Assembly (NCBI GenBank): GCA_001244265.2
Contig: CDLV01000012.1
Location: forward strand, 1,178,001 to 1,242,000
Source of the DNA: Microbotryum violaceum
Lineage: Eukaryota
Direction of reading: 5' to 3'
DNA: 64,000 nucleotides
In this document: positions 1 to 64,000 of the stretch, one piece after another
How the letters are laid out: every line of letters starts with the position of its first letter
How positions within the stretch are numbered: position 1 is the stretch's first letter
Position numbers and translations under genes: made by a program
Notes under the pieces: generated by a model
What the model was told of the DNA's origin: nothing
The model's input: only the letters and a program-made list of their open reading frames with translations
Databases searched by the model: none

Positions 1-57
1 AAGTCGCGTGAAGGTGTACAAAAACCCGGACGACGACAACAGAAAAGAGACGGATTT

Positions 58-149
58 GTCCTCAGAATGAGGTAAAGCAGATATGGTTGAGTCTCGGCAT
101 CATTTAATACGAAGCAGAACTGGAAAATAGTAACCAATCATCGTAGGAC
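58..149 (-). ncRNA. C/D box snoRNA, snR61/U38-like (intronic)
   Basis: The minus strand reads GTCC-tacg-ATGATTG (C box) ... ATGATG (C') ... CTGA (D box)-GGAC, with a 4-bp terminal stem. Internal CCAGTTCTGCTT is complementary to the conserved LSU rRNA sequence AAGCAGAACUGG (the snR61 target region, from memory). GCTTTACCTCAT before the D box is complementary to LSU AUGAGGUAAAGC. Confidence 0.75.
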
Positions 150-348
150 GGGGTCTTTTGTCTGTTGTCGTCGTCGTTGGGGTGGGGTCAGAGGAAAAGA
201 TGGAAGACTGACCTTTTGGTTGGGACGGCCGACAGGGGAGCAAGCGACCGAGGCCTTGGCTAATGCAGAATGAACGAATGGTCAGTCCTCTTTGCGATTC
301 CGACTTTGACCCCCACGAGATAAAAAGAGTGGATGGGAGTGGGAAAGT

Positions 349-452
349 ACGCCTCATTTGGTAGTGCATAACACAAAGTCCGCATGGTAGTGTCAATCAA
401 GACGGTTGGCGAGTATAAAATGATTTATTGTGTAGAGTTAAATCACAGGCGT
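349..452 (-). ncRNA. C/D box snoRNA, snR55/U33-like (intronic)
   Basis: The minus strand reads ACGCC-t-GTGATTT (C-like) ... TATGCACTACCAA-ATGA (D-like)-GGCGT, with a 5-bp terminal stem. The guide pairs (2 G.U) with SSU rRNA GGUGGUGCAUG, and the D-5 position falls on the U equivalent to yeast Um1269. Confidence 0.65.
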
Positions 453-839
453 GTTGTTGTGTGTGCAGTGAGGGAAGGTGAAGAGCAGGGCGTGGTGCCA
501 ACTAGCTAGGTCGCACCCGACCGCGTCGCACCCGACCGCGTCGCACCGGTGGAGAGGAGAGCAAAAAGGAAAAAACGAGGGAGAGCGCGTGAAGGTGTAC
601 TCACGAGGGTTAGAGTGGTGGTGGAGGTTGTACAGAGTCGGTCATGGTCGAGAGCGCAGCGGGTGCTGATGATGAACCATGGTCAGTAGCCGAATGGGAG
701 AAGAGGGGGAAAAAGCAAAGGTGAGGTGGGTGGTGGGTGGTGGGTGGTGGGTGGGGAGAGAGCAAGCCAGGCTCGCACCGAAAACACGAACAAGAACAAG
801 CTTCGTTTAGCTTCGTGCGACGCCAATTTTGAGCTTGGA

Positions 840-894
840 CCCATTTCAACCCATTTCGGCGCCCATTTCGGCGCCCATTTCGGCGCCCATTTCG
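840..894. repeat. 12-bp tandem repeat (CCCATTTCGGCG) x ~4 in the divergent promoter region
   Basis: Seen directly. Confidence 0.85.
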
Positions 895-1027
895 AGCGTG
901 GAGCTGAGCCAGTCGTCTCCTTTCGAGCAGTCAGCGCGCTTTACGCTCATCTCACAACAACACGAGCCTCTCCTTACCCAGCCCGCTCTTTCTTCTTCAC
1001 TCGGCCTAGGCATTGCTCTCCACCAAC

Positions 1028-2365
1028 ATGCAGACCGCAGACCGACGTCGATTCAATGGACCCGAGGGAGCTCGACCTCCTCGGTTCAACAAGACAGCAT
1101 CACTGGTAAGTGTACTCTTCCTTACACAATCGAGCCCCTACAAGTTGACTTGACCTCACGAGTATATCTTCCCTACCACACGGGATCAGGCCAACGATGC
1201 TGCTTCGACTTGGCGCCAGGACGGTCGCACGCCCTCGCAGATCCGACCCATCTGTGAGTCTACATATCCAGGAGCACCAATGTGGCTGCCCCGTCCAGAA
1301 CTCCTGATTGAACATTGGATTCATAGTCATGCAAACCGGCCTTGTCAGCGATGCATCAGGATCAGTCTACATCGAAACCGGTCGGACCAAGGTCATCTGC
1401 GCAGTGTCAGTTCTCTCATCTAGGCCCCCGGCCTCTCCCAGCTTGCATTCCAGACCCGAATTTGACGAGTAAAACCTCGTATAGACACGGACCAAAACCC
1501 ACAGCCCCCTCGGTCGCCTTTAGTCCGAGAGCCCGCCTCAACGTCGAAGTCAAATTCGCCCCATTTTCCTCGGGCATTCGGCGATTCGCTCCTGGCAAGG
1601 TACGCACCGAGCTCGTCGATGCCGAGCAAATACTATCCACCCGAGCTAATATCGAGACCCTCCCTTCCCTCACCCAGGATACGGAATCATTGACCCTATC
1701 CAGCGCAGTGCATCAAGCGATTATCCCTTCGCTCTTGCTCGAGGCGTTGCCGAAATCCCAGATCGACCTGTTCCTCACCATCCTAGAGTCCGATGGCAAT
1801 GACGATGATATCGCAGCGCAAGTTTCCAAGAAAAGGTTTTCTAGGCGTTGAGGTTACCTGATGCTAACCTGCTCTCAGCAAGTCCTCGCAGTGGAATCAC
1901 AGCAGCCTCCGTGGCACTCGCCAAAGCCGGGATCCCGATGCGAGGTCTCGTCGTCGCCACATCAGCCGTAAGCAAACCTCCATCATCATCTCAGCCTATC
2001 CCCGAATTACTAATCCAGCCCACACTCTACATCACACAGGCCCTTCTGTCCCGTTGCCCAACCCAAGCCTTCTTCGACCCCGCCCTCGCCGAAGCACGAA
2101 ATTCAATAGCTTTCGCCACCATCGCATGTCTTCCCGCCTTGGGAACAATCACCAGTCTCACAACGACTGGATCCTTCCCTATGATCGTTTTGGAAGAGGT
2201 GCGTCTGGTTCAGCGAGTGATCTAACCTCTCGAAAAGCTCAACTCACGTCTTGTACCCGTGACGTTGAGTCGCATCAGACTCTCGAAACGGCCGTCAAGA
2301 TTTGTGGTCAATTGCATGGCGTGGCCAAACAAGCACTTTTGGATGACTCGAATGAGGACCTTTAA
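1028..2365 (+). CDS. MTR3: Exosome RNase PH-like subunit Mtr3 (multi-exon)
   Basis: N-terminus MQTADRRRFNGPEG. Exons encode GSVYIETGRTKVICAV, VEVKFAPFS, LLLEALPKSQIDLFLTILESDG and ITAASVALAKAGIPMRGLV. GT/GC-AG introns. Confidence 0.85.
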
Positions 2366-2559
2366 CATCTCTTTTAAGACCTGGTTTTTGTTGCGGTGTA
2401 GGAAACCCTCCCTGTGTTGTAATCTTATCATTCCAAAAAAAAACTAAAATGTGATACCGCCTCCCATTCCTCTTGGCGCCGCTCCCCCCCTCAGATTTCT
2501 GTTCATAGGTTTGTACTCAGTTCCGTCAACTAGACGCCCTCGAACAAGGAAAGAACCGA

Positions 2560-3033
2560 ACCTAACGTCTCGAACCACTAAAGAATGAGCAAGGGCTGCG
2601 CCTGTTCCTCTTCTGAAAACGACAGAAAGAAGAAGAAAACACGAAATGTTCCACTCCCACCCCCCTTATCCACTCCCCTCTCCTCGCCCAGCCCTCTATC
2701 ACCCTTGACACCACCACTTGGAAGCAAACGAGAGATAAAGCGGTTTCTTCAAGACCCCAGCCTTTTTCAACGCTTGTTCGGAAGTGCGCCTAAGAATGAC
2801 AAAGAGGCAACGTTTCGGAAAGGTGTGATGAACGAGGGCCATAAGAGTGAAATTCGGCTAACTTCCTCCTTTCGGGTAATTGAGACGAGGAACGGGGAGG
2901 TGGTGTGCTCTTCCTTCCTAGGATTTGAGGTGCGTTTCGATCGGGTTCTCTTCCGTTCTTTTGGGTCATCCATCGTTGCGGTGTTCGGAAGTATCAGAGT
3001 GTCATCATTGAGGGGTGTTGAAGTTGACTGCAT
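2560..3033 (-). CDS. Possible small hypothetical protein (multi-exon)
   Basis: ATG at 3033 opens an ORF, and a plausible GT..TAG intron leads to an in-frame second exon. No homology recognised, and the 3' end is uncertain. Confidence 0.25.
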
Positions 3034-3126
3034 AGATTGGTGTATGTTTGGGTGTTTGTGTTCGTGCTAGATCCTATTCGTTACATTATCGGTCCATATT
3101 TCGAAAAGCCGGTGTGGGCGATTCGC

Positions 3127-4128
3127 TCAATCCCGCAGCCTGCCGAACGAATCGATTATCAGCCAGGCGTCTTCCCTAACGACCTCAAGTGTTGTACCAT
3201 ACCTCTTGGCAACCTCCTCCTTTTGCGCCTTGAGCGCGGCAACCTTCTCCTCCTTCGTCGCATCATAGCTAACCGTCAACTGATTGAACGGGTTATCCGG
3301 ATGTTTCTTGAACGCGTCATACAACCTCTCATTATACTGCTGCAACCTCAACCCGGGGTAATCCTTCTTCATCTGGGGCAACTCGTTGGCCTTGTAGGCT
3401 TCGAACGCGGCCTTGTAACGACGTTCGGGGTGTGAATCGACTTTGGAACTGGCTTGGGCTCCGACGTAAGCTTTGTCCGTTCGTTCGGTCACGAGGCTGA
3501 GCATGTCCAACGCGTCATCGATTCCAGTGGCGGAGAAAGAGGTTGGTTCTTCAACTCCATCGGAGAAAGAAGGGATCTTGGTTGAGGCGGGAGGTTTGGC
3601 GGGGGCAGCGCCGGCTTTCTTGGCGCCGGCTTTAGGGGCGGCTGGTTTGGCGGTTTTGATGGACGCTTCTTCTTCGGCGAGGAGACGAGCGGCTTCCTCT
3701 TTGCGTGCCTTGGCGGCGGCTGCGGCGGCGACTTTGTCTTCCCCTTTACCTTTGCCTTTACTGAGGAAAGGGAAAAAAGTGAAGATGATCAGACCCCACG
3801 ACAACAGAGGTTTTTACGTAAAGCCGAACGCCGGATAGCGAGCGACTGACGCTCCCTTTGACCATTCGGCCTCTTCGGCGGCGGCCGCTTTGGCGTTCTC
3901 GGCCTTCTTCTTTTGGTTGGACGCTTCCTCCTTTCTGTCAAGGGGTTGCAAGGGGTTGGGGTGAGGTTGGGGTGAGTTAAGGTTGCGCCAGGGCGTGTGG
4001 GAGGATGTGTGGTCGTGGCCCTGACTGACTGGGCGATTCGTTCCTTCTTCTGCTCGAGGGTAAACAGGGGCGGATCAGTCATGGCTCACCAAAGAGCCGA
4101 GATGAATGATGATTTGACTTACTGCCAT
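3127..4128 (-). CDS. CCDC124/Lso2/Oxs1-family coiled-coil protein
   Basis: Lys/Ala-rich N-terminal exons. C-terminal motifs SATGIDDALDML and DSHPERRYKAAFEAYKANELPQMKKDYPGLRLQQYNERLYDAFKKHPDNPFNQ. ATG-GCA followed by GTAAGT at 4128. Confidence 0.8.
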
Positions 4129-4322
4129 GATTGGGGATGTGCGTGGCCGTGGGTTGGATGAGGGGTCAAGGAAGAAAGGAGAGAGTTGTTTCCCGTCGCG
4201 AAACTAGCGCGCTTCCGCTTTCTCTGCAGCTCTCGTCCTCTTTCGTCATCGCTCGTCCGAGTCGAGCGTCCCGGCTTCCGTCAGCTTTTACCTCTCTGTG
4301 TTTACTCCGTTCGGCACTCAGG

Positions 4323-6028
4323 ATGTCACACGATCCTTTCAACACGAGAGCGTATGGCTCCCTTCAGGATCTCACCCATCGTCTTGTGGCACAGTGGCTA
4401 CAGAAGCAAGGTCAGTCAGCAGTCGACAGGTGCGATCTTCGAACCCCCACATCCGCCTCGTCGACCTGACCGCACCTCCATCTCCACCCCCTCAACAGGC
4501 TACAGCGACACGCTGGCCCACCTATCCAGCGAAAGTGAGGTGCCCATCCCCCGCCTGCTCAACGACAAGCGCTACACGCTCGACCCCCTCCTAACCGACC
4601 TGATCGAAGACCACCTCCATCGTCTCGCCGCCCAAACCGCAAACCAAGCCGAAGCGATCCCCTTTAAAGCTGAACTGGCTCAATTGGTTGAATCGATTCC
4701 CAAGTTACAGTTCCCGAATAGATTGACGACGCCGATTAGGGATCTGGCGAATTTCTTGACGGTGCAAGTTGGGTTATGGCCGAGGAGGAGGTGGGATTCA
4801 GACACGTTGAGCTTCAAGAGGTACTACGATGCTCACTTTCATTCCTGGTCGTTTCCGAAGCCCGCATCATATGCTTATGTGGTATCTCTCAACTCCAACA
4901 GTGAATGGATCCCCAGCATCTACACCACCTCCGTGGACTCGCTCAAGATTTTCAACCGCTTCGACGCTTCCCTCCTCGACACCATCCCCCTCCCTTCCCC
5001 CATCATCTCCTTCGCCCTACACCCCCAACACCGCCGAATAGGCCTCTTTTCAACTATGCAAGGTTCGACCCACCTCATCGATCTCGTCACTCGAAAAGTC
5101 AAGCAAGTGTTGAGGGATCATACCAAATACGTCGTCGGAACCTTGTTCGATTCCGATCAAGGTAAATGGGCCATGACGTGGGCTAGGGATAACTCCCTTC
5201 GAATTTACGAGTTTGAATATAAGCAAGGTGAAACGGAGGAGATCGTTTTGGAAGGGGAGGAGAGCGACGAGTTCGCTTCCGAACCTGAAGTACGCTTGAT
5301 AGAACGACATGTCGTTCATACGGTTACCAATCCCGAAGCGGCGGTTTTTTTACCCGGTGCGACTCATCTCGTTTATACCGCTAGGGATGATCATCTCTTG
5401 CACGAAGTCGTCTTACCGCAAACAGAGGACGAAAGCAACGCTTGGAGTACGAACGGGATCAACTTGAATGAGAACGGTGATGATTGGTGTTCTTTTTCCA
5501 TGCAAGTTTCTTCCCTTTCCCCCCCCCCCCCCAAACCCCAAACCCTGTCCCCGAAAAGAACCCTACTAACCCTCCCGCTATTCCACCGTACCCAGTCTCG
5601 AAATAGCGCTCCACCCAACGCTCCCCATCCTATCCCTCCAAACCTCCACTGAAAACGCTCGTATACTCTTATACGCATTCCATTCCCCGCACCGACTAGC
5701 GACTTTGCATACGCAAGCGATCCAAACCGATTATTTTCAACCCAAACACGTTTGGTTACCCTCCGGTAACGCCGTCGTCGTTACTAGTGAGGATGGGATT
5801 TTGAGGATCGTTGGCATTGGTGGTAGGTTGATCAAGGAGGTCGCGGCTCATGGTGCGGCTGTTCCTGAAGAGGAGGAGGATGGGTTGGAGCTTTCGGAGA
5901 GAGCGCACGTGAGGAGGGTTAAGGTTAAAGGTAGTTCGGTAATTAAAGGGGTGACGTGTGTGGAGGATGAGGACGGTCTGAGTATTTGGAGTTGTGGGTT
6001 CGATAAGACGGTCAAGAGGATACATTGA
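4323..6028 (+). CDS. LisH-motif WD40-repeat protein
   Basis: LisH-like LVAQWLQKQG|YSDTLAHL split by an intron. WD-like repeats: DHTKYVV...TWARDNSLRIY, TSEDGILRIV, SCGFDKTVK. Confidence 0.7.
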
Positions 6029-6277
6029 TTGAGGCTCATTCGTCGAGTGGGCGATGTCAAAATGATCGCGCCCGTTTCACAAAACAAAACCTAAAACAAA
6101 TACGAGCAAAACCTTACACACATCCGAGAGGGCTTTTAGTACTAACGCCAAAAGGGGATCAGAGTCGGTCTGTGGAGAGCGTACCCGAAGATGTCGAGGG
6201 TCAGCTTGAAGGCTCGAACCTTGCCAAGGCAAGGAGGGGATGGGAGCTTACAATCAAAGTGAGCGAATCCAGCGACA

Positions 6278-8126
6278 CTAGCCTTCAACTTTGATCGTTC
6301 CGGGGACCTGCGAACACAAACCTTCAAGATCAGTTATATCAGGAACATACAAAACCAATGAAGCAACTGACCATCCCAACACCAAATCCTGCACGACGTT
6401 GATCCGATCCCCCCCAAACACCAATTGATCCTTGAATTGGAAAGTCGGCGCACCGCACAACCCCAACGCCTGCGCTTGTTCGGTGTTGTGACGTAATTGA
6501 TCTTTTGCGGCCAGGGATCGGGCAACGAGGGTCTTGCCGTCGAAACCGGCGGCGGTCAGCACTTCGACGACGACTTGGTCATCGGAGATGCGGCGGTTAT
6601 GGCGCCAGGCGGCGCGGAAGAGGCAGGGGATCGTCTTGGGCTGTAAAGGGATGATGATGGAGAGTATAAGCACTTTGTTTTTAGTCATGAGGTTCGTGTA
6701 AGAAGATTTTACCTCGAGGAGGGCGACTCGAAGGGCCGTGACGGAGCGGATGGGGAATTCGTCGGGCCAGGCCATGGAGGGGCCTTCGATAGGGGGGTAT
6801 TCTTGAGCATTGACCGCAGTCCAGTCTGAGGGGGGGGGGGGGGGGCGGGGAGGCATCAGTGAGGAGTTCATCCAGGGGCTTGCTCTTGATCACGGCACTC
6901 ACAGCGGTTCCAGTCTTGCAAACTATGAGGTATCGTGGCAGACGGGAGAGAGGATGTCAGTTGGCTTCGATTGCAAGGCGCAAATCATCATTCCCGCACG
7001 CACTCTTGCATATTGTACTTGCGACGCGCCTCCGACATGGACTCCATCGGGACCATCGGGGTACCAATTCCCTTGAACAAAGCTCCCAACAAGAAGGGTA
7101 CGAGCTCGATTGTGAGACCGGGCCCGCTTTCCCGCTGGATACGCTCGAGTTGACTCCAGGCGAGGTAGCTCCAAGGCGAGGAAAAGTCGAACCAAAACTT
7201 AAGGTGGCGCTTACGGCTCTCCCGCCCCGTTCGAAGGCATCGAGGGTGCAGACGTTCAAGTTGTCGGATCGACTCGACGGGCTTGTTGAGCTTGATCGAG
7301 ATCAACTCGGCTTCGAGCAAGACCATCCTGTCCTGGCCCCAGAAGAGCTTTTCACGCGAGGGGATGTAGAACGAAGGGACGCCGAACGCGCCACGTTCGA
7401 ATGCTTCTTGCGTGTTGGCACGCAATTGGTCCTCTCGGTTGACATCGGAAAACACGCTCTCGTCGAGTTGGAACGATAGCGTGGGCGAGAGGGAAAAGGG
7501 ACCGGCATGGGTCGGGGTCGCGACCGAGGTCAGCTTGAGGTTGCGAGCGATGCGCAGCAGGGTCGCCCTCGAGCTAATGTTGGCGTTGTCGAAGAAGTAA
7601 GCGCGGAAGATCTCGCGAGCGAGTGTACCCCGATGTTCGTTGGGGAATGCACACAGCAAACGTCCGGCGTCGACGGAGCGCACAGGGTGATCAGGGTGGA
7701 ACTTGATGGGGAGACCGTAGCGCTTGGACTCGCGCTGGAAGTCGACGGCGGCGAGTGCACGCTTGGCGGGCGCATAGACATCCGTTGCCGATCCGTCCTT
7801 GCCCTGGGGTGCTTGGGTCATGCCATAGAGCGCACCAAGTACGACCGGCTTCCATGTGACGTTGGCGCCGGTGAACCTGATCACGTCCGGCAGCCGCTCG
7901 GAAGCGATGAAGGCGTATCTGATGGTGGTGATGGGGAACGGGCGAGCAAGTGACCGGAGCGCCGGGGGTTGCGGAGCCAAGCACGGAGCATTCGTCAGGG
8001 CCGGGTGGAACATGAGGAAAGGAGGACCTGGAGCAGAGCAGTGGGAACATACGGGCAGACGACATCAAAGTAGAACACGACTTCGGGTACAGTGAATCCG
8101 GTGGTGGGGGACGTCGCCAATGCCAT
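6278..8126 (-). CDS. Tandem two-domain GST-kappa / 2-hydroxychromene-2-carboxylate isomerase (DsbA-like) protein
   Basis: Domain 1: FYFDVVCP|YAFIAS...GAFGVPSF...LFWGQDRM. Domain 2: FWFDFSSPWSYLA...GLCGAPTF...LVFGGDRI. The 3' end is approximate. Confidence 0.8.
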
Positions 8127-8769
8127 TCCGGCTATTTGCGCCCAAAGAGGGGAAGGAGAGACGGGAGGGACGTTCGCAAGGAAATGTGTTGGGAAGGGCG
8201 ATCACCAGTTCGCGACCAGGTTGAGCCGAGTGGTAAAGCAAGAGGGCTGATTGGTATACGGTCGAGTCGAAAGAGACAGCAGCGATAAGCTTGAGGGGTA
8301 GGTGCTGCTTGGAGGCGTGGGTGCGGTGGGTGTGCTGACTTGAGCGGAGCGGGGCCAAAAGGCGAAGAGGAGCAAGGTCCCACGCGAGGAAGGTGCTTTA
8401 TGATTTCAGAGTCCGAAGCAGTCCGAAGCAGGTCGATCGCAGCGGCGGCGGCGGCGGCAACGGCTTGTGGCCGGCGTGCCACTGCCCGGTTCGGCTGACG
8501 GCTATCCGAGAAACGTGTAGAACAAAAATGTGGGGCAAGTCAGAAAACCAATTTTGACTCTGTATCCTATGTGGAAGACTCAACCGGCGCTATCCTTAAT
8601 TTGGGCAGCTGCAGTCCGAGTCGAGGTCGGCGACAGCGGAATAATTCCTCACGTGCTGAAGCCCTGATCGGAACCGCCAAAAGTATCGCCGGCCGACACT
8701 TTCGCAGAGCACTCGTGTCTCGCAGGAAATTCACCTCCAGTCTACTATCAGCTGCCGCTCCAGCACAGC

Positions 8770-11700
8770 ATGTCGACTCAGGCCGAGTCCACTCGATCAG
8801 AGGCATCAGAAGCCAAGCAGGAGCCTCCTTACTGGATGGAAAAAGCTGGTGTAACACCCATCAAATCCGAGTAAGCTCGTCGTCTGTCGGGAGAGTGCCC
8901 CACAGCGCTCGTGCTCGGAAAGCTTACCCGTCTTCATATCTCAATTCCGGCTCAGATACGTGCTTTGGGACAAGATCAAGAACGGTCAAGGTGATCGTAA
9001 ACCCAACGATGACGATGCCGCAGAAGCTGGGACATCGAGGGTAGGCAAGCAAGATCGCTCTCGCCCCTCGACCTCCACCTCCTCAGACCAGGCTGCTGTC
9101 GCTGCCTCGGAAAATGGCGAGGGACAGGACGGAATTGAGCCTGGACATAAGAAAGCTCGACTTTCGGGAGCGGAGAAGAGAAAGGTGGCCCTGGCCAAGC
9201 AAACCGCACCTCCAGCCGGAGCAGAGGGTGGAGATGGGGACTCGGGGGCGAAGAGGCAGTCGGGCCAGAACAAGGTGAGTCTTCCTGTGGGAGATCACCA
9301 TTTCGAGTCCCTCGATCATATTTTCAAACCATCTTTGTCCGTCGTCTTTTATAGGGCCGCGTCTTCAACCATTCTGCGGGGACAGGGGGCATTCGCTTGT
9401 GCAATAACGTCGCACAGGGATCCCCATGCCGAAAACCTGAAGGTGCGTACACTCCGTAACTCCTCAAAGGATTGCGAAAGTACTTACCTCCTTTTTGCTG
9501 CAGGTCAGTGCCGTTGGTCGCATGACATCTCGGCCTACATGGCCCAGCGTATCGCCGACATTCGCTCCGCCTTACCGACCTCGGCCGAAGATTTGTCACC
9601 GGCGGACTCCGTTCGTCGCTGCCCCTCCTTTGACTCCTTGGGCAAGTGTACCGATGGGATTAAGTGTCGGTTTGGATCAGCACACATTCGTCAAGTCGAA
9701 CCTGGGGCTGGGTTCCAAGGGTCCGAATGGGAACTCGTTCAGGACGTGGACAAGATCCGTCTCACTGCCGAACAACTCGGGCCAAAAGCTAGCGACAAGG
9801 GCGAATACAACCTGGTCGACATGCCAACGATCAAACTCATCCGTGGTGGCCAAGGCGCAACCAAGAAGGTCAGTCGATCATCTCGATTTACCCGGTGTGC
9901 ACTGCCCGATCGAGTCGCTGATGAGATCCGGACCACAGGAGCGTTTCCCTCTCTCGGTCGCGTACCTGACTTCGATCGGAGAAGAACTGGACTCGCGCGA
10001 CTTTGGAGGTCAGAACTCGAAGAAAGGTCGAGGTTCAAAACGTCAACGCCAAGGAGACCCCGAAGTCTTTGTTGCCGTCGATGACTACGATCAAGAACCT
10101 GAGCCTGAACCGGCTTCGCGAACTTTCGTCCCGGATATGGCACAGACTCGTCCGCTCGAGAAAAAGAAGCTGAACTGGAAAGGGAAGCTTTACATGCCCG
10201 CACTCACCACCGTCGGTGCACTGCCGTTCCGTCGTTTGGCCGTTTCGTACGGGTGCGACATCACCGTGGGTGAGATGGCACTTGCTCAGGAGTTGCTGTC
10301 GGGCAACTCGAGCGAGTTCAGCCTTCTCAGAAGGTAAGTTGGATCCTATAGTCTGCTGTGATTCTGCCCCACTTACGAACTTGATTCGGCATCTTCGTAG
10401 GCACCCGAGCGAAAAGGAATTTGGTGTGCAAATCTGCGGCTCACGTCCACAAACCATGACCATGGCGGCCGAGGCGATCGTGCAGCATTGCGACGTTGAC
10501 TTCATAGGCAAGTCCCAAGACCTTCCTCATTCCATGCCTGCTTGTTGGAGATATGGCTAATGGGATATTTTGTTTGCCAATTTTCAGATGTGAACTGTGG
10601 ATGTCCCATCGATCTCGTTTTCAACAAAGGAGCCGGTTCGGCCTTGCTCGCGCACGCGAACAAACTGGGTAAATGTCTCGTCGGGATGAATCGTGTGCTC
10701 GGGGAGATCCCCGTATCGCTCAAGATTAGGACGGGTGTGGCGGCGAATTCCCCTATGGCGCACAAGTTGATGCCTCGGTTGCAGAAGGAATGGTCCGTCA
10801 GTGCTATTACGATGCATGGTCGATCGAGGGCGCAGCGCTACTCGAAATTGGCGGACTAGTGAGTGCCGATTGGATCGGATATTTCTGCTCTATTATAGCT
10901 CATTTATGGTTCTCTCTATGCCTCCTTATGACAGCGACTACATCGGAGAATGCGTCAAAGTGCTACGCGACACCGCGAAGGAGGACAACCTCGAGCCGAT
11001 CCCCTTCTTTGGCAATGGTGATGCATACGATTGGCGAACCTATCATGAGAACCTCGAGGCGACCAAGGCAGATGGTGTCGCGATCGCGCGTGGGGCACTG
11101 ATCAAACCTTGGATCTTTACGGAGGTGAGTTGAGGGTGTTTTCTGGCTCTACGAAGAGGTCTCTTTGGGAAGCAACGGTACTAATACTGCATTGCGGTCT
11201 CTGGTTCGGCAGATCAAGGAGCGTCGCGATTGGGATATTAGCGCCACCGAGCGACTCGAGATGATCGGCAAATTGACTGATTTCGGACTGGAGCACTTCG
11301 TGAGTTTGGTTTGTGCCAACACCCATGCTGGGTGAATCGTCATTGATCCTCTGCCCTCGCCTCAAGGGTTCGGATCAAATCGGCGTCAACCATGTCCGCC
11401 GCTTCGTCTGCGAAAGTCTCAGTTTCACCCACCGATACGTCCCCGTGGGCCTGCTCGAGAAATTGCCTGCCAAACTCAACGAACGACCGTTGCCTTACAA
11501 GGGGAGGAACGAACTTGAGGTGCGTGGACAACCTTCTTTCATTGAGGATCGTTGTTTGTTGATCTTGCTCTGCTGACATCGTTTTTTATCTCGTAGACCT
11601 TGTTGGCGAGTGACCAATCGAGAGATTGGGTCAAGATCACCGAGGTGAGTCTCTGGCTCTTCTCATGCTGATCGTGGTCCATTAGCTGATCCTTGCGTTT

Positions 11701-11799
11701 TCGTGAAAGATGTTCTTGGGACCCGCACCCTCGGATTGGAGTTTCAAACCCAAACACAAGTCCAGCGCGACTGGACAAGAAGCGGATGCTCAAGGCTAG
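8770..11799 (+). CDS. DUS3: tRNA-dihydrouridine(47) synthase (multi-exon)
   Basis: CCCH zinc fingers (CRWSHD, CRFGSAH), [59 protein letters not shown], and C-terminal FKPKHKS. Confidence 0.92.
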
Positions 11800-11924
11800 C
11801 TCATCTCACTCCGGGAAGCGTGGACGTAACAGGACAAATATGTGTAACAACATGCAACGATTACAACATATATCACGAACAAGTGGATGGACCAAGAGAG
11901 CTGGCAATGACACGTAAGACCTTT

Positions 11925-13883
<1,959 letters not shown>

Positions 13884-14536
13884 GGCTGGCCTTGATCGGT
13901 GATGGTGATGGTGGCGTCCGCTGGTGGACTCGCAAGTCACGCGCCTGCTTCTTTATGACTTGCGCTCTTGCGCCGCTCCGCTGAGCCGCTGAAATGGACC
14001 CGGATTGACCCGCTTTTGTAATGGGCGCGGCACCAGAGGAACTTTGTAATCCCTAATTGTGCCTGTTCTAGGCTGCGGCGCGCTCTTGAGCGCTCTCGTC
14101 CCCAAGGTCGTTCGACATCCTCTCACCGCACCTGTACCAACCCTAACAACACCTCAACACTACGACCGTACACGGCTCACCCCATCTTGCGTGACCACAC
14201 GTGTGGAACGCCTACGAGAAGCGCGTACCTTCCGCTCTAACGTTGGTGCGCCTCAGCTCTTCACTCAACGCTGCCCGGTGCGACGACGACGCGCGTGCTT
14301 GCGACCTTCACGTTCTCCAGGCGCGCGCCGCCACTCGCCTCGCCCTAAAAACAACAGACGCGAAGGTGAGTCATACGACCCTCCGTCATCATCGCCTGGC
14401 GTCTCACGGAGGAGCGTTGGGGTCGTTCAACATGCGCTCACACTCTTTACTCTCCCACTCCTCCCCGTAGCGTACTGAATAGATAGCGGAAGGGCCCAGG
14501 AACGTGATTGCGCCACCATCCCTCGCTCAACCCACG

Positions 14537-17500
14537 ATGGCCGACGCGATGTCACCCCAAGCCTCGCCGCACCAGCACTTGTTGCGACCAAGGCGACCAC
14601 TGCAACGATCGCCATTTGGCGTCAACGTCGCACCTCGTTCATCGTCCCCCGTTCGCCAGACCGTTGGCGTCGGCTCACAAGACTTTGCCAAACTGTGTTC
14701 CGAATCATACGACCCCGCGCCGCAGCCGACACGTGATTCGACCCAGAACCCTCAGCACGCCAATCCGCTCGTAACCTTCAGCCCCATCGGTCGCGGTCGC
14801 GAGAGAGGTCGAGGACGCTCCTCTGCATCGTCTCCACGTCTCGACAACGAGTCCAAGCTGCAGACCGACGATGCCTACAACTCGGCGATCGCTCGGCTCG
14901 ACCTCGTTGGTGACGGCGGGGACCAGTCGCGCCCCACCACCCCCGCCACCGTCGCCGATGACAACATCGCCTCGAGCCCACGGGAAAAAGTCGCCGCGAT
15001 GCGACGCCTGACCTCGACCATTACGAACGCCTTCTCCCCCAAGGTTCCGCGTGCCAACACCGCTCCTGCCAAGGGCTTCCACTTTTCCGACATGAACCAG
15101 GAGCTCGGCGCGATCGAATCCGACCCTCGAGTTTCGTCCTCGGCGCCGCGCATGCCCACTCGCCGAACGACCAGTCGCAAGCTCGCCGAGAACGCATCGA
15201 GATCGGCCGAGTCTGATGTGGACTCTGAGCAAGCTTTGCGGCTGGCGATCAAGTCGTCCTGGACGCCATCGCGGCGGGATGCCTCGGGCTCGGGTTCGGC
15301 GGCGAGCGGCTTGGGTCAACCTTTCTCGGCCTTGACCGAGACGCGCCGACGGAAAAGCGCAGAAATGGAGGAAGAGGATCGGGAACCTTACTCTCCCGTG
15401 CCAGCTCGACGTCGGGATGGTCAGATCCGCGCCCCCTCGCTTGTGCATGCCCATACCGTGCGCCCCTCTCGGTCGCTCGCTTTCCACGCTTCGCCGCTCA
15501 AGTCACCGAAACAGGAGTTGAACTCGTCGGCAGTGCCTCGCGGTACTTTCATGCAAACGTTGGTCCCGTCGACGTCGCGAAACATCAACTTCAACCCGCA
15601 ACGGGGTGCCACACGATCGTCGTCGAAAAACGGCGAAGACTTTGACTTCCTAGCCTCACCGCCACCCTACAAGCGGCTGTCCGTCGATCGCCTCGAGATG
15701 TCGCCTCCTCGACAGCCCGATCTCGAGTTATTTGGAAACCATGGATACGTCTCTGCCAAGAGTCCGCCACCAACACAGCCCCGGCGAGCAACACGGACCA
15801 AGTCGTTCTCTCGAGCGACGGTACCGTCCTTCAGCCTGGACGGGATACCCTCGTCCCGCTCACATCCGAGCCCCACCAGTGGCGAACTCTCCTCAACCGC
15901 TGCATTCGCGTCGTCGAGCACCACACCGCGTACCCGCTCCGAGGAGGCACCGAAGCCGGTCGTAGGTCGCAGTCGGGCGTCTTCCTTCACCACCGCTCTC
16001 GACACGCTTATGGAAGGTGGTCCGGCCCCCGTTCGTTTTGCGAGCAGCAGCTCGAGCAGCAGCTGCAACATGGACGTCGAGATGGAAGAATCTGTGCGGA
16101 AGCAGGAGAAAGATGCCGTGCTCTTGTTTGGCGGACGAGCCCTCTCGGACCCGCACTCGATGAACTATCGCTCAAAATCTTCCACGACGCCGCTGCACAC
16201 ATTGCTTAGTGGATCGCCACTGCGTGACGCTCAGCGGGGTTGGTCCATGCCCGACTTTTCGGTGACGGGTCACTCTTCGGCCGAGGCGTCGTCCCTGCCC
16301 AAGGCCAAGACGTCTTCTTCGCTGTCGAGTCGCCTGCATCCGCGGAATCAACCGGGCATTCCCTTCCCCCTGAGCTCGATGGCGTCCATGGACTCGCTTC
16401 ATTTCCCCGCAACCCACCCGACATCGTCCCAGTCGCCCTTCGCACCTGCTTCGGCGAGCGATTTCCTTACTTCACATGACGGGCCTGTTGGTAGTCGCAA
16501 GCGCAATGCCAACGGTGCGCTCTTGGTCGGTCCGGGCTTCTTGGCTAGCGCCGGCACGAGCAACCTCAGCGCCGAGTCCCCTATCGTCGCCCAAGACTCG
16601 CTACATTGGGACGCTTGCGACGAAGAGACGGACCACATGACGGACGAAGATCTCGATCCGATGTCCTTATGCTGGGACGGGACTCGATCCCCGCCCCCTC
16701 CTCCTCTGACCGATGGCACCACATCTGCGTCGTCGTCGCTGTCAACGGCATTAAGCAGCCACGCCGAGGGCCCGGATCACGTCGTGATTGCGCATTTAGA
16801 AGGCCCGCGAGCCTCGACTTCGACCCGTTCCCTCGACAGCAGCACCGGTGGCATTCACCCCGCCAAGCTCAGCTCGCTCGACACCTCATTCTTCACACCC
16901 CAAAACTACAAGAATGCCCGTCCATCGCAAGCCGCGTTCATGTCGACGGGGCTCGTGAGCAAGAAGCACAGCCGACCATGCGGCAACAGTCTCGGTGGAC
17001 CGCCAATGCTCGACTTTCACGCGTCGGCAACCGGCGAGAACGCGTCGCCTCCGAGTGCTGCGCCCCTCGTCGAATCCTTCTCGTCGACCAGTCTTTCCGC
17101 GTTCGGCGTCCCCGTCGCAGCTGTTGCGGCTCCGAACGCGATCCCGAGTCGACTCTCGATGCCCGACACCCCGATGAAGCGATCGGTTGGCCTGTCCCAC
17201 GCACTCAACGCCAGTGACCTCGCCTCCCCTCTGCCTGCTCACGCCACCCCGCCAGGCTTTCTCGTCGACCTTGTCGACTCTTCTAGTCCACCCTCGGCAT
17301 CATCTCCGCTGGTCGGGCCGACCGAATCGACCGACTCGCTCTCGCCTTGGCGTCCCGGAGGTCTGAGCCAGGATACGCGCAGTCGATCGACGAGTCCGCG
17401 TTCGCAATGCTCGCTCGACAGCGACGGCGGCGCGGGCGGCAACGATGCCAGTCCCACCGCTCTCGCCGCCGTGGCTAAAGCTCGGTCATCTTCCAAGCTC

Positions 17501-19280
17501 GGTAGCGCATCTCGCAACCTTTTGACGATGCCGGCCATCTTCCGTCGACGCAGCAGTGGTCAACTCGGCCCGCTCAACACCAAGCGCGAGATCTCGAACC
17601 TCAACTACTCGAGCGCGGGATCGTCGCGAACGCCTACGATTGTCTCGCCCAACTTGGAACCGATGACACCGACTCGAAGTGCAGGAGCACAGTGGTGGGA
17701 TGGTGAGTCTCTGAATCGCGCCTATCCTCCTGAAGCCATTTTGCTGACCGCGTTACCCGCGCACCCACAGCCAAAGCTCAGCTCCTCGACACTCCCAGCG
17801 GTTCCAACCGATTCGTCGAGCAGCCCAATTTGGGGCAACCCGTCTCAGCCATGAAGCGGTCGCCCCCGACGCATTCGATTGCGGCGGCGCAGGGTCGACA
17901 GTCGTTCCCATTGTCCGAACTCGAACGACACCGCTTTGACAAGACGCACGCTCGCCCCGTCACCTTTGGTAGATCCCACGGCAAGTTGCGCCAATCATCT
18001 TCAGCGACGGACTCGCTCGATGCGCGAGACGACCAACAGTCTAATTATTTTGAGACGAACTTTGTCGTCACCCGTGCGCTTGGGACCGGCGCATTCAGCG
18101 ATGCTTACGAGGTAGTGGACCGAAGTCGGCAGGATGGAGTTTACGCCGTCAAACGGACGAAACAGCCCTTTGGAGGGCCCCGAGATCGGTAAGTATTTCC
18201 CACGTTCCGGAGACGAAGTACCACACATCTTCGTTACTGACCCGTACATGTCTCTAACCCCCAGTATCCGGCGGTTGGAAGAAGTCGACATTTTGCGCTC
18301 GCTGTCGAACGAGGCGCAGCGGTCACCTCGACTGATCTCACTCGTCGACGCATGGGAGCAGAGTGGTCGTCTCTTCATCCAGACCGAAGTATGCCCGAGC
18401 GGCAACCTCGAGGTTTTCCTGGACACCTACGGCCACGACCACGAACACCTCGAGGAAGCGCGCGTGTGGAAGATTATGGCCGAAATCGCCGCTGGGATCG
18501 GGCACTTGCATTCGCGACACATCATCCATCTTGACATCAAGCCCGCCAATATATTCATCACCGACCTCGGCCACCTCAAAATCGGCGATTTTGGTCTCGC
18601 GACACGATGGCCGAGGACCGATCCAGCCAGTGTCTTTAAGGGTGCCGCGTTGAGGAAGGTCAGTGGATCGACACCGTCGGCTGGGTTTCCAGAGTATTCT
18701 TGGGCTCTCGATCAGGGTGAACGGAGGGTCAGGGCCAAGAGTAATGGTGATGCGCCGGAGGACCTCGAACGGGAAGGCGATCGCGAGTATATTGCTCCTG
18801 AAATCCTTTCAGGTCGCTACGGCAAAGCGGCCGATATGTTCAGGTAAGTCGGAGCCGGTGTCGACAGCGTGCATTTATCAGATTCAAAAACTGACGATTG
18901 ACGTTTACATTTACTCTAGTCTCGGCCTCGTCGTTTTGGAAGCCGCCGCGAACGTTGCGCTCCCGGATAACGGACCCGAATGGCACCGACTCCGTTCGAA
19001 CGATCTTTCCGGCGTCGAACTAGCCCACCTCTCCATGCCCCTGATCGAAATCCTTCAAGGCCTCCTTCAACGTACACCGGAGAAACGCGTCGATGTGATC
19101 AGATTGAATCGACAAGGCGTCATGCATGCTTTGCAGAACGGGACGTTCGAATGTCAACCTGCGCTCGTGGAGGAGAGGGAAACTTTCTTGGAGGATTTGT
19201 TCGCGACGATTGTGGCGCGCGAGGTGGAGGCTCCGATTGATCATGAGGAAGAGGAGGAATCGGGTATGGTCGTGGATTAG
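14537..19280 (+). CDS. WEE1: Wee1/Swe1-family CDK-inhibitory kinase
   Basis: Long Ser-rich N-terminus with AAFMSTGLVSK and MPDTPMK. Kinase domain LGTGAFS, YAVKR, HLDIKPANIF, KIGDFGLA, EGDREYIAPE, NVALPDNGPEWHRLRS. Confidence 0.88.
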
Positions 19281-19609
19281 AGGGGAAGAATAAGCCCTGG
19301 AACGAAGTTTTCCGATCAGAGTACTGCAGATCCTCCCCTCTCTATCTCGCAGCTGTTTGTTTTCGCCTTGGTTATGTTTATTATGTTTGGTGTAGTGACC
19401 TCCCAATTATGAAGCGCATGACTATAATCTCCCCCGACTTTTTTCTTTTTCTTTTTGTTTTTCCAGCGGTTTAGCGGTAGTAGTAGATCACGATGTTGCC
19501 AAAGACACAAAGCCTGATTGGTGAATGGAAGTGATATTACATGGTCCTACAAAAATGCTCGAATCGCACCAGTGGAGATCGAAAGGGAAGTGGGTGGGTA
19601 CGGGGAGAA

Positions 19610-20809
19610 TCAGCGGTCCTGGATGTCGGAGAGCAGGCGAAGGACTTGAAGGAAGAGGTTGATGAAATCCAAGTAGAGCGAAATCGAGGCCATCACCCAG
19701 TCGTCAACGTGCAGCCTCTTCATCAGCATGTGGGTGTCGTAGATGATGTACATGCTGTGTTGGAAGTGTGAGAGCACGGTGAGCGTTTTTTGGGGTCAAC
19801 ATTTTTTTGGTAATTAAAGCGCCAATTTGGACAGAGGTCTTACCTGAACAGCAAGACTCCCACCGCGGCCATGATGAGATCCATTGTGCTGGAAAAGGGG
19901 ATGAACATCCCAACCAGACTGGTGATAAAAAATACGAGCAAGGCGGAGAAGAGGTAGGGCCCCATCGAGTCGAACTCGTATTTGCTTTGAAGGGTGAAGA
20001 GCGTGAGGCCGACAAAGAGACCGAGCGTGATGCCGAGAGCGAGGAGGACAATGCGTTGGTCGTAGAAGGAGACGACGGCACCGACCGAGACGCCTTCGCA
20101 GAGCGTGAAGGCGCCGAGAAAGACGAGGTTGAGGGGGTGCGAGTGGCGCTTCCAGAAGGCACCGAGCATCATCGCGACTGCGTAGGAGAATGGTGGGACC
20201 TGGGGCTCAGCAATGCTCCGTCTGGTCCTTCATGCTCATTTGGACTTACAGGAACCCAGGATGGGGATCAACATGAGACCCGAGTGTTCTCGAGTCCATT
20301 GCGTCGCCGCTTCGCCGCGCATCAACATGCCGACGCCGAACGTGGCGAGCTGAGTAACGGATCAACGATAGGGGGCGGGCACGTGGGGTGGGGTAGGTCA
20401 GCCATCAGAGAGTCGGCGCGGCGAATCCCGAACTTAGCAAAGTGTCAGGTGGTTGAAGCTTACCAACTGCATCGTGAGGACGATGTAAACCTTGCGCACG
20501 AACTGCATGCGCACATCTCTTGAAGACTGCGACACGGTCACTCCGATCTGGTGGGTCGTACCGCATCGTTCAGAAAGGTCAGTATGCGAGCGCGTACATA
20601 GTTAGCAGTGTCAGAGAGAACGGATCTAAACTAACTTTAAAATCCTCAGCAATGTCATCCTCGTCGTCACCACGGGCCCCAGCCTGAAGCAAGGGGTCGC
20701 GATCGCGATCGTCGTTCGTCGCGCCGTAGCCGGCCGACGATGACGCGTGCGGCTGGTACGTCGGAGGCAGTTGCGTATGCGTCGTGGCGGTCGACGAGGG
20801 CTTTGACAT
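19610..20809 (-). CDS. BXI1: Bax inhibitor-1/TMBIM family membrane protein
   Basis: MRMQFVRKVYIVL, RHSHPLNLVFLGAFTLCEG, GLTLFTLQSKYEF, YIIYDTH, ISLYLDFINLFLQVLRLL. Confidence 0.85.
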
Positions 20810-21074
20810 GGCGGGTCGGGTTTGAGCGTGTGTGGTGGACGTGCTCGAGGGCGGAATTGAGACGAAGCGGGTGTGGTGGGACGGAGGAGACAAGCGAAGA
20901 CGGTCGGTGGGCGAGGCAGTGGCTCCACTGTGCCTCCGTCGCGGCTTCTTTGAGCTTCTTGTCCGATCTGACTCGAGCGTGTGATTAGTGGCGCAGCACA
21001 CAACGAAGCGGTCCGAGCTCAGTCGTGCCCCACACTCGCGATCATTCTGTCAATCCACGCTCCTGTCCCCCTAG

Positions 21075-22528
<1,454 letters not shown>

Positions 22529-22797
22529 ATTGTAGCGATGAAAACGTGTGGCGAGGAAATGTAGCGATGGCATGTAGCAAGACTTGGAATGAGTTTCATG
22601 CGTGCTTACAAGACCCGGTTTTCTTGTCAATCTAACGGGTTCCCACTAGTGTCCTAAAAGGTATTTGCTTCTCAGCTCGGCGAGCCTTCAGTTTGGTCAG
22701 GCTTTTTCTTGAAGAAAACGCCCCGTTTGCAACGCCGCGTTTCCAGCGACTCCACTATATTGTAGGCAAAGGGCACCTTTGGTACGAGGCTGAAGCG

Positions 22798-22860
<63 letters not shown>
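22798..22860. terminator. A63 tract (T63 on the tRNA strand); probable Pol III terminator of tRNA-Asp copy 1
   Basis: It is the first T-run downstream of the tRNA on the minus strand, 31 nt after the 3' end. Confidence 0.55.
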
Positions 22861-22862
<2 letters not shown>

Positions 22863-22891
22863 CGCCGTAGAATCGCGAATGAACACCTAAT

Positions 22892-22962
22892 CTTCCCAGC
22901 CGGGAATCGAACCCGGGCCACACGCGTGACAGGCGTGGATTCTACCTCTATACTACTGAGAA
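22892..22962 (-). tRNA. tRNA-Asp(GTC), copy 1
   Basis: TTCTCAG/CTGGGAA acceptor stem, CACGC-CTGTCAC-GCGTG anticodon arm, CCGGG-TTCGATT-CCCGG T arm. 71 nt, no intron. Confidence 0.95.
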
Positions 22963-23019
22963 TTGATAAGTATTGGCGCAGTTTTAACGTATATATTACC
23001 AAACAAAATAACCAAATTA

Positions 23020-23070
23020 TCATACAAAAAAAAAAAATCATACAAAAAAAAAATCATACAAAAAAAAAAA
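23020..23070 (+). repeat. (TCATAC-An) x3; identical to the terminal 6 nt plus tail of LINE family B
   Basis: tcatac-A12, tcatac-A9 and tcatac-A10. Family B ends ...gagtttcatac(A)n. Confidence 0.7.
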
Positions 23071-24316
23071 CCACGCTCCCAAGCTGTTGGACTTGTTCAA
23101 CTCGATTTGGGAGGGCGGCAAAATGACGGCGTCCTTGGCAGAGGGGCTGGTGCGGCTTTTGCCCAAGAACAAACCGGGGGCCAATCTGAAATCACTGGGG
23201 GCATATCGACCGATCACACTGCGCGAGACAACCTACAAGGTCCTCAGCAAGGTCTTGGTGGCGCGACTCAATGGGGTGCTCGGCGAGCTTTTGCCGCCGG
23301 CGCAACACGGGTTCATGCCATCAAGACGTTCAGCAGACGCGGGAAGTCATCTCACTCTCCTTCTCGAAAAACTCAAGTCGCTAGGCACTGAAGTTTTCCC
23401 CGAGGGCGCCCTCTTGTCCTTGGATCAGCAGAGCGCGTACGATCGGGTCGATCACGCATGGATCTTCGACGTCTTCGAGGCCTTTGGCTTTGGTGAGCGT
23501 TTCATTTCCCTGCTGCGCGCTCTGTACGATCCCGAGACTCTGGGGGTGCGCTACCTCATCAATGGGTTCCCCACGGAGTTGGTGCGGTTGCTGTGTGGTC
23601 TCGGTCAGGGGGATCCCCTCTCGTGCCCGGTTTGGAACATCACGTTCCAGCCCTTCCTCGACGCCCTCGTTCGGCGCGGGATCGCGCTCGACCTGCAGAA
23701 GGTGTGGCCAGGGGGCCGCGTGCGCAGCTTACGCATCTGGCGTTTGCCGACGATGCTGTGGTGGTGGTGGAGTCACCGGCGGCATTGTCGAAGCTGGAAA
23801 CGCTGTCGCAGGCGTGGTACAAGGCAACCAACGGGAAGACCAACACGGACAAGACGCTGGTGCTACCACTCGGACCGAACTGGCTTCGGGACGAGACTGC
23901 GCAGGCGCTGCCATCGGTGCAGGAGGGGGAGAGCTTCAAGTGGTGCGGCTATGCCTTCTTTCGCCATGGTGACTCGAAACTGTTTTGGACCCATGTTCTT
24001 GACAGGATCAAGGCCAAGACCCGCGCCGCTGGAGACCGGACACTTTCGCCGAGTGGGAAGGTCTTCTATGCCAACGCTCACATCATCTCGACGGTCCTCC
24101 ACGTGCTGTCCTTCGACATACCGCCTCAATGGTTCATTAAGGCGGCGGAGACAGCACTTACGGATTTTGTCTGGGAAGGAGCAGGGCGAAATACCGTCGC
24201 TCGCGATTTCGTGTTCCAGGCTCGGGAGGACGGTGGCTTGGGCTTGATTTCGATCGGCGACATCGTTCATTCGGTGGCGCTTCGGTTTTGGGATGCTGTA
24301 GCGGGCTCGGACGAGG

Positions 24317-29336
<5,020 letters not shown>

Positions 29337-31480
29337 CGAGGCGATCTAGGCGCCCCTAGCTCGCGAGAGCTGGAGGTCCCTCGTCGCTGCGACCCGCGAT
29401 TTCAGTCCGTGGGGGTTCTTCAGCAGCACGGCTCGGGTCGAGAAGCTGTATCGCGACTCGACGCGCTGGGGGCAGTCGTTGCAGCGGCCAGGGTCACAGT
29501 TCCAACCATCAAGTCCGAATTCCTTACGCTCCCCGAATTGCTCTCGCTTCCGCCTCGCCTCCCTTCACTCTATGCTGAAGGTGCCAAGCACGCATATGAC
29601 GATGCGGACGCAGTGGCGAAGTTTGCGCAGATCGCGGACCTGTACTGGAGGGACGAAGGGAAGGGCTGGGCTCTGGTTGGTCATCGACGCGGGTTCTGGC
29701 AGCACTCTAAGGAACCCGCCCTACAGCACGAGCACGTGTGGTCGCGCGTGGGTCAGTTGCTCAAGGCGAAAGCCTTGCTGCCCAAGACCGCGTTGCGACC
29801 TGCTCGGATACCTCTCAAGGAGGCTCCCCGTCCTCGGTGCTTCAACTTCTTTGGGCTCATTCGACCTTTTACGATTCGCAAGCTTCGTCGGCTTGTGAAC
29901 GTGGTTCGGTTCCCAGGGAGGGAGGATCGTGTCAAGCGTTTCCGTGATGGGTCTTCTCAGAGCGATAGGAAGCGCTTCTGGAGATGGCTTCATGACCGGT
30001 TCGCGTCTGCTGTGGAGCAGGACACCCACTGGCGGCTCATGTACGACGTGACGCCGACGCGCAAGAGGCAGCATACTCAGGGTCATGCCTCTTCGCCGAC
30101 GTGTCTGTTCTGCGGCAAAGATGCAGCGGTCATCGAGACGGTGTCGCACTACTTCTTCGAGTGCGCGTACTCGACCAGCTTCTGGGGTGGGGTGCTTCGT
30201 ATTCTGTTCGACAAGCTGGGCATCGAGGATACCGACGTCGATCCGTCGACGTTCACTCCGGAGCAGCTGACTATGGGGCTCCCCCTTTTGCGGGGTCGTG
30301 GGAGAACGACCTCGAAATGGATGTGGGTTCGGCTGGCTTGCGCGATCGGCTTCCAGCGGCTGCACCTGCTCCGCTGGCGCGTTCATCAGCGGTTCGAGCT
30401 GGACAAGGTCGTGGCCCCTCCCTCGCTCCCCAGTGCACTCAGAGCGTTCGAGCGAGATTTTCTCTCTCGAGCGGGTTTTGTGCCTGGGGCTCGAGATTGG
30501 GAGGTGTGATGACCGAGTTAAGTTCTTCCTTCCCATTTTCCTTCCCTCCTTTCCTCCCTTCTTTTTCGGAGGTCGACTCCTCTTTTAGAAGCTGACTGTC
30601 TTGAAACTTGTTGCGCAGTGGAAGGCTGCGCACCTCTCTCTCTCTCTCTCTCTCTACTTTGCGCAGTAGCGGTTTTTTGTTCTTGGATGGATCGGCAAGC
30701 CAGGTCGATTGTCTTTGCGTTGGAGGCTTTGTGAAGTTTTTCCCTCTCCTTTCCCCCTTTTTTCCCTTCCCTTCCTCTTCTCGTTCCTGTTGCTCGGTTG
30801 TTGACTACGCTTCAGCCACTTCTCCTTTTACTCCTAAGCCGTGTGTTGGATTCCGTTGAATGGTTCGTTCGTTCGCGTTGGTCAAGATCTACGGCATGGC
30901 TCGGGAAGGAAGGTCGCTCGTTTCTGGTCAATATCCTCGCGTCAAGGCGAGGCTCGTTTCGTTGTACTGGATCGCTTTTCTCTCGGCCCCGATGGCTCAA
31001 CAGCCAGCACTCGAGATTCAGCCAAGGGAGGACATCAGGCGCTGTCGGGGTGACGAGTAGCTGGGGCTTGGCTGCGGCCTGTTAGTCCCTGGGGACCTCT
31101 ACCTCCGGCTTCGACCCCCTCCCTTGGCCCCTCGGGTGTGTTCCCCTCCTCTCTGTCTTAGTATTCCTGGTTCTCCGTATCCCCAGTCGTGACTTTCTGT
31201 ATACTCTCCCCTTCTTTCTCTAGGCGCTCTTGCCTGGTTTTCGAGTATCTTTGCTCCCGCTCTTGGGACGTGAAGCGGCAGCAGTACTCACCGCCCGTTG
31301 GAGTCCGCGTTAGGTGCTCGGCGGGTTTTGATCTGCGCAGCGCTCTTTGCGCGCAGGGGTTTGACTTTCACCCAACTGCTTGCCGTCGTTGCTTTATAAC
31401 CTCCTTTAGCTCTTTTTGTAGCGGTCCCAGCCAACCCGAAGGATTGCAATTTATGAGCCCCAGTCAAAAAAAAAAAGAAA

Positions 31481-32961
31481 GCCTGGCAGGGGTGGAGGAT
31501 GACTTTACTCACTTTTGGCATGATTGCCCTGACTCTTCTCAATTTTGGCAAGCAGCTAGGTCCATTATCTGCGACGCGCTGGGGGTCGTGTCGATCCTCG
31601 ACCTCGACTACACGGCACTTCAGATCGAGCACGGCCTCCCTCGACTGCGCGCTCGCCTTCCGGCGTCGAAATTGCGCCCAATCCGCGCCTTCATTGCGCT
31701 GGCGCTCGACACTCTCAGCACTCGACGCTGGGATCTCCATCGCTACGCCAGAGCGATGTCGAGCTTGGACAAGGAGATGGCGGGACTGAAGGAGAGGTTG
31801 GAGCTCAGATTGGCACGATGAAGTAGACGGCGCTCCCTCAAGCAAAACCAAAAACCAAAAATACAACAAAAATGACATCGCCCTACCGTCGTGGGCCTCA
31901 TGCTCCTTCTTTCCCCAGTATCTGCGGTGATTGGGAACCACCTGCACGTACAAGGGGACTCGAGTGTGCGTTCCGATATTGGGAGTACGCCGCAGAAGCG
32001 AGGCCCCTGCGGAAGGCATACCCCGCCTCCTGTCTCCAGCCGCGCGCCGGTGTTGTCGGCCACCCGCCCGCGCTGCAGACCGAGACGTGTCCAATGGACT
32101 GTCACATGCTCCGTGACTTTGCCCGGAAATCTCTGGATTGTGTGTTTTTGTGCGAAGTAAGCCTGTTTCGCAGTTGCAGTCATTGAATAGGGGTGATCTG
32201 GGGTCGTGCGGTCGCGAGGGGGGGGGGGGGGGGGCGACTTTGGTAACCGAAAAGGGGTTTGGAATCCGCGTTGCAGAACCAGCGCAGTTGGGTACAAGGG
32301 GTATATGATTGCTGCGGTCCCAGGGCCCCCCTTTGGACCACGTGAATCATTCGGATTGAGCGGGCGGGATGTTGTGCCATCGGAGGCCTTGTTCGACGCG
32401 TCTCAAAGAATTAAGGGGGTTCAAGAATAAGAGACTGACGAGCGTGTAATCACAGACGCTACCAAATAAGAGACTGACGAGCGTGTAATCCAACCGTGGA
32501 GAGAAGACAACGGTTGGTGCACATCGCCAGGCTTCACTAAACAGACGAGCGCTTCTAAACAAATTACCAACGAACGCGCCATTCCTAACCCTCATTTCCA
32601 CAACACCAACTTCAAGGAGGAGTATGGCGGTCTCAGGGGGGGGGTCCTGAAGTCAAAAGATCGAAGAAGGTTCAACTGTACAACTATGATGGGATTCGCC
32701 TGTACAACACATGTACCACCACCAAGAATTCCTCTATTGTTTCCCGATTCTTCGTGTACTATCTTCAATCTTTCTTTCATTCGTCTCTGGGAGGGAGCAA
32801 CCGTGGGTGGGGGGGACTTGAACTCGGATGTATCGGGTTGGTCTGTTCTGCTAGTTACAACGCATCGAGCAGCGGTTGTGGTCATCATCGTGCATACTGG
32901 GCAGCATCTCCTTTACTTCCGTAGGGGGTTTTCTCGTCTTGCGTTTTATACAAGAAAAAAA
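31481..32961 (+). mobile_element. Non-LTR family B variant (B'), 5'-truncated and diverged
   Basis: ORF2 end LAGVEDDFTHFWHDC...ELRLAR nearly matches 50897-51237. The 3' UTR has large indels relative to B, and the tail is degenerate (aagaaaaaaa). Confidence 0.9.
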
Positions 32962-33068
32962 CTCACATCTTGTGGGCGGTTTGTGTTATCATCGTCGACC
33001 TCATCTAGTTTTTCCGTAGGCTAAACAGGGGAAACATGAACTGGAGTAATATGATGAACAGTTTTTAC
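32962..33068 (+). mobile_element. Degenerate 3'-end fragment of non-LTR family C
   Basis: Similar to 35631-35741 (gggcggtttgtgttatcatcgt...ttccgtaggc...aatatgatgaac) with many substitutions and no tail. Confidence 0.8.
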
Positions 33069-33299
33069 TCCATCTCGCGACTTGCAAGGATCAGATATCA
33101 GACCTTTACACTGGCCGTTCCTCTGGCCATCCTCCTCCGCCTACATTGGTTCGGAGCGAACATTTGAACGATGCCCATCCGTGCTCACCCTTCGATCCGG
33201 TCGACCGATTGACGTCGAGCCCGGCCATAGGGGAGAGGCAGATACCTGTATCGGAAGACGATTAAATGCAACACAAGGAGTTTGAACGGCAAAAACAAA

Positions 33300-33370
33300 C
33301 TTCCCAGCCGGGAATCGAACCCGGGCCACACGCGTGACAGGCGTGGATTCTACCTCTATACTACTGAGAA
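33300..33370 (-). tRNA. tRNA-Asp(GTC), copy 2
   Basis: Identical to copy 1 and immediately followed by a TTTGTTTTT terminator on the minus strand. Confidence 0.95.
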
Positions 33371-33444
33371 CGTGAGTTTGAGAACGTGAGTTCGTAATTT
33401 GTTTTTGACGCTTCTCAATCCTTACAAAAAAAAAAAAAATCCTC

Positions 33445-33594
33445 CGGATGTATCGGGTTGGTCTGTTCTGCTAGTTACAACGCATCAAGCGGCGGTTGTG
33501 GTCATCATCGTGCATGCTGGGTAGCATCTCCTTTAGTTCCGTAGGGGGTTTTCTCGTCTTGCAAATTAGCGATGAGTTTCATACAAAAAAAAAA
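33445..33594 (+). mobile_element. Non-LTR family B, ~140-bp 3'-end fragment with poly(A)
   Basis: Matches 52475-52629. Flanked on both sides by (A)n-TCCTC (TSD). Confidence 0.92.
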
Positions 33595-35752
33595 TCCTCT
33601 ATTTTACGTCAATCGGTACGCCATCCCAAGATCCTGCACTTCCTTGCAGCCGACATCCCGCCGCCCGAAGTCGTCAAGAAGCTCGATGACATGCTCGTCG
33701 ATTTCGTCCGTGGGGGCAAGGGCAGGACCAGCTACGGCAGAGATATCGTGTTCACAGCCAAGCTCAAGGGGGGACTCGGGGTGATCAGGATGCAGGACGT
33801 CGTGTACGCGGTTGCGGCACGGATCTGGGACGTTCTTCTCGGCGGTTCGGGCGCGATCTGGCAAGGACTTGCGCGCGCGGCACTCCAGCGAGCTCAGTCC
33901 GACCTCGACCTGGCCACCGATCTCTGGCCACATCCATCCACTCCCATCCCCAGCGACCTCCATCCCGATGGCGAGCAGCTTTGGGGGTTCCGAAACAGCA
34001 AGACGCGCAGGTCAACCCGAGGACCTTGACCACCGCGAACCTGCTCGCGCTTCCCACCTTGCTCGGCAGCCTCCACACCCCATCAGAGGGAGACAGACCA
34101 TCGACGCGGTTCATATACCTGACTACCTTCGTCTCCAGGGCTACCCGAAGGTGGCGGATCTTTACCGGCGCGAGTTGTATGCGGGTGGGGGGTTTCACCT
34201 TTGGACGCCGCCGGCGGATGTGCTCGGCGACAACAGCGAGTACGATCGACGCGGGCTCCCGCAGCGACTGGCAATCGCGGCCTGGTACCGGTTCACTGTC
34301 GATCGACACAAGAACACGCCCTTGGCGGTGGCGGTGGCGGCAGGACGGCTCAACGTGCCTCCCCGGATCGGCACCAGCGCACCGCTCGAGGCGATTATCC
34401 CCAAGCCCGTGGCCCGCTTCGCAATGGAGCAGCGCCTTCCGGACCCGGTGCTTCCACAGCAGGCGAGCCAGTACAAGCTGCTGAACATGGCTCGACCGTA
34501 CACCATCCGTCGCATCCGCCGGGTCCTGAACGCGAAGGCCTTTACCAACACGCTCGGGCTCAAGGGACCACCGCAGCCGGACGACCTCAGGAGCTTTTGG
34601 AAGGCGGTCAACTCGAAGGCACTGACGGCGAGGGAGAGGGAAGTTTGGTTCAAGCTGATTCTCCGCTTCACCCCGACGCGCAAGCTGCAACACCAACAGA
34701 ATCACGACACTTCTCCCGCGTGCCTCGTCTGCGAAGCGCCGGTGGACGACACCGACCACTACTTTTTCGACTGCGTTGACTCTGGGAACGTTTGGATAGC
34801 GGCAAGGAGCGTGCTCTGCGACGCACTGGGGCTCGACACGATCGACAACACGCATTACACGGCTGTTCAACGCATGTTCGGACTTCCGAAGCTCAAGGCC
34901 AGTCTACGCGATCAAGAAGGAGCGGGGAGGACGATCGAAATATTCACCGGGCTGGTCTTGGAGATGATCAGCAGCGGGAGGTGGGGGATGCAGAAGTGGG
35001 GGACGAGGATGGAGGGTGTTGGGAGGAGGAGGATCATCTTGGAGGAGAGGTTGAAGCTGAGGGCGGGAGGAGCTTGGGGAGGAGAGGGCAGTAGAGGCTG
35101 GGTTCGACTTTCCCCCCACCACCACTACACACACACACACACCAAATTCTCGTGACATCATTTTCTCCTACTGTACACTAAATAGATCGCTTTCATCTTT
35201 CATTTGTTACAGGTTCATCGTTGCGGATCATGGACCATCTCGCGATTTGGCGTCGACTCGGTGTGGCTCGCGCTCTTCGGCTTCGGGGTTCTGAGTCAAG
35301 GGAGGGATCAGCGGACACAGGCAGAAAGTCGGCTTTGAGGGGCCAGGGACTGCCGATGGGGGAGGTTTTGAGGGACCTTCACCGCGTCTTGTTGTGACTG
35401 AGCAGAGACTTGGAGCGTCGAGGGTCGTGGTGGTTGCGCAGTCGTGCTCTTGTCTTCGTCTCGACCGAGTGGGAAGTGGCTGTGGGGTGGGCCTTCTGTC
35501 GTTAGTACATTTCTTTTCTTTCTTTTTCTCTTCATCTCTCTTTCTCTCTCTCATTAGTCTCCGGGGGGGGAGCAACCGCTTGGCTAGGGCATTTGAATCC
35601 GAATCTCGGATTGGTGGACTTGGCTCGTTTCTCGCACTTTTGCGGGCGGTTTGTGTTATCATCGTAGTCTTCCATCTAGTTTTTCCGTAGGCCAAAACAG
35701 GGGGAACAGGAACTGGGGGCAATATGATGAACGTTTTCTACAAAAAAAAAAA
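33595..35752 (+). mobile_element. Non-LTR family C, 5'-truncated
   Basis: ORF2 C-terminal half homologous to A and B (KILHFLAADIPP, KGGLGV, RPYTIRRIRR, REREVWFKL, CLVC...HYFFDC). Stop at 35155, 3' UTR and poly(A). Confidence 0.92.
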
Positions 35753-37508
35753 GCCCTACAGCACGAGCACGTGTGGTCGCGCGTGGGTCAGTTGCTCAAG
35801 GCGAAAGCCTTGCTGCCCAAGACCGCGTTGCGACCTGCTCGGATACCTCTCAAGGAGGCTCCCCGTCCTCGGTGCTTCAACTTCTTTGGGCTCACCCGAC
35901 CTTTTACGATTCGCAAGCTTCGTCGGCTTGTGAACGTGGTTCGGTTCCCAGGGAGGGAGGATCGTGTCAAGCGTTTCCGTGATGGGTCTTCTCAGAGCGA
36001 TAGGAAGCGCTTCTGGAGATGGCTTCATGACCGGTTCGCGTCTGCTGTGGAGCAGGACACCCACTGGCGGCTCATGTACGACGTGACGCCGACGCGCAAG
36101 AGGCAGCATACTCAGGGTCATGCCTCTTCGCCGACGTGTCTGTTCTGCGGCAAAGATGCAGCGGTCATCGAGACGGTGTCGCACTACTTCTTCGAGTGCG
36201 CGTACTCGACCAGCTTCTGGGGTGGGGTGCTTCGTATTCTGTTCGACAAGCTGGGCATCGAGGATACCGACGTCGATCCGTCGACGTTCACTCCGGAGCA
36301 GCTGACTATGGGGCTCCCCTTTTGCGGGGTCGTGGAGAACGACCTCGAAATGGATGTGGGTTCGGCTGGCTTGCGCGATCGGCTTCCAGCGGCTGCACCT
36401 GCTCCGCTGGCGCGTTCATCAGCGGTTCGAGCTGGACAAGGTCGTGGCCCCTCCCTCGCTCCCCAGTGCACTCAGAGCGTTCGAGCGAGATTTTCTCTCT
36501 CGAGCGGGTTTTGTGCCTGGGGCTCGAGATTGGGAGGTGTGATGACCGAGTTAAGTTCTTCCTTCCCATTTTCCTTCCCTCCTTTCCTCCCTTCTTTTTC
36601 GGAGGTCGACTCCTCTTTTAGAAGCTGACTGTCTTGAAACTTGTTGCGCAGTGGAAGGCTGCGCACCTCTCTCTCTCTCTCTCTCTCTACTTTGCGCAGT
36701 AGCGGTTTTTTGTTCTTGGATGGATCGGCAAGCCAGGTCGATTGTCTTTGCGTTGGAGGCTTTGTGAAGTTTTTCCCTCTCCTTTCCCCCTTTTTTCCCT
36801 TCCCTTCCTCTTCTCGTTCCTGTTGCTCGGTTGTTGACTACGCTTCAGCCACTTCTCCTTTTACTCCTAAGCCGTGTGTTGGATTCCGTTGAATGGTTCG
36901 TTCGTTCGCGTTGGTCAAGATCTACGGCATGGCTCGGGAAGGAAGGTCGCTCGTTTCTGGTCAATATCCTCGCGTCAAGGCGAGGCTCGTTTCGTTGTAC
37001 TGGATCGCTTTTCTCTCGGCCCCGATGGCTCAACAGCCAGCACTCGAGATTCAGCCAAGGGAGGACATCAGGCGCTGTCGGGGTGACGAGTAGCTGGGGC
37101 TTGGCTGCGGCCTGTTAGTCCCTGGGGACCTCTACCTCCGGCTTCGACCCCCTCCCTTGGCCCCTCGGGTGTGTTCCCCTCCTCTCTGTCTTAGTATTCC
37201 TGGTTCTCCGTATCCCCAGTCGTGACTTTCTGTATACTCTCCCCCTTCTTTCTCTAGGCGCTCTTGCCTGGTTTTCGAGTATCTTCGCTCCCGCGCTTGG
37301 GACGTGAAGCGGCAGCAGTACTCACCGCCCGTTGGAGTCCGCGTTAGGTGCTCGGCGGGTTTTGATCTGCGCAGCGCTCTTTGCGCGCAGGGGTTTGACT
37401 TTCACCCAACTGCTTGCCGTCGTTGCTTTATAACCTCCTTTAGCTCTTTTTGTAGCGGTCCCAGCCAACCCGAAGGATTGCAATTTATGAGCCCCAGTCA
37501 AAAAAAAA
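35753..37508 (+). mobile_element. Non-LTR family A, 5'-truncated copy 2
   Basis: Near-identical to 29718-31476; ends in poly(A). Confidence 0.95.
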
Positions 37509-37570
37509 CAGCCAAAACAGGGGGAACAGGAACTGGGGGCAATATGATGAACGTTTTCTACAAAAAAAAA
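37509..37570 (+). mobile_element. Non-LTR family C, ~55-bp 3'-end fragment with poly(A)
   Basis: Identical to 35691-35750. Confidence 0.9.
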
Positions 37571-37579
37571 TCAGCCAGA

Positions 37580-40500
37580 TTTTTTTTTTTTTTTTTTTTT
37601 TTTTGGTATGAAACTCATCGCTAATTTGCAAGACGAGAAAACCCCCTACGGAACTAAAGGAGATGCTACCCAGTATGCACGATGATGACCACAACCGCCG
37701 CTTGATGCGTTGTAACTAGCAGAACAGACCAACCCGATACATCCGAGTTCAAGTCCCCCCACCCACGGTTGCTCCCTCCCAGAGACGAATGAAAGGAAGA
37801 TTGAAGATTATACACAAGGAATCGGGAAAAGATGGATGAGTCGTTGGTGATGGTACATGTGTTGTACAGGCGAATCCGATTATAGTTGTACAGTTGAACC
37901 TTCTTCGATCTTTTGACTTCAGCCCCCCCTGAGACCGCCATACTCCTTGAAGCCCCTTAATTCTTTGAGACGCGTCGAACAAGGCCTCCGATGGCACAAA
38001 CATCCCGCTCAATCCAAATGATTCACGTGGTCCAAAGGGGGAATGTAACCCCCTGCGACCGCAGCAATCACATACCCCTTGTACCCGTCTGCGCTGGATC
38101 TCCACCGCGGATTCCAAACCCCTTTTCGGTTACCAAAGTCGGCCCCCCTCGCGACCGCACGACCCCAGATCACCCCCATTCCAATGACTGCAACTGCGAA
38201 ACAGGCCTACTTCGCACAAAAACACACAATCCAGAGATTTCCGGGGAAAGTCACGGAGCATGTGACAGTCCATTGGACACGCCTCGGTCGGGTGCAGCGC
38301 GGGCGGGTGGCCGTCAACACCGGCGCGCGGCTGGAGACAAGGGCGGGGTATACCTTCCGCAGGGGCCTCGCTTCCCTGCGGCGTACTCCCAATCTCGGAA
38401 CGCACACTCGAGTCCCCTTGTACGTGCAGGTGGTTCCCAATCACCGCAGATACTGGGGAAAGAAGGAGCATGAGGCCCACGACGGTGATGTCATTGGGTG
38501 GGACCTCGCTCGAGTGTGGATGTGTATGGCGGTTCGGTACCCGAGTCACCCGCCGCGCGGCCGCGACTCCGAGCGAGCAGCAAAGCAAGGAGAGGCGAGC
38601 CACGCAGGCAGTTTGTGCCGGCCTTGAACAGGAGATCACGGAGTCGCTCGACCGAAAGAGAAGACAGACCCGGCCCTTGAGAGGAGTGGAAAACTCACGG
38701 CATAGTCCAGGAGAGGGCCAAGGGGATCCGTTTTCGCTGTGTGTCATCGTGATGTGGCAGAAGCTCGAACCAAGGGCGACAATGCCCGCCGGCGCAAAGA
38801 ACCCGAGGCTCCTGGGGAGTACGGAAGCCTATGAGGAGGAATGGCAAAAAGAGCGAGAGAAAACAGGTCCAGTATTCTGGCGTGTTTGGGAGACATTTTG
38901 GAGATTGAGAAGGAGGGAAAAGGGACTTGTGATTTTTTGGGGGTTTGGTTTTTGCTTGGATAGGGAGGGAGCGCCATCTACTTCATCGCGCCAATCTGAG
39001 CTCCAACCTCTCCTTCAGTCCCGCCATCTCCTTGTCCATGCTCGACATCGCTCTGGCGTGGCGATGGAGATCCAAGCGTCGGTTGCTGAGAGTGTCGAGC
39101 GCCAGCGCAATGAAGGCGCGGATTGGACGCTTTTTCGACGTCGGAAGGCGAGCGCGCAGTCGAGGGAGGCCGTGCTCGATCTGAAGTGCCGTGTAGTCGA
39201 GGTCGAGGATCGACACGACCCCCAGCGCGTCGCAGATAATGGACCTAGCTGCTTGCCAAAATTGAGAAGAGTCAGGGCAATCATGCCAAAAGTGAGTAAA
39301 GTCATCCTCTACCCCTGCCAGGCTGCATGCCTGCACAAGGCAGCAGGCCGAGTCGCCATGCCGCTGCACAAACTGGCGCTTCCGCGTTGGCGTGAAGTGG
39401 TACGCCAGCTTGAAGTGCACCTCGCGCTCGCGGGCCGTGGCGGGCCCGGTGTGGAACCACCCCAGAAGAGTCGCCTTTCTTTGGGTGTGGCGAGTGATCC
39501 AGGGCGTTGTGTGTCGTCGAAACGTCGATGGTTGATGACGCGTCGAAGTCGCGCAATGGTGTAGGGTCTGTCCAAGCTCAACATTCTCCACTGATTAGCA
39601 AGCAAGGGGGCGGAGGGGAGGGGAAGTCTTTGATCAGGCATGCCGACCGGAGTCGCTCTGGGCAAGATGTGCTCGAGGGGACCGCCGGGCCGGGCTCCAG
39701 GTGCTCCAACGACACTAATGACGGGTGGTCGACGTGCGAGGACGGGAACAGGAGGCGGAAGCGGCGGGATGAAGCGATCGCCTGCGACCTGGATCCACGC
39801 CTGGACTTGATCGCGCTTCCATTGCCAAAGGTTGGACAGCTCCGAGCCGTCGCCTTGGGGATGCTTCTCAGGGGTCCAGGGCACCGTTGGAGCTGCGGGT
39901 ATTGAGCTCGAGCATAGATGTCAGCGATGGTGCGTTCGAAACTGAAATGCTTCGCCAAACGCTTATCCTGCTCCGAGAACGCCCGCGAGTCATGCAGACC
40001 CGGTTGGAGGGGGAAAGAGAAAGAAGATTGGAGACCGAAAGTTTGGCAGGATCGACGACGGCAGGGTAGCGTTCAGCGACCGAGAGCACCGCTCGCCAGC
40101 GGGGATGTAGCTCCCGGGGTGCGTCGGCGTTCCTCCACGTCCACAGATCCGCAGCAAAGTCAAAGGTCGGAAGCGCTCGCCGGATGGAACTCCGAGCCAG
40201 ATCGCCCCAAATCGCAGTTGACCCGCCGGCCAGCACATCCCAGATCCGTACCGAGACTGAATCCACCACATCCTGGATGCTCACGACGCTGAGACCGCCT
40301 CGCGCCCGTGCCGTGAAGACGACCGATTGCTTGTAGTCGCTGCGCCGCGGGCCTCCCTTCACAAAGTCAGCAAGCTTGCGCTCGATCGACTTGATCACGT
40401 CGGATGGCGGGATGTCGGCGGAGAGAGAGTGCAGCACCTTGGAGATGCCGTAGCAGTTAAGATAGAAAGCCCGGGTATGATGCGTCATCCATCGGTCGCG

Positions 40501-43500
40501 CACCGAGAGAATCACTCGATCAACCCTTCGCTCAAGATCATGGAATCCCAGCCTGTTGTTGCCGTCAGGCGCAAACTGGAGACCGATCCAGGGAAGAGAC
40601 TCGTCCGGTGCCACGAACGACAGTTTGGACAAGTCCGCGCGATCCCACAACGTCGCGCCCAATGGCATCACCACAGTTTTGTCGGTGTTTAGACGTCCGT
40701 TCGTCGCGAGTCGCCAATCCCGAGCTAACGCCTCGAGCGAAGCAATAGCTTCCGGCCCAGCAACAGCGACGACGGCGTCATCCGCGAACGCCAAATTGGT
40801 GATGCATCGAGTCTGCGGACGATGAGCCAGCTCCGGAAGAGTGATAGTCAGCGCAATGTTGCGTCGACTGAGAGAATCAAGGAAGGGTTGGAATACCACA
40901 TCCCAGACAGAAGAAGAGAGAGGATCGCCCTGGCCAAGACCGCACAGGAGTCGCACCGTCTCGGTGAGGAAACCGTTGACAATGTACCGCGCTGTGGACG
41001 TCTCGCCGTTGTAGAGCATCCGCAAGACGCGCTGGAAAGGTTCCGGCGCGCCGAGAGCCTCAAACACCGCAAAGACCCAGTCGTGCTCGACCATGTCGTA
41101 AGCCGAGCTCTGATCCAGGGAGAGGAGCGCTGCTGTCGGGAACTCTGCCCCACGACCCCTAATCTCATCGATCAGGAGCCGCAGATGCAAAGCCGCGTCC
41201 GCTGGTCTTCGCCCCTTGACGAACCCATGCTGTCCGGCCGGAAGAACATCGGGGAGGATCCGGTTCAGACGAGCCACGTAGACCTTGGTGAAGATCTTGT
41301 AGTCGCATTCCCGCAAGGTGATCGGACGATACGATTTGAGGTCGCACCGCGCTGCACCAGGTTTGTTGTGTTTGAACAAGAGGCGCACATTGGCCTGGCT
41401 CTGTTGTGGAGTAAGGGAGCCTCGAGTAATCAGCTCGTTGTAGGCTCGAGTCAAGAGAGGGGCCCAAAGCAGGGGGCAGGCTCGATACATCTCATAGGGG
41501 ACCCCTGAAGGACCCGGAGATCGACCTTCGTGCGTGGTTCGAATCGCTGCGAGCACCTCGGCCTCGCTGATGGGCTCGGCCAGAATGTCGACGTGCGAAT
41601 TCGAGAACCGCCGAAGGAAGCGAGCGTCGGAAAGCGGGTCGTCACAAGGTCTTGCTGATCTGATGGGTCCCAAGAGCTCATCCCGCATCGTCACGACCTG
41701 TTCCGGATCCTTCGCTTCGACAAGGTAGTGCTGCTGGAAATGAGAATGGGTGTGTTCGAGCGCGCGCTCAATGTCAGTGGTGAGCTCGCCATCAGCGAGC
41801 CGGATACTCTGAAACTTCACATCGCGGGACCGAGCAGCCAGTTTGGCATGTACCGGACGACTGAGACGTTCCTCGGATGCAATCTCGGGAACGTGCGCCC
41901 TGATCCGGGACTGCCTTGCTCGCTCGTTCACAAGCTTGGAGAGAGCGTCGTGGGTGTTCGTCCAGTCGATAATATCGAAGGGGCTCAGCACCCGACGAGA
42001 CTCAATGTCCTGCAGTCGAGATACCAGCATCATTTCGAGGGCGTTGCGCTCCCGAAACAGACGCCGAGACAGCTCGAGAGCTTGGACCCGAGACTCCGAG
42101 AGTACGCGCTGAAGGTCCGCGACCGGATCCCCAGACGGTGCCTGCTCAAGGAGACGAGTGACGAACTCCTTAAACTCGGCGTGTCTGAAGGTCGACGAGT
42201 TGATGCGGGTCAGAAAATGAGCCGCCTGGGGAAGGCAGAGCTCCTCTTCGACCTCGGCACCACTTGCGCGCAGCCTAAATGTGACCGTAACCGGTCGATG
42301 ATCCGACATGGATCGAGAGATATTGTACAGAGTAGAAGCAGAAACGACCCGTCGCTCGTGTCGCCGCTGCACCAGAACAAAGTCGATGCGCGCGCGCGAA
42401 ATGAGCTGGCCGTCCTTGCTGAGATGTGGGCGCGTGGTCGCCGGCGACAGTGGGTGCATGAGCCGAATGGCATCCGTGTACGCCCCGTCGAGCCGAGACA
42501 TAAGCACAGGCCAGTGGTGGGTGTTCGGGCGGTCCACCTGTTGCGCTCGATCCACCGCGGGAATAGGGCAGTCGTTGAGATCTCCCGCGATGAACCGAAT
42601 ATGAGAGGAGACGGTCGCCCGAAAGTGAAGGGAGGTGAAGAAGAGGAGGCGCTCGGCGGGTTGAACCGGAGCGTAGATATTGTTGAGTTCGACGACGTCC
42701 GTCGAACCCCGCACATCGAAGGTGGTCACGAGTAAGCGCCCGCCAAGAGACTGACACGTGCGACGATGACCACCGAGAAGAGGAGAAGAGCTTGGAATCA
42801 AAGTGAGGCAGTGTTGAGAAAAGTAAGCCTCGCCCTGGTGGGACTGGGCCTACTCGTGGCGTATGTGAGATTGTCGTGCTTTAGGAACATTATGTTCCTG
42901 GAGAAGGATAGCAGAAGGGGGAGGTGTGAGCGAAGTGAGATACGAAAGAAGCAGACGACGTCGTTCAGGGGTATTGAAGCCCCTGTTGACGTTCCAGGTC
43001 ATGATGATGAACTCAATCATTACGATCGCGCCTTCGTTGCAGCAGCAGCTCCCTTGATGGACAACATAGGTCCGAATGTGGGTGACGGGAGAGGGTCCGC
43101 AGCAGTCGATTCGTTCCAGTCCGATGTGCGCGCAACGCTGGTGAGACGCTGGATACGCTCGGACCGGCGAAGACCCTGGGAAGTTCCTTCTTCCACCTCC
43201 TGCTTGGGCTCGGGCTCGGGATCACACACTGGACCTGGAGACGGCGAAGGCATCCAACCGGTCACAGACGGGGTGCGGTCCAACTCGGTGATCTCATCGT
43301 ACAGACCGGCATCCTGTTTGCGCTCGCGATCCGACACACGATTCATCCAGTCGTCAGGAAGGCCGTCCATATCAAGCTGATGGTGACTGGCCGATCGGAA
43401 CCGCGTCAGCTCAGGGGTCGTCGAGACAACCTCAGGCATAGACCCCGTCTCGGCCGACTGCGATTCCCCTTCTTCCGCGTCACTCGTCTCCGTGTGTTCC

Positions 43501-45138
43501 TCCTGGTTCCCCTCCGCTCCGCGGTCCTGCAGATCCGACAGATCCGAAGGCTCCAACGGCGGCACCTCCTGCTGTGGTTCCAGCTGTGCCTCGACTACGC
43601 TCATCGCGTCCTTGTCGTCCGCGAGAGCCTGAGCGGGCTCCCCCTGCGCCTCTTCGGCCACGTCGCCGGCCAGACTTGCGAATGGGTTTGCGGCGACGAT
43701 GAAACCGCGAAGGGCGGATGCTGTGGGTGTAGAGCTTTGTGAACGAGCAGGGTAGACTCGTGGTGAGTTGTTAGTGTCCCTTGTGGGAGATGCGTTCTTC
43801 TTTGAACGCTTGGACGCGACAGGGGACATTGGGGGAGAGGGAGAGGCTACATCACCTCTGCGTTGTTTTTGGGGGTCGAGGTTTGCTCGATGCTGCTTTG
43901 GGGCTCGGCCTGGGGCCTTTGGTTGTTGTTATTTTTCTGGGCGGCCTGCTGACGCTGGACCGGCTTTTGAACGCAGTTGTCGGAGTGGCCTACAAAACCG
44001 CATCGGCGGCAGGAGGCTTCGGCCTCGTAGTCGTGGCGAAGGGGCGTGAGAGTTGCGAGTCGTCCTCGAAGGTCGATCCTCGTCGGTAGAACCTGTCGAA
44101 GTTGAGCACCGTTGTTTTTGAACAGATCGTCGTCGTCGAACTGGACGATGGCCGCGTAGTTTCCTCGAGCAACGAGATACGAGCCTTGAACGACTGTTAG
44201 AGGCTGCTGGAGTTGGAGCAAGTCGCACTTGTGGCCGTCCCCGGTAAGCTTGGCGACGACGCCTTGCAGTTTGCTCCAGAGGTCGTCATTCGTGTATTCA
44301 GCCTCAGGACTGATGATGAAACGCAGTTCGACGACGTTCTTGACGAACGCCAAGCGCTTGCGGACTTGGGCAAAGGAGCGTTTCCACTCGATCTTGGTCG
44401 CCGCGTCGTGGACTTGGTCGAGCGCCGCTGCGCTAGCGCAGCGCACCACGAACTTGAACCGGGTGTTGCCGTTTTGGATGATCGACTCCGGTGCGACTCT
44501 ATGGATGACTGGAGCGTATTTCTGGAGCTCGGGGGGAGGACAACTCCTGCGGGCAGGTTAAAACACAACGACGTGTCGGGCGACAGGGTACGGAGCACCT
44601 TCGAGTACAACTCGGACTTCTCGCGTTCAGTGGCCACACCGGTGTGTTCGAACGTGACTTCAAGAACGGCACCAGACGTGTCGGCGATTGGTTTCGTTGC
44701 ATTGAGTGCGCTAAAGCGCAGGGAGGTGGCCCGGTCCTTGCCGAAGCCGAGTGCTTCTTTGAGCACAAGGATGCGGGTGCCCTGGCGTGTGCCATCTTCG
44801 ACACTGATCATCTTCAGGATCCTCGCGACATCCTCCTTCCTCTTCTTCTCTTCATCACGCTTTTCCTGGTACAGCGCTAGGCCGGGGTTCCCTGGTCCCT
44901 CGGCGGCATCGGCCTCCGCCCCCGCGTCACCACGTAGTTGCCCCGTCGCTGCCGGCTCCGGAGGGCCGCGGCCCGGATCAGGCGGTGCCTGGTCGGACAT
45001 TGGGTCGATAGCTGATGTAGCGGTTGATGTATTCGATGTATTGACGTTTGCCGAGGTAGGGTAGTGCGATTGAGATGAAAGATGAAAGATGAAAGATGAA
45101 AGATGAAAGATGAAAGATGAAGATGAAAGATGAAAGAT
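37580..45138 (-). mobile_element. Full-length non-LTR family B element (left arm of palindrome)
   Basis: On the minus strand: 5' (CATCTTT)n, ORF1 45000-43020, ORF2 43020-38983 (APE endonuclease, RT, Cys/His motif), 1.4-kb 3' UTR, A25 tail. Confidence 0.95.
45074..45138. repeat. (GATGAAA)n microsatellite forming the palindrome spacer and the 5' end of the left element
   Basis: About 9 units, seen directly. Confidence 0.95.
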
Positions 45139-45218
45139 ATGTATCTCAATCGCACTACCCTACCTTGGCAAACGTCAATACATCGAATACATCAACCGCT
45201 ACATCAGCTATCGACCCA

Positions 45219-47199
45219 ATGTCCGACCAGGCACCGCCTGATCCGGGCCGCGGCCCTCCGGAGCCGGCAGCGACGGGGCAACTACGTGGTGACGCGGGGG
45301 CGGAGGCCGATGCCGCCGAGGGACCAGGGAACCCCGGCCTAGCGCTGTACCAGGAAAAGCGTGATGAAGAGAAGAAGAGGAAGGAGGATGTCGCGAGGAT
45401 CCTGAAGATGATCAGTGTCGAAGATGGCACACGCCAGGGCACCCGCATCCTTGTGCTCAAAGAAGCACTCGGCTTCGGCAAGGACCGGGCCACCTCCCTG
45501 CGCTTTAGCGCACTCAATGCAACGAAACCAATCGCCGACACGTCTGGTGCCGTTCTTGAAGTCACGTTCGAACACACCGGTGTGGCCACTGAACGCGAGA
45601 AGTCCGAGTTGTACTCGAAGGTGCTCCGTACCCTGTCGCCCGACACGTCGTTGTGTTTTAACCTGCCCGCAGGAGTTGTCCTCCCCCCGAGCTCCAGAAA
45701 TACGCTCCAGTCATCCATAGAGTCGCACCGGAGTCGATCATCCAAAACGGCAACACCCGGTTCAAGTTCGTGGTGCGCTGCGCTAGCGCAGCGGCGCTCG
45801 ACCAAGTCCACGACGCGGCGACCAAGATCGAGTGGAAACGCTCCTTTGCCCAAGTCCGCAAGCGCTTGGCGTTCGTCAAGAACGTCGTCGAACTGCGTTT
45901 CATCATCAGTCCTGAGGCTGAATACACGAATGACGACCTCTGGAGCAAACTGCAAGGCGTCGTCGCCAAGCTTACCGGGGACGGCCACAAGTGCGACTTG
46001 CTCCAACTCCAGCAGCCTCTAACAGTCGTTCAAGGCTCGTATCTCGTTGCTCGAGGAAACTACGCGGCCATCGTCCAGTTCGACGACGACGATCTGTTCA
46101 AAAACAACGGTGCTCAACTTCGACAGGTTCTACCGACGAGGATCGACCTTCGAGGACGACTCGCAACTCTCACGCCCCTTCGCCACGACTACGAGGCCGA
46201 AGCCTCCTGCCGCCGATGCGGTTTTGTAGGCCACTCCGACAACTGCGTTCAAAAGCCGGTCCAGCGTCAGCAGGCCGCCCAGAAAAATAACAACAACCAA
46301 AGGCCCCAGGCCGAGCCCCAAAGCAGCATCGAGCAAACCTCGACCCCCAAAAACAACGCAGAGGTGATGTAGCCTCTCCCTCTCCCCCAATGTCCCCTGT
46401 CGCGTCCAAGCGTTCAAAGAAGAACGCATCTCCCACAAGGGACACTAACAACTCACCACGAGTCTACCCTGCTCGTTCACAAAGCTCTACACCCACAGCA
46501 TCCGCCCTTCGCGGTTTCATCGTCGCCGCAAACCCATTCGCAAGTCTGGCCGGCGACGTGGCCGAAGAGGCGCAGGGGGAGCCCGCTCAGGCTCTCGCGG
46601 ACGACAAGGACGCGATGAGCGTAGTCGAGGCACAGCTGGAACCACAGCAGGAGGTGCCGCCGTTGGAGCCTTCGGATCTGTCGGATCTGCAGGACCGCGG
46701 AGCGGAGGGGAACCAGGAGGAACACACGGAGACGAGTGACGCGGAAGAAGGGGAATCGCAGTCGGCCGAGACGGGGTCTATGCCTGAGGTTGTCTCGACG
46801 ACCCCTGAGCTGACGCGGTTCCGATCGGCCAGTCACCATCAGCTTGATATGGACGGCCTTCCTGACGACTGGATGAATCGTGTGTCGGATCGCGAGCGCA
46901 AACAGGATGCCGGTCTGTACGATGAGATCACCGAGTTGGACCGCACCCCGTCTGTGACCGGTTGGATGCCTTCGCCGTCTCCAGGTCCAGTGTGTGATCC
47001 CGAGCCCGAGCCCAAGCAGGAGGTGGAAGAAGGAACTTCCCAGGGTCTTCGCCGGTCCGAGCGTATCCAGCGTCTCACCAGCGTTGCGCGCACATCGGAC
47101 TGGAACGAATCGACTGCTGCGGACCCTCTCCCGTCACCCACATTCGGACCTATGTTGTCCATCAAGGGAGCTGCTGCTGCAACGAAGGCGCGATCGTAA
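45219..47199 (+). CDS. Family B ORF1 (gag-like, CCHC-type knuckle); two 1-bp homopolymer frameshifts
   Basis: CRRCGFVGHSDNC. Homologous to family D ORF1 (LRFSALNA..LEVT..H..EKSEL...LSP). Frames join if one C is added near 45685 and one A near 46350. Confidence 0.8.
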
Positions 47200-50100
47200 T
47201 GATTGAGTTCATCATCATGACCTGGAACGTCAACAGGGGCTTCAATACCCCTGAACGACGTCGTCTGCTTCTTTCGTATCTCACTTCGCTCACACCTCCC
47301 CCTTCTGCTATCCTTCTCCAGGAACATAATGTTCCTAAAGCACGACAATCTCACATACGCCACGAGTAGGCCCAGTCCCACCAGGGCGAGGCTTACTTTT
47401 CTCAACACTGCCTCACTTTGATTCCAAGCTCTTCTCCTCTTCTCGGTGGTCATCGTCGCACGTGTCAGTCTCTTGGCGGGCGCTTACTCGTGACCACCTT
47501 CGATGTGCGGGGTTCGACGGACGTCGTCGAACTCAACAATATCTACGCTCCGGTTCAACCCGCCGAGCGCCTCCTCTTCTTCACCTCCCTTCACTTTCGG
47601 GCGACCGTCTCCTCTCATATTCGGTTCATCGCGGGAGATCTCAACGACTGCCCTATTCCCGCGGTGGATCGAGCGCAACAGGTGGACCGCCCGAACACCC
47701 ACCACTGGCCTGTGCTTATGTCTCGGCTCGACGGGGCGTACACGGATGCCATTCGGCTCATGCACCCACTGTCGCCGGCGACCACGCGCCCACATCTCAG
47801 CAAGGACGGCCAGCTCATTTCGCGCGCGCGCATCGACTTTGTTCTGGTGCAGCGGCGACACGAGCGACGGGTCGTTTCTGCTTCTACTCTGTACAATATC
47901 TCTCGATCCATGTCGGATCATCGACCGGTTACGGTCACATTTAGGCTGCGCGCAAGTGGTGCCGAGGTCGAAGAGGAGCTCTGCCTTCCCCAGGCGGCTC
48001 ATTTTCTGACCCGCATCAACTCGTCGACCTTCAGACACGCCGAGTTTAAGGAGTTCGTCACTCGTCTCCTTGAGCAGGCACCGTCTGGGGATCCGGTCGC
48101 GGACCTTCAGCGCGTACTCTCGGAGTCTCGGGTCCAAGCTCTCGAGCTGTCTCGGCGTCTGTTTCGGGAGCGCAACGCCCTCGAAATGATGCTGGTATCT
48201 CGACTGCAGGACATTGAGTCTCGTCGGGTGCTGAGCCCCTTCGATATTATCGACTGGACGAACACCCACGACGCTCTCTCCAAGCTTGTGAACGAGCGAG
48301 CAAGGCAGTCCCGGATCAGGGCGCACGTTCCCGAGATTGCATCCGAGGAACGTCTCAGTCGTCCGGTACATGCCAAACTGGCTGCTCGGTCCCGCGATGT
48401 GAAGTTTCAGAGTATCCGGCTCGCTGATGGCGAGCTCACCACTGACATTGAGCGCGCGCTCGAACACACCCATTCTCATTTCCAGCAGCACTACCTTGTC
48501 GAAGCGAAGGATCCGGAACAGGTCGTGACGATGCGGGATGAGCTCTTGGGACCCATCAGATCAGCAAGACCTTGTGACGACCCGCTTTCCGACGCTCGCT
48601 TCCTTCGGCGGTTCTCGAATTCGCACGTCGACATTCTGGCCGAGCCCATCAGCGAGGCCGAGGTGCTCGCAGCGATTCGAACCACGCACGAAGGTCGATC
48701 TCCGGGTCCTTCAGGGGTCCCCTATGAGATGTATCGAGCCTGCCCCCTGCTTTGGGCCCCTCTCTTGACTCGAGCCTACAACGAGCTGATTACTCGAGGC
48801 TCCCTTACTCCACAACAGAGCCAGGCCAATGTGCGCCTCTTGTTCAAACACAACAAACCTGGTGCAGCGCGGTGCGACCTCAAATCGTATCGTCCGATCA
48901 CCTTGCGGGAATGCGACTACAAGATCTTCACCAAGGTCTACGTGGCTCGTCTGAACCGGATCCTCCCCGATGTTCTTCCGGCCGGACAGCATGGGTTCGT
49001 CAAGGGGCGAAGACCAGCGGACGCGGCTTTGCATCTGCGGCTCCTGATCGATGAGATTAGGGGTCGTGGGCAGAGTTCCCGACAGCAGCGCTCCTCTCCC
49101 TGGATCAGAGCTCGGCTTACGACATGGTCGAGCACGACTGGGTCTTTGCGGTGTTTGAGGCTCTCGGCGCGCCGGAACCTTTCCAGCGCGTCTTGCGGAT
49201 GCTCTACAACGGCGAGACGTCCACAGCGCGGTACATTGTCAACGGTTTCCTCACCGAGACGGTGCGACTCCTGTGCGGTCTTGGCCAGGGCGATCCTCTC
49301 TCTTCTTCTGTCTGGGATGTGGTATTCCAACCCTTCCTTGATTCTCTCAGTCGACGCAACATTGCGCTGACTATCACTCTTCCGGAGCTGGCTCATCGTC
49401 CGCAGACTCGATGCATCACCAATTTGGCGTTCGCGGATGACGCCGTCGTCGCTGTTGCTGGGCCGGAAGCTATTGCTTCGCTCGAGGCGTTAGCTCGGGA
49501 TTGGCGACTCGCGACGAACGGACGTCTAAACACCGACAAAACTGTGGTGATGCCATTGGGCGCGACGTTGTGGGATCGCGCGGACTTGTCCAAACTGTCG
49601 TTCGTGGCACCGGACGAGTCTCTTCCCTGGATCGGTCTCCAGTTTGCGCCTGACGGCAACAACAGGCTGGGATTCCATGATCTTGAGCGAAGGGTTGATC
49701 GAGTGATTCTCTCGGTGCGCGACCGATGGATGACGCATCATACCCGGGCTTTCTATCTTAACTGCTACGGCATCTCCAAGGTGCTGCACTCTCTCTCCGC
49801 CGACATCCCGCCATCCGACGTGATCAAGTCGATCGAGCGCAAGCTTGCTGACTTTGTGAAGGGAGGCCCGCGGCGCAGCGACTACAAGCAATCGGTCGTC
49901 TTCACGGCACGGGCGCGAGGCGGTCTCAGCGTCGTGAGCATCCAGGATGTGGTGGATTCAGTCTCGGTACGGATCTGGGATGTGCTGGCCGGCGGGTCAA
50001 CTGCGATTTGGGGCGATCTGGCTCGGAGTTCCATCCGGCGAGCGCTTCCGACCTTTGACTTTGCTGCGGATCTGTGGACGTGGAGGAACGCCGACGCACC

Positions 50101-51237
50101 CCGGGAGCTACATCCCCGCTGGCGAGCGGTGCTCTCGGTCGCTGAACGCTACCCTGCCGTCGTCGATCCTGCCAAACTTTCGGTCTCCAATCTTCTTTCT
50201 CTTTCCCCCTCCAACCGGGTCTGCATGACTCGCGGGCGTTCTCGGAGCAGGATAAGCGTTTGGCGAAGCATTTCAGTTTCGAACGCACCATCGCTGACAT
50301 CTATGCTCGAGCTCAATACCCCGCAGCTCCAACGGTGCCCTGGACCCCTGAGAAGCATCCCCAAGGCGACGGCTCGGAGCTGTCCAACCTTTGGCAATGG
50401 AAGCGCGATCAAGTCCAGGCGTGGATCCAGGTCGCAGGCGATCGCTTCATCCCGCCGCTTCCGCCTCCTGTTCCCGTCCTCGCACGTCGACCACCCGTCA
50501 TTAGTGTCGTTGGAGCACCTGGAGCCCGGCCCGGCGGTCCCCTCGAGCACATCTTGCCCAGAGCGACTCCGGTCGGCATGCCTGATCAAAGACTTCCCCT
50601 CCCCTCCGCCCCCTTGCTTGCTAATCAGTGGAGAATGTTGAGCTTGGACAGACCCTACACCATTGCGCGACTTCGACGCGTCATCAACCATCGACGTTTC
50701 GACGACACACAACGCCCTGGATCACTCGCCACACCCAAAGAAAGGCGACTCTTCTGGGGGTGGTTCCACACCGGGCCCGCCACGGCCCGCGAGCGCGAGG
50801 TGCACTTCAAGCTGGCGTACCACTTCACGCCAACGCGGAAGCGCCAGTTTGTGCAGCGGCATGGCGACTCGGCCTGCTGCCTTGTGCAGGCATGCAGCCT
50901 GGCAGGGGTAGAGGATGACTTTACTCACTTTTGGCATGATTGCCCTGACTCTTCTCAATTTTGGCAAGCAGCTAGGTCCATTATCTGCGACGCGCTGGGG
51001 GTCGTGTCGATCCTCGACCTCGACTACACGGCACTTCAGATCGAGCACGGCCTCCCTCGACTGCGCGCTCGCCTTCCGACGTCGAAAAAGCGTCCAATCC
51101 GCGCCTTCATTGCGCTGGCGCTCGACACTCTCAGCAACCGACGCTTGGATCTCCATCGCCACGCCAGAGCGATGTCGAGCATGGACAAGGAGATGGCGGG
51201 ACTGAAGGAGAGGTTGGAGCTCAGATTGGCGCGATGA
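47199..51237 (+). CDS. Family B ORF2 (APE endonuclease + reverse transcriptase), disrupted
   Basis: MIEFIIMTWNVNRG, LLQE, NIYAP, AGDLN, ARIDF, SDHRPV; SPGPSG, YRPITL, QGDPLS, FADD. In-frame TAG at 47367-47369 and homopolymer frameshifts near 49070 and 50205. Confidence 0.9.
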
Positions 51238-52629
51238 AGTAGATGGCGCTCCCTCCCTATCCAAGCAAAAACCAAACCCCCAAAAAATCACAAGTCCCTT
51301 TTCCCTCCTTCTCAATCTCCAAAATGTCTCCCAAACACGCCAGAATACTGGACCTGTTTTCTCTCGCTCTTTTTGCCATTCCTCCTCATAGGCTTCCGTA
51401 CTCCCCAGGAGCCTCGGGTTCTTTGCGCCGGCGGGCATTGTCGCCCTTGGTTCGAGCTTCTGCCACATCACGATGACACACAGCGAAAACGGATCCCCTT
51501 GGCCCTCTCCTGGACTATGCCGTGAGTTTTCCACTCCTCTCAAGGGCCGGGTCTGTCTTCTCTTTCGGTCGAGCGACTCCGTGATCTCCTGTTCAAGGCC
51601 GGCACAAACTGCCTGCGTGGCTCGCCTCTCCTTGCTTTGCTGCTCGCTCGGAGTCGCGGCCGCGCGGCGGGTGACTCGGGTACCGAACCGCCATACACAT
51701 CCACACTCGAGCGAGGTCCCACCCAATGACATCACCGTCGTGGGCCTCATGCTCCTTCTTTCCCCAGTATCTGCGGTGATTGGGAACCACCTGCACGTAC
51801 AAGGGGACTCGAGTGTGCGTTCCGAGATTGGGAGTACGCCGCAGGGAAGCGAGGCCCCTGCGGAAGGTATACCCCGCCCTTGTCTCCAGCCGCGCGCCGG
51901 TGTTGACGGCCACCCGCCCGCGCTGCACCCGACCGAGGCGTGTCCAATGGACTGTCACATGCTCCGTGACTTTCCCCGGAAATCTCTGGATTGTGTGTTT
52001 TTGTGCGAAGTAGGCCTGTTTCGCAGTTGCAGTCATTGGAATGGGGGTGATCTGGGGTCGTGCGGTCGCGAGGGGGGCCGACTTTGGTAACCGAAAAGGG
52101 GTTTGGAATCCGCGGTGGAGATCCAGCGCAGACGGGTACAAGGGGTATGTGATTGCTGCGGTCGCAGGGGGTTACATTCCCCCTTTGGACCACGTGAATC
52201 ATTTGGATTGAGCGGGATGTTTGTGCCATCGGAGGCCTTGTTCGACGCGTCTCAAAGAATTAAGGGGCTTCAAGGAGTATGGCGGTCTCAGGGGGGGCTG
52301 AAGTCAAAAGATCGAAGAAGGTTCAACTGTACAACTATAATCGGATTCGCCTGTACAACACATGTACCATCACCAACGACTCATCCATCTTTTCCCGATT
52401 CCTTGTGTATAATCTTCAATCTTCCTTTCATTCGTCTCTGGGAGGGAGCAACCGTGGGTGGGGGGACTTGAACTCGGATGTATCGGGTTGGTCTGTTCTG
52501 CTAGTTACAACGCATCAAGCGGCGGTTGTGGTCATCATCGTGCATACTGGGTAGCATCTCCTTTAGTTCCGTAGGGGGTTTTCTCGTCTTGCAAATTAGC
52601 GATGAGTTTCATACAAAAAAAAAAAAAAA

Positions 52630-53093
52630 TCGGCCAAGGGAGGACATCAGGCGCTGTCGGGGTGACGAGTAGCTGGGGCTTGGCTGCGGCCTGTTAGTCC
52701 CTGGGGACCTCTACCTCCGGCTTCGACCCCCTCCCTTGGCCCCTCGGGTGTGTTCCCCTCCTCTCTGTCTTAGTATTCCTGGTTCTCCGTATCCCCAGTC
52801 GTGACTTTCTGTATACTCTCCCCCTTCTTTCTCTAGGCGCTCTTGCCTGGTTTTCGAGTATCTTTGCTCCCGCTCTTGGGACGTGAAGCGGCAGCAGTAC
52901 TCACCGCCCGTTGGAGTCCGCGTTAGGTGCTCGGCGGGTTTTGATCTGCGCAGCGCTCTTTGCGCGCAGGGGTTTGACTTTCACCCAACTGCTTGCCGTC
53001 GTTGCTTTATAACCTCCTTTAGCTCTTTTTGTAGCGGTCCCAGCCAACCCGAAGGATTGCAATTTATGAGCCCCAGTCAAAAACAAAAAAAAA
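52630..53093 (+). mobile_element. Non-LTR family A, 3'-UTR fragment with poly(A)
   Basis: Matches 31018-31476. Confidence 0.93.
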
Positions 53094-55990
53094 CACCTCA
53101 CCTCACTTCACTTCACTTCACTTCACTTCACTTCACTTCACTTCACTTCACTTCACTTCGCCCTACCGCAGTCTTCGATACTCGAGTTAACAAGTGATAC
53201 ACCGACAAGATGTCTACAGGAGACCCTGGGTCCCCACCGCCGGCACCGCCACCACCGGTGTCCGCCACCAGTGTCCAGCCACCCGGCGACCAGATCCCGA
53301 TAAGCTCGAAGAAGACGCAAGTCACGGGCCCTGCCACCGCCGCACCCAACTATGCCGCCGCACCCAACTATGCCGCCGCTGCGAGTCAGGCGACTCAGTC
53401 ACCTGAACAACAGCAACAACAACAACAGCGTGCCAAGGCTCTGGGCAGCCTCCTACAAGCCATGGGTGCTGTACCCGGAAACCGCATGGATCGTTGGGTC
53501 CAGGCCATCTACTTCGCCTAACTCTACCCCGTCGCCACCGCCACATCGCTGAAATTCTCGGCCTTGAACGCGAACCGGTCTGTCGAGAACATCTTTGATT
53601 ACGCCCTTGAAGTGACTCTGTCTCACCAGAGCGCCTCGCGAGCGTCTCATGCCGACAAGACCGATCTCGTGGCCTGCGTCACGAGGCTGTTATCGCCGAT
53701 CTCTCCTATCTGCTTTGAGCCTGGAGTTCCTCTGCCGGACCACCTTGCAGCCTATCGACCACAGATCCTAGGCGTACAACATTCATCAATCCTGCGTAAT
53801 GGGGCGGCTCACCATCGCGTTACCGTTGGGTTCGTCACCGGCGAGGCACGTGACGCTGCGCTTACGACGCCCCCTGCTCTCACTTGGCGATCGGCGAAGG
53901 CCCGCTTCGCGAAATCTCACAGGTTCCACCATAACATCGTCGAGCTTCGAATCAACGTCGGTGTTCAAGGAGTGCCTTCCATGGATGCCATCATCAAATC
54001 GTTCCAATTACTAGTGCAGGACTTGTCAGGCAAGGGACATTCGTGCCAACTTGTGCAGGTTCTGCGCATTATCAGCGTGGACAACGCCTCGGCCTTTGCC
54101 CACGTTGCCGGAGACTACTCAGCTTTCCTACACTTCGATGACGACTCCCTGTCCAAATTTACGGACGGGCAAGTGCCAGCAAGCTCAGCAACTTCAAATC
54201 TTTCCTCTACCCCCTTGGAGCTTTTCGGGATCGGTCGATCACCCCAGATCTCGGGACCTGGCGTCTCAGCGATTCGCAGTTTCGCTTATTGCGGGCCTCC
54301 AAAACGTTCGCGAACTCCTTTTTGCCGACGACGCTTGCTGCGCACTCCACAACCTCTCGGACCTCGACCACCTCAATCGGGCGATCGAGCTTTACGAACG
54401 GGCAAGTGCCAGCAAGCTCAGCAACGCCAAATCTTTCCTCTACCCCCTTGGAGCTTTTCGGGATCGGTCGATCACCCCAGATCTCGGGACCTGGCGTCTC
54501 AGCGATTCGCAGTTTCGCTACCTTGGTATTCAGGTCGGGGTGGAGATCGCTGAGGATGCGGGCTGGGAAGATGTCAAGGCCTTGACCATCGCTCGGATAC
54601 GCTCGATTCCGATGTACGATCTCCCATATGCAGCCAAGTGTTCGATCATCAACATCTACTGCTACACAAAGATCTTGTACTACAGCCGATTCCTTCCCGC
54701 CCCCAAGAGCGTTGTCAAGGAGATCGAGGAGGCCGCCATGCTCGCCATTCACGGTCGAGCTTCGGATGGTACTCAGCGACGTCCGAAGGTCTCCCGGTCG
54801 CGCCTCTGCACCCCTCTCAATCACGACGGCTTCGGTTTGATTGATCTGCCTCGGCGTCTAGCAATCGATCACGCGAAGTGGGTCTTCCAGCTCCGGGCCC
54901 CGGACGGCTGCTTCACACGCCACCTCTTCGACATCCGCATCCGCCTCCAGGCACCAAACGAACCAACCCCTTTCACCTTGTCCAGACCGGCCCCCAACCA
55001 GCATCGTTGCCCTTGGATTTGGATCTGGTGGGCATACTTTTGCCATCCTCCCCAAAGTGGGACCATGCGATGAGAAAAACGACAAAACTTCTTCCTGCTC
55101 GTTGGGTCCGATACTTCGAAGCCTGGGCGTTGGTGACCACGCTCAACCCCCCGGAACTCTCCAAGAGCCAGAACCTCGAGCAATGGGCGACGCACGTACT
55201 CTATTTCCCAGCGGGCCACGGAATACAACTCTCGGTAAACCCGACGCTTTTTCGAGGGCCCGATGGCAAGGTGATGACCCCGTCTTCGTTTGTGAACGCG
55301 TCCAAACGCCACCAAGTCTTCATCTTCCCCCTTATCTTCCCAAGGGACACCAGAAGGTATTCGATCTGCCTGAGCAACGCTGGAACGCTTGGTGGAAGGC
55401 TTTGCGCAAGGTTCGCCGGGTTCACTCGGACGCCGAGGATACCGGCCACCTTCTCTCCCTGGAGTCCCTCCATCCGGGAAGCCAAGTCGCCTCCCCAACC
55501 AGCCCACATCCCAACAATCGATCTACCTCCTGTGTGATGTGCCTCTCGAAGCACCTGAGTGCCTGGTTCACCTTGCGGTCGGCTGCCCATTTGCCCGGCG
55601 CCTCTGGTCTGCTCTGTCCCCGACCCCCACCCAGTCTTTGTGGACTTTGTATGCCCGGTCGTGTCTTGCTCGGAACGTCGACTTGTCGAACTACGAGTCC
55701 TCTTCTTTCACTCGATCTGGAAGCTCTGTCGTCGTCGTCGATTCTCGTCGGATCTTTTGGAACCGATCACCGAAACGGAGTTCGAGGGGCTTCGAGCCTC
55801 TATCCAGGAGCCCAAGGGTCGCCTAGTGTCTCTGTAAGACACCAAAGGGGGTTTTAGTGGGTATGGTTGATCCTGGTTCAGGGTCAATGAGTCCTACACT
55901 ACTGGCTTCTGCCAGTGTGCGTAACAGCATTCCCTCCGACTTTTCCGAAGATTTCTAGGTATTAATATAATTATGCTGTTAATGAAGTCC

Positions 55991-56034
<44 letters not shown>
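53094..56034 (+). mobile_element. Non-LTR family D, 5'-intact but internally deleted
   Basis: 5' (CACCT)2(CACTT)11. ORF1 from ATG 53210 is homologous to B ORF1, then jumps at ~54160 into late RT (LFADD, FRYLGI, DGFGLID). CVMC...HLAVGC motif, stop at 55837, A42 tail. Confidence 0.9.
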
Positions 56035-56036
<2 letters not shown>

Positions 56037-56143
56037 GTTTCCAAGCGCGAGCATCGCGAAGCGCGTTTCGAAGCGAAGGCAAACGGGCCCAAAGCGATGC
56101 CGTAGGCTGCTCAGGGTAGGCCAAAATTGGGCCGACTCACGGG

Positions 56144-56285
56144 AAAATGTCAAAATCTGGGCATGCGCCTCGGGGGCGAAACGTATGTTTCGTCCCAAAA
56201 TGTCAATTTTTTGCGATGCGCCTCGACGATTTTCAGGATTTTGGGTCCTCAAAATGTCAAAAAAAAAAAAAAAAATGCGCCTCCG
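56144..56285. repeat. Degenerate 53-54-bp tandem repeat (AAAATGTCAA...TGCGCCTC) x3
   Basis: AAAATGTCAA at 56144, 56197 and 56251, each followed by TGCGCCTC. Confidence 0.7.
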
Positions 56286-56479
56286 GCTGGGCTTTCGGGG
56301 TCCTGCTCAGACTAAGGCTCGGACTCAGGCTCGGGTTCGCCGAGCCAGGCCGTCCCAACGGCCTACGTAAATGTAAATTCGAGCGTGCCCTTGGCGAATG
56401 GGACGACGATCGTACAAGGGCCGGTGACGATTGTAGTGATTGTTAACAACAGTGGGTTAGGCCGGGCCTCAGTGTTCAG

Positions 56480-57241
56480 TGTGGGCTGAGGAAGGCAGTG
56501 CCCCTTTACGCAGATCTTCATCGACGTCGACTCCTCCTTCCGGAACGTCGACTCCTTCCGGGTCGACACCCCTCAACTCGACTGTGACCAACACGACCTT
56601 CACGACTGAAATCCCTACAGCTCTTCACCAGCTCCCACTCTACCTACCACACCCAACCCCAACCCGACCTCTTCCGATCCTACCACATTCACTTCCTCCA
56701 AGTCCCCTCTCGTCGCTCCTAATTCCCTCTCCTCATCGTCGTCGAAACATCTTTCGCATTGCAATATTGCCGGAATTGTCGTTGGGAGTTGGGTCGGGTT
56801 GGGTTTGTTGGTTCTGTTAGTCTTATGGGCTTGGAAGAAGTGTACGGGTTCGAGGAGGGGTGGCGTTTATGAGGATAGTGAGTTAAGCACACGAAGCTGT
56901 CCCTCGTCAAACCGCCGAAGGAAGAAACTGACCCTCCCCTGTTCCTAAAAGTGATGGCTCCTACCCGACCCAACCCTTATGACCAAACAGACCCCACCTC
57001 ATCCGGATACGGAGCTCGCACCCAAGCAAGAACTCAAGGGTCTCCTTCTTCCCTCCGGAATTCAGTCCGATCAAGCTCGAATCATACGAGACGTGTGACG
57101 AGGAGAAGTAGTGCAGTGAGGTTCGGAAGTCAGGGTATCGGGTGGGGGGGGGGGGGAGATGGGGAGGGCTTTGGAGGAGGAGGAGGAGGAGGAGGACAGG
57201 GACATGATATGGGTGGGCCTATGATGGGACAATATCACTAG
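56480..57241 (+). CDS. Possible Ser/Thr-rich single-pass membrane protein (partial or pseudogene)
   Basis: S/T-rich segment, then IAGIVVGSWVGLGLLVLLVLWAWKK (TM-like), a GTGAGT intron and a Gly-rich tail. No clean start was found. Confidence 0.3.
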
Positions 57242-57935
57242 GTCTCCTGCGAAGAAACTCGTCAGTGTTCGCGATTGAGGTTTCTCTTTCTTACCAGGGA
57301 GTGGGCGGGCAGTCAGTTTGGATTGGTGGCTTGGGTTATACCCCTATATTTAGCAGATCATATCATAATTCGACAATATTGATCTACGATTGAATTGCGA
57401 GAGGCTGCTAGACATTTCAGCGTGCCTTCGTACTTTGAACTGTCAATGCAATCGAAACACACCTCGCTGCTGTGTTTGATGTTGCGTTGAAGATAGCGAC
57501 CGATCCTACTGACGACGAGGAGAGGAAGCTTAAGCGTACGGTTTCCTTTGCCTCCGACGAGGTTCTCCATGGAGAAATCGACGGCAACTATCCGCGTCAA
57601 GTCGAGAAAGGTGATTCCCATCAACCCGTCGATACCAAATCTTCATTAACGGAGACCGTCCTCTTCTCGGCGAGGTCGAGGTCTTATGTTGATGTAGACG
57701 GGTCCCTTTATCGCCCGAATGCCGCAACTCCTCGAACCGGTGGGGCGCTGAGTGGATCATTACAGAAATTCGTGGGAAGGAGCACTGGGCGATGCGATAA
57801 AGAAAATGAGATGATACTACGAGAGCTTTTTGTAAGTAGGATCCAAGCCTGTAATACGATTAAAAGTCACCAGGACGCTGAATAAGACCGATAAGTTGAA
57901 GAATTGGAGGCAAGGCTATCCAACGCGAGTCGAGC

Positions 57936-59704
57936 TCATGATACATGATCCCTCAAAGGCGCGATCCCAACCGAAGGTTGGCCGTGTTTCGAATAATTGA
58001 AGACCGAATAAACTGTCTTGAGGAACGAATCCCCTAGGATAGCCATCGATTCTCCTTTCGAGTTTTGAAATTGATCATCGGCGAAAATGCCGAACGTGCA
58101 TTGGCTCGGATGGGCTTCATCATAGATACCCATTTGAAGATCGACCAACGGGATCTTATACATTTGACCACCAAACGAGAAACCGAAAGACCCCATTGAG
58201 TGCGAGTTGCACGGCATCGTAATGATCCCGTCGGAGCGAAGCTTGCTGCCGCCAGGCAGGTGCTTGACGAGATGTTGCGCGACCAGGGTGGGGACTTTAA
58301 CCAACGCTGATCCCGTATCGAACGCGGCGAGCATCTTGGTCCCTTTGATCAGGGTATTTCCGATGACCATGCCGTCGCATTGAACTTGCCATAGCTCTGT
58401 CTCCTTCACAGGGAGGTAGTTCAACTTGCCTTTGAACATGGAATCGTCGATGCATCCGACACACATCTCACCTCCGGTTGTGTGACCCCGTTGAAGGTGG
58501 AAACTTGCGACAGGAAGGGGAAGAACATGATCGCCATTTCCATGGATAAGGTTCTCCATGAATGAGGTGACATCCATGCTTGAACTAGCGGGGAAAGCGA
58601 GACCCATCACACCGTCGATCTTGAACCCATCGAGCACGGCAAGGGTTTTATTCGCGACTCCGAATTGTTGGTGCAGAATGACGTAGCCCCCGACGGACAC
58701 CCTGTCTGATACCGAGGTGCCTTCGAGACTTCCGGAACCGTAGACCACGCCCCATTTGTTCGGATGCACGCTCTGGGCGAAAGTGCGAGACTTTTGAGCG
58801 TCAAATTTGGTGTGCGGGTGTTTTGTCACGGCGTCGGCTCCTAGGACCCAAGTACTGGACGATGTAGAAGGCTAGCTTATTTGAGCGGCTGAAATCGGGA
58901 CCGGCGATTTTACGATGACTTACTCCCCCGAACCAGTGTCAAAGTCAATCATTAGACTCTGAGCAGGCGTTCCAAATGAAACAAATCCTGCGTAAGCAGC
59001 GTCGTGAAAGTCTGGTTTCGATATATGGAGCCAGAGGTAATCAGTGAGACCGGGCTCTCGTGCAGGACACTACATAGTATAGTTATCATCAATAACCCAC
59101 CCACATCAAACAAAGGCACGCGTCCCCGACCTTTCTCTTGGTGCCGAAATTCCCGTCTGGGGGCCAGACGCTTGACCTCCTCAAGCGACGGTCGTCTTTC
59201 GATCGCTTGAGCGACTTCGAACAGGGCCTTTTGGCGAAGACGAACCTGGGCCGCTTTCTTCTCGTCAGATAAGTTAATTTGGCGGTTTCGAAACGTTTTG
59301 GTGTACTTCTGAGAAATTCGGGTATCCTCTTTTTGGAATGCTCTGAGATGAATTTTGGACACCGCGCAGGACATGAGTCATTCATACTTTGTGGCCTCCG
59401 AACCGGGATACAAAATGCTGCATGCGGCTCGGACCTCGTTGGCGGGTCTCACAGATGTCGACACCGAAGCAGCATCCCCGATTCGCCCCGATCCACGCAC
59501 CAACCACATTCAGCCAGGATCAACTCACACCATGTCAAACACACCATCATTTACGAACTTGGGCGAACGTCGAGCAAGGCGAAGCTTGTAACCACCGTGG
59601 GGGCGAACGTGCGACGTGTTGTCACTGTGGTGGTGTTGTGCCAAACCGAGCGCGAAGGAGCTTGCGAGCAAGGTGGACGTAACGATGGAGAGTGGTAGCA
59701 GCAT
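57936..59704 (-). CDS. Secreted pepsin-like (A1) aspartic protease
   Basis: Signal peptide MLLPLSIVTSTLLASSFALG. Catalytic DFDTGS and FDTGS motifs, YGSGS flap, DGVMGLAF, ILGDSFLK. Confidence 0.88.
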
Positions 59705-62316
59705 CGTTCAGCAGTCCTGATGAACGATTGTGTGGTGAGGTTACCGAAGTGATGCTGGCGGCTCGATCAACGGAGCAGGACTCCAGTGAATAGGAGGCTG
59801 CGAAGAACGAATCGCGGAGGGGAAGAAGGTGGTGAGGCCGAAACGACTGAGGGCAAGCTGCTGGCTCTTTGGCGATGTGGAATCAAGTACTAAAGACTCC
59901 ACATGGAATTTGGGCGCCTTCTCGACTCCTGAGTACTGAACCTCGATCGCTGCGGGCTCTAACAGGCTCTCCTTTCATCGTCCAGCGCAGCAGCCGAGGA
60001 GACCCCTGACAACTTGCCAATTGCGGAGGCCCCTGCTACGCAGCATCGCGCTTGCGTAGGCGATGCATTTCCACCGCTTTGAAAGTCTGCCCCAGAGAGA
60101 TATGTTGAACACCCTGACACCGTTCCTTGCTGCGTACAAAGCGGACAGGCTGGCACGGAACACTACTAGCTTCTGCGTCTGCGTTCACCACCTGTAGGGA
60201 CGGGTGCGTTCCTCACTCCTAAATCACCTCCCACTGCGCCGACGAAGTCGCTGACCAAGCGTTCGGCTTTGGACGTTTACAGCTGCAAGCAGCTCGCCAC
60301 CACAAAGCCTCTACGTTACTCACCTTGAATAACTCGGAGTGAGTGCCTTGATACATCTGCGCTTGTCGCGACATGTACTCTGCATTTTGATTCCTACAAG
60401 ATAATTGTAAGCGCCGATCCTCTGCAGTTCTTTTCGGCAACACGCCGCTAATTGCATAACTCCCAGGCTCCAGCAGACGCTTTGCCTCCTTTCTCGCAAT
60501 CTGCACCGATCAGCCCTTAAACAAGTGACTTGTCTTTGTCGCAAAGGCATACTGAGACGATCGATGAACTTCTCCATCATAAATTGCAGCCCACTGACAT
60601 CTGCAAACCTTGCCTTAATCGCAAGGCTCCAAATCGTGATCCAAGCTCTTCTGGTTCGTAGTCTCGAAAATTACTGCCACCGCCACCACGAGACTCCCAA
60701 AGACGGCAATGTCAGGAGCATCGCTTCGGCCCCTCTTTTCGAAGTTTTCAACGTCTTCAGACGCCGACGCCACAGCTCCCGTCCTATGCCGTTTTGATAA
60801 AGTAAATTAGAAGATAGTGTAGGCTTTGACTTCCCAAGATGGCAAGGCGCAGTCTGACTAAGGAGTCCAGCATATTTGGTGACGACCTGGAACAATCCAC
60901 ATCGTCCAAATTTTCCCCTTTATTGCTATGACACCCTCGATAGATTTTTCTTGGTTTTTTACGTCTATTTTATAGATTAAAGGTTGCAGTAGCGCTGCTG
61001 TACGACTACCCCCTATGTCTCTGAAGAGTCTCCAACCTCCCACTAGCTAACTCCACTAGCCAACCTCCACACGAATTGTTTCGGTGTCGGTCAAGCTAGT
61101 GCCCGAAAGGAGGCACTATGCCAAACTAGCCTCCCGTTTGAGTCGTTTTGGGTAGTTGTTGTCGAGACAGCGGACAATGCGCAATCGATTACATAGGCTC
61201 GACGACTGTGCGAACGAAACAAAATATACCGATACCATTGTGCTCTTGTTAGACACAATTACGGACCGGTGACACGTGTCAACATTCACCAACTTGTACA
61301 TCAGCCGGCGTCAAAGTTGGACCGGGAAATCACTACCTCTTCCCCATCGGCGAACCGATTCAGAGTAGAAAGTCGGCGTCATCATCTTTCAGCCAGTAAC
61401 AGGATTTCATGACTCATGATGGGTGACATGCTCGACCACCCGTCGAACGATTCTGAACCACCCGCTTAATTTAGGGGCTGTATGCGTTCCGAGACCGAAG
61501 CCCCCTGTAAGGTTCGGCAGCCACCAAGTAGGTCCAAGCTCAACTTCGGACCGACTTGCCGGACCTCCCTTTCATTTACCTGCCTTTGACCGACAACCAT
61601 TGTGCATACCTTTGTCATCCTTCCCCATCTTTATCTTATCTCTCCCTATTGTCCTAGTTCTCCACAAAAAACCCATTGTCTACCTAGCTCCCTTTCACAC
61701 CTCCAGATTCCTTAAATAGCGATTGGTAGCTCTCTTCTCTCTTTTCCTCTCTTCTCATCCTTATCAGGACCCCCACTCTTGAATCCTGCTTGACAATCGA
61801 CTGGTTTTGGAACTGTCTATTCGTCACCCGACATCGAGAACACTATCGAGGAACCCGCTTTTACTTACGCCGCTGCTGCCGCTGCTGAGTAATCTGGGCT
61901 CCTTACACCCCCTCCCCGAAGCCGAACTCGGCCGAGTGAGCGCGGGATTGGCGGAGGACTTGCTCAGGTGTCTCCTTCTGGCGATGACCGCATTGGACAC
62001 TCGGTAAACTCCAAGTTATTGTGTTGCACGGACTCGCAGTTATCACACGGTGCCTTCCATAGGGAGGTCCTTAGTCTGCAGTGGTCCACGCCCCACAGAA
62101 AATATTGCCCGAGGGCCGGGGTGTCAGAACCCAATCATATCTGATTCTCTTCCAATCCTATTTACTTCTCATGCCACTATTTCACTTCTACTTTGCACTC
62201 CCTCTTTAGCCTATTCCCACTACGCCGGATCCCAGCACCTGATTGAGACTCGGTTGACACGTTGGCTTGGGTTGAAGTCGCGCGCCTTGCGGGCACTCGT
62301 CTCTCTTCCTTCTTCA

Positions 62317-62447
62317 TCCATCTTCCATCCTCAATCTTGTGCTTGTACTCAACCCCTTGAGTTGGGATTCAGGTCAGTCCTTTTGCAATGCTTGATCCAT
62401 CTTCCATCCTCAATCTTGTGCTCGTACTCAACCCCTTGAGTTGGGAT
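62317..62447. repeat. ~52-bp direct repeat x2 (79-bp period)
   Basis: tccatcttccatcctcaatcttgtgctYgtactcaaccccttgagttgggat at ~62317 and ~62396. Confidence 0.8.
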
Positions 62448-63049
62448 CCAGACTTCTAATACGGGGCTCGGACAAACTGACTGACAGAGCCAAACCGATT
62501 TCCTGCGCTTTCACTAGTTCAACTCGTGTCGGATCCAGCCCCGCTTCGATTGAAGGGAAGTTTCTCAAGCCCATCGTGTTCAGGCTCGGAGGAAAGCCCC
62601 GCGAGCGTGACGGCCGAAGCCAACCTTGCACAGTGAGTCGTCTTACCCAACTGTACATCGCATCCCAGCTTGACCTACCGAGCATGCCTTGTATCGTATA
62701 ACCGTACAAGCAATTACCTTGGGAGGGTTCTTTCATCCGGTCCAAGTTTGCCTAGTTTTAAGAAGAGTGAATCAGTGGACTGCGCGAATGCTATTTAGTC
62801 CTAATGATCCCATGGTAGCCCGAGACTAATGTTATTCCGTTCTACCATTCTTCGTTCGCTCACAGTGCAGTGTTTGACGCGTTCACGTCGCTCCTCAAGG
62901 CCACAACAGACACCTCGTCCGCTCCCAGTGACGCCCTGCTGCGAGGTGTGTTCCCCACCCTCAGCGTCACGCGAGTCAACAGTTTACGAGTCATGGAAAG
63001 GTCAGAATCATGCAATTCTTGCTTGGCTTGAGCTACTTTTGGAATAAGC

Positions 63050-64000
63050 TTACTCCTCTGCGACCAGGACCCTCTTAATCTGACGAATGATTCGACGTTG
63101 CTGTACACGGATGCGGGAGAGAGGACCGCGCGCTTGTCATTCGACGCTCCTATTGCGCTTTTGATTGCCCCCGGAGCAACGCAGACGACCTTGATGCCGA
63201 ATCCTGCGATTTAATGGTGAGTGGCAGTATCCAATTTCAGTCTCATTTTTTCAGCGTTGTAGAGTACAGTACTTCGCGATGCACATACCCCTGAGTTCCA
63301 TTCTGAGTGTGTCGCTGAGACTGTGCACGGCAGCTTTGGTCGCACAATAGACACCGGCCCACGGCGTCGGCACGTATGCGACGATTGATCCAATATTCAC
63401 AACTAGGCAAAAAGAGTCGTTCGAGCTGGCTAATAGTCCACTTCGAACTCTCGGTTGACTCACTTGTACCAGACCGTTGCTCTACCACGTGCGGCGCCCC
63501 GGCTTGAACCATCGTCAAAAGCCCGAAAACGTTGACGTCAAATGTCTTGCGGAGCTCAGCCGGATCGACCTCGATTAACGGTGCAACGCAACCTTGGCCT
63601 GCGTTGTTGATGCAGACGTCTGTGGGCAGCTCAAGAGAGGTTGGCTGCCGATTCCGAATCTAGCAGGGATGGCCTTCACTTGAGTTATCCCCTAGCTCAC
63701 CAATCTTGCCCGCTTGCCGAATGATCTCGGCGACGCCGGCCTTGACGGAGAGTTGACGTCGAGCTCGACCGGGATGATGCCTTGCGATAGGCCCTGCATC
63801 TTGTCAAGCGAGCGCGAGGGGGCGAAAACTCTGTGGCCCCTTCTGTTCCATTCTTCACAAAAGGCCCAACCTGATTGAGTGATGGGAAGTGATCATCGTT
63901 GTGATGTGTATAGGTAAGGTCAGTGGACGGCACTGATGAGTCAAGGGTAAGCTCAGCGGACGGCGTTCCACCTCATTCGACGAGTCAAAGATCATCAAAG
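63050..64000 (-). CDS. Short-chain dehydrogenase/reductase (Ayr1-like), 5' part beyond the window
   Basis: LDV, INNAG, FDVNVFG, VNIGS, YCATK (YxxxK), SLSDTLRMELRG|FGIKVVCVAPGAI. The 3' end is uncertain. Confidence 0.8.

Follow-up and report, generated by a model that had tools for sequence, protein, structure and literature searches.

Both tRNA-Asp genes in the 64-kb window of Microbotryum violaceum DNA analysed here are bordered upstream by head-to-tail stacks of LINE units, the 5' ends of which point towards the tRNA. We consider it probable that the short motifs repeated at the unit junctions are target-site duplications (TSDs) of successive TPRT events of four L1-like LINE families (A, B, C and D), which would home to a site ~55 nt upstream of the tRNA gene, with dual priming explaining the one inverted pair among them. 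Taken by themselves, the TSD relays are the usual scars of TPRT. More tentatively, we put forward as one possibility the broader reading that several Microbotryum L1-like LINE families home ~55 nt upstream of tRNA genes, that their arrays are time-ordered records of bursts, and that full-length dual priming gave rise to a 15-kb palindrome in a single step.

LINE arrays begin at a similar distance from two unrelated tRNA-Asp loci

The LINE units upstream of tRNA-Asp gene 1 are referred to as array 1 and those upstream of gene 2 as array 2. Both genes, array 1 and the DNA leading up to array 2 are laid out as follows.

22892..22962, minus strand: tRNA-Asp(GTC) gene 1 (ARAGORN; Rfam)
23020..23070, plus strand: three tandem units, TCATAC(A)12, TCATAC(A)10 and TCATAC(A)11, starting 57 nt upstream of tRNA gene 1
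23071..31476, plus strand: proximal unit of array 1, a 5'-truncated family-A LINE in two pieces (23071-24316 and 29342-31476)
24317-29336: copia-type LTR retrotransposon splitting the array-1 A unit, with 280-bp LTRs and a CGAGG TSD
31477..33068, plus strand: distal units of array 1, a diverged family-B 3' part and a diverged family-C 3' fragment
33300..33370, minus strand: tRNA-Asp(GTC) gene 2, 5' end at 33370 (ARAGORN; Rfam RF00005, 52.9 bits)
33371..33425, no strand: unique upstream DNA of tRNA gene 2, 55 nt, ending in ...CCTTAC

A T5 terminator is located just downstream of tRNA-Asp gene 2 on the minus strand. By self-BLAST, the two loci have only 74 nt in common and their flanks are unrelated; the same comparison found no similarity between 33371..33425 and the DNA upstream of gene 1. 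The distance from the tRNA 5' end to the start of the array is 55 nt for gene 2 and 57 nt for gene 1, and the units of both arrays lie with their sense strand running outward, an inverted family-B copy in array 2 (B-rev, or E5) being the sole exception. Arrays are present at 2/2 tRNA genes within the window, a sample of two genes and one isoacceptor. LINE-coding pieces detected in the window by tblastn were confined to 23075-54163, inside both arrays, the exception to this array-only distribution being one query that gave two matches of low identity (28-34%) within the array-1 copia element.

TCATAC is the final 6 nt of young family B, and a young-B fragment is the most proximal unit in array 1 and array 2 alike. 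The A unit that follows in array 1 is 99.6% identical (over 29718-31474) to the family-A unit E3 of array 2, and the diverged units lie distally: the B part (31480-32961), which terminates in TTATAC, is 91-97% identical to family B, and the C fragment (32970-33068) is 86% identical to family C.

Composition of array 2 and class of its elements

Array 2 comprises the following units and junctions, from the tRNA gene outward.

33426..33444, plus strand: left TSD copy of E1, A14+TCCTC
33445..33594, plus strand: E1, last 140 nt of family B (33445-33584) and an A10 tail
33585..33601, plus strand: right TSD copy of E1, A10+TCCTC (33585-33599), then TA
33602..35752, plus strand: E2, 5'-truncated family-C LINE with the C-terminal part of ORF2 including zf-RVT, 3' UTR and A11 tail
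35753..37508, plus strand: E3, 5'-truncated family-A LINE with A9 tail
37500..37514, plus strand: T1, A9+CAGCCA, left TSD copy of E4
37511..37570, plus strand: E4, last 51 nt of family C and an A9 tail
37562..37579, plus strand: T2, A9+TCAGCCA (37562-37577), then filler GA
37580..45076, minus strand: E5 (B-rev), full-length family-B LINE, antisense on the plus strand, T25 tail towards the tRNA
45077..45142, no strand: (GAAAGAT)n spacer of 66 nt between the B 5' ends
45143..52629, plus strand: E6 (B-fwd), full-length family-B LINE, sense, A15 tail
52615..52636, plus strand: T3, A15+TCGGCCA, right TSD copy of the B/B pair, its 7 letters being the start of E7
52630..53093, plus strand: E7, last 455 nt of family A and an A5CA9 tail
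53094..56034, plus strand: D, fourth poly(A) element and most distal unit, with a (CACTT)n start, an ORF1-like part and an A42 tail

The E1 body is 99.3% identical to the 3' end of full-length E6 (52475-52624), E2 is 90.7% identical to the relative P0008, and D at 53432-54163 is 84% identical to residues 11-235 of P0028. Every unit of array 2 is at least 99% identical to its family mates, and there is no age gradient inside the array.

The units carry poly(A) tails, variable 5' truncation and TSDs of variable length that start in A's. An RVT_1 domain was detected in family-B ORF2 in the window and zf-RVT in the A and C copies, whilst the relatives P0005 and P0008 (54-91% identical to the window copies) contain Exo_endo_phos, RVT_1 and zf-RVT in ORF2. 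Among solved proteins the best match is human LINE-1 ORF2p (E 1.4e-22), extending across endonuclease and reverse transcriptase. On these sequence characters the units are classed as APE-type, L1-like non-LTR retrotransposons (LINEs), either 5'-truncated or full-length. Frames in the ORF1 region of family B matched no Pfam family. The presence of L1-clade elements in Microbotryum violaceum is stated in PMC3956500, which cites Hood 2005.

Junction motifs are TSD-like and more frequent than chance

A sequence-only reading of this region had pointed to (A)n-TCCTC on both sides of the proximal B fragment, and this is borne out by an A14 copy at 33426-33444 and an A10 copy at 33585-33599. The second series that it described, (A)n-(T)CAGCCA near 37509 and 37571 and TCGGCCA at 52630, was also recovered, behind A-runs that start at 37500, 37562 and 52615. 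TCGGCCA was rightly held to be native to family A: the other two A copies (31018 and 37051) read GATTCAGCCAAGG at the homologous place, and TCGGCCA therefore opens a 5'-truncated A copy that carries a single A>G change. For TCCTCTA (33595-33601) an origin in family C was rejected, contigs of three runs (X1, X12 and X18) carrying ...CACCCGTGCC before 33602; judged from these contigs it is filler at the E2 5' junction, with E2 starting at 33602. TCCTC was likewise rejected as native family-B sequence, native B having GAACT at that place. The left CAGCCA (T1) lacks the T and four of its six letters (GCCA) are also native to family C, where they serve in addition as the first letters of E4 (microhomology), and for these two reasons it is a weaker TSD than the other two. 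T2 has a double role, closing E4 as its right TSD copy and serving the B/B pair as the left one.

In order to gauge chance, we compared the letters following the 16 A-runs of at least 7 in the window, which form 15 adjacent and 105 non-adjacent pairs. Post-run letters were shared by 4/15 adjacent pairs versus 0/105 non-adjacent ones, the four being TCATAC (23038/23054), TCCTC (5/5), CAGCCA (6/6, with a one-base offset) and TCAGCCA/TCGGCCA (6/7). When 200,000 pairs of positions were drawn at random from the window, the frequencies of the three match criteria were 0.0013, 0.0010 and 0.0015, so the TSD-like matches do exceed chance. A non-A part of the TSD is present in three of the seven array-2 events (E1, E4 and the B/B pair), and E2, E3, E7 and D show A's only. 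The proposal that each insertion duplicated the A-run plus 5-7 nt of the 5' junction of its distal neighbour thus stands for the first three, TCCTC being the filler before E2 and TCAGCCA the first 7 nt of E7, and does not extend to the other four.

It is conceivable that E4 is no insertion at all, and that 37511-37570 is instead the right copy of a very long TSD created as E3 entered the 3' end of E2, the likeness of CAGCCA at 37509 to TCAGCCA being accidental. The segment is indeed 100% identical to 35691-35750, at the E2 end, the two copies flank E3 exactly, and L1 in cell assays can leave very long TSDs, as reported in PMC2912911. The first nick would, however, be required between ...GTAG and GCCA rather than in a T-run, the CA would be left unexplained, and the six letters after the E3 tail would have to equal the last six of TCAGCCA by chance (~1 in 4096 by estimate, or ~0.001 for a comparable offset match). 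Of all the explanations weighed here we hold this to be the least probable, and we continue to treat E4 as an insertion of its own.

A full-length inverted pair within a single TSD

E5 and E6 form a 15-kb inverted (head-to-head) pair of full-length family-B copies of 7.5 kb each. The arms are 99.93% identical over 7489 nt, their aligned bodies differing by one substitution and three one-base homopolymer indels. The tails face outward and are unlike in length (T25 in E5, A15 in E6), with one extra base between body and tail in E5. Flanking the pair are the direct repeats A9-TCAGCCA and A15-TCGGCCA; at the E5 and E6 junctions no TSD was found around either copy singly, and because one TSD encloses both, the pair entered as one event. 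No clear microhomology was found at the inner junction: what separates the two 5' ends is the 66-nt (GAAAGAT)n spacer plus ATGT. From the B 5' end, an X18 contig likewise continues 24 nt into this repeat.

Such an arrangement corresponds to dual priming as postulated in PMC2837659, in which two mRNAs are each primed from one nick end: the pair consists of opposite cDNAs with their own outward tails and one TSD around both. Judging from the junction sequences, the best fit would be that two B RNAs supplied the poly(A) tails on which both nick ends primed, and priming from the second nick accounts for the orientation of B-rev. A single RNA as source of the pair was ruled out, both copies being full length. 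In common with human L1 twin or dual priming (twin priming is described in bioRxiv 10.1101/2024.08.27.596794), the insertion contains an inverted segment, has poly(T) on the 5' side and is enclosed as a whole by a single TSD. The primate cases, in contrast to the full-length B copies, involve short truncated pieces, and their authors were unable to separate the two mechanisms; no inner-junction microhomology was found at those loci either (PMC2837659). The inverted pair of full-length B copies within a single TSD is a new observation of this analysis. If its interpretation is true, it supports dual priming, so far only postulated, and implies that long perfect palindromes, a kind of fragile site, can arise by retrotransposition.

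The repeats and the palindrome might alternatively have been produced by events at the DNA level (unequal crossing-over or fold-back duplication) or by long-read mis-assembly. Homopolymer indels account for 3/4 differences within the aligned arm bodies, and at several places all four short-read runs have homopolymers longer than those of the window, so the assembly contains small errors; the A-run lengths may be imprecise. Short-read contigs break at every repeat, including 37571-37614, and the E4-B/B junction and the palindrome are not spanned. The arms of the palindrome, however, stop exactly at the tails (T25 versus A15 plus the extra base) and do not reach the flanks, the flanks are direct rather than inverted repeats, the non-A letters of the TSDs are not homopolymers, and unique, differing sequence lies on either side of the palindrome. 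As such, an origin of this kind is highly improbable, and entry of the pair in one dual-primed event is the reading that we retain.

Order of insertion and choice of target

In the mechanism that we propose, a first nick would cut the bottom strand within the T-run that pairs with an A-run, where the poly(A) tail would prime, and a second would cut the top strand 5-7 nt past the A-run, so that the duplicated piece would consist of A's plus 5-7 nt; its non-A letters would be the 5' junction of whichever unit adjoined the run. As with Dictyostelium TRE5, the elements would be guided to a point ~55 nt upstream of a tRNA gene and inserted with the 5' end on the tRNA side, probably through Pol III factors bound there. 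Each insertion would renew the A-run at the spot and displace older units outward, and later insertions would therefore return to the same spot. The array would then be roughly chronological, although the TSDs do not prove the order.

The sequences support separate and sequential insertion events, and a TSD shows a unit to be younger than its distal neighbour. This gives three relations only (E1 is younger than E2, and both the B/B pair and E4 are younger than E7), and the earlier view that the TSDs record the order D, A, B/B, C, A, C, B is not upheld. Nor does the TSD relay favour a fixed target over any poly(A), as had also been suggested: both models end in identical sequence, because entry at the proximal run or at an internal tail equally copies the A-run and the start of the distal neighbour.

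For the same reason, targeting of poly(A) without a tRNA ruler predicts the same relay pattern. Here the endonuclease would prefer long A/T runs and the link to the tRNA would reflect a founding insertion or a tolerated landing zone; with any array tail a target, the order of the array would not be chronological. Zorro3, an L1-clade fungal LINE, is described as inserting at poly-A tracts (PMC3956500), and contigs from other loci join LINE tails directly to truncated LINE pieces (X16, 35750>37461 and 37507>37243; X18, 37508>35263). The lack of an age gradient in array 2 also fits, and counts against the fixed-position model. A founder effect, however, would need the same coincidence twice to yield starts at 55 and 57 nt and a common orientation at two unrelated loci; long A-runs outside the arrays that are no unit's tail (A63 at 22798, A17 at 56259 and A9 at 2435) are without a LINE insertion, and the diverged units of array 1 are distal. 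We therefore regard poly(A) targeting alone as rather unlikely. The fixed-position idea is the better model, on grounds other than the TSDs, because the two unrelated tRNA-Asp loci agree in array start and orientation, because the diverged units lie distally in array 1, and because a young-B fragment is most proximal in both arrays.

Comparison with known systems

Microbotryum is a model genus for sex-chromosome-like degeneration and transposable-element accumulation. Should homing prove genome-wide, L1-like LINEs with Pol III genes as their safe harbours would be known from a second eukaryotic lineage, a distant one, with a bearing on the convergence of the trait and on the way in which the TFIIIB/TFIIIC complex is recognised by ORF1 or ORF2; growth of arrays at one end, if true, would provide an internal clock of LINE family succession.

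The closest geometry is that of TRE5-A from Dictyostelium discoideum, which lies ~50 bp upstream with its 5' end facing the tRNA 5' end, as given in PMC3159450 and PMC5911963. Like the units described here, TRE5-A has an APE-RT-zinc finger ORF2, an oligo(A) tail and frequent 5' truncation, a likeness of architecture and geometry. Integration upstream of tRNA genes is confined to 40-54 bp for TRE5 and 39-64 bp for Polysphondylium NLTR-B, and TRE5-type targeting depends on TFIIIC/TFIIIB, with TFIIIB bound by the ORF1 protein. At the two tRNA-Asp genes of the window the arrays start 55 and 57 nt upstream, and the element 5' end is turned towards the tRNA 5' end as in TRE5 in all units except B-rev. 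The present case differs in its host, a basidiomycete fungus, and in having four co-resident families at one site. Among the elements listed in the table of PMC5911963 there is no fungal non-LTR element targeting tRNA genes, and our literature searches found no paper on tRNA-targeted non-LTR elements in Microbotryum or any fungus.

Zorro3 of Candida albicans (L1 clade) is, like the present elements, a fungal LINE with an A tract on either side of its copies. In the account of PMC3956500 it is described without a TSD beyond the A tract and is not tRNA-linked, whereas array 2 departs from this pattern: 5-7 non-A letters are duplicated at E1, E4 and the B/B pair, the TCATAC motif recurs in array 1, and the arrays adjoin tRNA genes.

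Two retroelement arrays upstream of tRNA-Asp genes

Self-comparison, reading of the sequence and tblastn with relatives revealed that poly(A) retroelements are stacked head-to-tail in two arrays, each located upstream of a tRNA gene and with the 5′ ends of its elements facing the tRNA. The two tRNA-Asp loci have 74 nt in common whilst their flanks are unrelated (self-comparison), and an Rfam scan returned no further Pol III genes in the window. The elements belong to four L1-like LINE families (A–D), and the units of array 2 are numbered E1–E7 outward from the tRNA gene, followed by D.

Features of the two arrays (window coordinates)
22892–22962, minus strand: tRNA-Asp(GTC) gene 1
Next: 57 nt of unique DNA, after which array 1 begins
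23020–23070: array 1, three tandem TCATAC(A)10–12 units
Next: array 1, 5′-truncated A copy, interrupted by a copia-type LTR element
24317–29336: copia-type LTR retrotransposon inside the family-A LINE of array 1 (gag, integrase, RVT_2; open frame of 1153 aa)
Distal: array 1, diverged B 3′ part, then diverged C 3′ fragment
33300–33370, minus strand: tRNA-Asp(GTC) gene 2
33371–33425: unique DNA, 55 nt, between tRNA gene 2 and array 2
Next: A14-TCCTC, first motif of array 2
Next: E1, family B 3′ end, 140 nt + A10; then TCCTC-TA
33602–35752: E2, family C
35753–37508: E3, family A; then CA
Next: E4, family C, last 51 nt + A9; then TCAGCCA-GA
37580–45076: E5, full-length B, inverted, T25 first
45077–45142: (GAAAGAT)n spacer, 66 nt
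45143–52629: E6, full-length B, forward, + A15
52630–53093: E7, family A, last 455 nt, first letters TCGGCCA
53094–56034: D, outermost listed unit of array 2, A42 tail

All LINE-coding pieces detected by tblastn lie within 23075–54163, inside the arrays, the exception being two low-identity matches to a single query, both inside the copia-type element that interrupts array 1. This element has LTRs of 280 bp (99.3 % identical) and the target-site duplication (TSD) CGAGG. An ordinary ALAD gene is found on the left side of tRNA gene 1. An A63 homopolymer (22798–22860; T63 on the tRNA strand) follows this tRNA gene, 31 nt beyond its 3′ end, with no T-run terminator any nearer; an expanded terminator and a tail-only insertion are candidate origins.

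The large element ORF at 39868–42849 shows 84–90 % identity to proteins annotated in Microbotryum silenes-dioicae, M. saponariae and M. intermedium, which places the window in an anther-smut fungus. RVT_1 and zf-RVT are present in the window copies, and Exo_endo_phos, RVT_1 and zf-RVT in close relatives; human LINE-1 ORF2p is the best relative of solved structure (E-value 1.4 × 10−22). No Pfam family matched the D frames or the frames of the B ORF1 region. L1-clade elements are described in Microbotryum violaceum according to a passage of a review (PMC3956500), and the available passages of the M. lychnidis-dioicae genome paper refer to LINEs solely as making up 7 % of the transposable-element sequence (PMC4469406). 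A metagenome scan with the ORF2 alignment returned five loci at only 23–39 % identity and containing no tRNA genes, which have no bearing on the present question.

Target-site duplications and insertion order

In the sequence-only reading, short motifs following A-runs had been taken as TSDs relayed between neighbouring units. All of the motifs it named are present in the window, including A-runs followed by CAGCCA, TCAGCCA and TCGGCCA at 37500, 37562 and 52615, respectively. The pattern is not a product of chance: letters following the run were common to 4 of 15 adjacent pairs of A-runs compared with 0 of 105 non-adjacent pairs, and random pairs of window positions satisfied the same motif criteria at a frequency of 0.001–0.0015; an origin of the motifs as TSDs from target-primed reverse transcription (TPRT) is supported. 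As the bottom strand is nicked at or within the T-run in TPRT, and the top strand downstream (outlined in PMC2912911), a TSD opens with A residues that run into the new tail. The second nick lies 5 nt beyond the A-run for E1, 7 nt for the inverted B pair (E5 and E6) and E4, and 6 nt for the TCATAC units, such that, given A-runs of 9–15, TSDs are ∼14–22 nt long.

The TCGGCCA at 52630 is native to family A, as had been proposed: TCAGCCA is family-A sequence, with which E7 begins, and a single A>G change came later. Native B reads GAACT at the place of TCCTC, and contigs of three sequencing runs (X1, X12 and X18) read ...CACCCGTGCC before 33602; since TCCTC is thus neither B nor C sequence, TCCTCTA is filler where the 5′ end of E2 is joined, and five of its letters were duplicated upon insertion of E1. 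The motif at 37500 and the first letters of E4 have GCCA in common, which fits 5′ joining guided by microhomology. The possibility that E4 is one half of a long E3 TSD was considered and rejected. Of the seven events in array 2, four (E2, E3, E7 and D) show no non-A part of a TSD.

Read as such, the TSDs prove that E1 is younger than E2, that the B pair and E4 are younger than E7, and that the B pair carries its own flanking TSD. In either growth model, a TSD says only that a unit is younger than its distal neighbour; insertion of the B pair followed by E4 at the proximal run yields a string identical to that from insertion of E4 followed by the B pair at the E4 tail. As the TSDs fit proximal growth and internal-tail insertion alike, the full chronological tape that had been read from the relay does not follow. 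Nor does the relay favour a fixed position, as had been argued, because the same string arises from insertion into an internal tail. Whilst neither chronology nor fixed target can be derived from the relay, both are plausible from other evidence.

A proposed fixed position upstream of the tRNA gene

A fixed position upstream of the tRNA is a better model than insertion into any poly(A), on a comparison of two tRNA genes of one kind (tRNA-Asp). At two unrelated loci, the arrays are oriented alike and start at nearly equal distances (55 and 57 nt) from the tRNA 5′ end, and this common geometry argues for a fixed position. So do the distal location of diverged units in array 1, where identity is 99.6 % between the proximal A copy and E3, and 91–97 % and 86 % between the distal B and C pieces and their own families, and the finding that both arrays have as their most proximal unit a piece of the young B subfamily (3′ end TCATAC, as against TTATAC in the old B copy). 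If, as in a Zorro3-like alternative, any A tail were a target and no distance from a tRNA were measured, LINE tail-to-head joins would also be expected at other loci, and these are indeed seen in run contigs; at long A-runs that lie outside the arrays and are not unit tails (A63, A17 and A9), however, no LINE insertions were found, again favouring the fixed position. Counting against the fixed-position model is the lack of an age gradient within array 2, all units of which are at least 99 % identical to their family mates.

Further support comes from TRE5-A, which has the same geometry, lying ∼50 bp upstream with the two 5′ ends, its own and that of the tRNA, facing each other (PMC3159450). 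A review table gives upstream distances of 40–54 bp for TRE5 and 39–64 bp for NLTR-B, and lists tRNA-targeted non-LTR elements from dictyostelids only (PMC5911963). A parallel to outward displacement of older TRE copies is our inference; the literature passages searched contain no explicit statement of such displacement. Social amoebae are known to have L1-like LINEs that home to sites upstream of tRNA genes, a kind of system to which a fungal case would add a new member; no published report of tRNA-linked LINEs in Microbotryum or other fungi was found in the main texts of the open literature.

The three tandem units that start 57 nt upstream of tRNA-Asp gene 1 each consist of TCATAC, the final six nucleotides of young family B, and an A-run. 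Here, new B cDNA would anneal at once to a top-strand overhang already ending in (A)nTCATAC. The same 6-nt truncation in all three units is best explained by such early resolution, and the units may represent TPRT events that were aborted or resolved early at a single site.

An inverted pair of full-length B elements

As assembled, the region 37580–52629 is a near-perfect 15-kb palindrome, in which two B LINEs stand head-to-head around a 66-nt (GAAAGAT)n spacer, with one TSD around the pair. Its arms (37590–45076 and 45143–52629) are 99.93 % identical, with a single substitution and three homopolymer indels of one base each between the aligned bodies; outside the bodies, the tails are T25 versus A15, and one additional base precedes the E5 tail. 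The arms stop exactly at the tails, which point outward, and the flanks of the pair are direct repeats (A9-TCAGCCA/A15-TCGGCCA), with no separate TSD for E5 or E6 alone.

Classical twin priming does not fit this pair, as two full-length copies are impossible from one RNA. A fold-back DNA duplication was rejected because the arms extend no further than the tails and the flanking repeats are direct. The structure is as expected from two primed RNAs: one B RNA would be primed by the bottom-strand end and a second, on its poly(A), by the top-strand end (...TCAGCCA followed by GA filler). From its sequence, the pair is a candidate natural example of the 'dual priming' speculated on by Meyer et al., for which validation on short primate loci was not achieved, according to the relevant passage (PMC2837659). 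Of all the features described here, this 15-kb inverted pair, apparently formed in one step, is the most unusual.

Between 62 and 68 % of sampled window words were present in 20 of the 24 sequencing runs listed. Contigs of four runs (X1, X16, X12 and X18), all short-read and ending at repeats, were aligned to 32900–45110; among those listed, none crossed 33407–33445, 37571–37614 or the palindrome centre beyond 45100, and X18 depth was zero over 32900–33307. Dating of units by differences from these contigs was rejected, as they are collapsed multi-copy sequence. At 33624, 33963, 34077, 35075, 37922, 38142 and 39896, homopolymers are one base longer in all four runs than in the window, which probably carries small long-read assembly errors; if real, these would account for some of the broken LINE reading frames. 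Given the extra base at 39896, some of the homopolymer indels between E5 and E6 may likewise be assembly errors.

In an X18 contig, the sequence continues past the B 5′ end into the (GAAAGAT)n repeat for 24 nt, so that this repeat may be the native 5′ terminus of the inverted copy. Both B and D, which are 5′-complete, have a short microsatellite directly at the 5′ end (45077–45142 and 53100–53160). D starts with (CACTT)n, contains 129-bp direct repeats at 54158 and 54391, and ends in its A42 tail; beyond it (56035–56275) are three or four AAAATGTCA...GCGCCTC repeats with A17 at the end.

Follow-up and report, generated by a model that had tools for sequence, protein, structure and literature searches.

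Two LINE copies head to head within one TSD in a Microbotryum fungus: structure and candidate origins

Introduction

How can two complete copies of one LINE come to stand head to head, as almost perfect mirror images, inside a single TSD? The question is raised by a locus of an anther-smut fungus of the genus Microbotryum, in a window of 64 kb (the whole stretch of DNA analysed here), where two copies of the element LINE-B form the arms of a palindrome around a short spacer. The initial annotation ascribed this unit to a single insertion, either by snap-back copying of one cDNA or by TPRT on both strands. The first part of that proposal agrees with the bounding of the unit by one TSD and with the lesions that its arms share. 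In our assessment it is probable that the palindrome is real and that it was made, as a rare by-product, in one retrotransposition-coupled event. The more specific reading that we put forward, one TPRT event of a defective L1-like LINE with snap-back copying, is tentative.

Structure of the palindrome

The inverted arms extend from 37590 to 45076 (minus strand) and from 45143 to 52629 (plus strand), with 66 nt between their inner ends; the features of the locus are collected in Table 1. A repeat search resolved them into four collinear inverted blocks, each 100% complementary (37591-45076 against 45143-52629), and gapped blastn of arm against arm aligned 7,489 columns at 99.933% identity, the exceptions being 1 mismatch and 4 gaps. 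The near-perfect arms and 66-bp spacer first described for the locus are thus confirmed, as are the differences announced between the arms (at least one substitution and a few 1-bp indels), which amount to one substitution and four one-base indels. No other inverted repeat of comparable length occurs within the window, the next longest measuring 360 nt. Two full LINE-B bodies (7,487 nt) are present, the inverted one with a tail of its own.

Table 1. Features of the palindromic locus and its surroundings (positions in the window).
Feature	Position	Strand	Description
Ordinary LINE-B insertion	33445-33594	+	150 bp, 5'-truncated; flanked by a perfect A(n)TCCTC duplication
Repeat X, second copy	37511-37570	+	60 bp, ends in A9; left flank; 100% identical to 35691-35750
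Left TSD copy	37562-37577	+	A9 + TCAGCCA
GA dinucleotide	37578-37579	+	Between left TSD copy and T-run; mirror of TC after right poly(A)
Left arm tail	37580-37604	-	Poly(A), T25 on + strand
Left arm LINE-B body	37605-45076	-	Antisense; longest open frame 993 aa (39871-42849, -)
Spacer	45077-45142	-	66 bp; 7-nt microsatellite, 9.6 copies, 96% matches
Right arm LINE-B body	45143-52614	+	Sense; ORF1 region ~45408-47193, ORF2 ~47196-51234
Right arm tail	52615-52629	+	A15; poly(A) merged with A-run of right TSD copy
Right TSD copy	52630-52636	+	TCGGCCA, initial 7 nt of LINE-A fragment A3
LINE-A fragment A3	52630-53093	+	3' 458 bp and tail; right flank; insertion at its 5' edge
Shared in-frame stop, right arm	47367-47369	+	Element position 2225, EN part of ORF2
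Shared in-frame stop, left arm	42850-42852		Same element position
Arm difference 1	37605		Extra G adjoining T-run, left arm
Arm difference 2	39460 vs 50760		Left arm one C fewer
Arm difference 3	39897 vs 50322		Left arm one G fewer
Arm difference 4	41148 vs 49070		Left arm one C more
Arm difference 5	45053 vs 45166		Substitution: G vs complement of T; right arm TCG>TTG in sense

Every internal indel lies inside a G/C run. Homopolymer lengths are unreliable in this assembly, and some of the four differences (out of five) that are one-base gaps in G/C runs may be consensus errors. At the substitution the mirrored bases are non-complementary, 24 nt from the centre of the palindrome, and of the 426 TCG/CGA sites in the right arm only one is not the same in the left.

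The spacer reads (AGATGAA)n on the plus strand and (TTTCATC)n on the minus strand; it is non-palindromic, and its heptamer phase is kept where the left arm begins in sense. In a contig of the public run X7, from another organism, this microsatellite borders the LINE 5' end and is followed by TCTCAA(A)TCG, about 10 nt that are the inverse of the arm end and are read from one 30-nt loose-end consensus of two records (agreement 0.7); these inverted nucleotides hint at a native hairpin at the LINE 5' end where cDNA could snap back. Since the spacer is in phase with the left arm and adjoins the LINE 5' end elsewhere, the two arms are not equivalent, and the spacer is best read as natural sequence of the element, not neutral filler. 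A 10-bp stem closing the 66-nt loop is predicted at -5.5 kcal/mol as single-stranded DNA (z -3.5); the arms pair right up to the spacer, so that a primer within the window is indistinguishable from its copy. The heptamer array has no further copies in the window, the 19-nt motif beyond the X7 microsatellite has no match there with up to 3 mismatches, and the arm end joined to the microsatellite has none in metagenome collections that hold no fungal genomes. No inner TSD is present at the centre.

Identity of LINE-B and lesions common to both arms

Judged from its sequence, LINE-B is an L1-like LINE of the Microbotryum fungus, probably of the EN+RT type. The 993-aa frame of the left arm matches Pfam RVT_1 (4.1e-21), as a non-LTR-type reverse transcriptase does, and its closest solved structures are L1 ORF2p and then R2. 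Human L1 ORF2p (8uw3) aligns with query residues 47-762 (1.3e-23), beginning at chain residue ~100, within the EN part of ORF2p. Exo_endo_phos falls below the cut-off on this frame (E 0.21), and PF03372 is present in several relatives of 42-84% identity (for example P0003, P0005 and P0026). The Pfam search of the ORF1 region and of the 1.4-kb 3' region found no domain. A Penelope-like element is ruled out by the order of the nearest structures and by Pfam, which reports no GIY-YIG domain for LINE-B. The hallmarks of LINEs are found at the locus: poly(A) tails of 25 and 15 nt, a TSD, and a 5'-truncated copy elsewhere in the window, the 3' end of which agrees with the state of the right arm.

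Both arms carry the same in-frame stop and, relative to homologous proteins, the same frame changes at element positions ~547, ~1207 and ~5065. The nonsense codon and three frameshifts originally noted as shared are therefore all present in both arms, but some of these apparent frameshifts are possibly consensus errors in G/C runs. At position 42850, in the stop codon, contigs from all four public runs compared have a different base; in run X17, 7396.7 of a depth of 8594 reads another base.

Target site and flanks

The whole palindromic unit is bounded by a single 16-nt duplication, A9TCRGCCA, which substantiates the TSD-like pair proposed for it (A9TCAGCCA on the left, A(n)TCGGCCA on the right). 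The two 7-mers agree at six of seven positions, with G in the right copy and A in the left copy and in the LINE-A copies A1 and A2; the probability that a given 7-mer matches with at most one mismatch is 0.0013 per offset. The TCAGCCA of the left TSD is the LINE-A family state at 37051-37057. The 7-mer is also the start of a LINE-A fragment, so repeat X and A3 were once adjacent, and the insertion target is, as the flanks read, the junction of X (at its A9 end) with the 5'-truncated LINE-A copy A3. The latter is 99.1% like 37051-37508 and has a probable TSD of its own, CAAAAAAAAA. The X copies at 35691-35750 and 37511-37570 flank the LINE-A copy A2 (35753-37510), and the palindrome sits in a nest of other retroelements with 99% identical repeats. 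The flanks, annotated at first as distinct, do differ beyond 2 nt, but they are repeat copies on both sides and not unique DNA.

The target of the unit (..TAC-A9-TC..) is of the same site type as that of the ordinary copy (..TAC, then A(n)TCCTC). At the right junction, which is canonical, the A-run of the target abuts the poly(A). The symmetry of the arms stops 2 nt beyond the tails, and the extra GA on the left mirrors the TC on the right, both as annotated; such a mirror would arise by chance in 1 of 16 cases.

Public sequencing contigs

The right flank was queried against public sequencing runs and returned 23 runs, 22 of them with matches, all as Logan contigs. The best run covers 0.76 of the right-flank words, and the source strain may not be among these runs. 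The contigs of four of the 23 (X1, X17, X6 and X7) were compared with 36600-45240, apart from the left junction (37571-37614, repeat). Among the contigs listed for these four runs, none bridges arm, spacer and arm, and they neither confirm nor refute the centre or the left junction.

Origin of the palindrome

In the snap-back reading, reverse transcription would have started at the right junction as in canonical TPRT, from the A-run of the target on poly(A), and the cDNA would have reached the 5' end of the RNA. There its 3' end may have folded on the inverted repeat of about 10 nt, the 5' microsatellite flanked by this repeat becoming the 66-nt loop. The folded end would then have primed a copying of the cDNA on itself that passed the T-run and took in 2 nt of the primer (GA/TC). 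The self-copied end would have been joined to the other target end, and replication of the hairpin strand would have given two mirror arms. The shared stop codon and frame breaks would come from a single template, the two substitutions would have arisen later, as CpG or copying errors, and the one-base indels would mostly be consensus noise. In this reading the palindrome is very young.

Several observations agree with such a course of events. A reverse-complement copy is fused at the element 5' end, and the target is joined to antisense sequence. Snap-back into the primer predicts symmetry reaching 2 nt past the tails, and the GA/TC mirror thus supports it. One substitution in 7,487 nt together with shared private lesions is most simply explained by one template, the more so for a defective RNA, which has to be mobilised in trans. 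Other observations count against it. A faithful snap-back copy should share tail and border with its template; the lengths of T25 and A15 and the extra G at 37605 do not fit this. The spacer lies in sense with the left arm, and the opposite orientation is expected if copying started from the canonical right arm; to account for the orientation seen, recombination between the arms would have to have flipped it afterwards, or the left arm would have to have been made first, from a non-canonical primer. One of seven positions differs between the TSD copies, against one substitution in 7,487 between the arms, and none of the contigs listed for the four runs bridges arm, spacer and arm. Most organisms do not stably maintain perfect palindromes with arms of 7.5 kb, and an artefact is for that reason more likely a priori.

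The unequal tails and body/tail borders look as if they came from two separate initiations, and this is what double priming would provide. In this 'twin priming on the tail', reverse transcription would start on poly(A) from both staggered nicks, the bottom-strand T-run canonically giving the right arm and the top-strand ..GCCA with 2 filler nt the left arm, with two RNAs as templates or a single RNA that served for both; the cDNA 3' ends would pair or template-jump at the 5' inverted repeat, each serving as the other's second-strand template. The complete 5' microsatellite on the left arm, and not on the right, fits this course, as does the bounding of the unit by one TSD, and a second nick acting as primer is the accepted basis of twin priming. 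In the available part of a preprint on human L1 an intermediate with cDNA on both break ends is described (bioRxiv 10.1101/2024.12.14.628481), and twin-priming insertions that carry small duplications where the inversion joins have been published (PMC12350158, from the part at hand). We nevertheless consider double priming rather unlikely. It requires that two defective RNAs with identical private lesions met at one site or that a single RNA was used again; no T is available at the top-strand end for pairing with poly(A); GA would mirror TC only by chance; and the exact end of the right arm at the microsatellite border is unexplained unless the inverted repeat mediated the joint.

Misassembly, in which a chimeric or fold-back read or a wrong join would have doubled a single LINE-B copy or combined two from different sites, is unlikely. 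The one-base differences all lie in G/C runs, as in a weakly polished long-read consensus, the locus is a nest of nearly identical repeats, the centre and left junction are confirmed by no contig among those listed, and long perfect palindromes are generally rare and unstable. A fold-back read, however, would mirror one flank and would lack an asymmetric spacer, whereas the flanks here differ and carry the TSD, the 66-bp spacer is natural element sequence, 45053 and 45166 are non-complementary and the tails are unequal; nor can the left junction (X-TCAGCCA-GA-T25-LINE 3' end) be derived by folding a single sense insertion. A simple fold-back read is rejected on the asymmetry of flanks and spacer, and the argument made earlier against a fold-back artefact is reinforced by the asymmetric spacer and by the non-complementary pair close to the centre.

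A later inverted duplication at the DNA level is improbable. An ordinary sense LINE-B insertion would have been doubled during replication or break repair, a nascent strand folding at the 5' hairpin, copying past the tail and switching back. The inverted repeat and microsatellite make a plausible stall or fold-back site, the self-complementary GGCC in the TSD could offer microhomology for the return switch, and inverted duplications at L1 sites primed by self-annealed 3' ends are described in the accessible part of the same preprint (10.1101/2024.12.14.628481). Both breakpoints fall within 2 nt of the element ends, a coincidence unexpected for replication-based events, and a GGCC joint predicts TCGGCCGA-T(n), whereas TCAGCCAGA-T25 is observed.

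Two independent opposite LINE-B insertions, for which inverted tandems formed by double insertion of other transposon classes in Drosophila give a precedent (PMC5932611, as far as the part at hand goes), or read-through RNA from a source already palindromic, which would make every junction canonical, are together highly improbable: independent double insertion is rejected, as a central TSD is absent and private lesions are common to the two arms, which are 99.93% identical; in the read-through route a perfect hairpin RNA of 7.5 kb would serve RT poorly as template, and the origin would only be shifted to another locus.

Comparison with known systems

L1 twin priming, reportedly described by Ostertag and Kazazian in 2001, resembles the locus in that inverted and direct LINE segments lie head to head in one TSD and the 3' end of the second nick is involved. 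There the second primer anneals within the RNA, each part of which is normally found once; the LINE-B palindrome contains the entire 7.5-kb element twice, including a second poly(A) tail, so that inverted and direct parts within one TSD are found here and single copying of each RNA segment is not. The initial statement that twin priming does not explain the unit holds for the doubled body with its own tail, but small duplications at the joint are already in print (PMC12350158, available part).

R2-mediated insertions in human cells give a precedent for snap-back: there, as the accessible parts of two reports put it, the 3' end of the cDNA serves as primer for a strand complementary to it, also when the cDNA is full-length (PMC11371274, PMC11331408). 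These PRINT R2 snap-back 5' junctions likewise join upstream target to antisense insert, but they come from short junction reads of an engineered RLE-type system, whereas LINE-B is a natural and probably APE-type fungal LINE copied back to its tail and 2 nt past it. Penelope-like pLTR structures also have inverted copies in one TSD and palindromes at the inverted joint, which their authors read as self-priming in the part of the paper at hand (PMC3846280). They differ in RT clade and in their GIY-YIG nuclease, and their inverted part is a short 5'-truncated pLTR found as a rule of the family (PMC3846280); the LINE-B structure involves an L1-like element and a full-length inverted copy, and was seen once. 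Human L1 fold-back junctions in cells and tumours place a polyadenylated L1 at the centre of an inverted structure, with hairpin priming that uses 2-bp microhomology, according to the available text (bioRxiv 10.1101/2024.12.14.628481). There, flanking chromosome DNA is duplicated, the same flank appears twice and copy number changes; here, in contrast, doubling is confined to the element, and the flanks belong to the opposite sides of one target.

At the level of titles and abstract openings, the literature yielded no account of two full-length LINEs head to head inside a single TSD. If it arose as proposed, the palindrome would add a variant to the non-canonical TPRT products already known.

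Significance

For repeat annotation the locus advises caution, since flanks that looked unique proved to be copies of repeats, and consensus noise may account for several of the apparent frameshifts. Mu killer of maize, an inverted transposon duplication, silences its own family, and a long inverted duplication of a mobile element such as the present one could likewise give hairpin RNA, although the analogy is functional only. It seems improbable to us that an element-encoded 5' hairpin makes LINE-B structurally prone to mirror dimers, integrated in one step, and the locus a self-made silencer of its family; if this were true, a transcribed 7.5-kb inverted pair would yield long dsRNA in a fungus with RNAi and RIP-like defences.

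If real, the locus would be a natural, fully sequenced and complete head-to-head LINE dimer inside one TSD. Snap-back or double-priming side reactions, so far known at the level of junctions, from engineered R2 insertions and human L1 rearrangements, would then occur in a wild fungal genome and over a full 7.5-kb element. The dimer would also offer a datable substrate (one substitution per 7.5 kb) for the survival of long palindromes in fungi, and for asking whether a RIP-like process acts on them and whether RNA silencing of the family starts from dimers of this kind.

Structure of the palindrome

A repeat search of the window resolved the two head-to-head copies of the element LINE-B into four inverted blocks in collinear order, all of them 100% complementary (37591-45076 versus 45143-52629), whose inner ends lie 66 nt apart; none of the window's other inverted repeats exceeds 360 nt. 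In a gapped alignment the arms are 99.933% identical over 7,489 columns, with one mismatch and four gaps, and all indel sites fall in G/C runs. The initial annotation had described near-perfect inverted LINE arms around a 66-bp spacer, differing by the substitution at 45053/45166 and a few 1-bp indels, and both analyses bear this out (one substitution, four indels). Four indels to one substitution is an atypical outcome of real mutation.

The spacer (45077-45142) consists of 9.6 copies of the heptamer AGATGAA, an array with no further copy elsewhere in the window. Its minus strand, (TTTCATC)n, continues without loss of phase into the left arm, whose sense start reads ATCTCAATCG..; between spacer and right arm there is no repeat-phase continuity. 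A contig of 1,829 nt from X7, a public sequencing run labelled as a different organism, extends through the LINE (43901 to the 5' end) and 46 nt of this microsatellite into 605 nt that do not resemble the window. Because this loose end starts with TCTCAAATCG.., an inverted near-copy of the last 10 nt of the arm (two records, agreement 0.7), it tentatively suggests that LINE-B natively has, at its 5' end, a 10-nt inverted repeat enclosing the microsatellite. Such a 10-bp stem with a 66-nt loop is predicted to fold, as single-stranded DNA, at -5.5 kcal/mol (z -3.5).

Features of the palindrome, its flanks and other parts of the window. Extra contig bases are those present in the Logan contigs of public runs X1, X17, X6 and X7 relative to the window.
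Feature	Position	Description
Left arm tail	37580-37604	T25
Right arm tail	52615-52629	A15
Arm difference	37605	extra G in left arm, beside T-run
Arm difference	39460 vs 50760	left arm one C shorter
Arm difference	39897 vs 50322	left arm one G shorter
Arm difference	41148 vs 49070	left arm one C longer
Arm difference	45053 (G) vs 45166 (T)	substitution; sense strand TCG left, TTG right
Extra contig base	38142, 40008	both arms; all listed contig depth, 4/4 runs
Extra contig base	37754, 37922, 43870, 44530	both arms; window state in part of X17 depth
Window state also in part of X6 depth	37754, 43870	
Extra contig base	39459, 39896	specific to left arm; majority of depth
Extra contig base	36785	left flank, outside arms; 1 or 2 contigs each in X1, X17, X6; none in X7
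LINE-A copy A1	29718-31477	
LINE-A copy A2	35753-37510	
LINE-A copy A3	52630-53093	5'-truncated, 458 bp; probable TSD 10 nt, CAAAAAAAAA
Microsatellite (CACTT)13	53094-53159	directly after A3
Older LINE-B fragment	31480-32942	element 5754-7450, internally deleted, 90-93% identical to arms; directly after A1 tail, a further LINE-A/LINE-B junction in the nest
Copia-type LTR retrotransposon	24317-29337	LTRs 24317-24595 and 29058-29337, 99-100% identical; gag-pol one open 1,153-aa frame, minus strand, 25640-29101
Open frame	14483-17854 (+)	1,123 aa, in 62% G+C stretch; no Pfam match at E <= 0.001

Target site and flanks

The repeat X (35691-35750), which ends in ..TCTAC-A9, is perfectly repeated at 37511-37570, to the left of the unit, and the two copies flank A2; a 60-bp direct repeat around this 1.76-kb copy would be unusually long for a target-site duplication (TSD). 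At 52630-53087 the right flank shares 99.1% identity with 37051-37508 and with 31018-31480; it corresponds to the 3' 458 bp of LINE-A, a second poly(A) retroelement with a zf-RVT domain. The flanks had been called distinct, and they are two different sides of one target, but both are repeat copies (X and LINE-A). In X1 and X17 the LINE-A flank (36600-37570) has a greater contig depth than LINE-B, and loose ends are numerous at 37504-37518; of the two families, LINE-A is the commoner in these runs.

In A1 as in A2 the homologous stretch is TCAGCCAAGGGAGG, so the pre-insertion site was X directly abutting the truncated A3. The unit is preceded by X(A9)-TCAGCCA-GA-T25 and followed by A15-TCGGCCA-AGGGAGG..; A9 together with the opening 7 nt of A3 occurs as a duplication on either side of the unit, 6/7 alike. 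The mismatched base is G in the right copy and A in the left copy and the LINE-A family, and for a 7-mer, agreement at six or more positions has a probability of 0.0013 per offset. These junction sequences uphold both the single TSD-like pair proposed around the unit (A(n)TCAGCCA left, A(n)TCGGCCA right) and the description of the extra GA on the left as the mirror of the TC after the right tail.

The interval 33425-33599 holds an ordinary 150-bp 5'-truncated LINE-B insertion (33445-33594) flanked by perfect copies of A(n)TCCTC, after ..TAC. Its 3' end reads ..CATAC-A(n); the insertion defines the LINE-B target, ..TAC/A(n)TC.., and 3' end. Because the right arm agrees with this copy in target type and 3' end, its junction reads as canonical target-primed reverse transcription, with one TSD bounding the unit.

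Identity and lesions of LINE-B

The right-arm frames match Pfam RVT_1 in two pieces, and a 993-aa frame of the left arm matches RVT_1 at 4.1e-21, with an Exo_endo_phos match below threshold. Human L1 ORF2p (8uw3) aligns to the latter frame (1.3e-23, residues 47-762), and R2 proteins align more weakly. A search at E <= 0.001 yielded 96 proteins; the top matches, 84-90% identical, carry the names of Microbotryum silenes-dioicae, M. saponariae and M. intermedium, which places the window in a Microbotryum anther-smut fungus. Judged from sequence, LINE-B is an L1-like LINE with an RT and a probable EN; it has a 3' region of ~1.4 kb after ORF2, as homologous proteins stop at element position 6092.

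The nonsense codon and three frameshifts ascribed to both arms were recovered, the former as a stop in frame at 47367-47369 (right) and 42850-42852 (left), element position 2225, and the latter as frame changes relative to homologues at ~547, 1207 and 5065. The contigs of X1, X6 and X7 and 7396.7/8594 of X17 depth carry a different base at 42850, and the stop codon is a private substitution, present at most in a minority of contig depth. At each of the three internal one-base differences between the arms, one arm retains the homologues' frame: the left at element ~3928, the right at ~5180 and ~5618.

At nine places the public contigs have one base more than the window, always G or C in a G/C run, a pattern suggestive of homopolymer gaps of one base in the assembly, some of them also present in part of contig depth. 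Position 41148 has no row among the contig differences listed, so that, as far as listed, the contigs match the left arm there. Because the window state occurs in part of contig depth at gap sites, at least some gaps common to both arms would be real variants of family copies; the other common gaps, and probably the arm-specific ones, may be long-read consensus errors.

The copia-type element is probably young and intact, given its near-identical LTRs and open gag-pol frame.

Age and origin of the palindrome

Both substitutions lie on the right half of the structure, one at TSD position 3 and the other, C>T in sense, at 45166. This second change turns TCG into TTG, as expected at targets of a RIP-like process described for Microbotryum (PMC10502011). 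Of the 426 TCG/CGA sites in the right arm, only 1 has a different state in the left arm, so the palindrome is very young. Canonical right priming, one TSD and a symmetry ending 2 nt past the tails argue that the doubling was part of the integration event itself.

In a snap-back reaction, the 3' end of one cDNA would prime copying of the same cDNA and generate mirror arms. Such a reaction would account for the mirrored GA and TC and for the private lesions common to both arms, derived from a defective RNA that would need mobilisation in trans; the hairpin-prone 5' end of LINE-B is a candidate primer. Precedents come from R2-mediated insertions in human cells, in which the cDNA 3' end primes cDNA-complementary synthesis, also after full-length cDNA, and antisense insert is found joined to target DNA (PMC11371274, PMC11331408), and from Penelope-like elements, whose head-to-head inverted copies in one TSD are read as self-priming (PMC3846280). 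Less compatible with snap-back are the tails of 25 versus 15 nt, the extra base at 37605 and a spacer in sense with the non-canonical left arm, which would require either a later flip by inter-arm recombination or a left-arm-first order. Double priming, with reverse transcription primed at both nicks, would explain the unequal tails and unequal 5' ends, but it requires two identical defective RNAs and leaves the GA filler to a chance match.

It is unlikely that a misassembly or fold-back read made the palindrome. A fold-back or missed-adapter read shows one flank mirrored on both sides, no asymmetric natural spacer and complementary mirrored bases. The initial argument against such an artefact holds: the flanks come from opposite sides of a single target, the spacer has its sense on one strand only, 45053 and 45166, 24 nt from the centre, are not complementary, and the tails are unequal. 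Moreover, the left junction (X-TSD-GA-T25-LINE 3' end) is not derivable by folding a single sense-oriented insertion. Weighing the other way, no arm-spacer-arm bridge occurs among the Logan contigs listed for X1, X17, X6 and X7 (best share 0.76 in the run search with the right flank). Later DNA-level fold-back of an inserted LINE-B copy would have to respect both element ends and is unlikely.

Relation to known systems

Twin priming has the same geometry, but unlike the palindrome it involves neither full duplication nor a second tail. R2 snap-back junctions share the chemistry proposed for LINE-B but belong to an engineered system, and Penelope inverted pLTRs are similar in architecture but represent a different element class. 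L1 fold-back rearrangements duplicate flanks, whereas the element is duplicated here (10.1101/2024.12.14.628481). Among the papers listed by the literature searches, none described a complete LINE dimer arranged head to head in one TSD, judged largely from titles and abstract openings. The palindrome at present constitutes one case, from an assembly with visible homopolymer noise; if validated by reads, it would offer a striking example for the study of how retrotransposons integrate.
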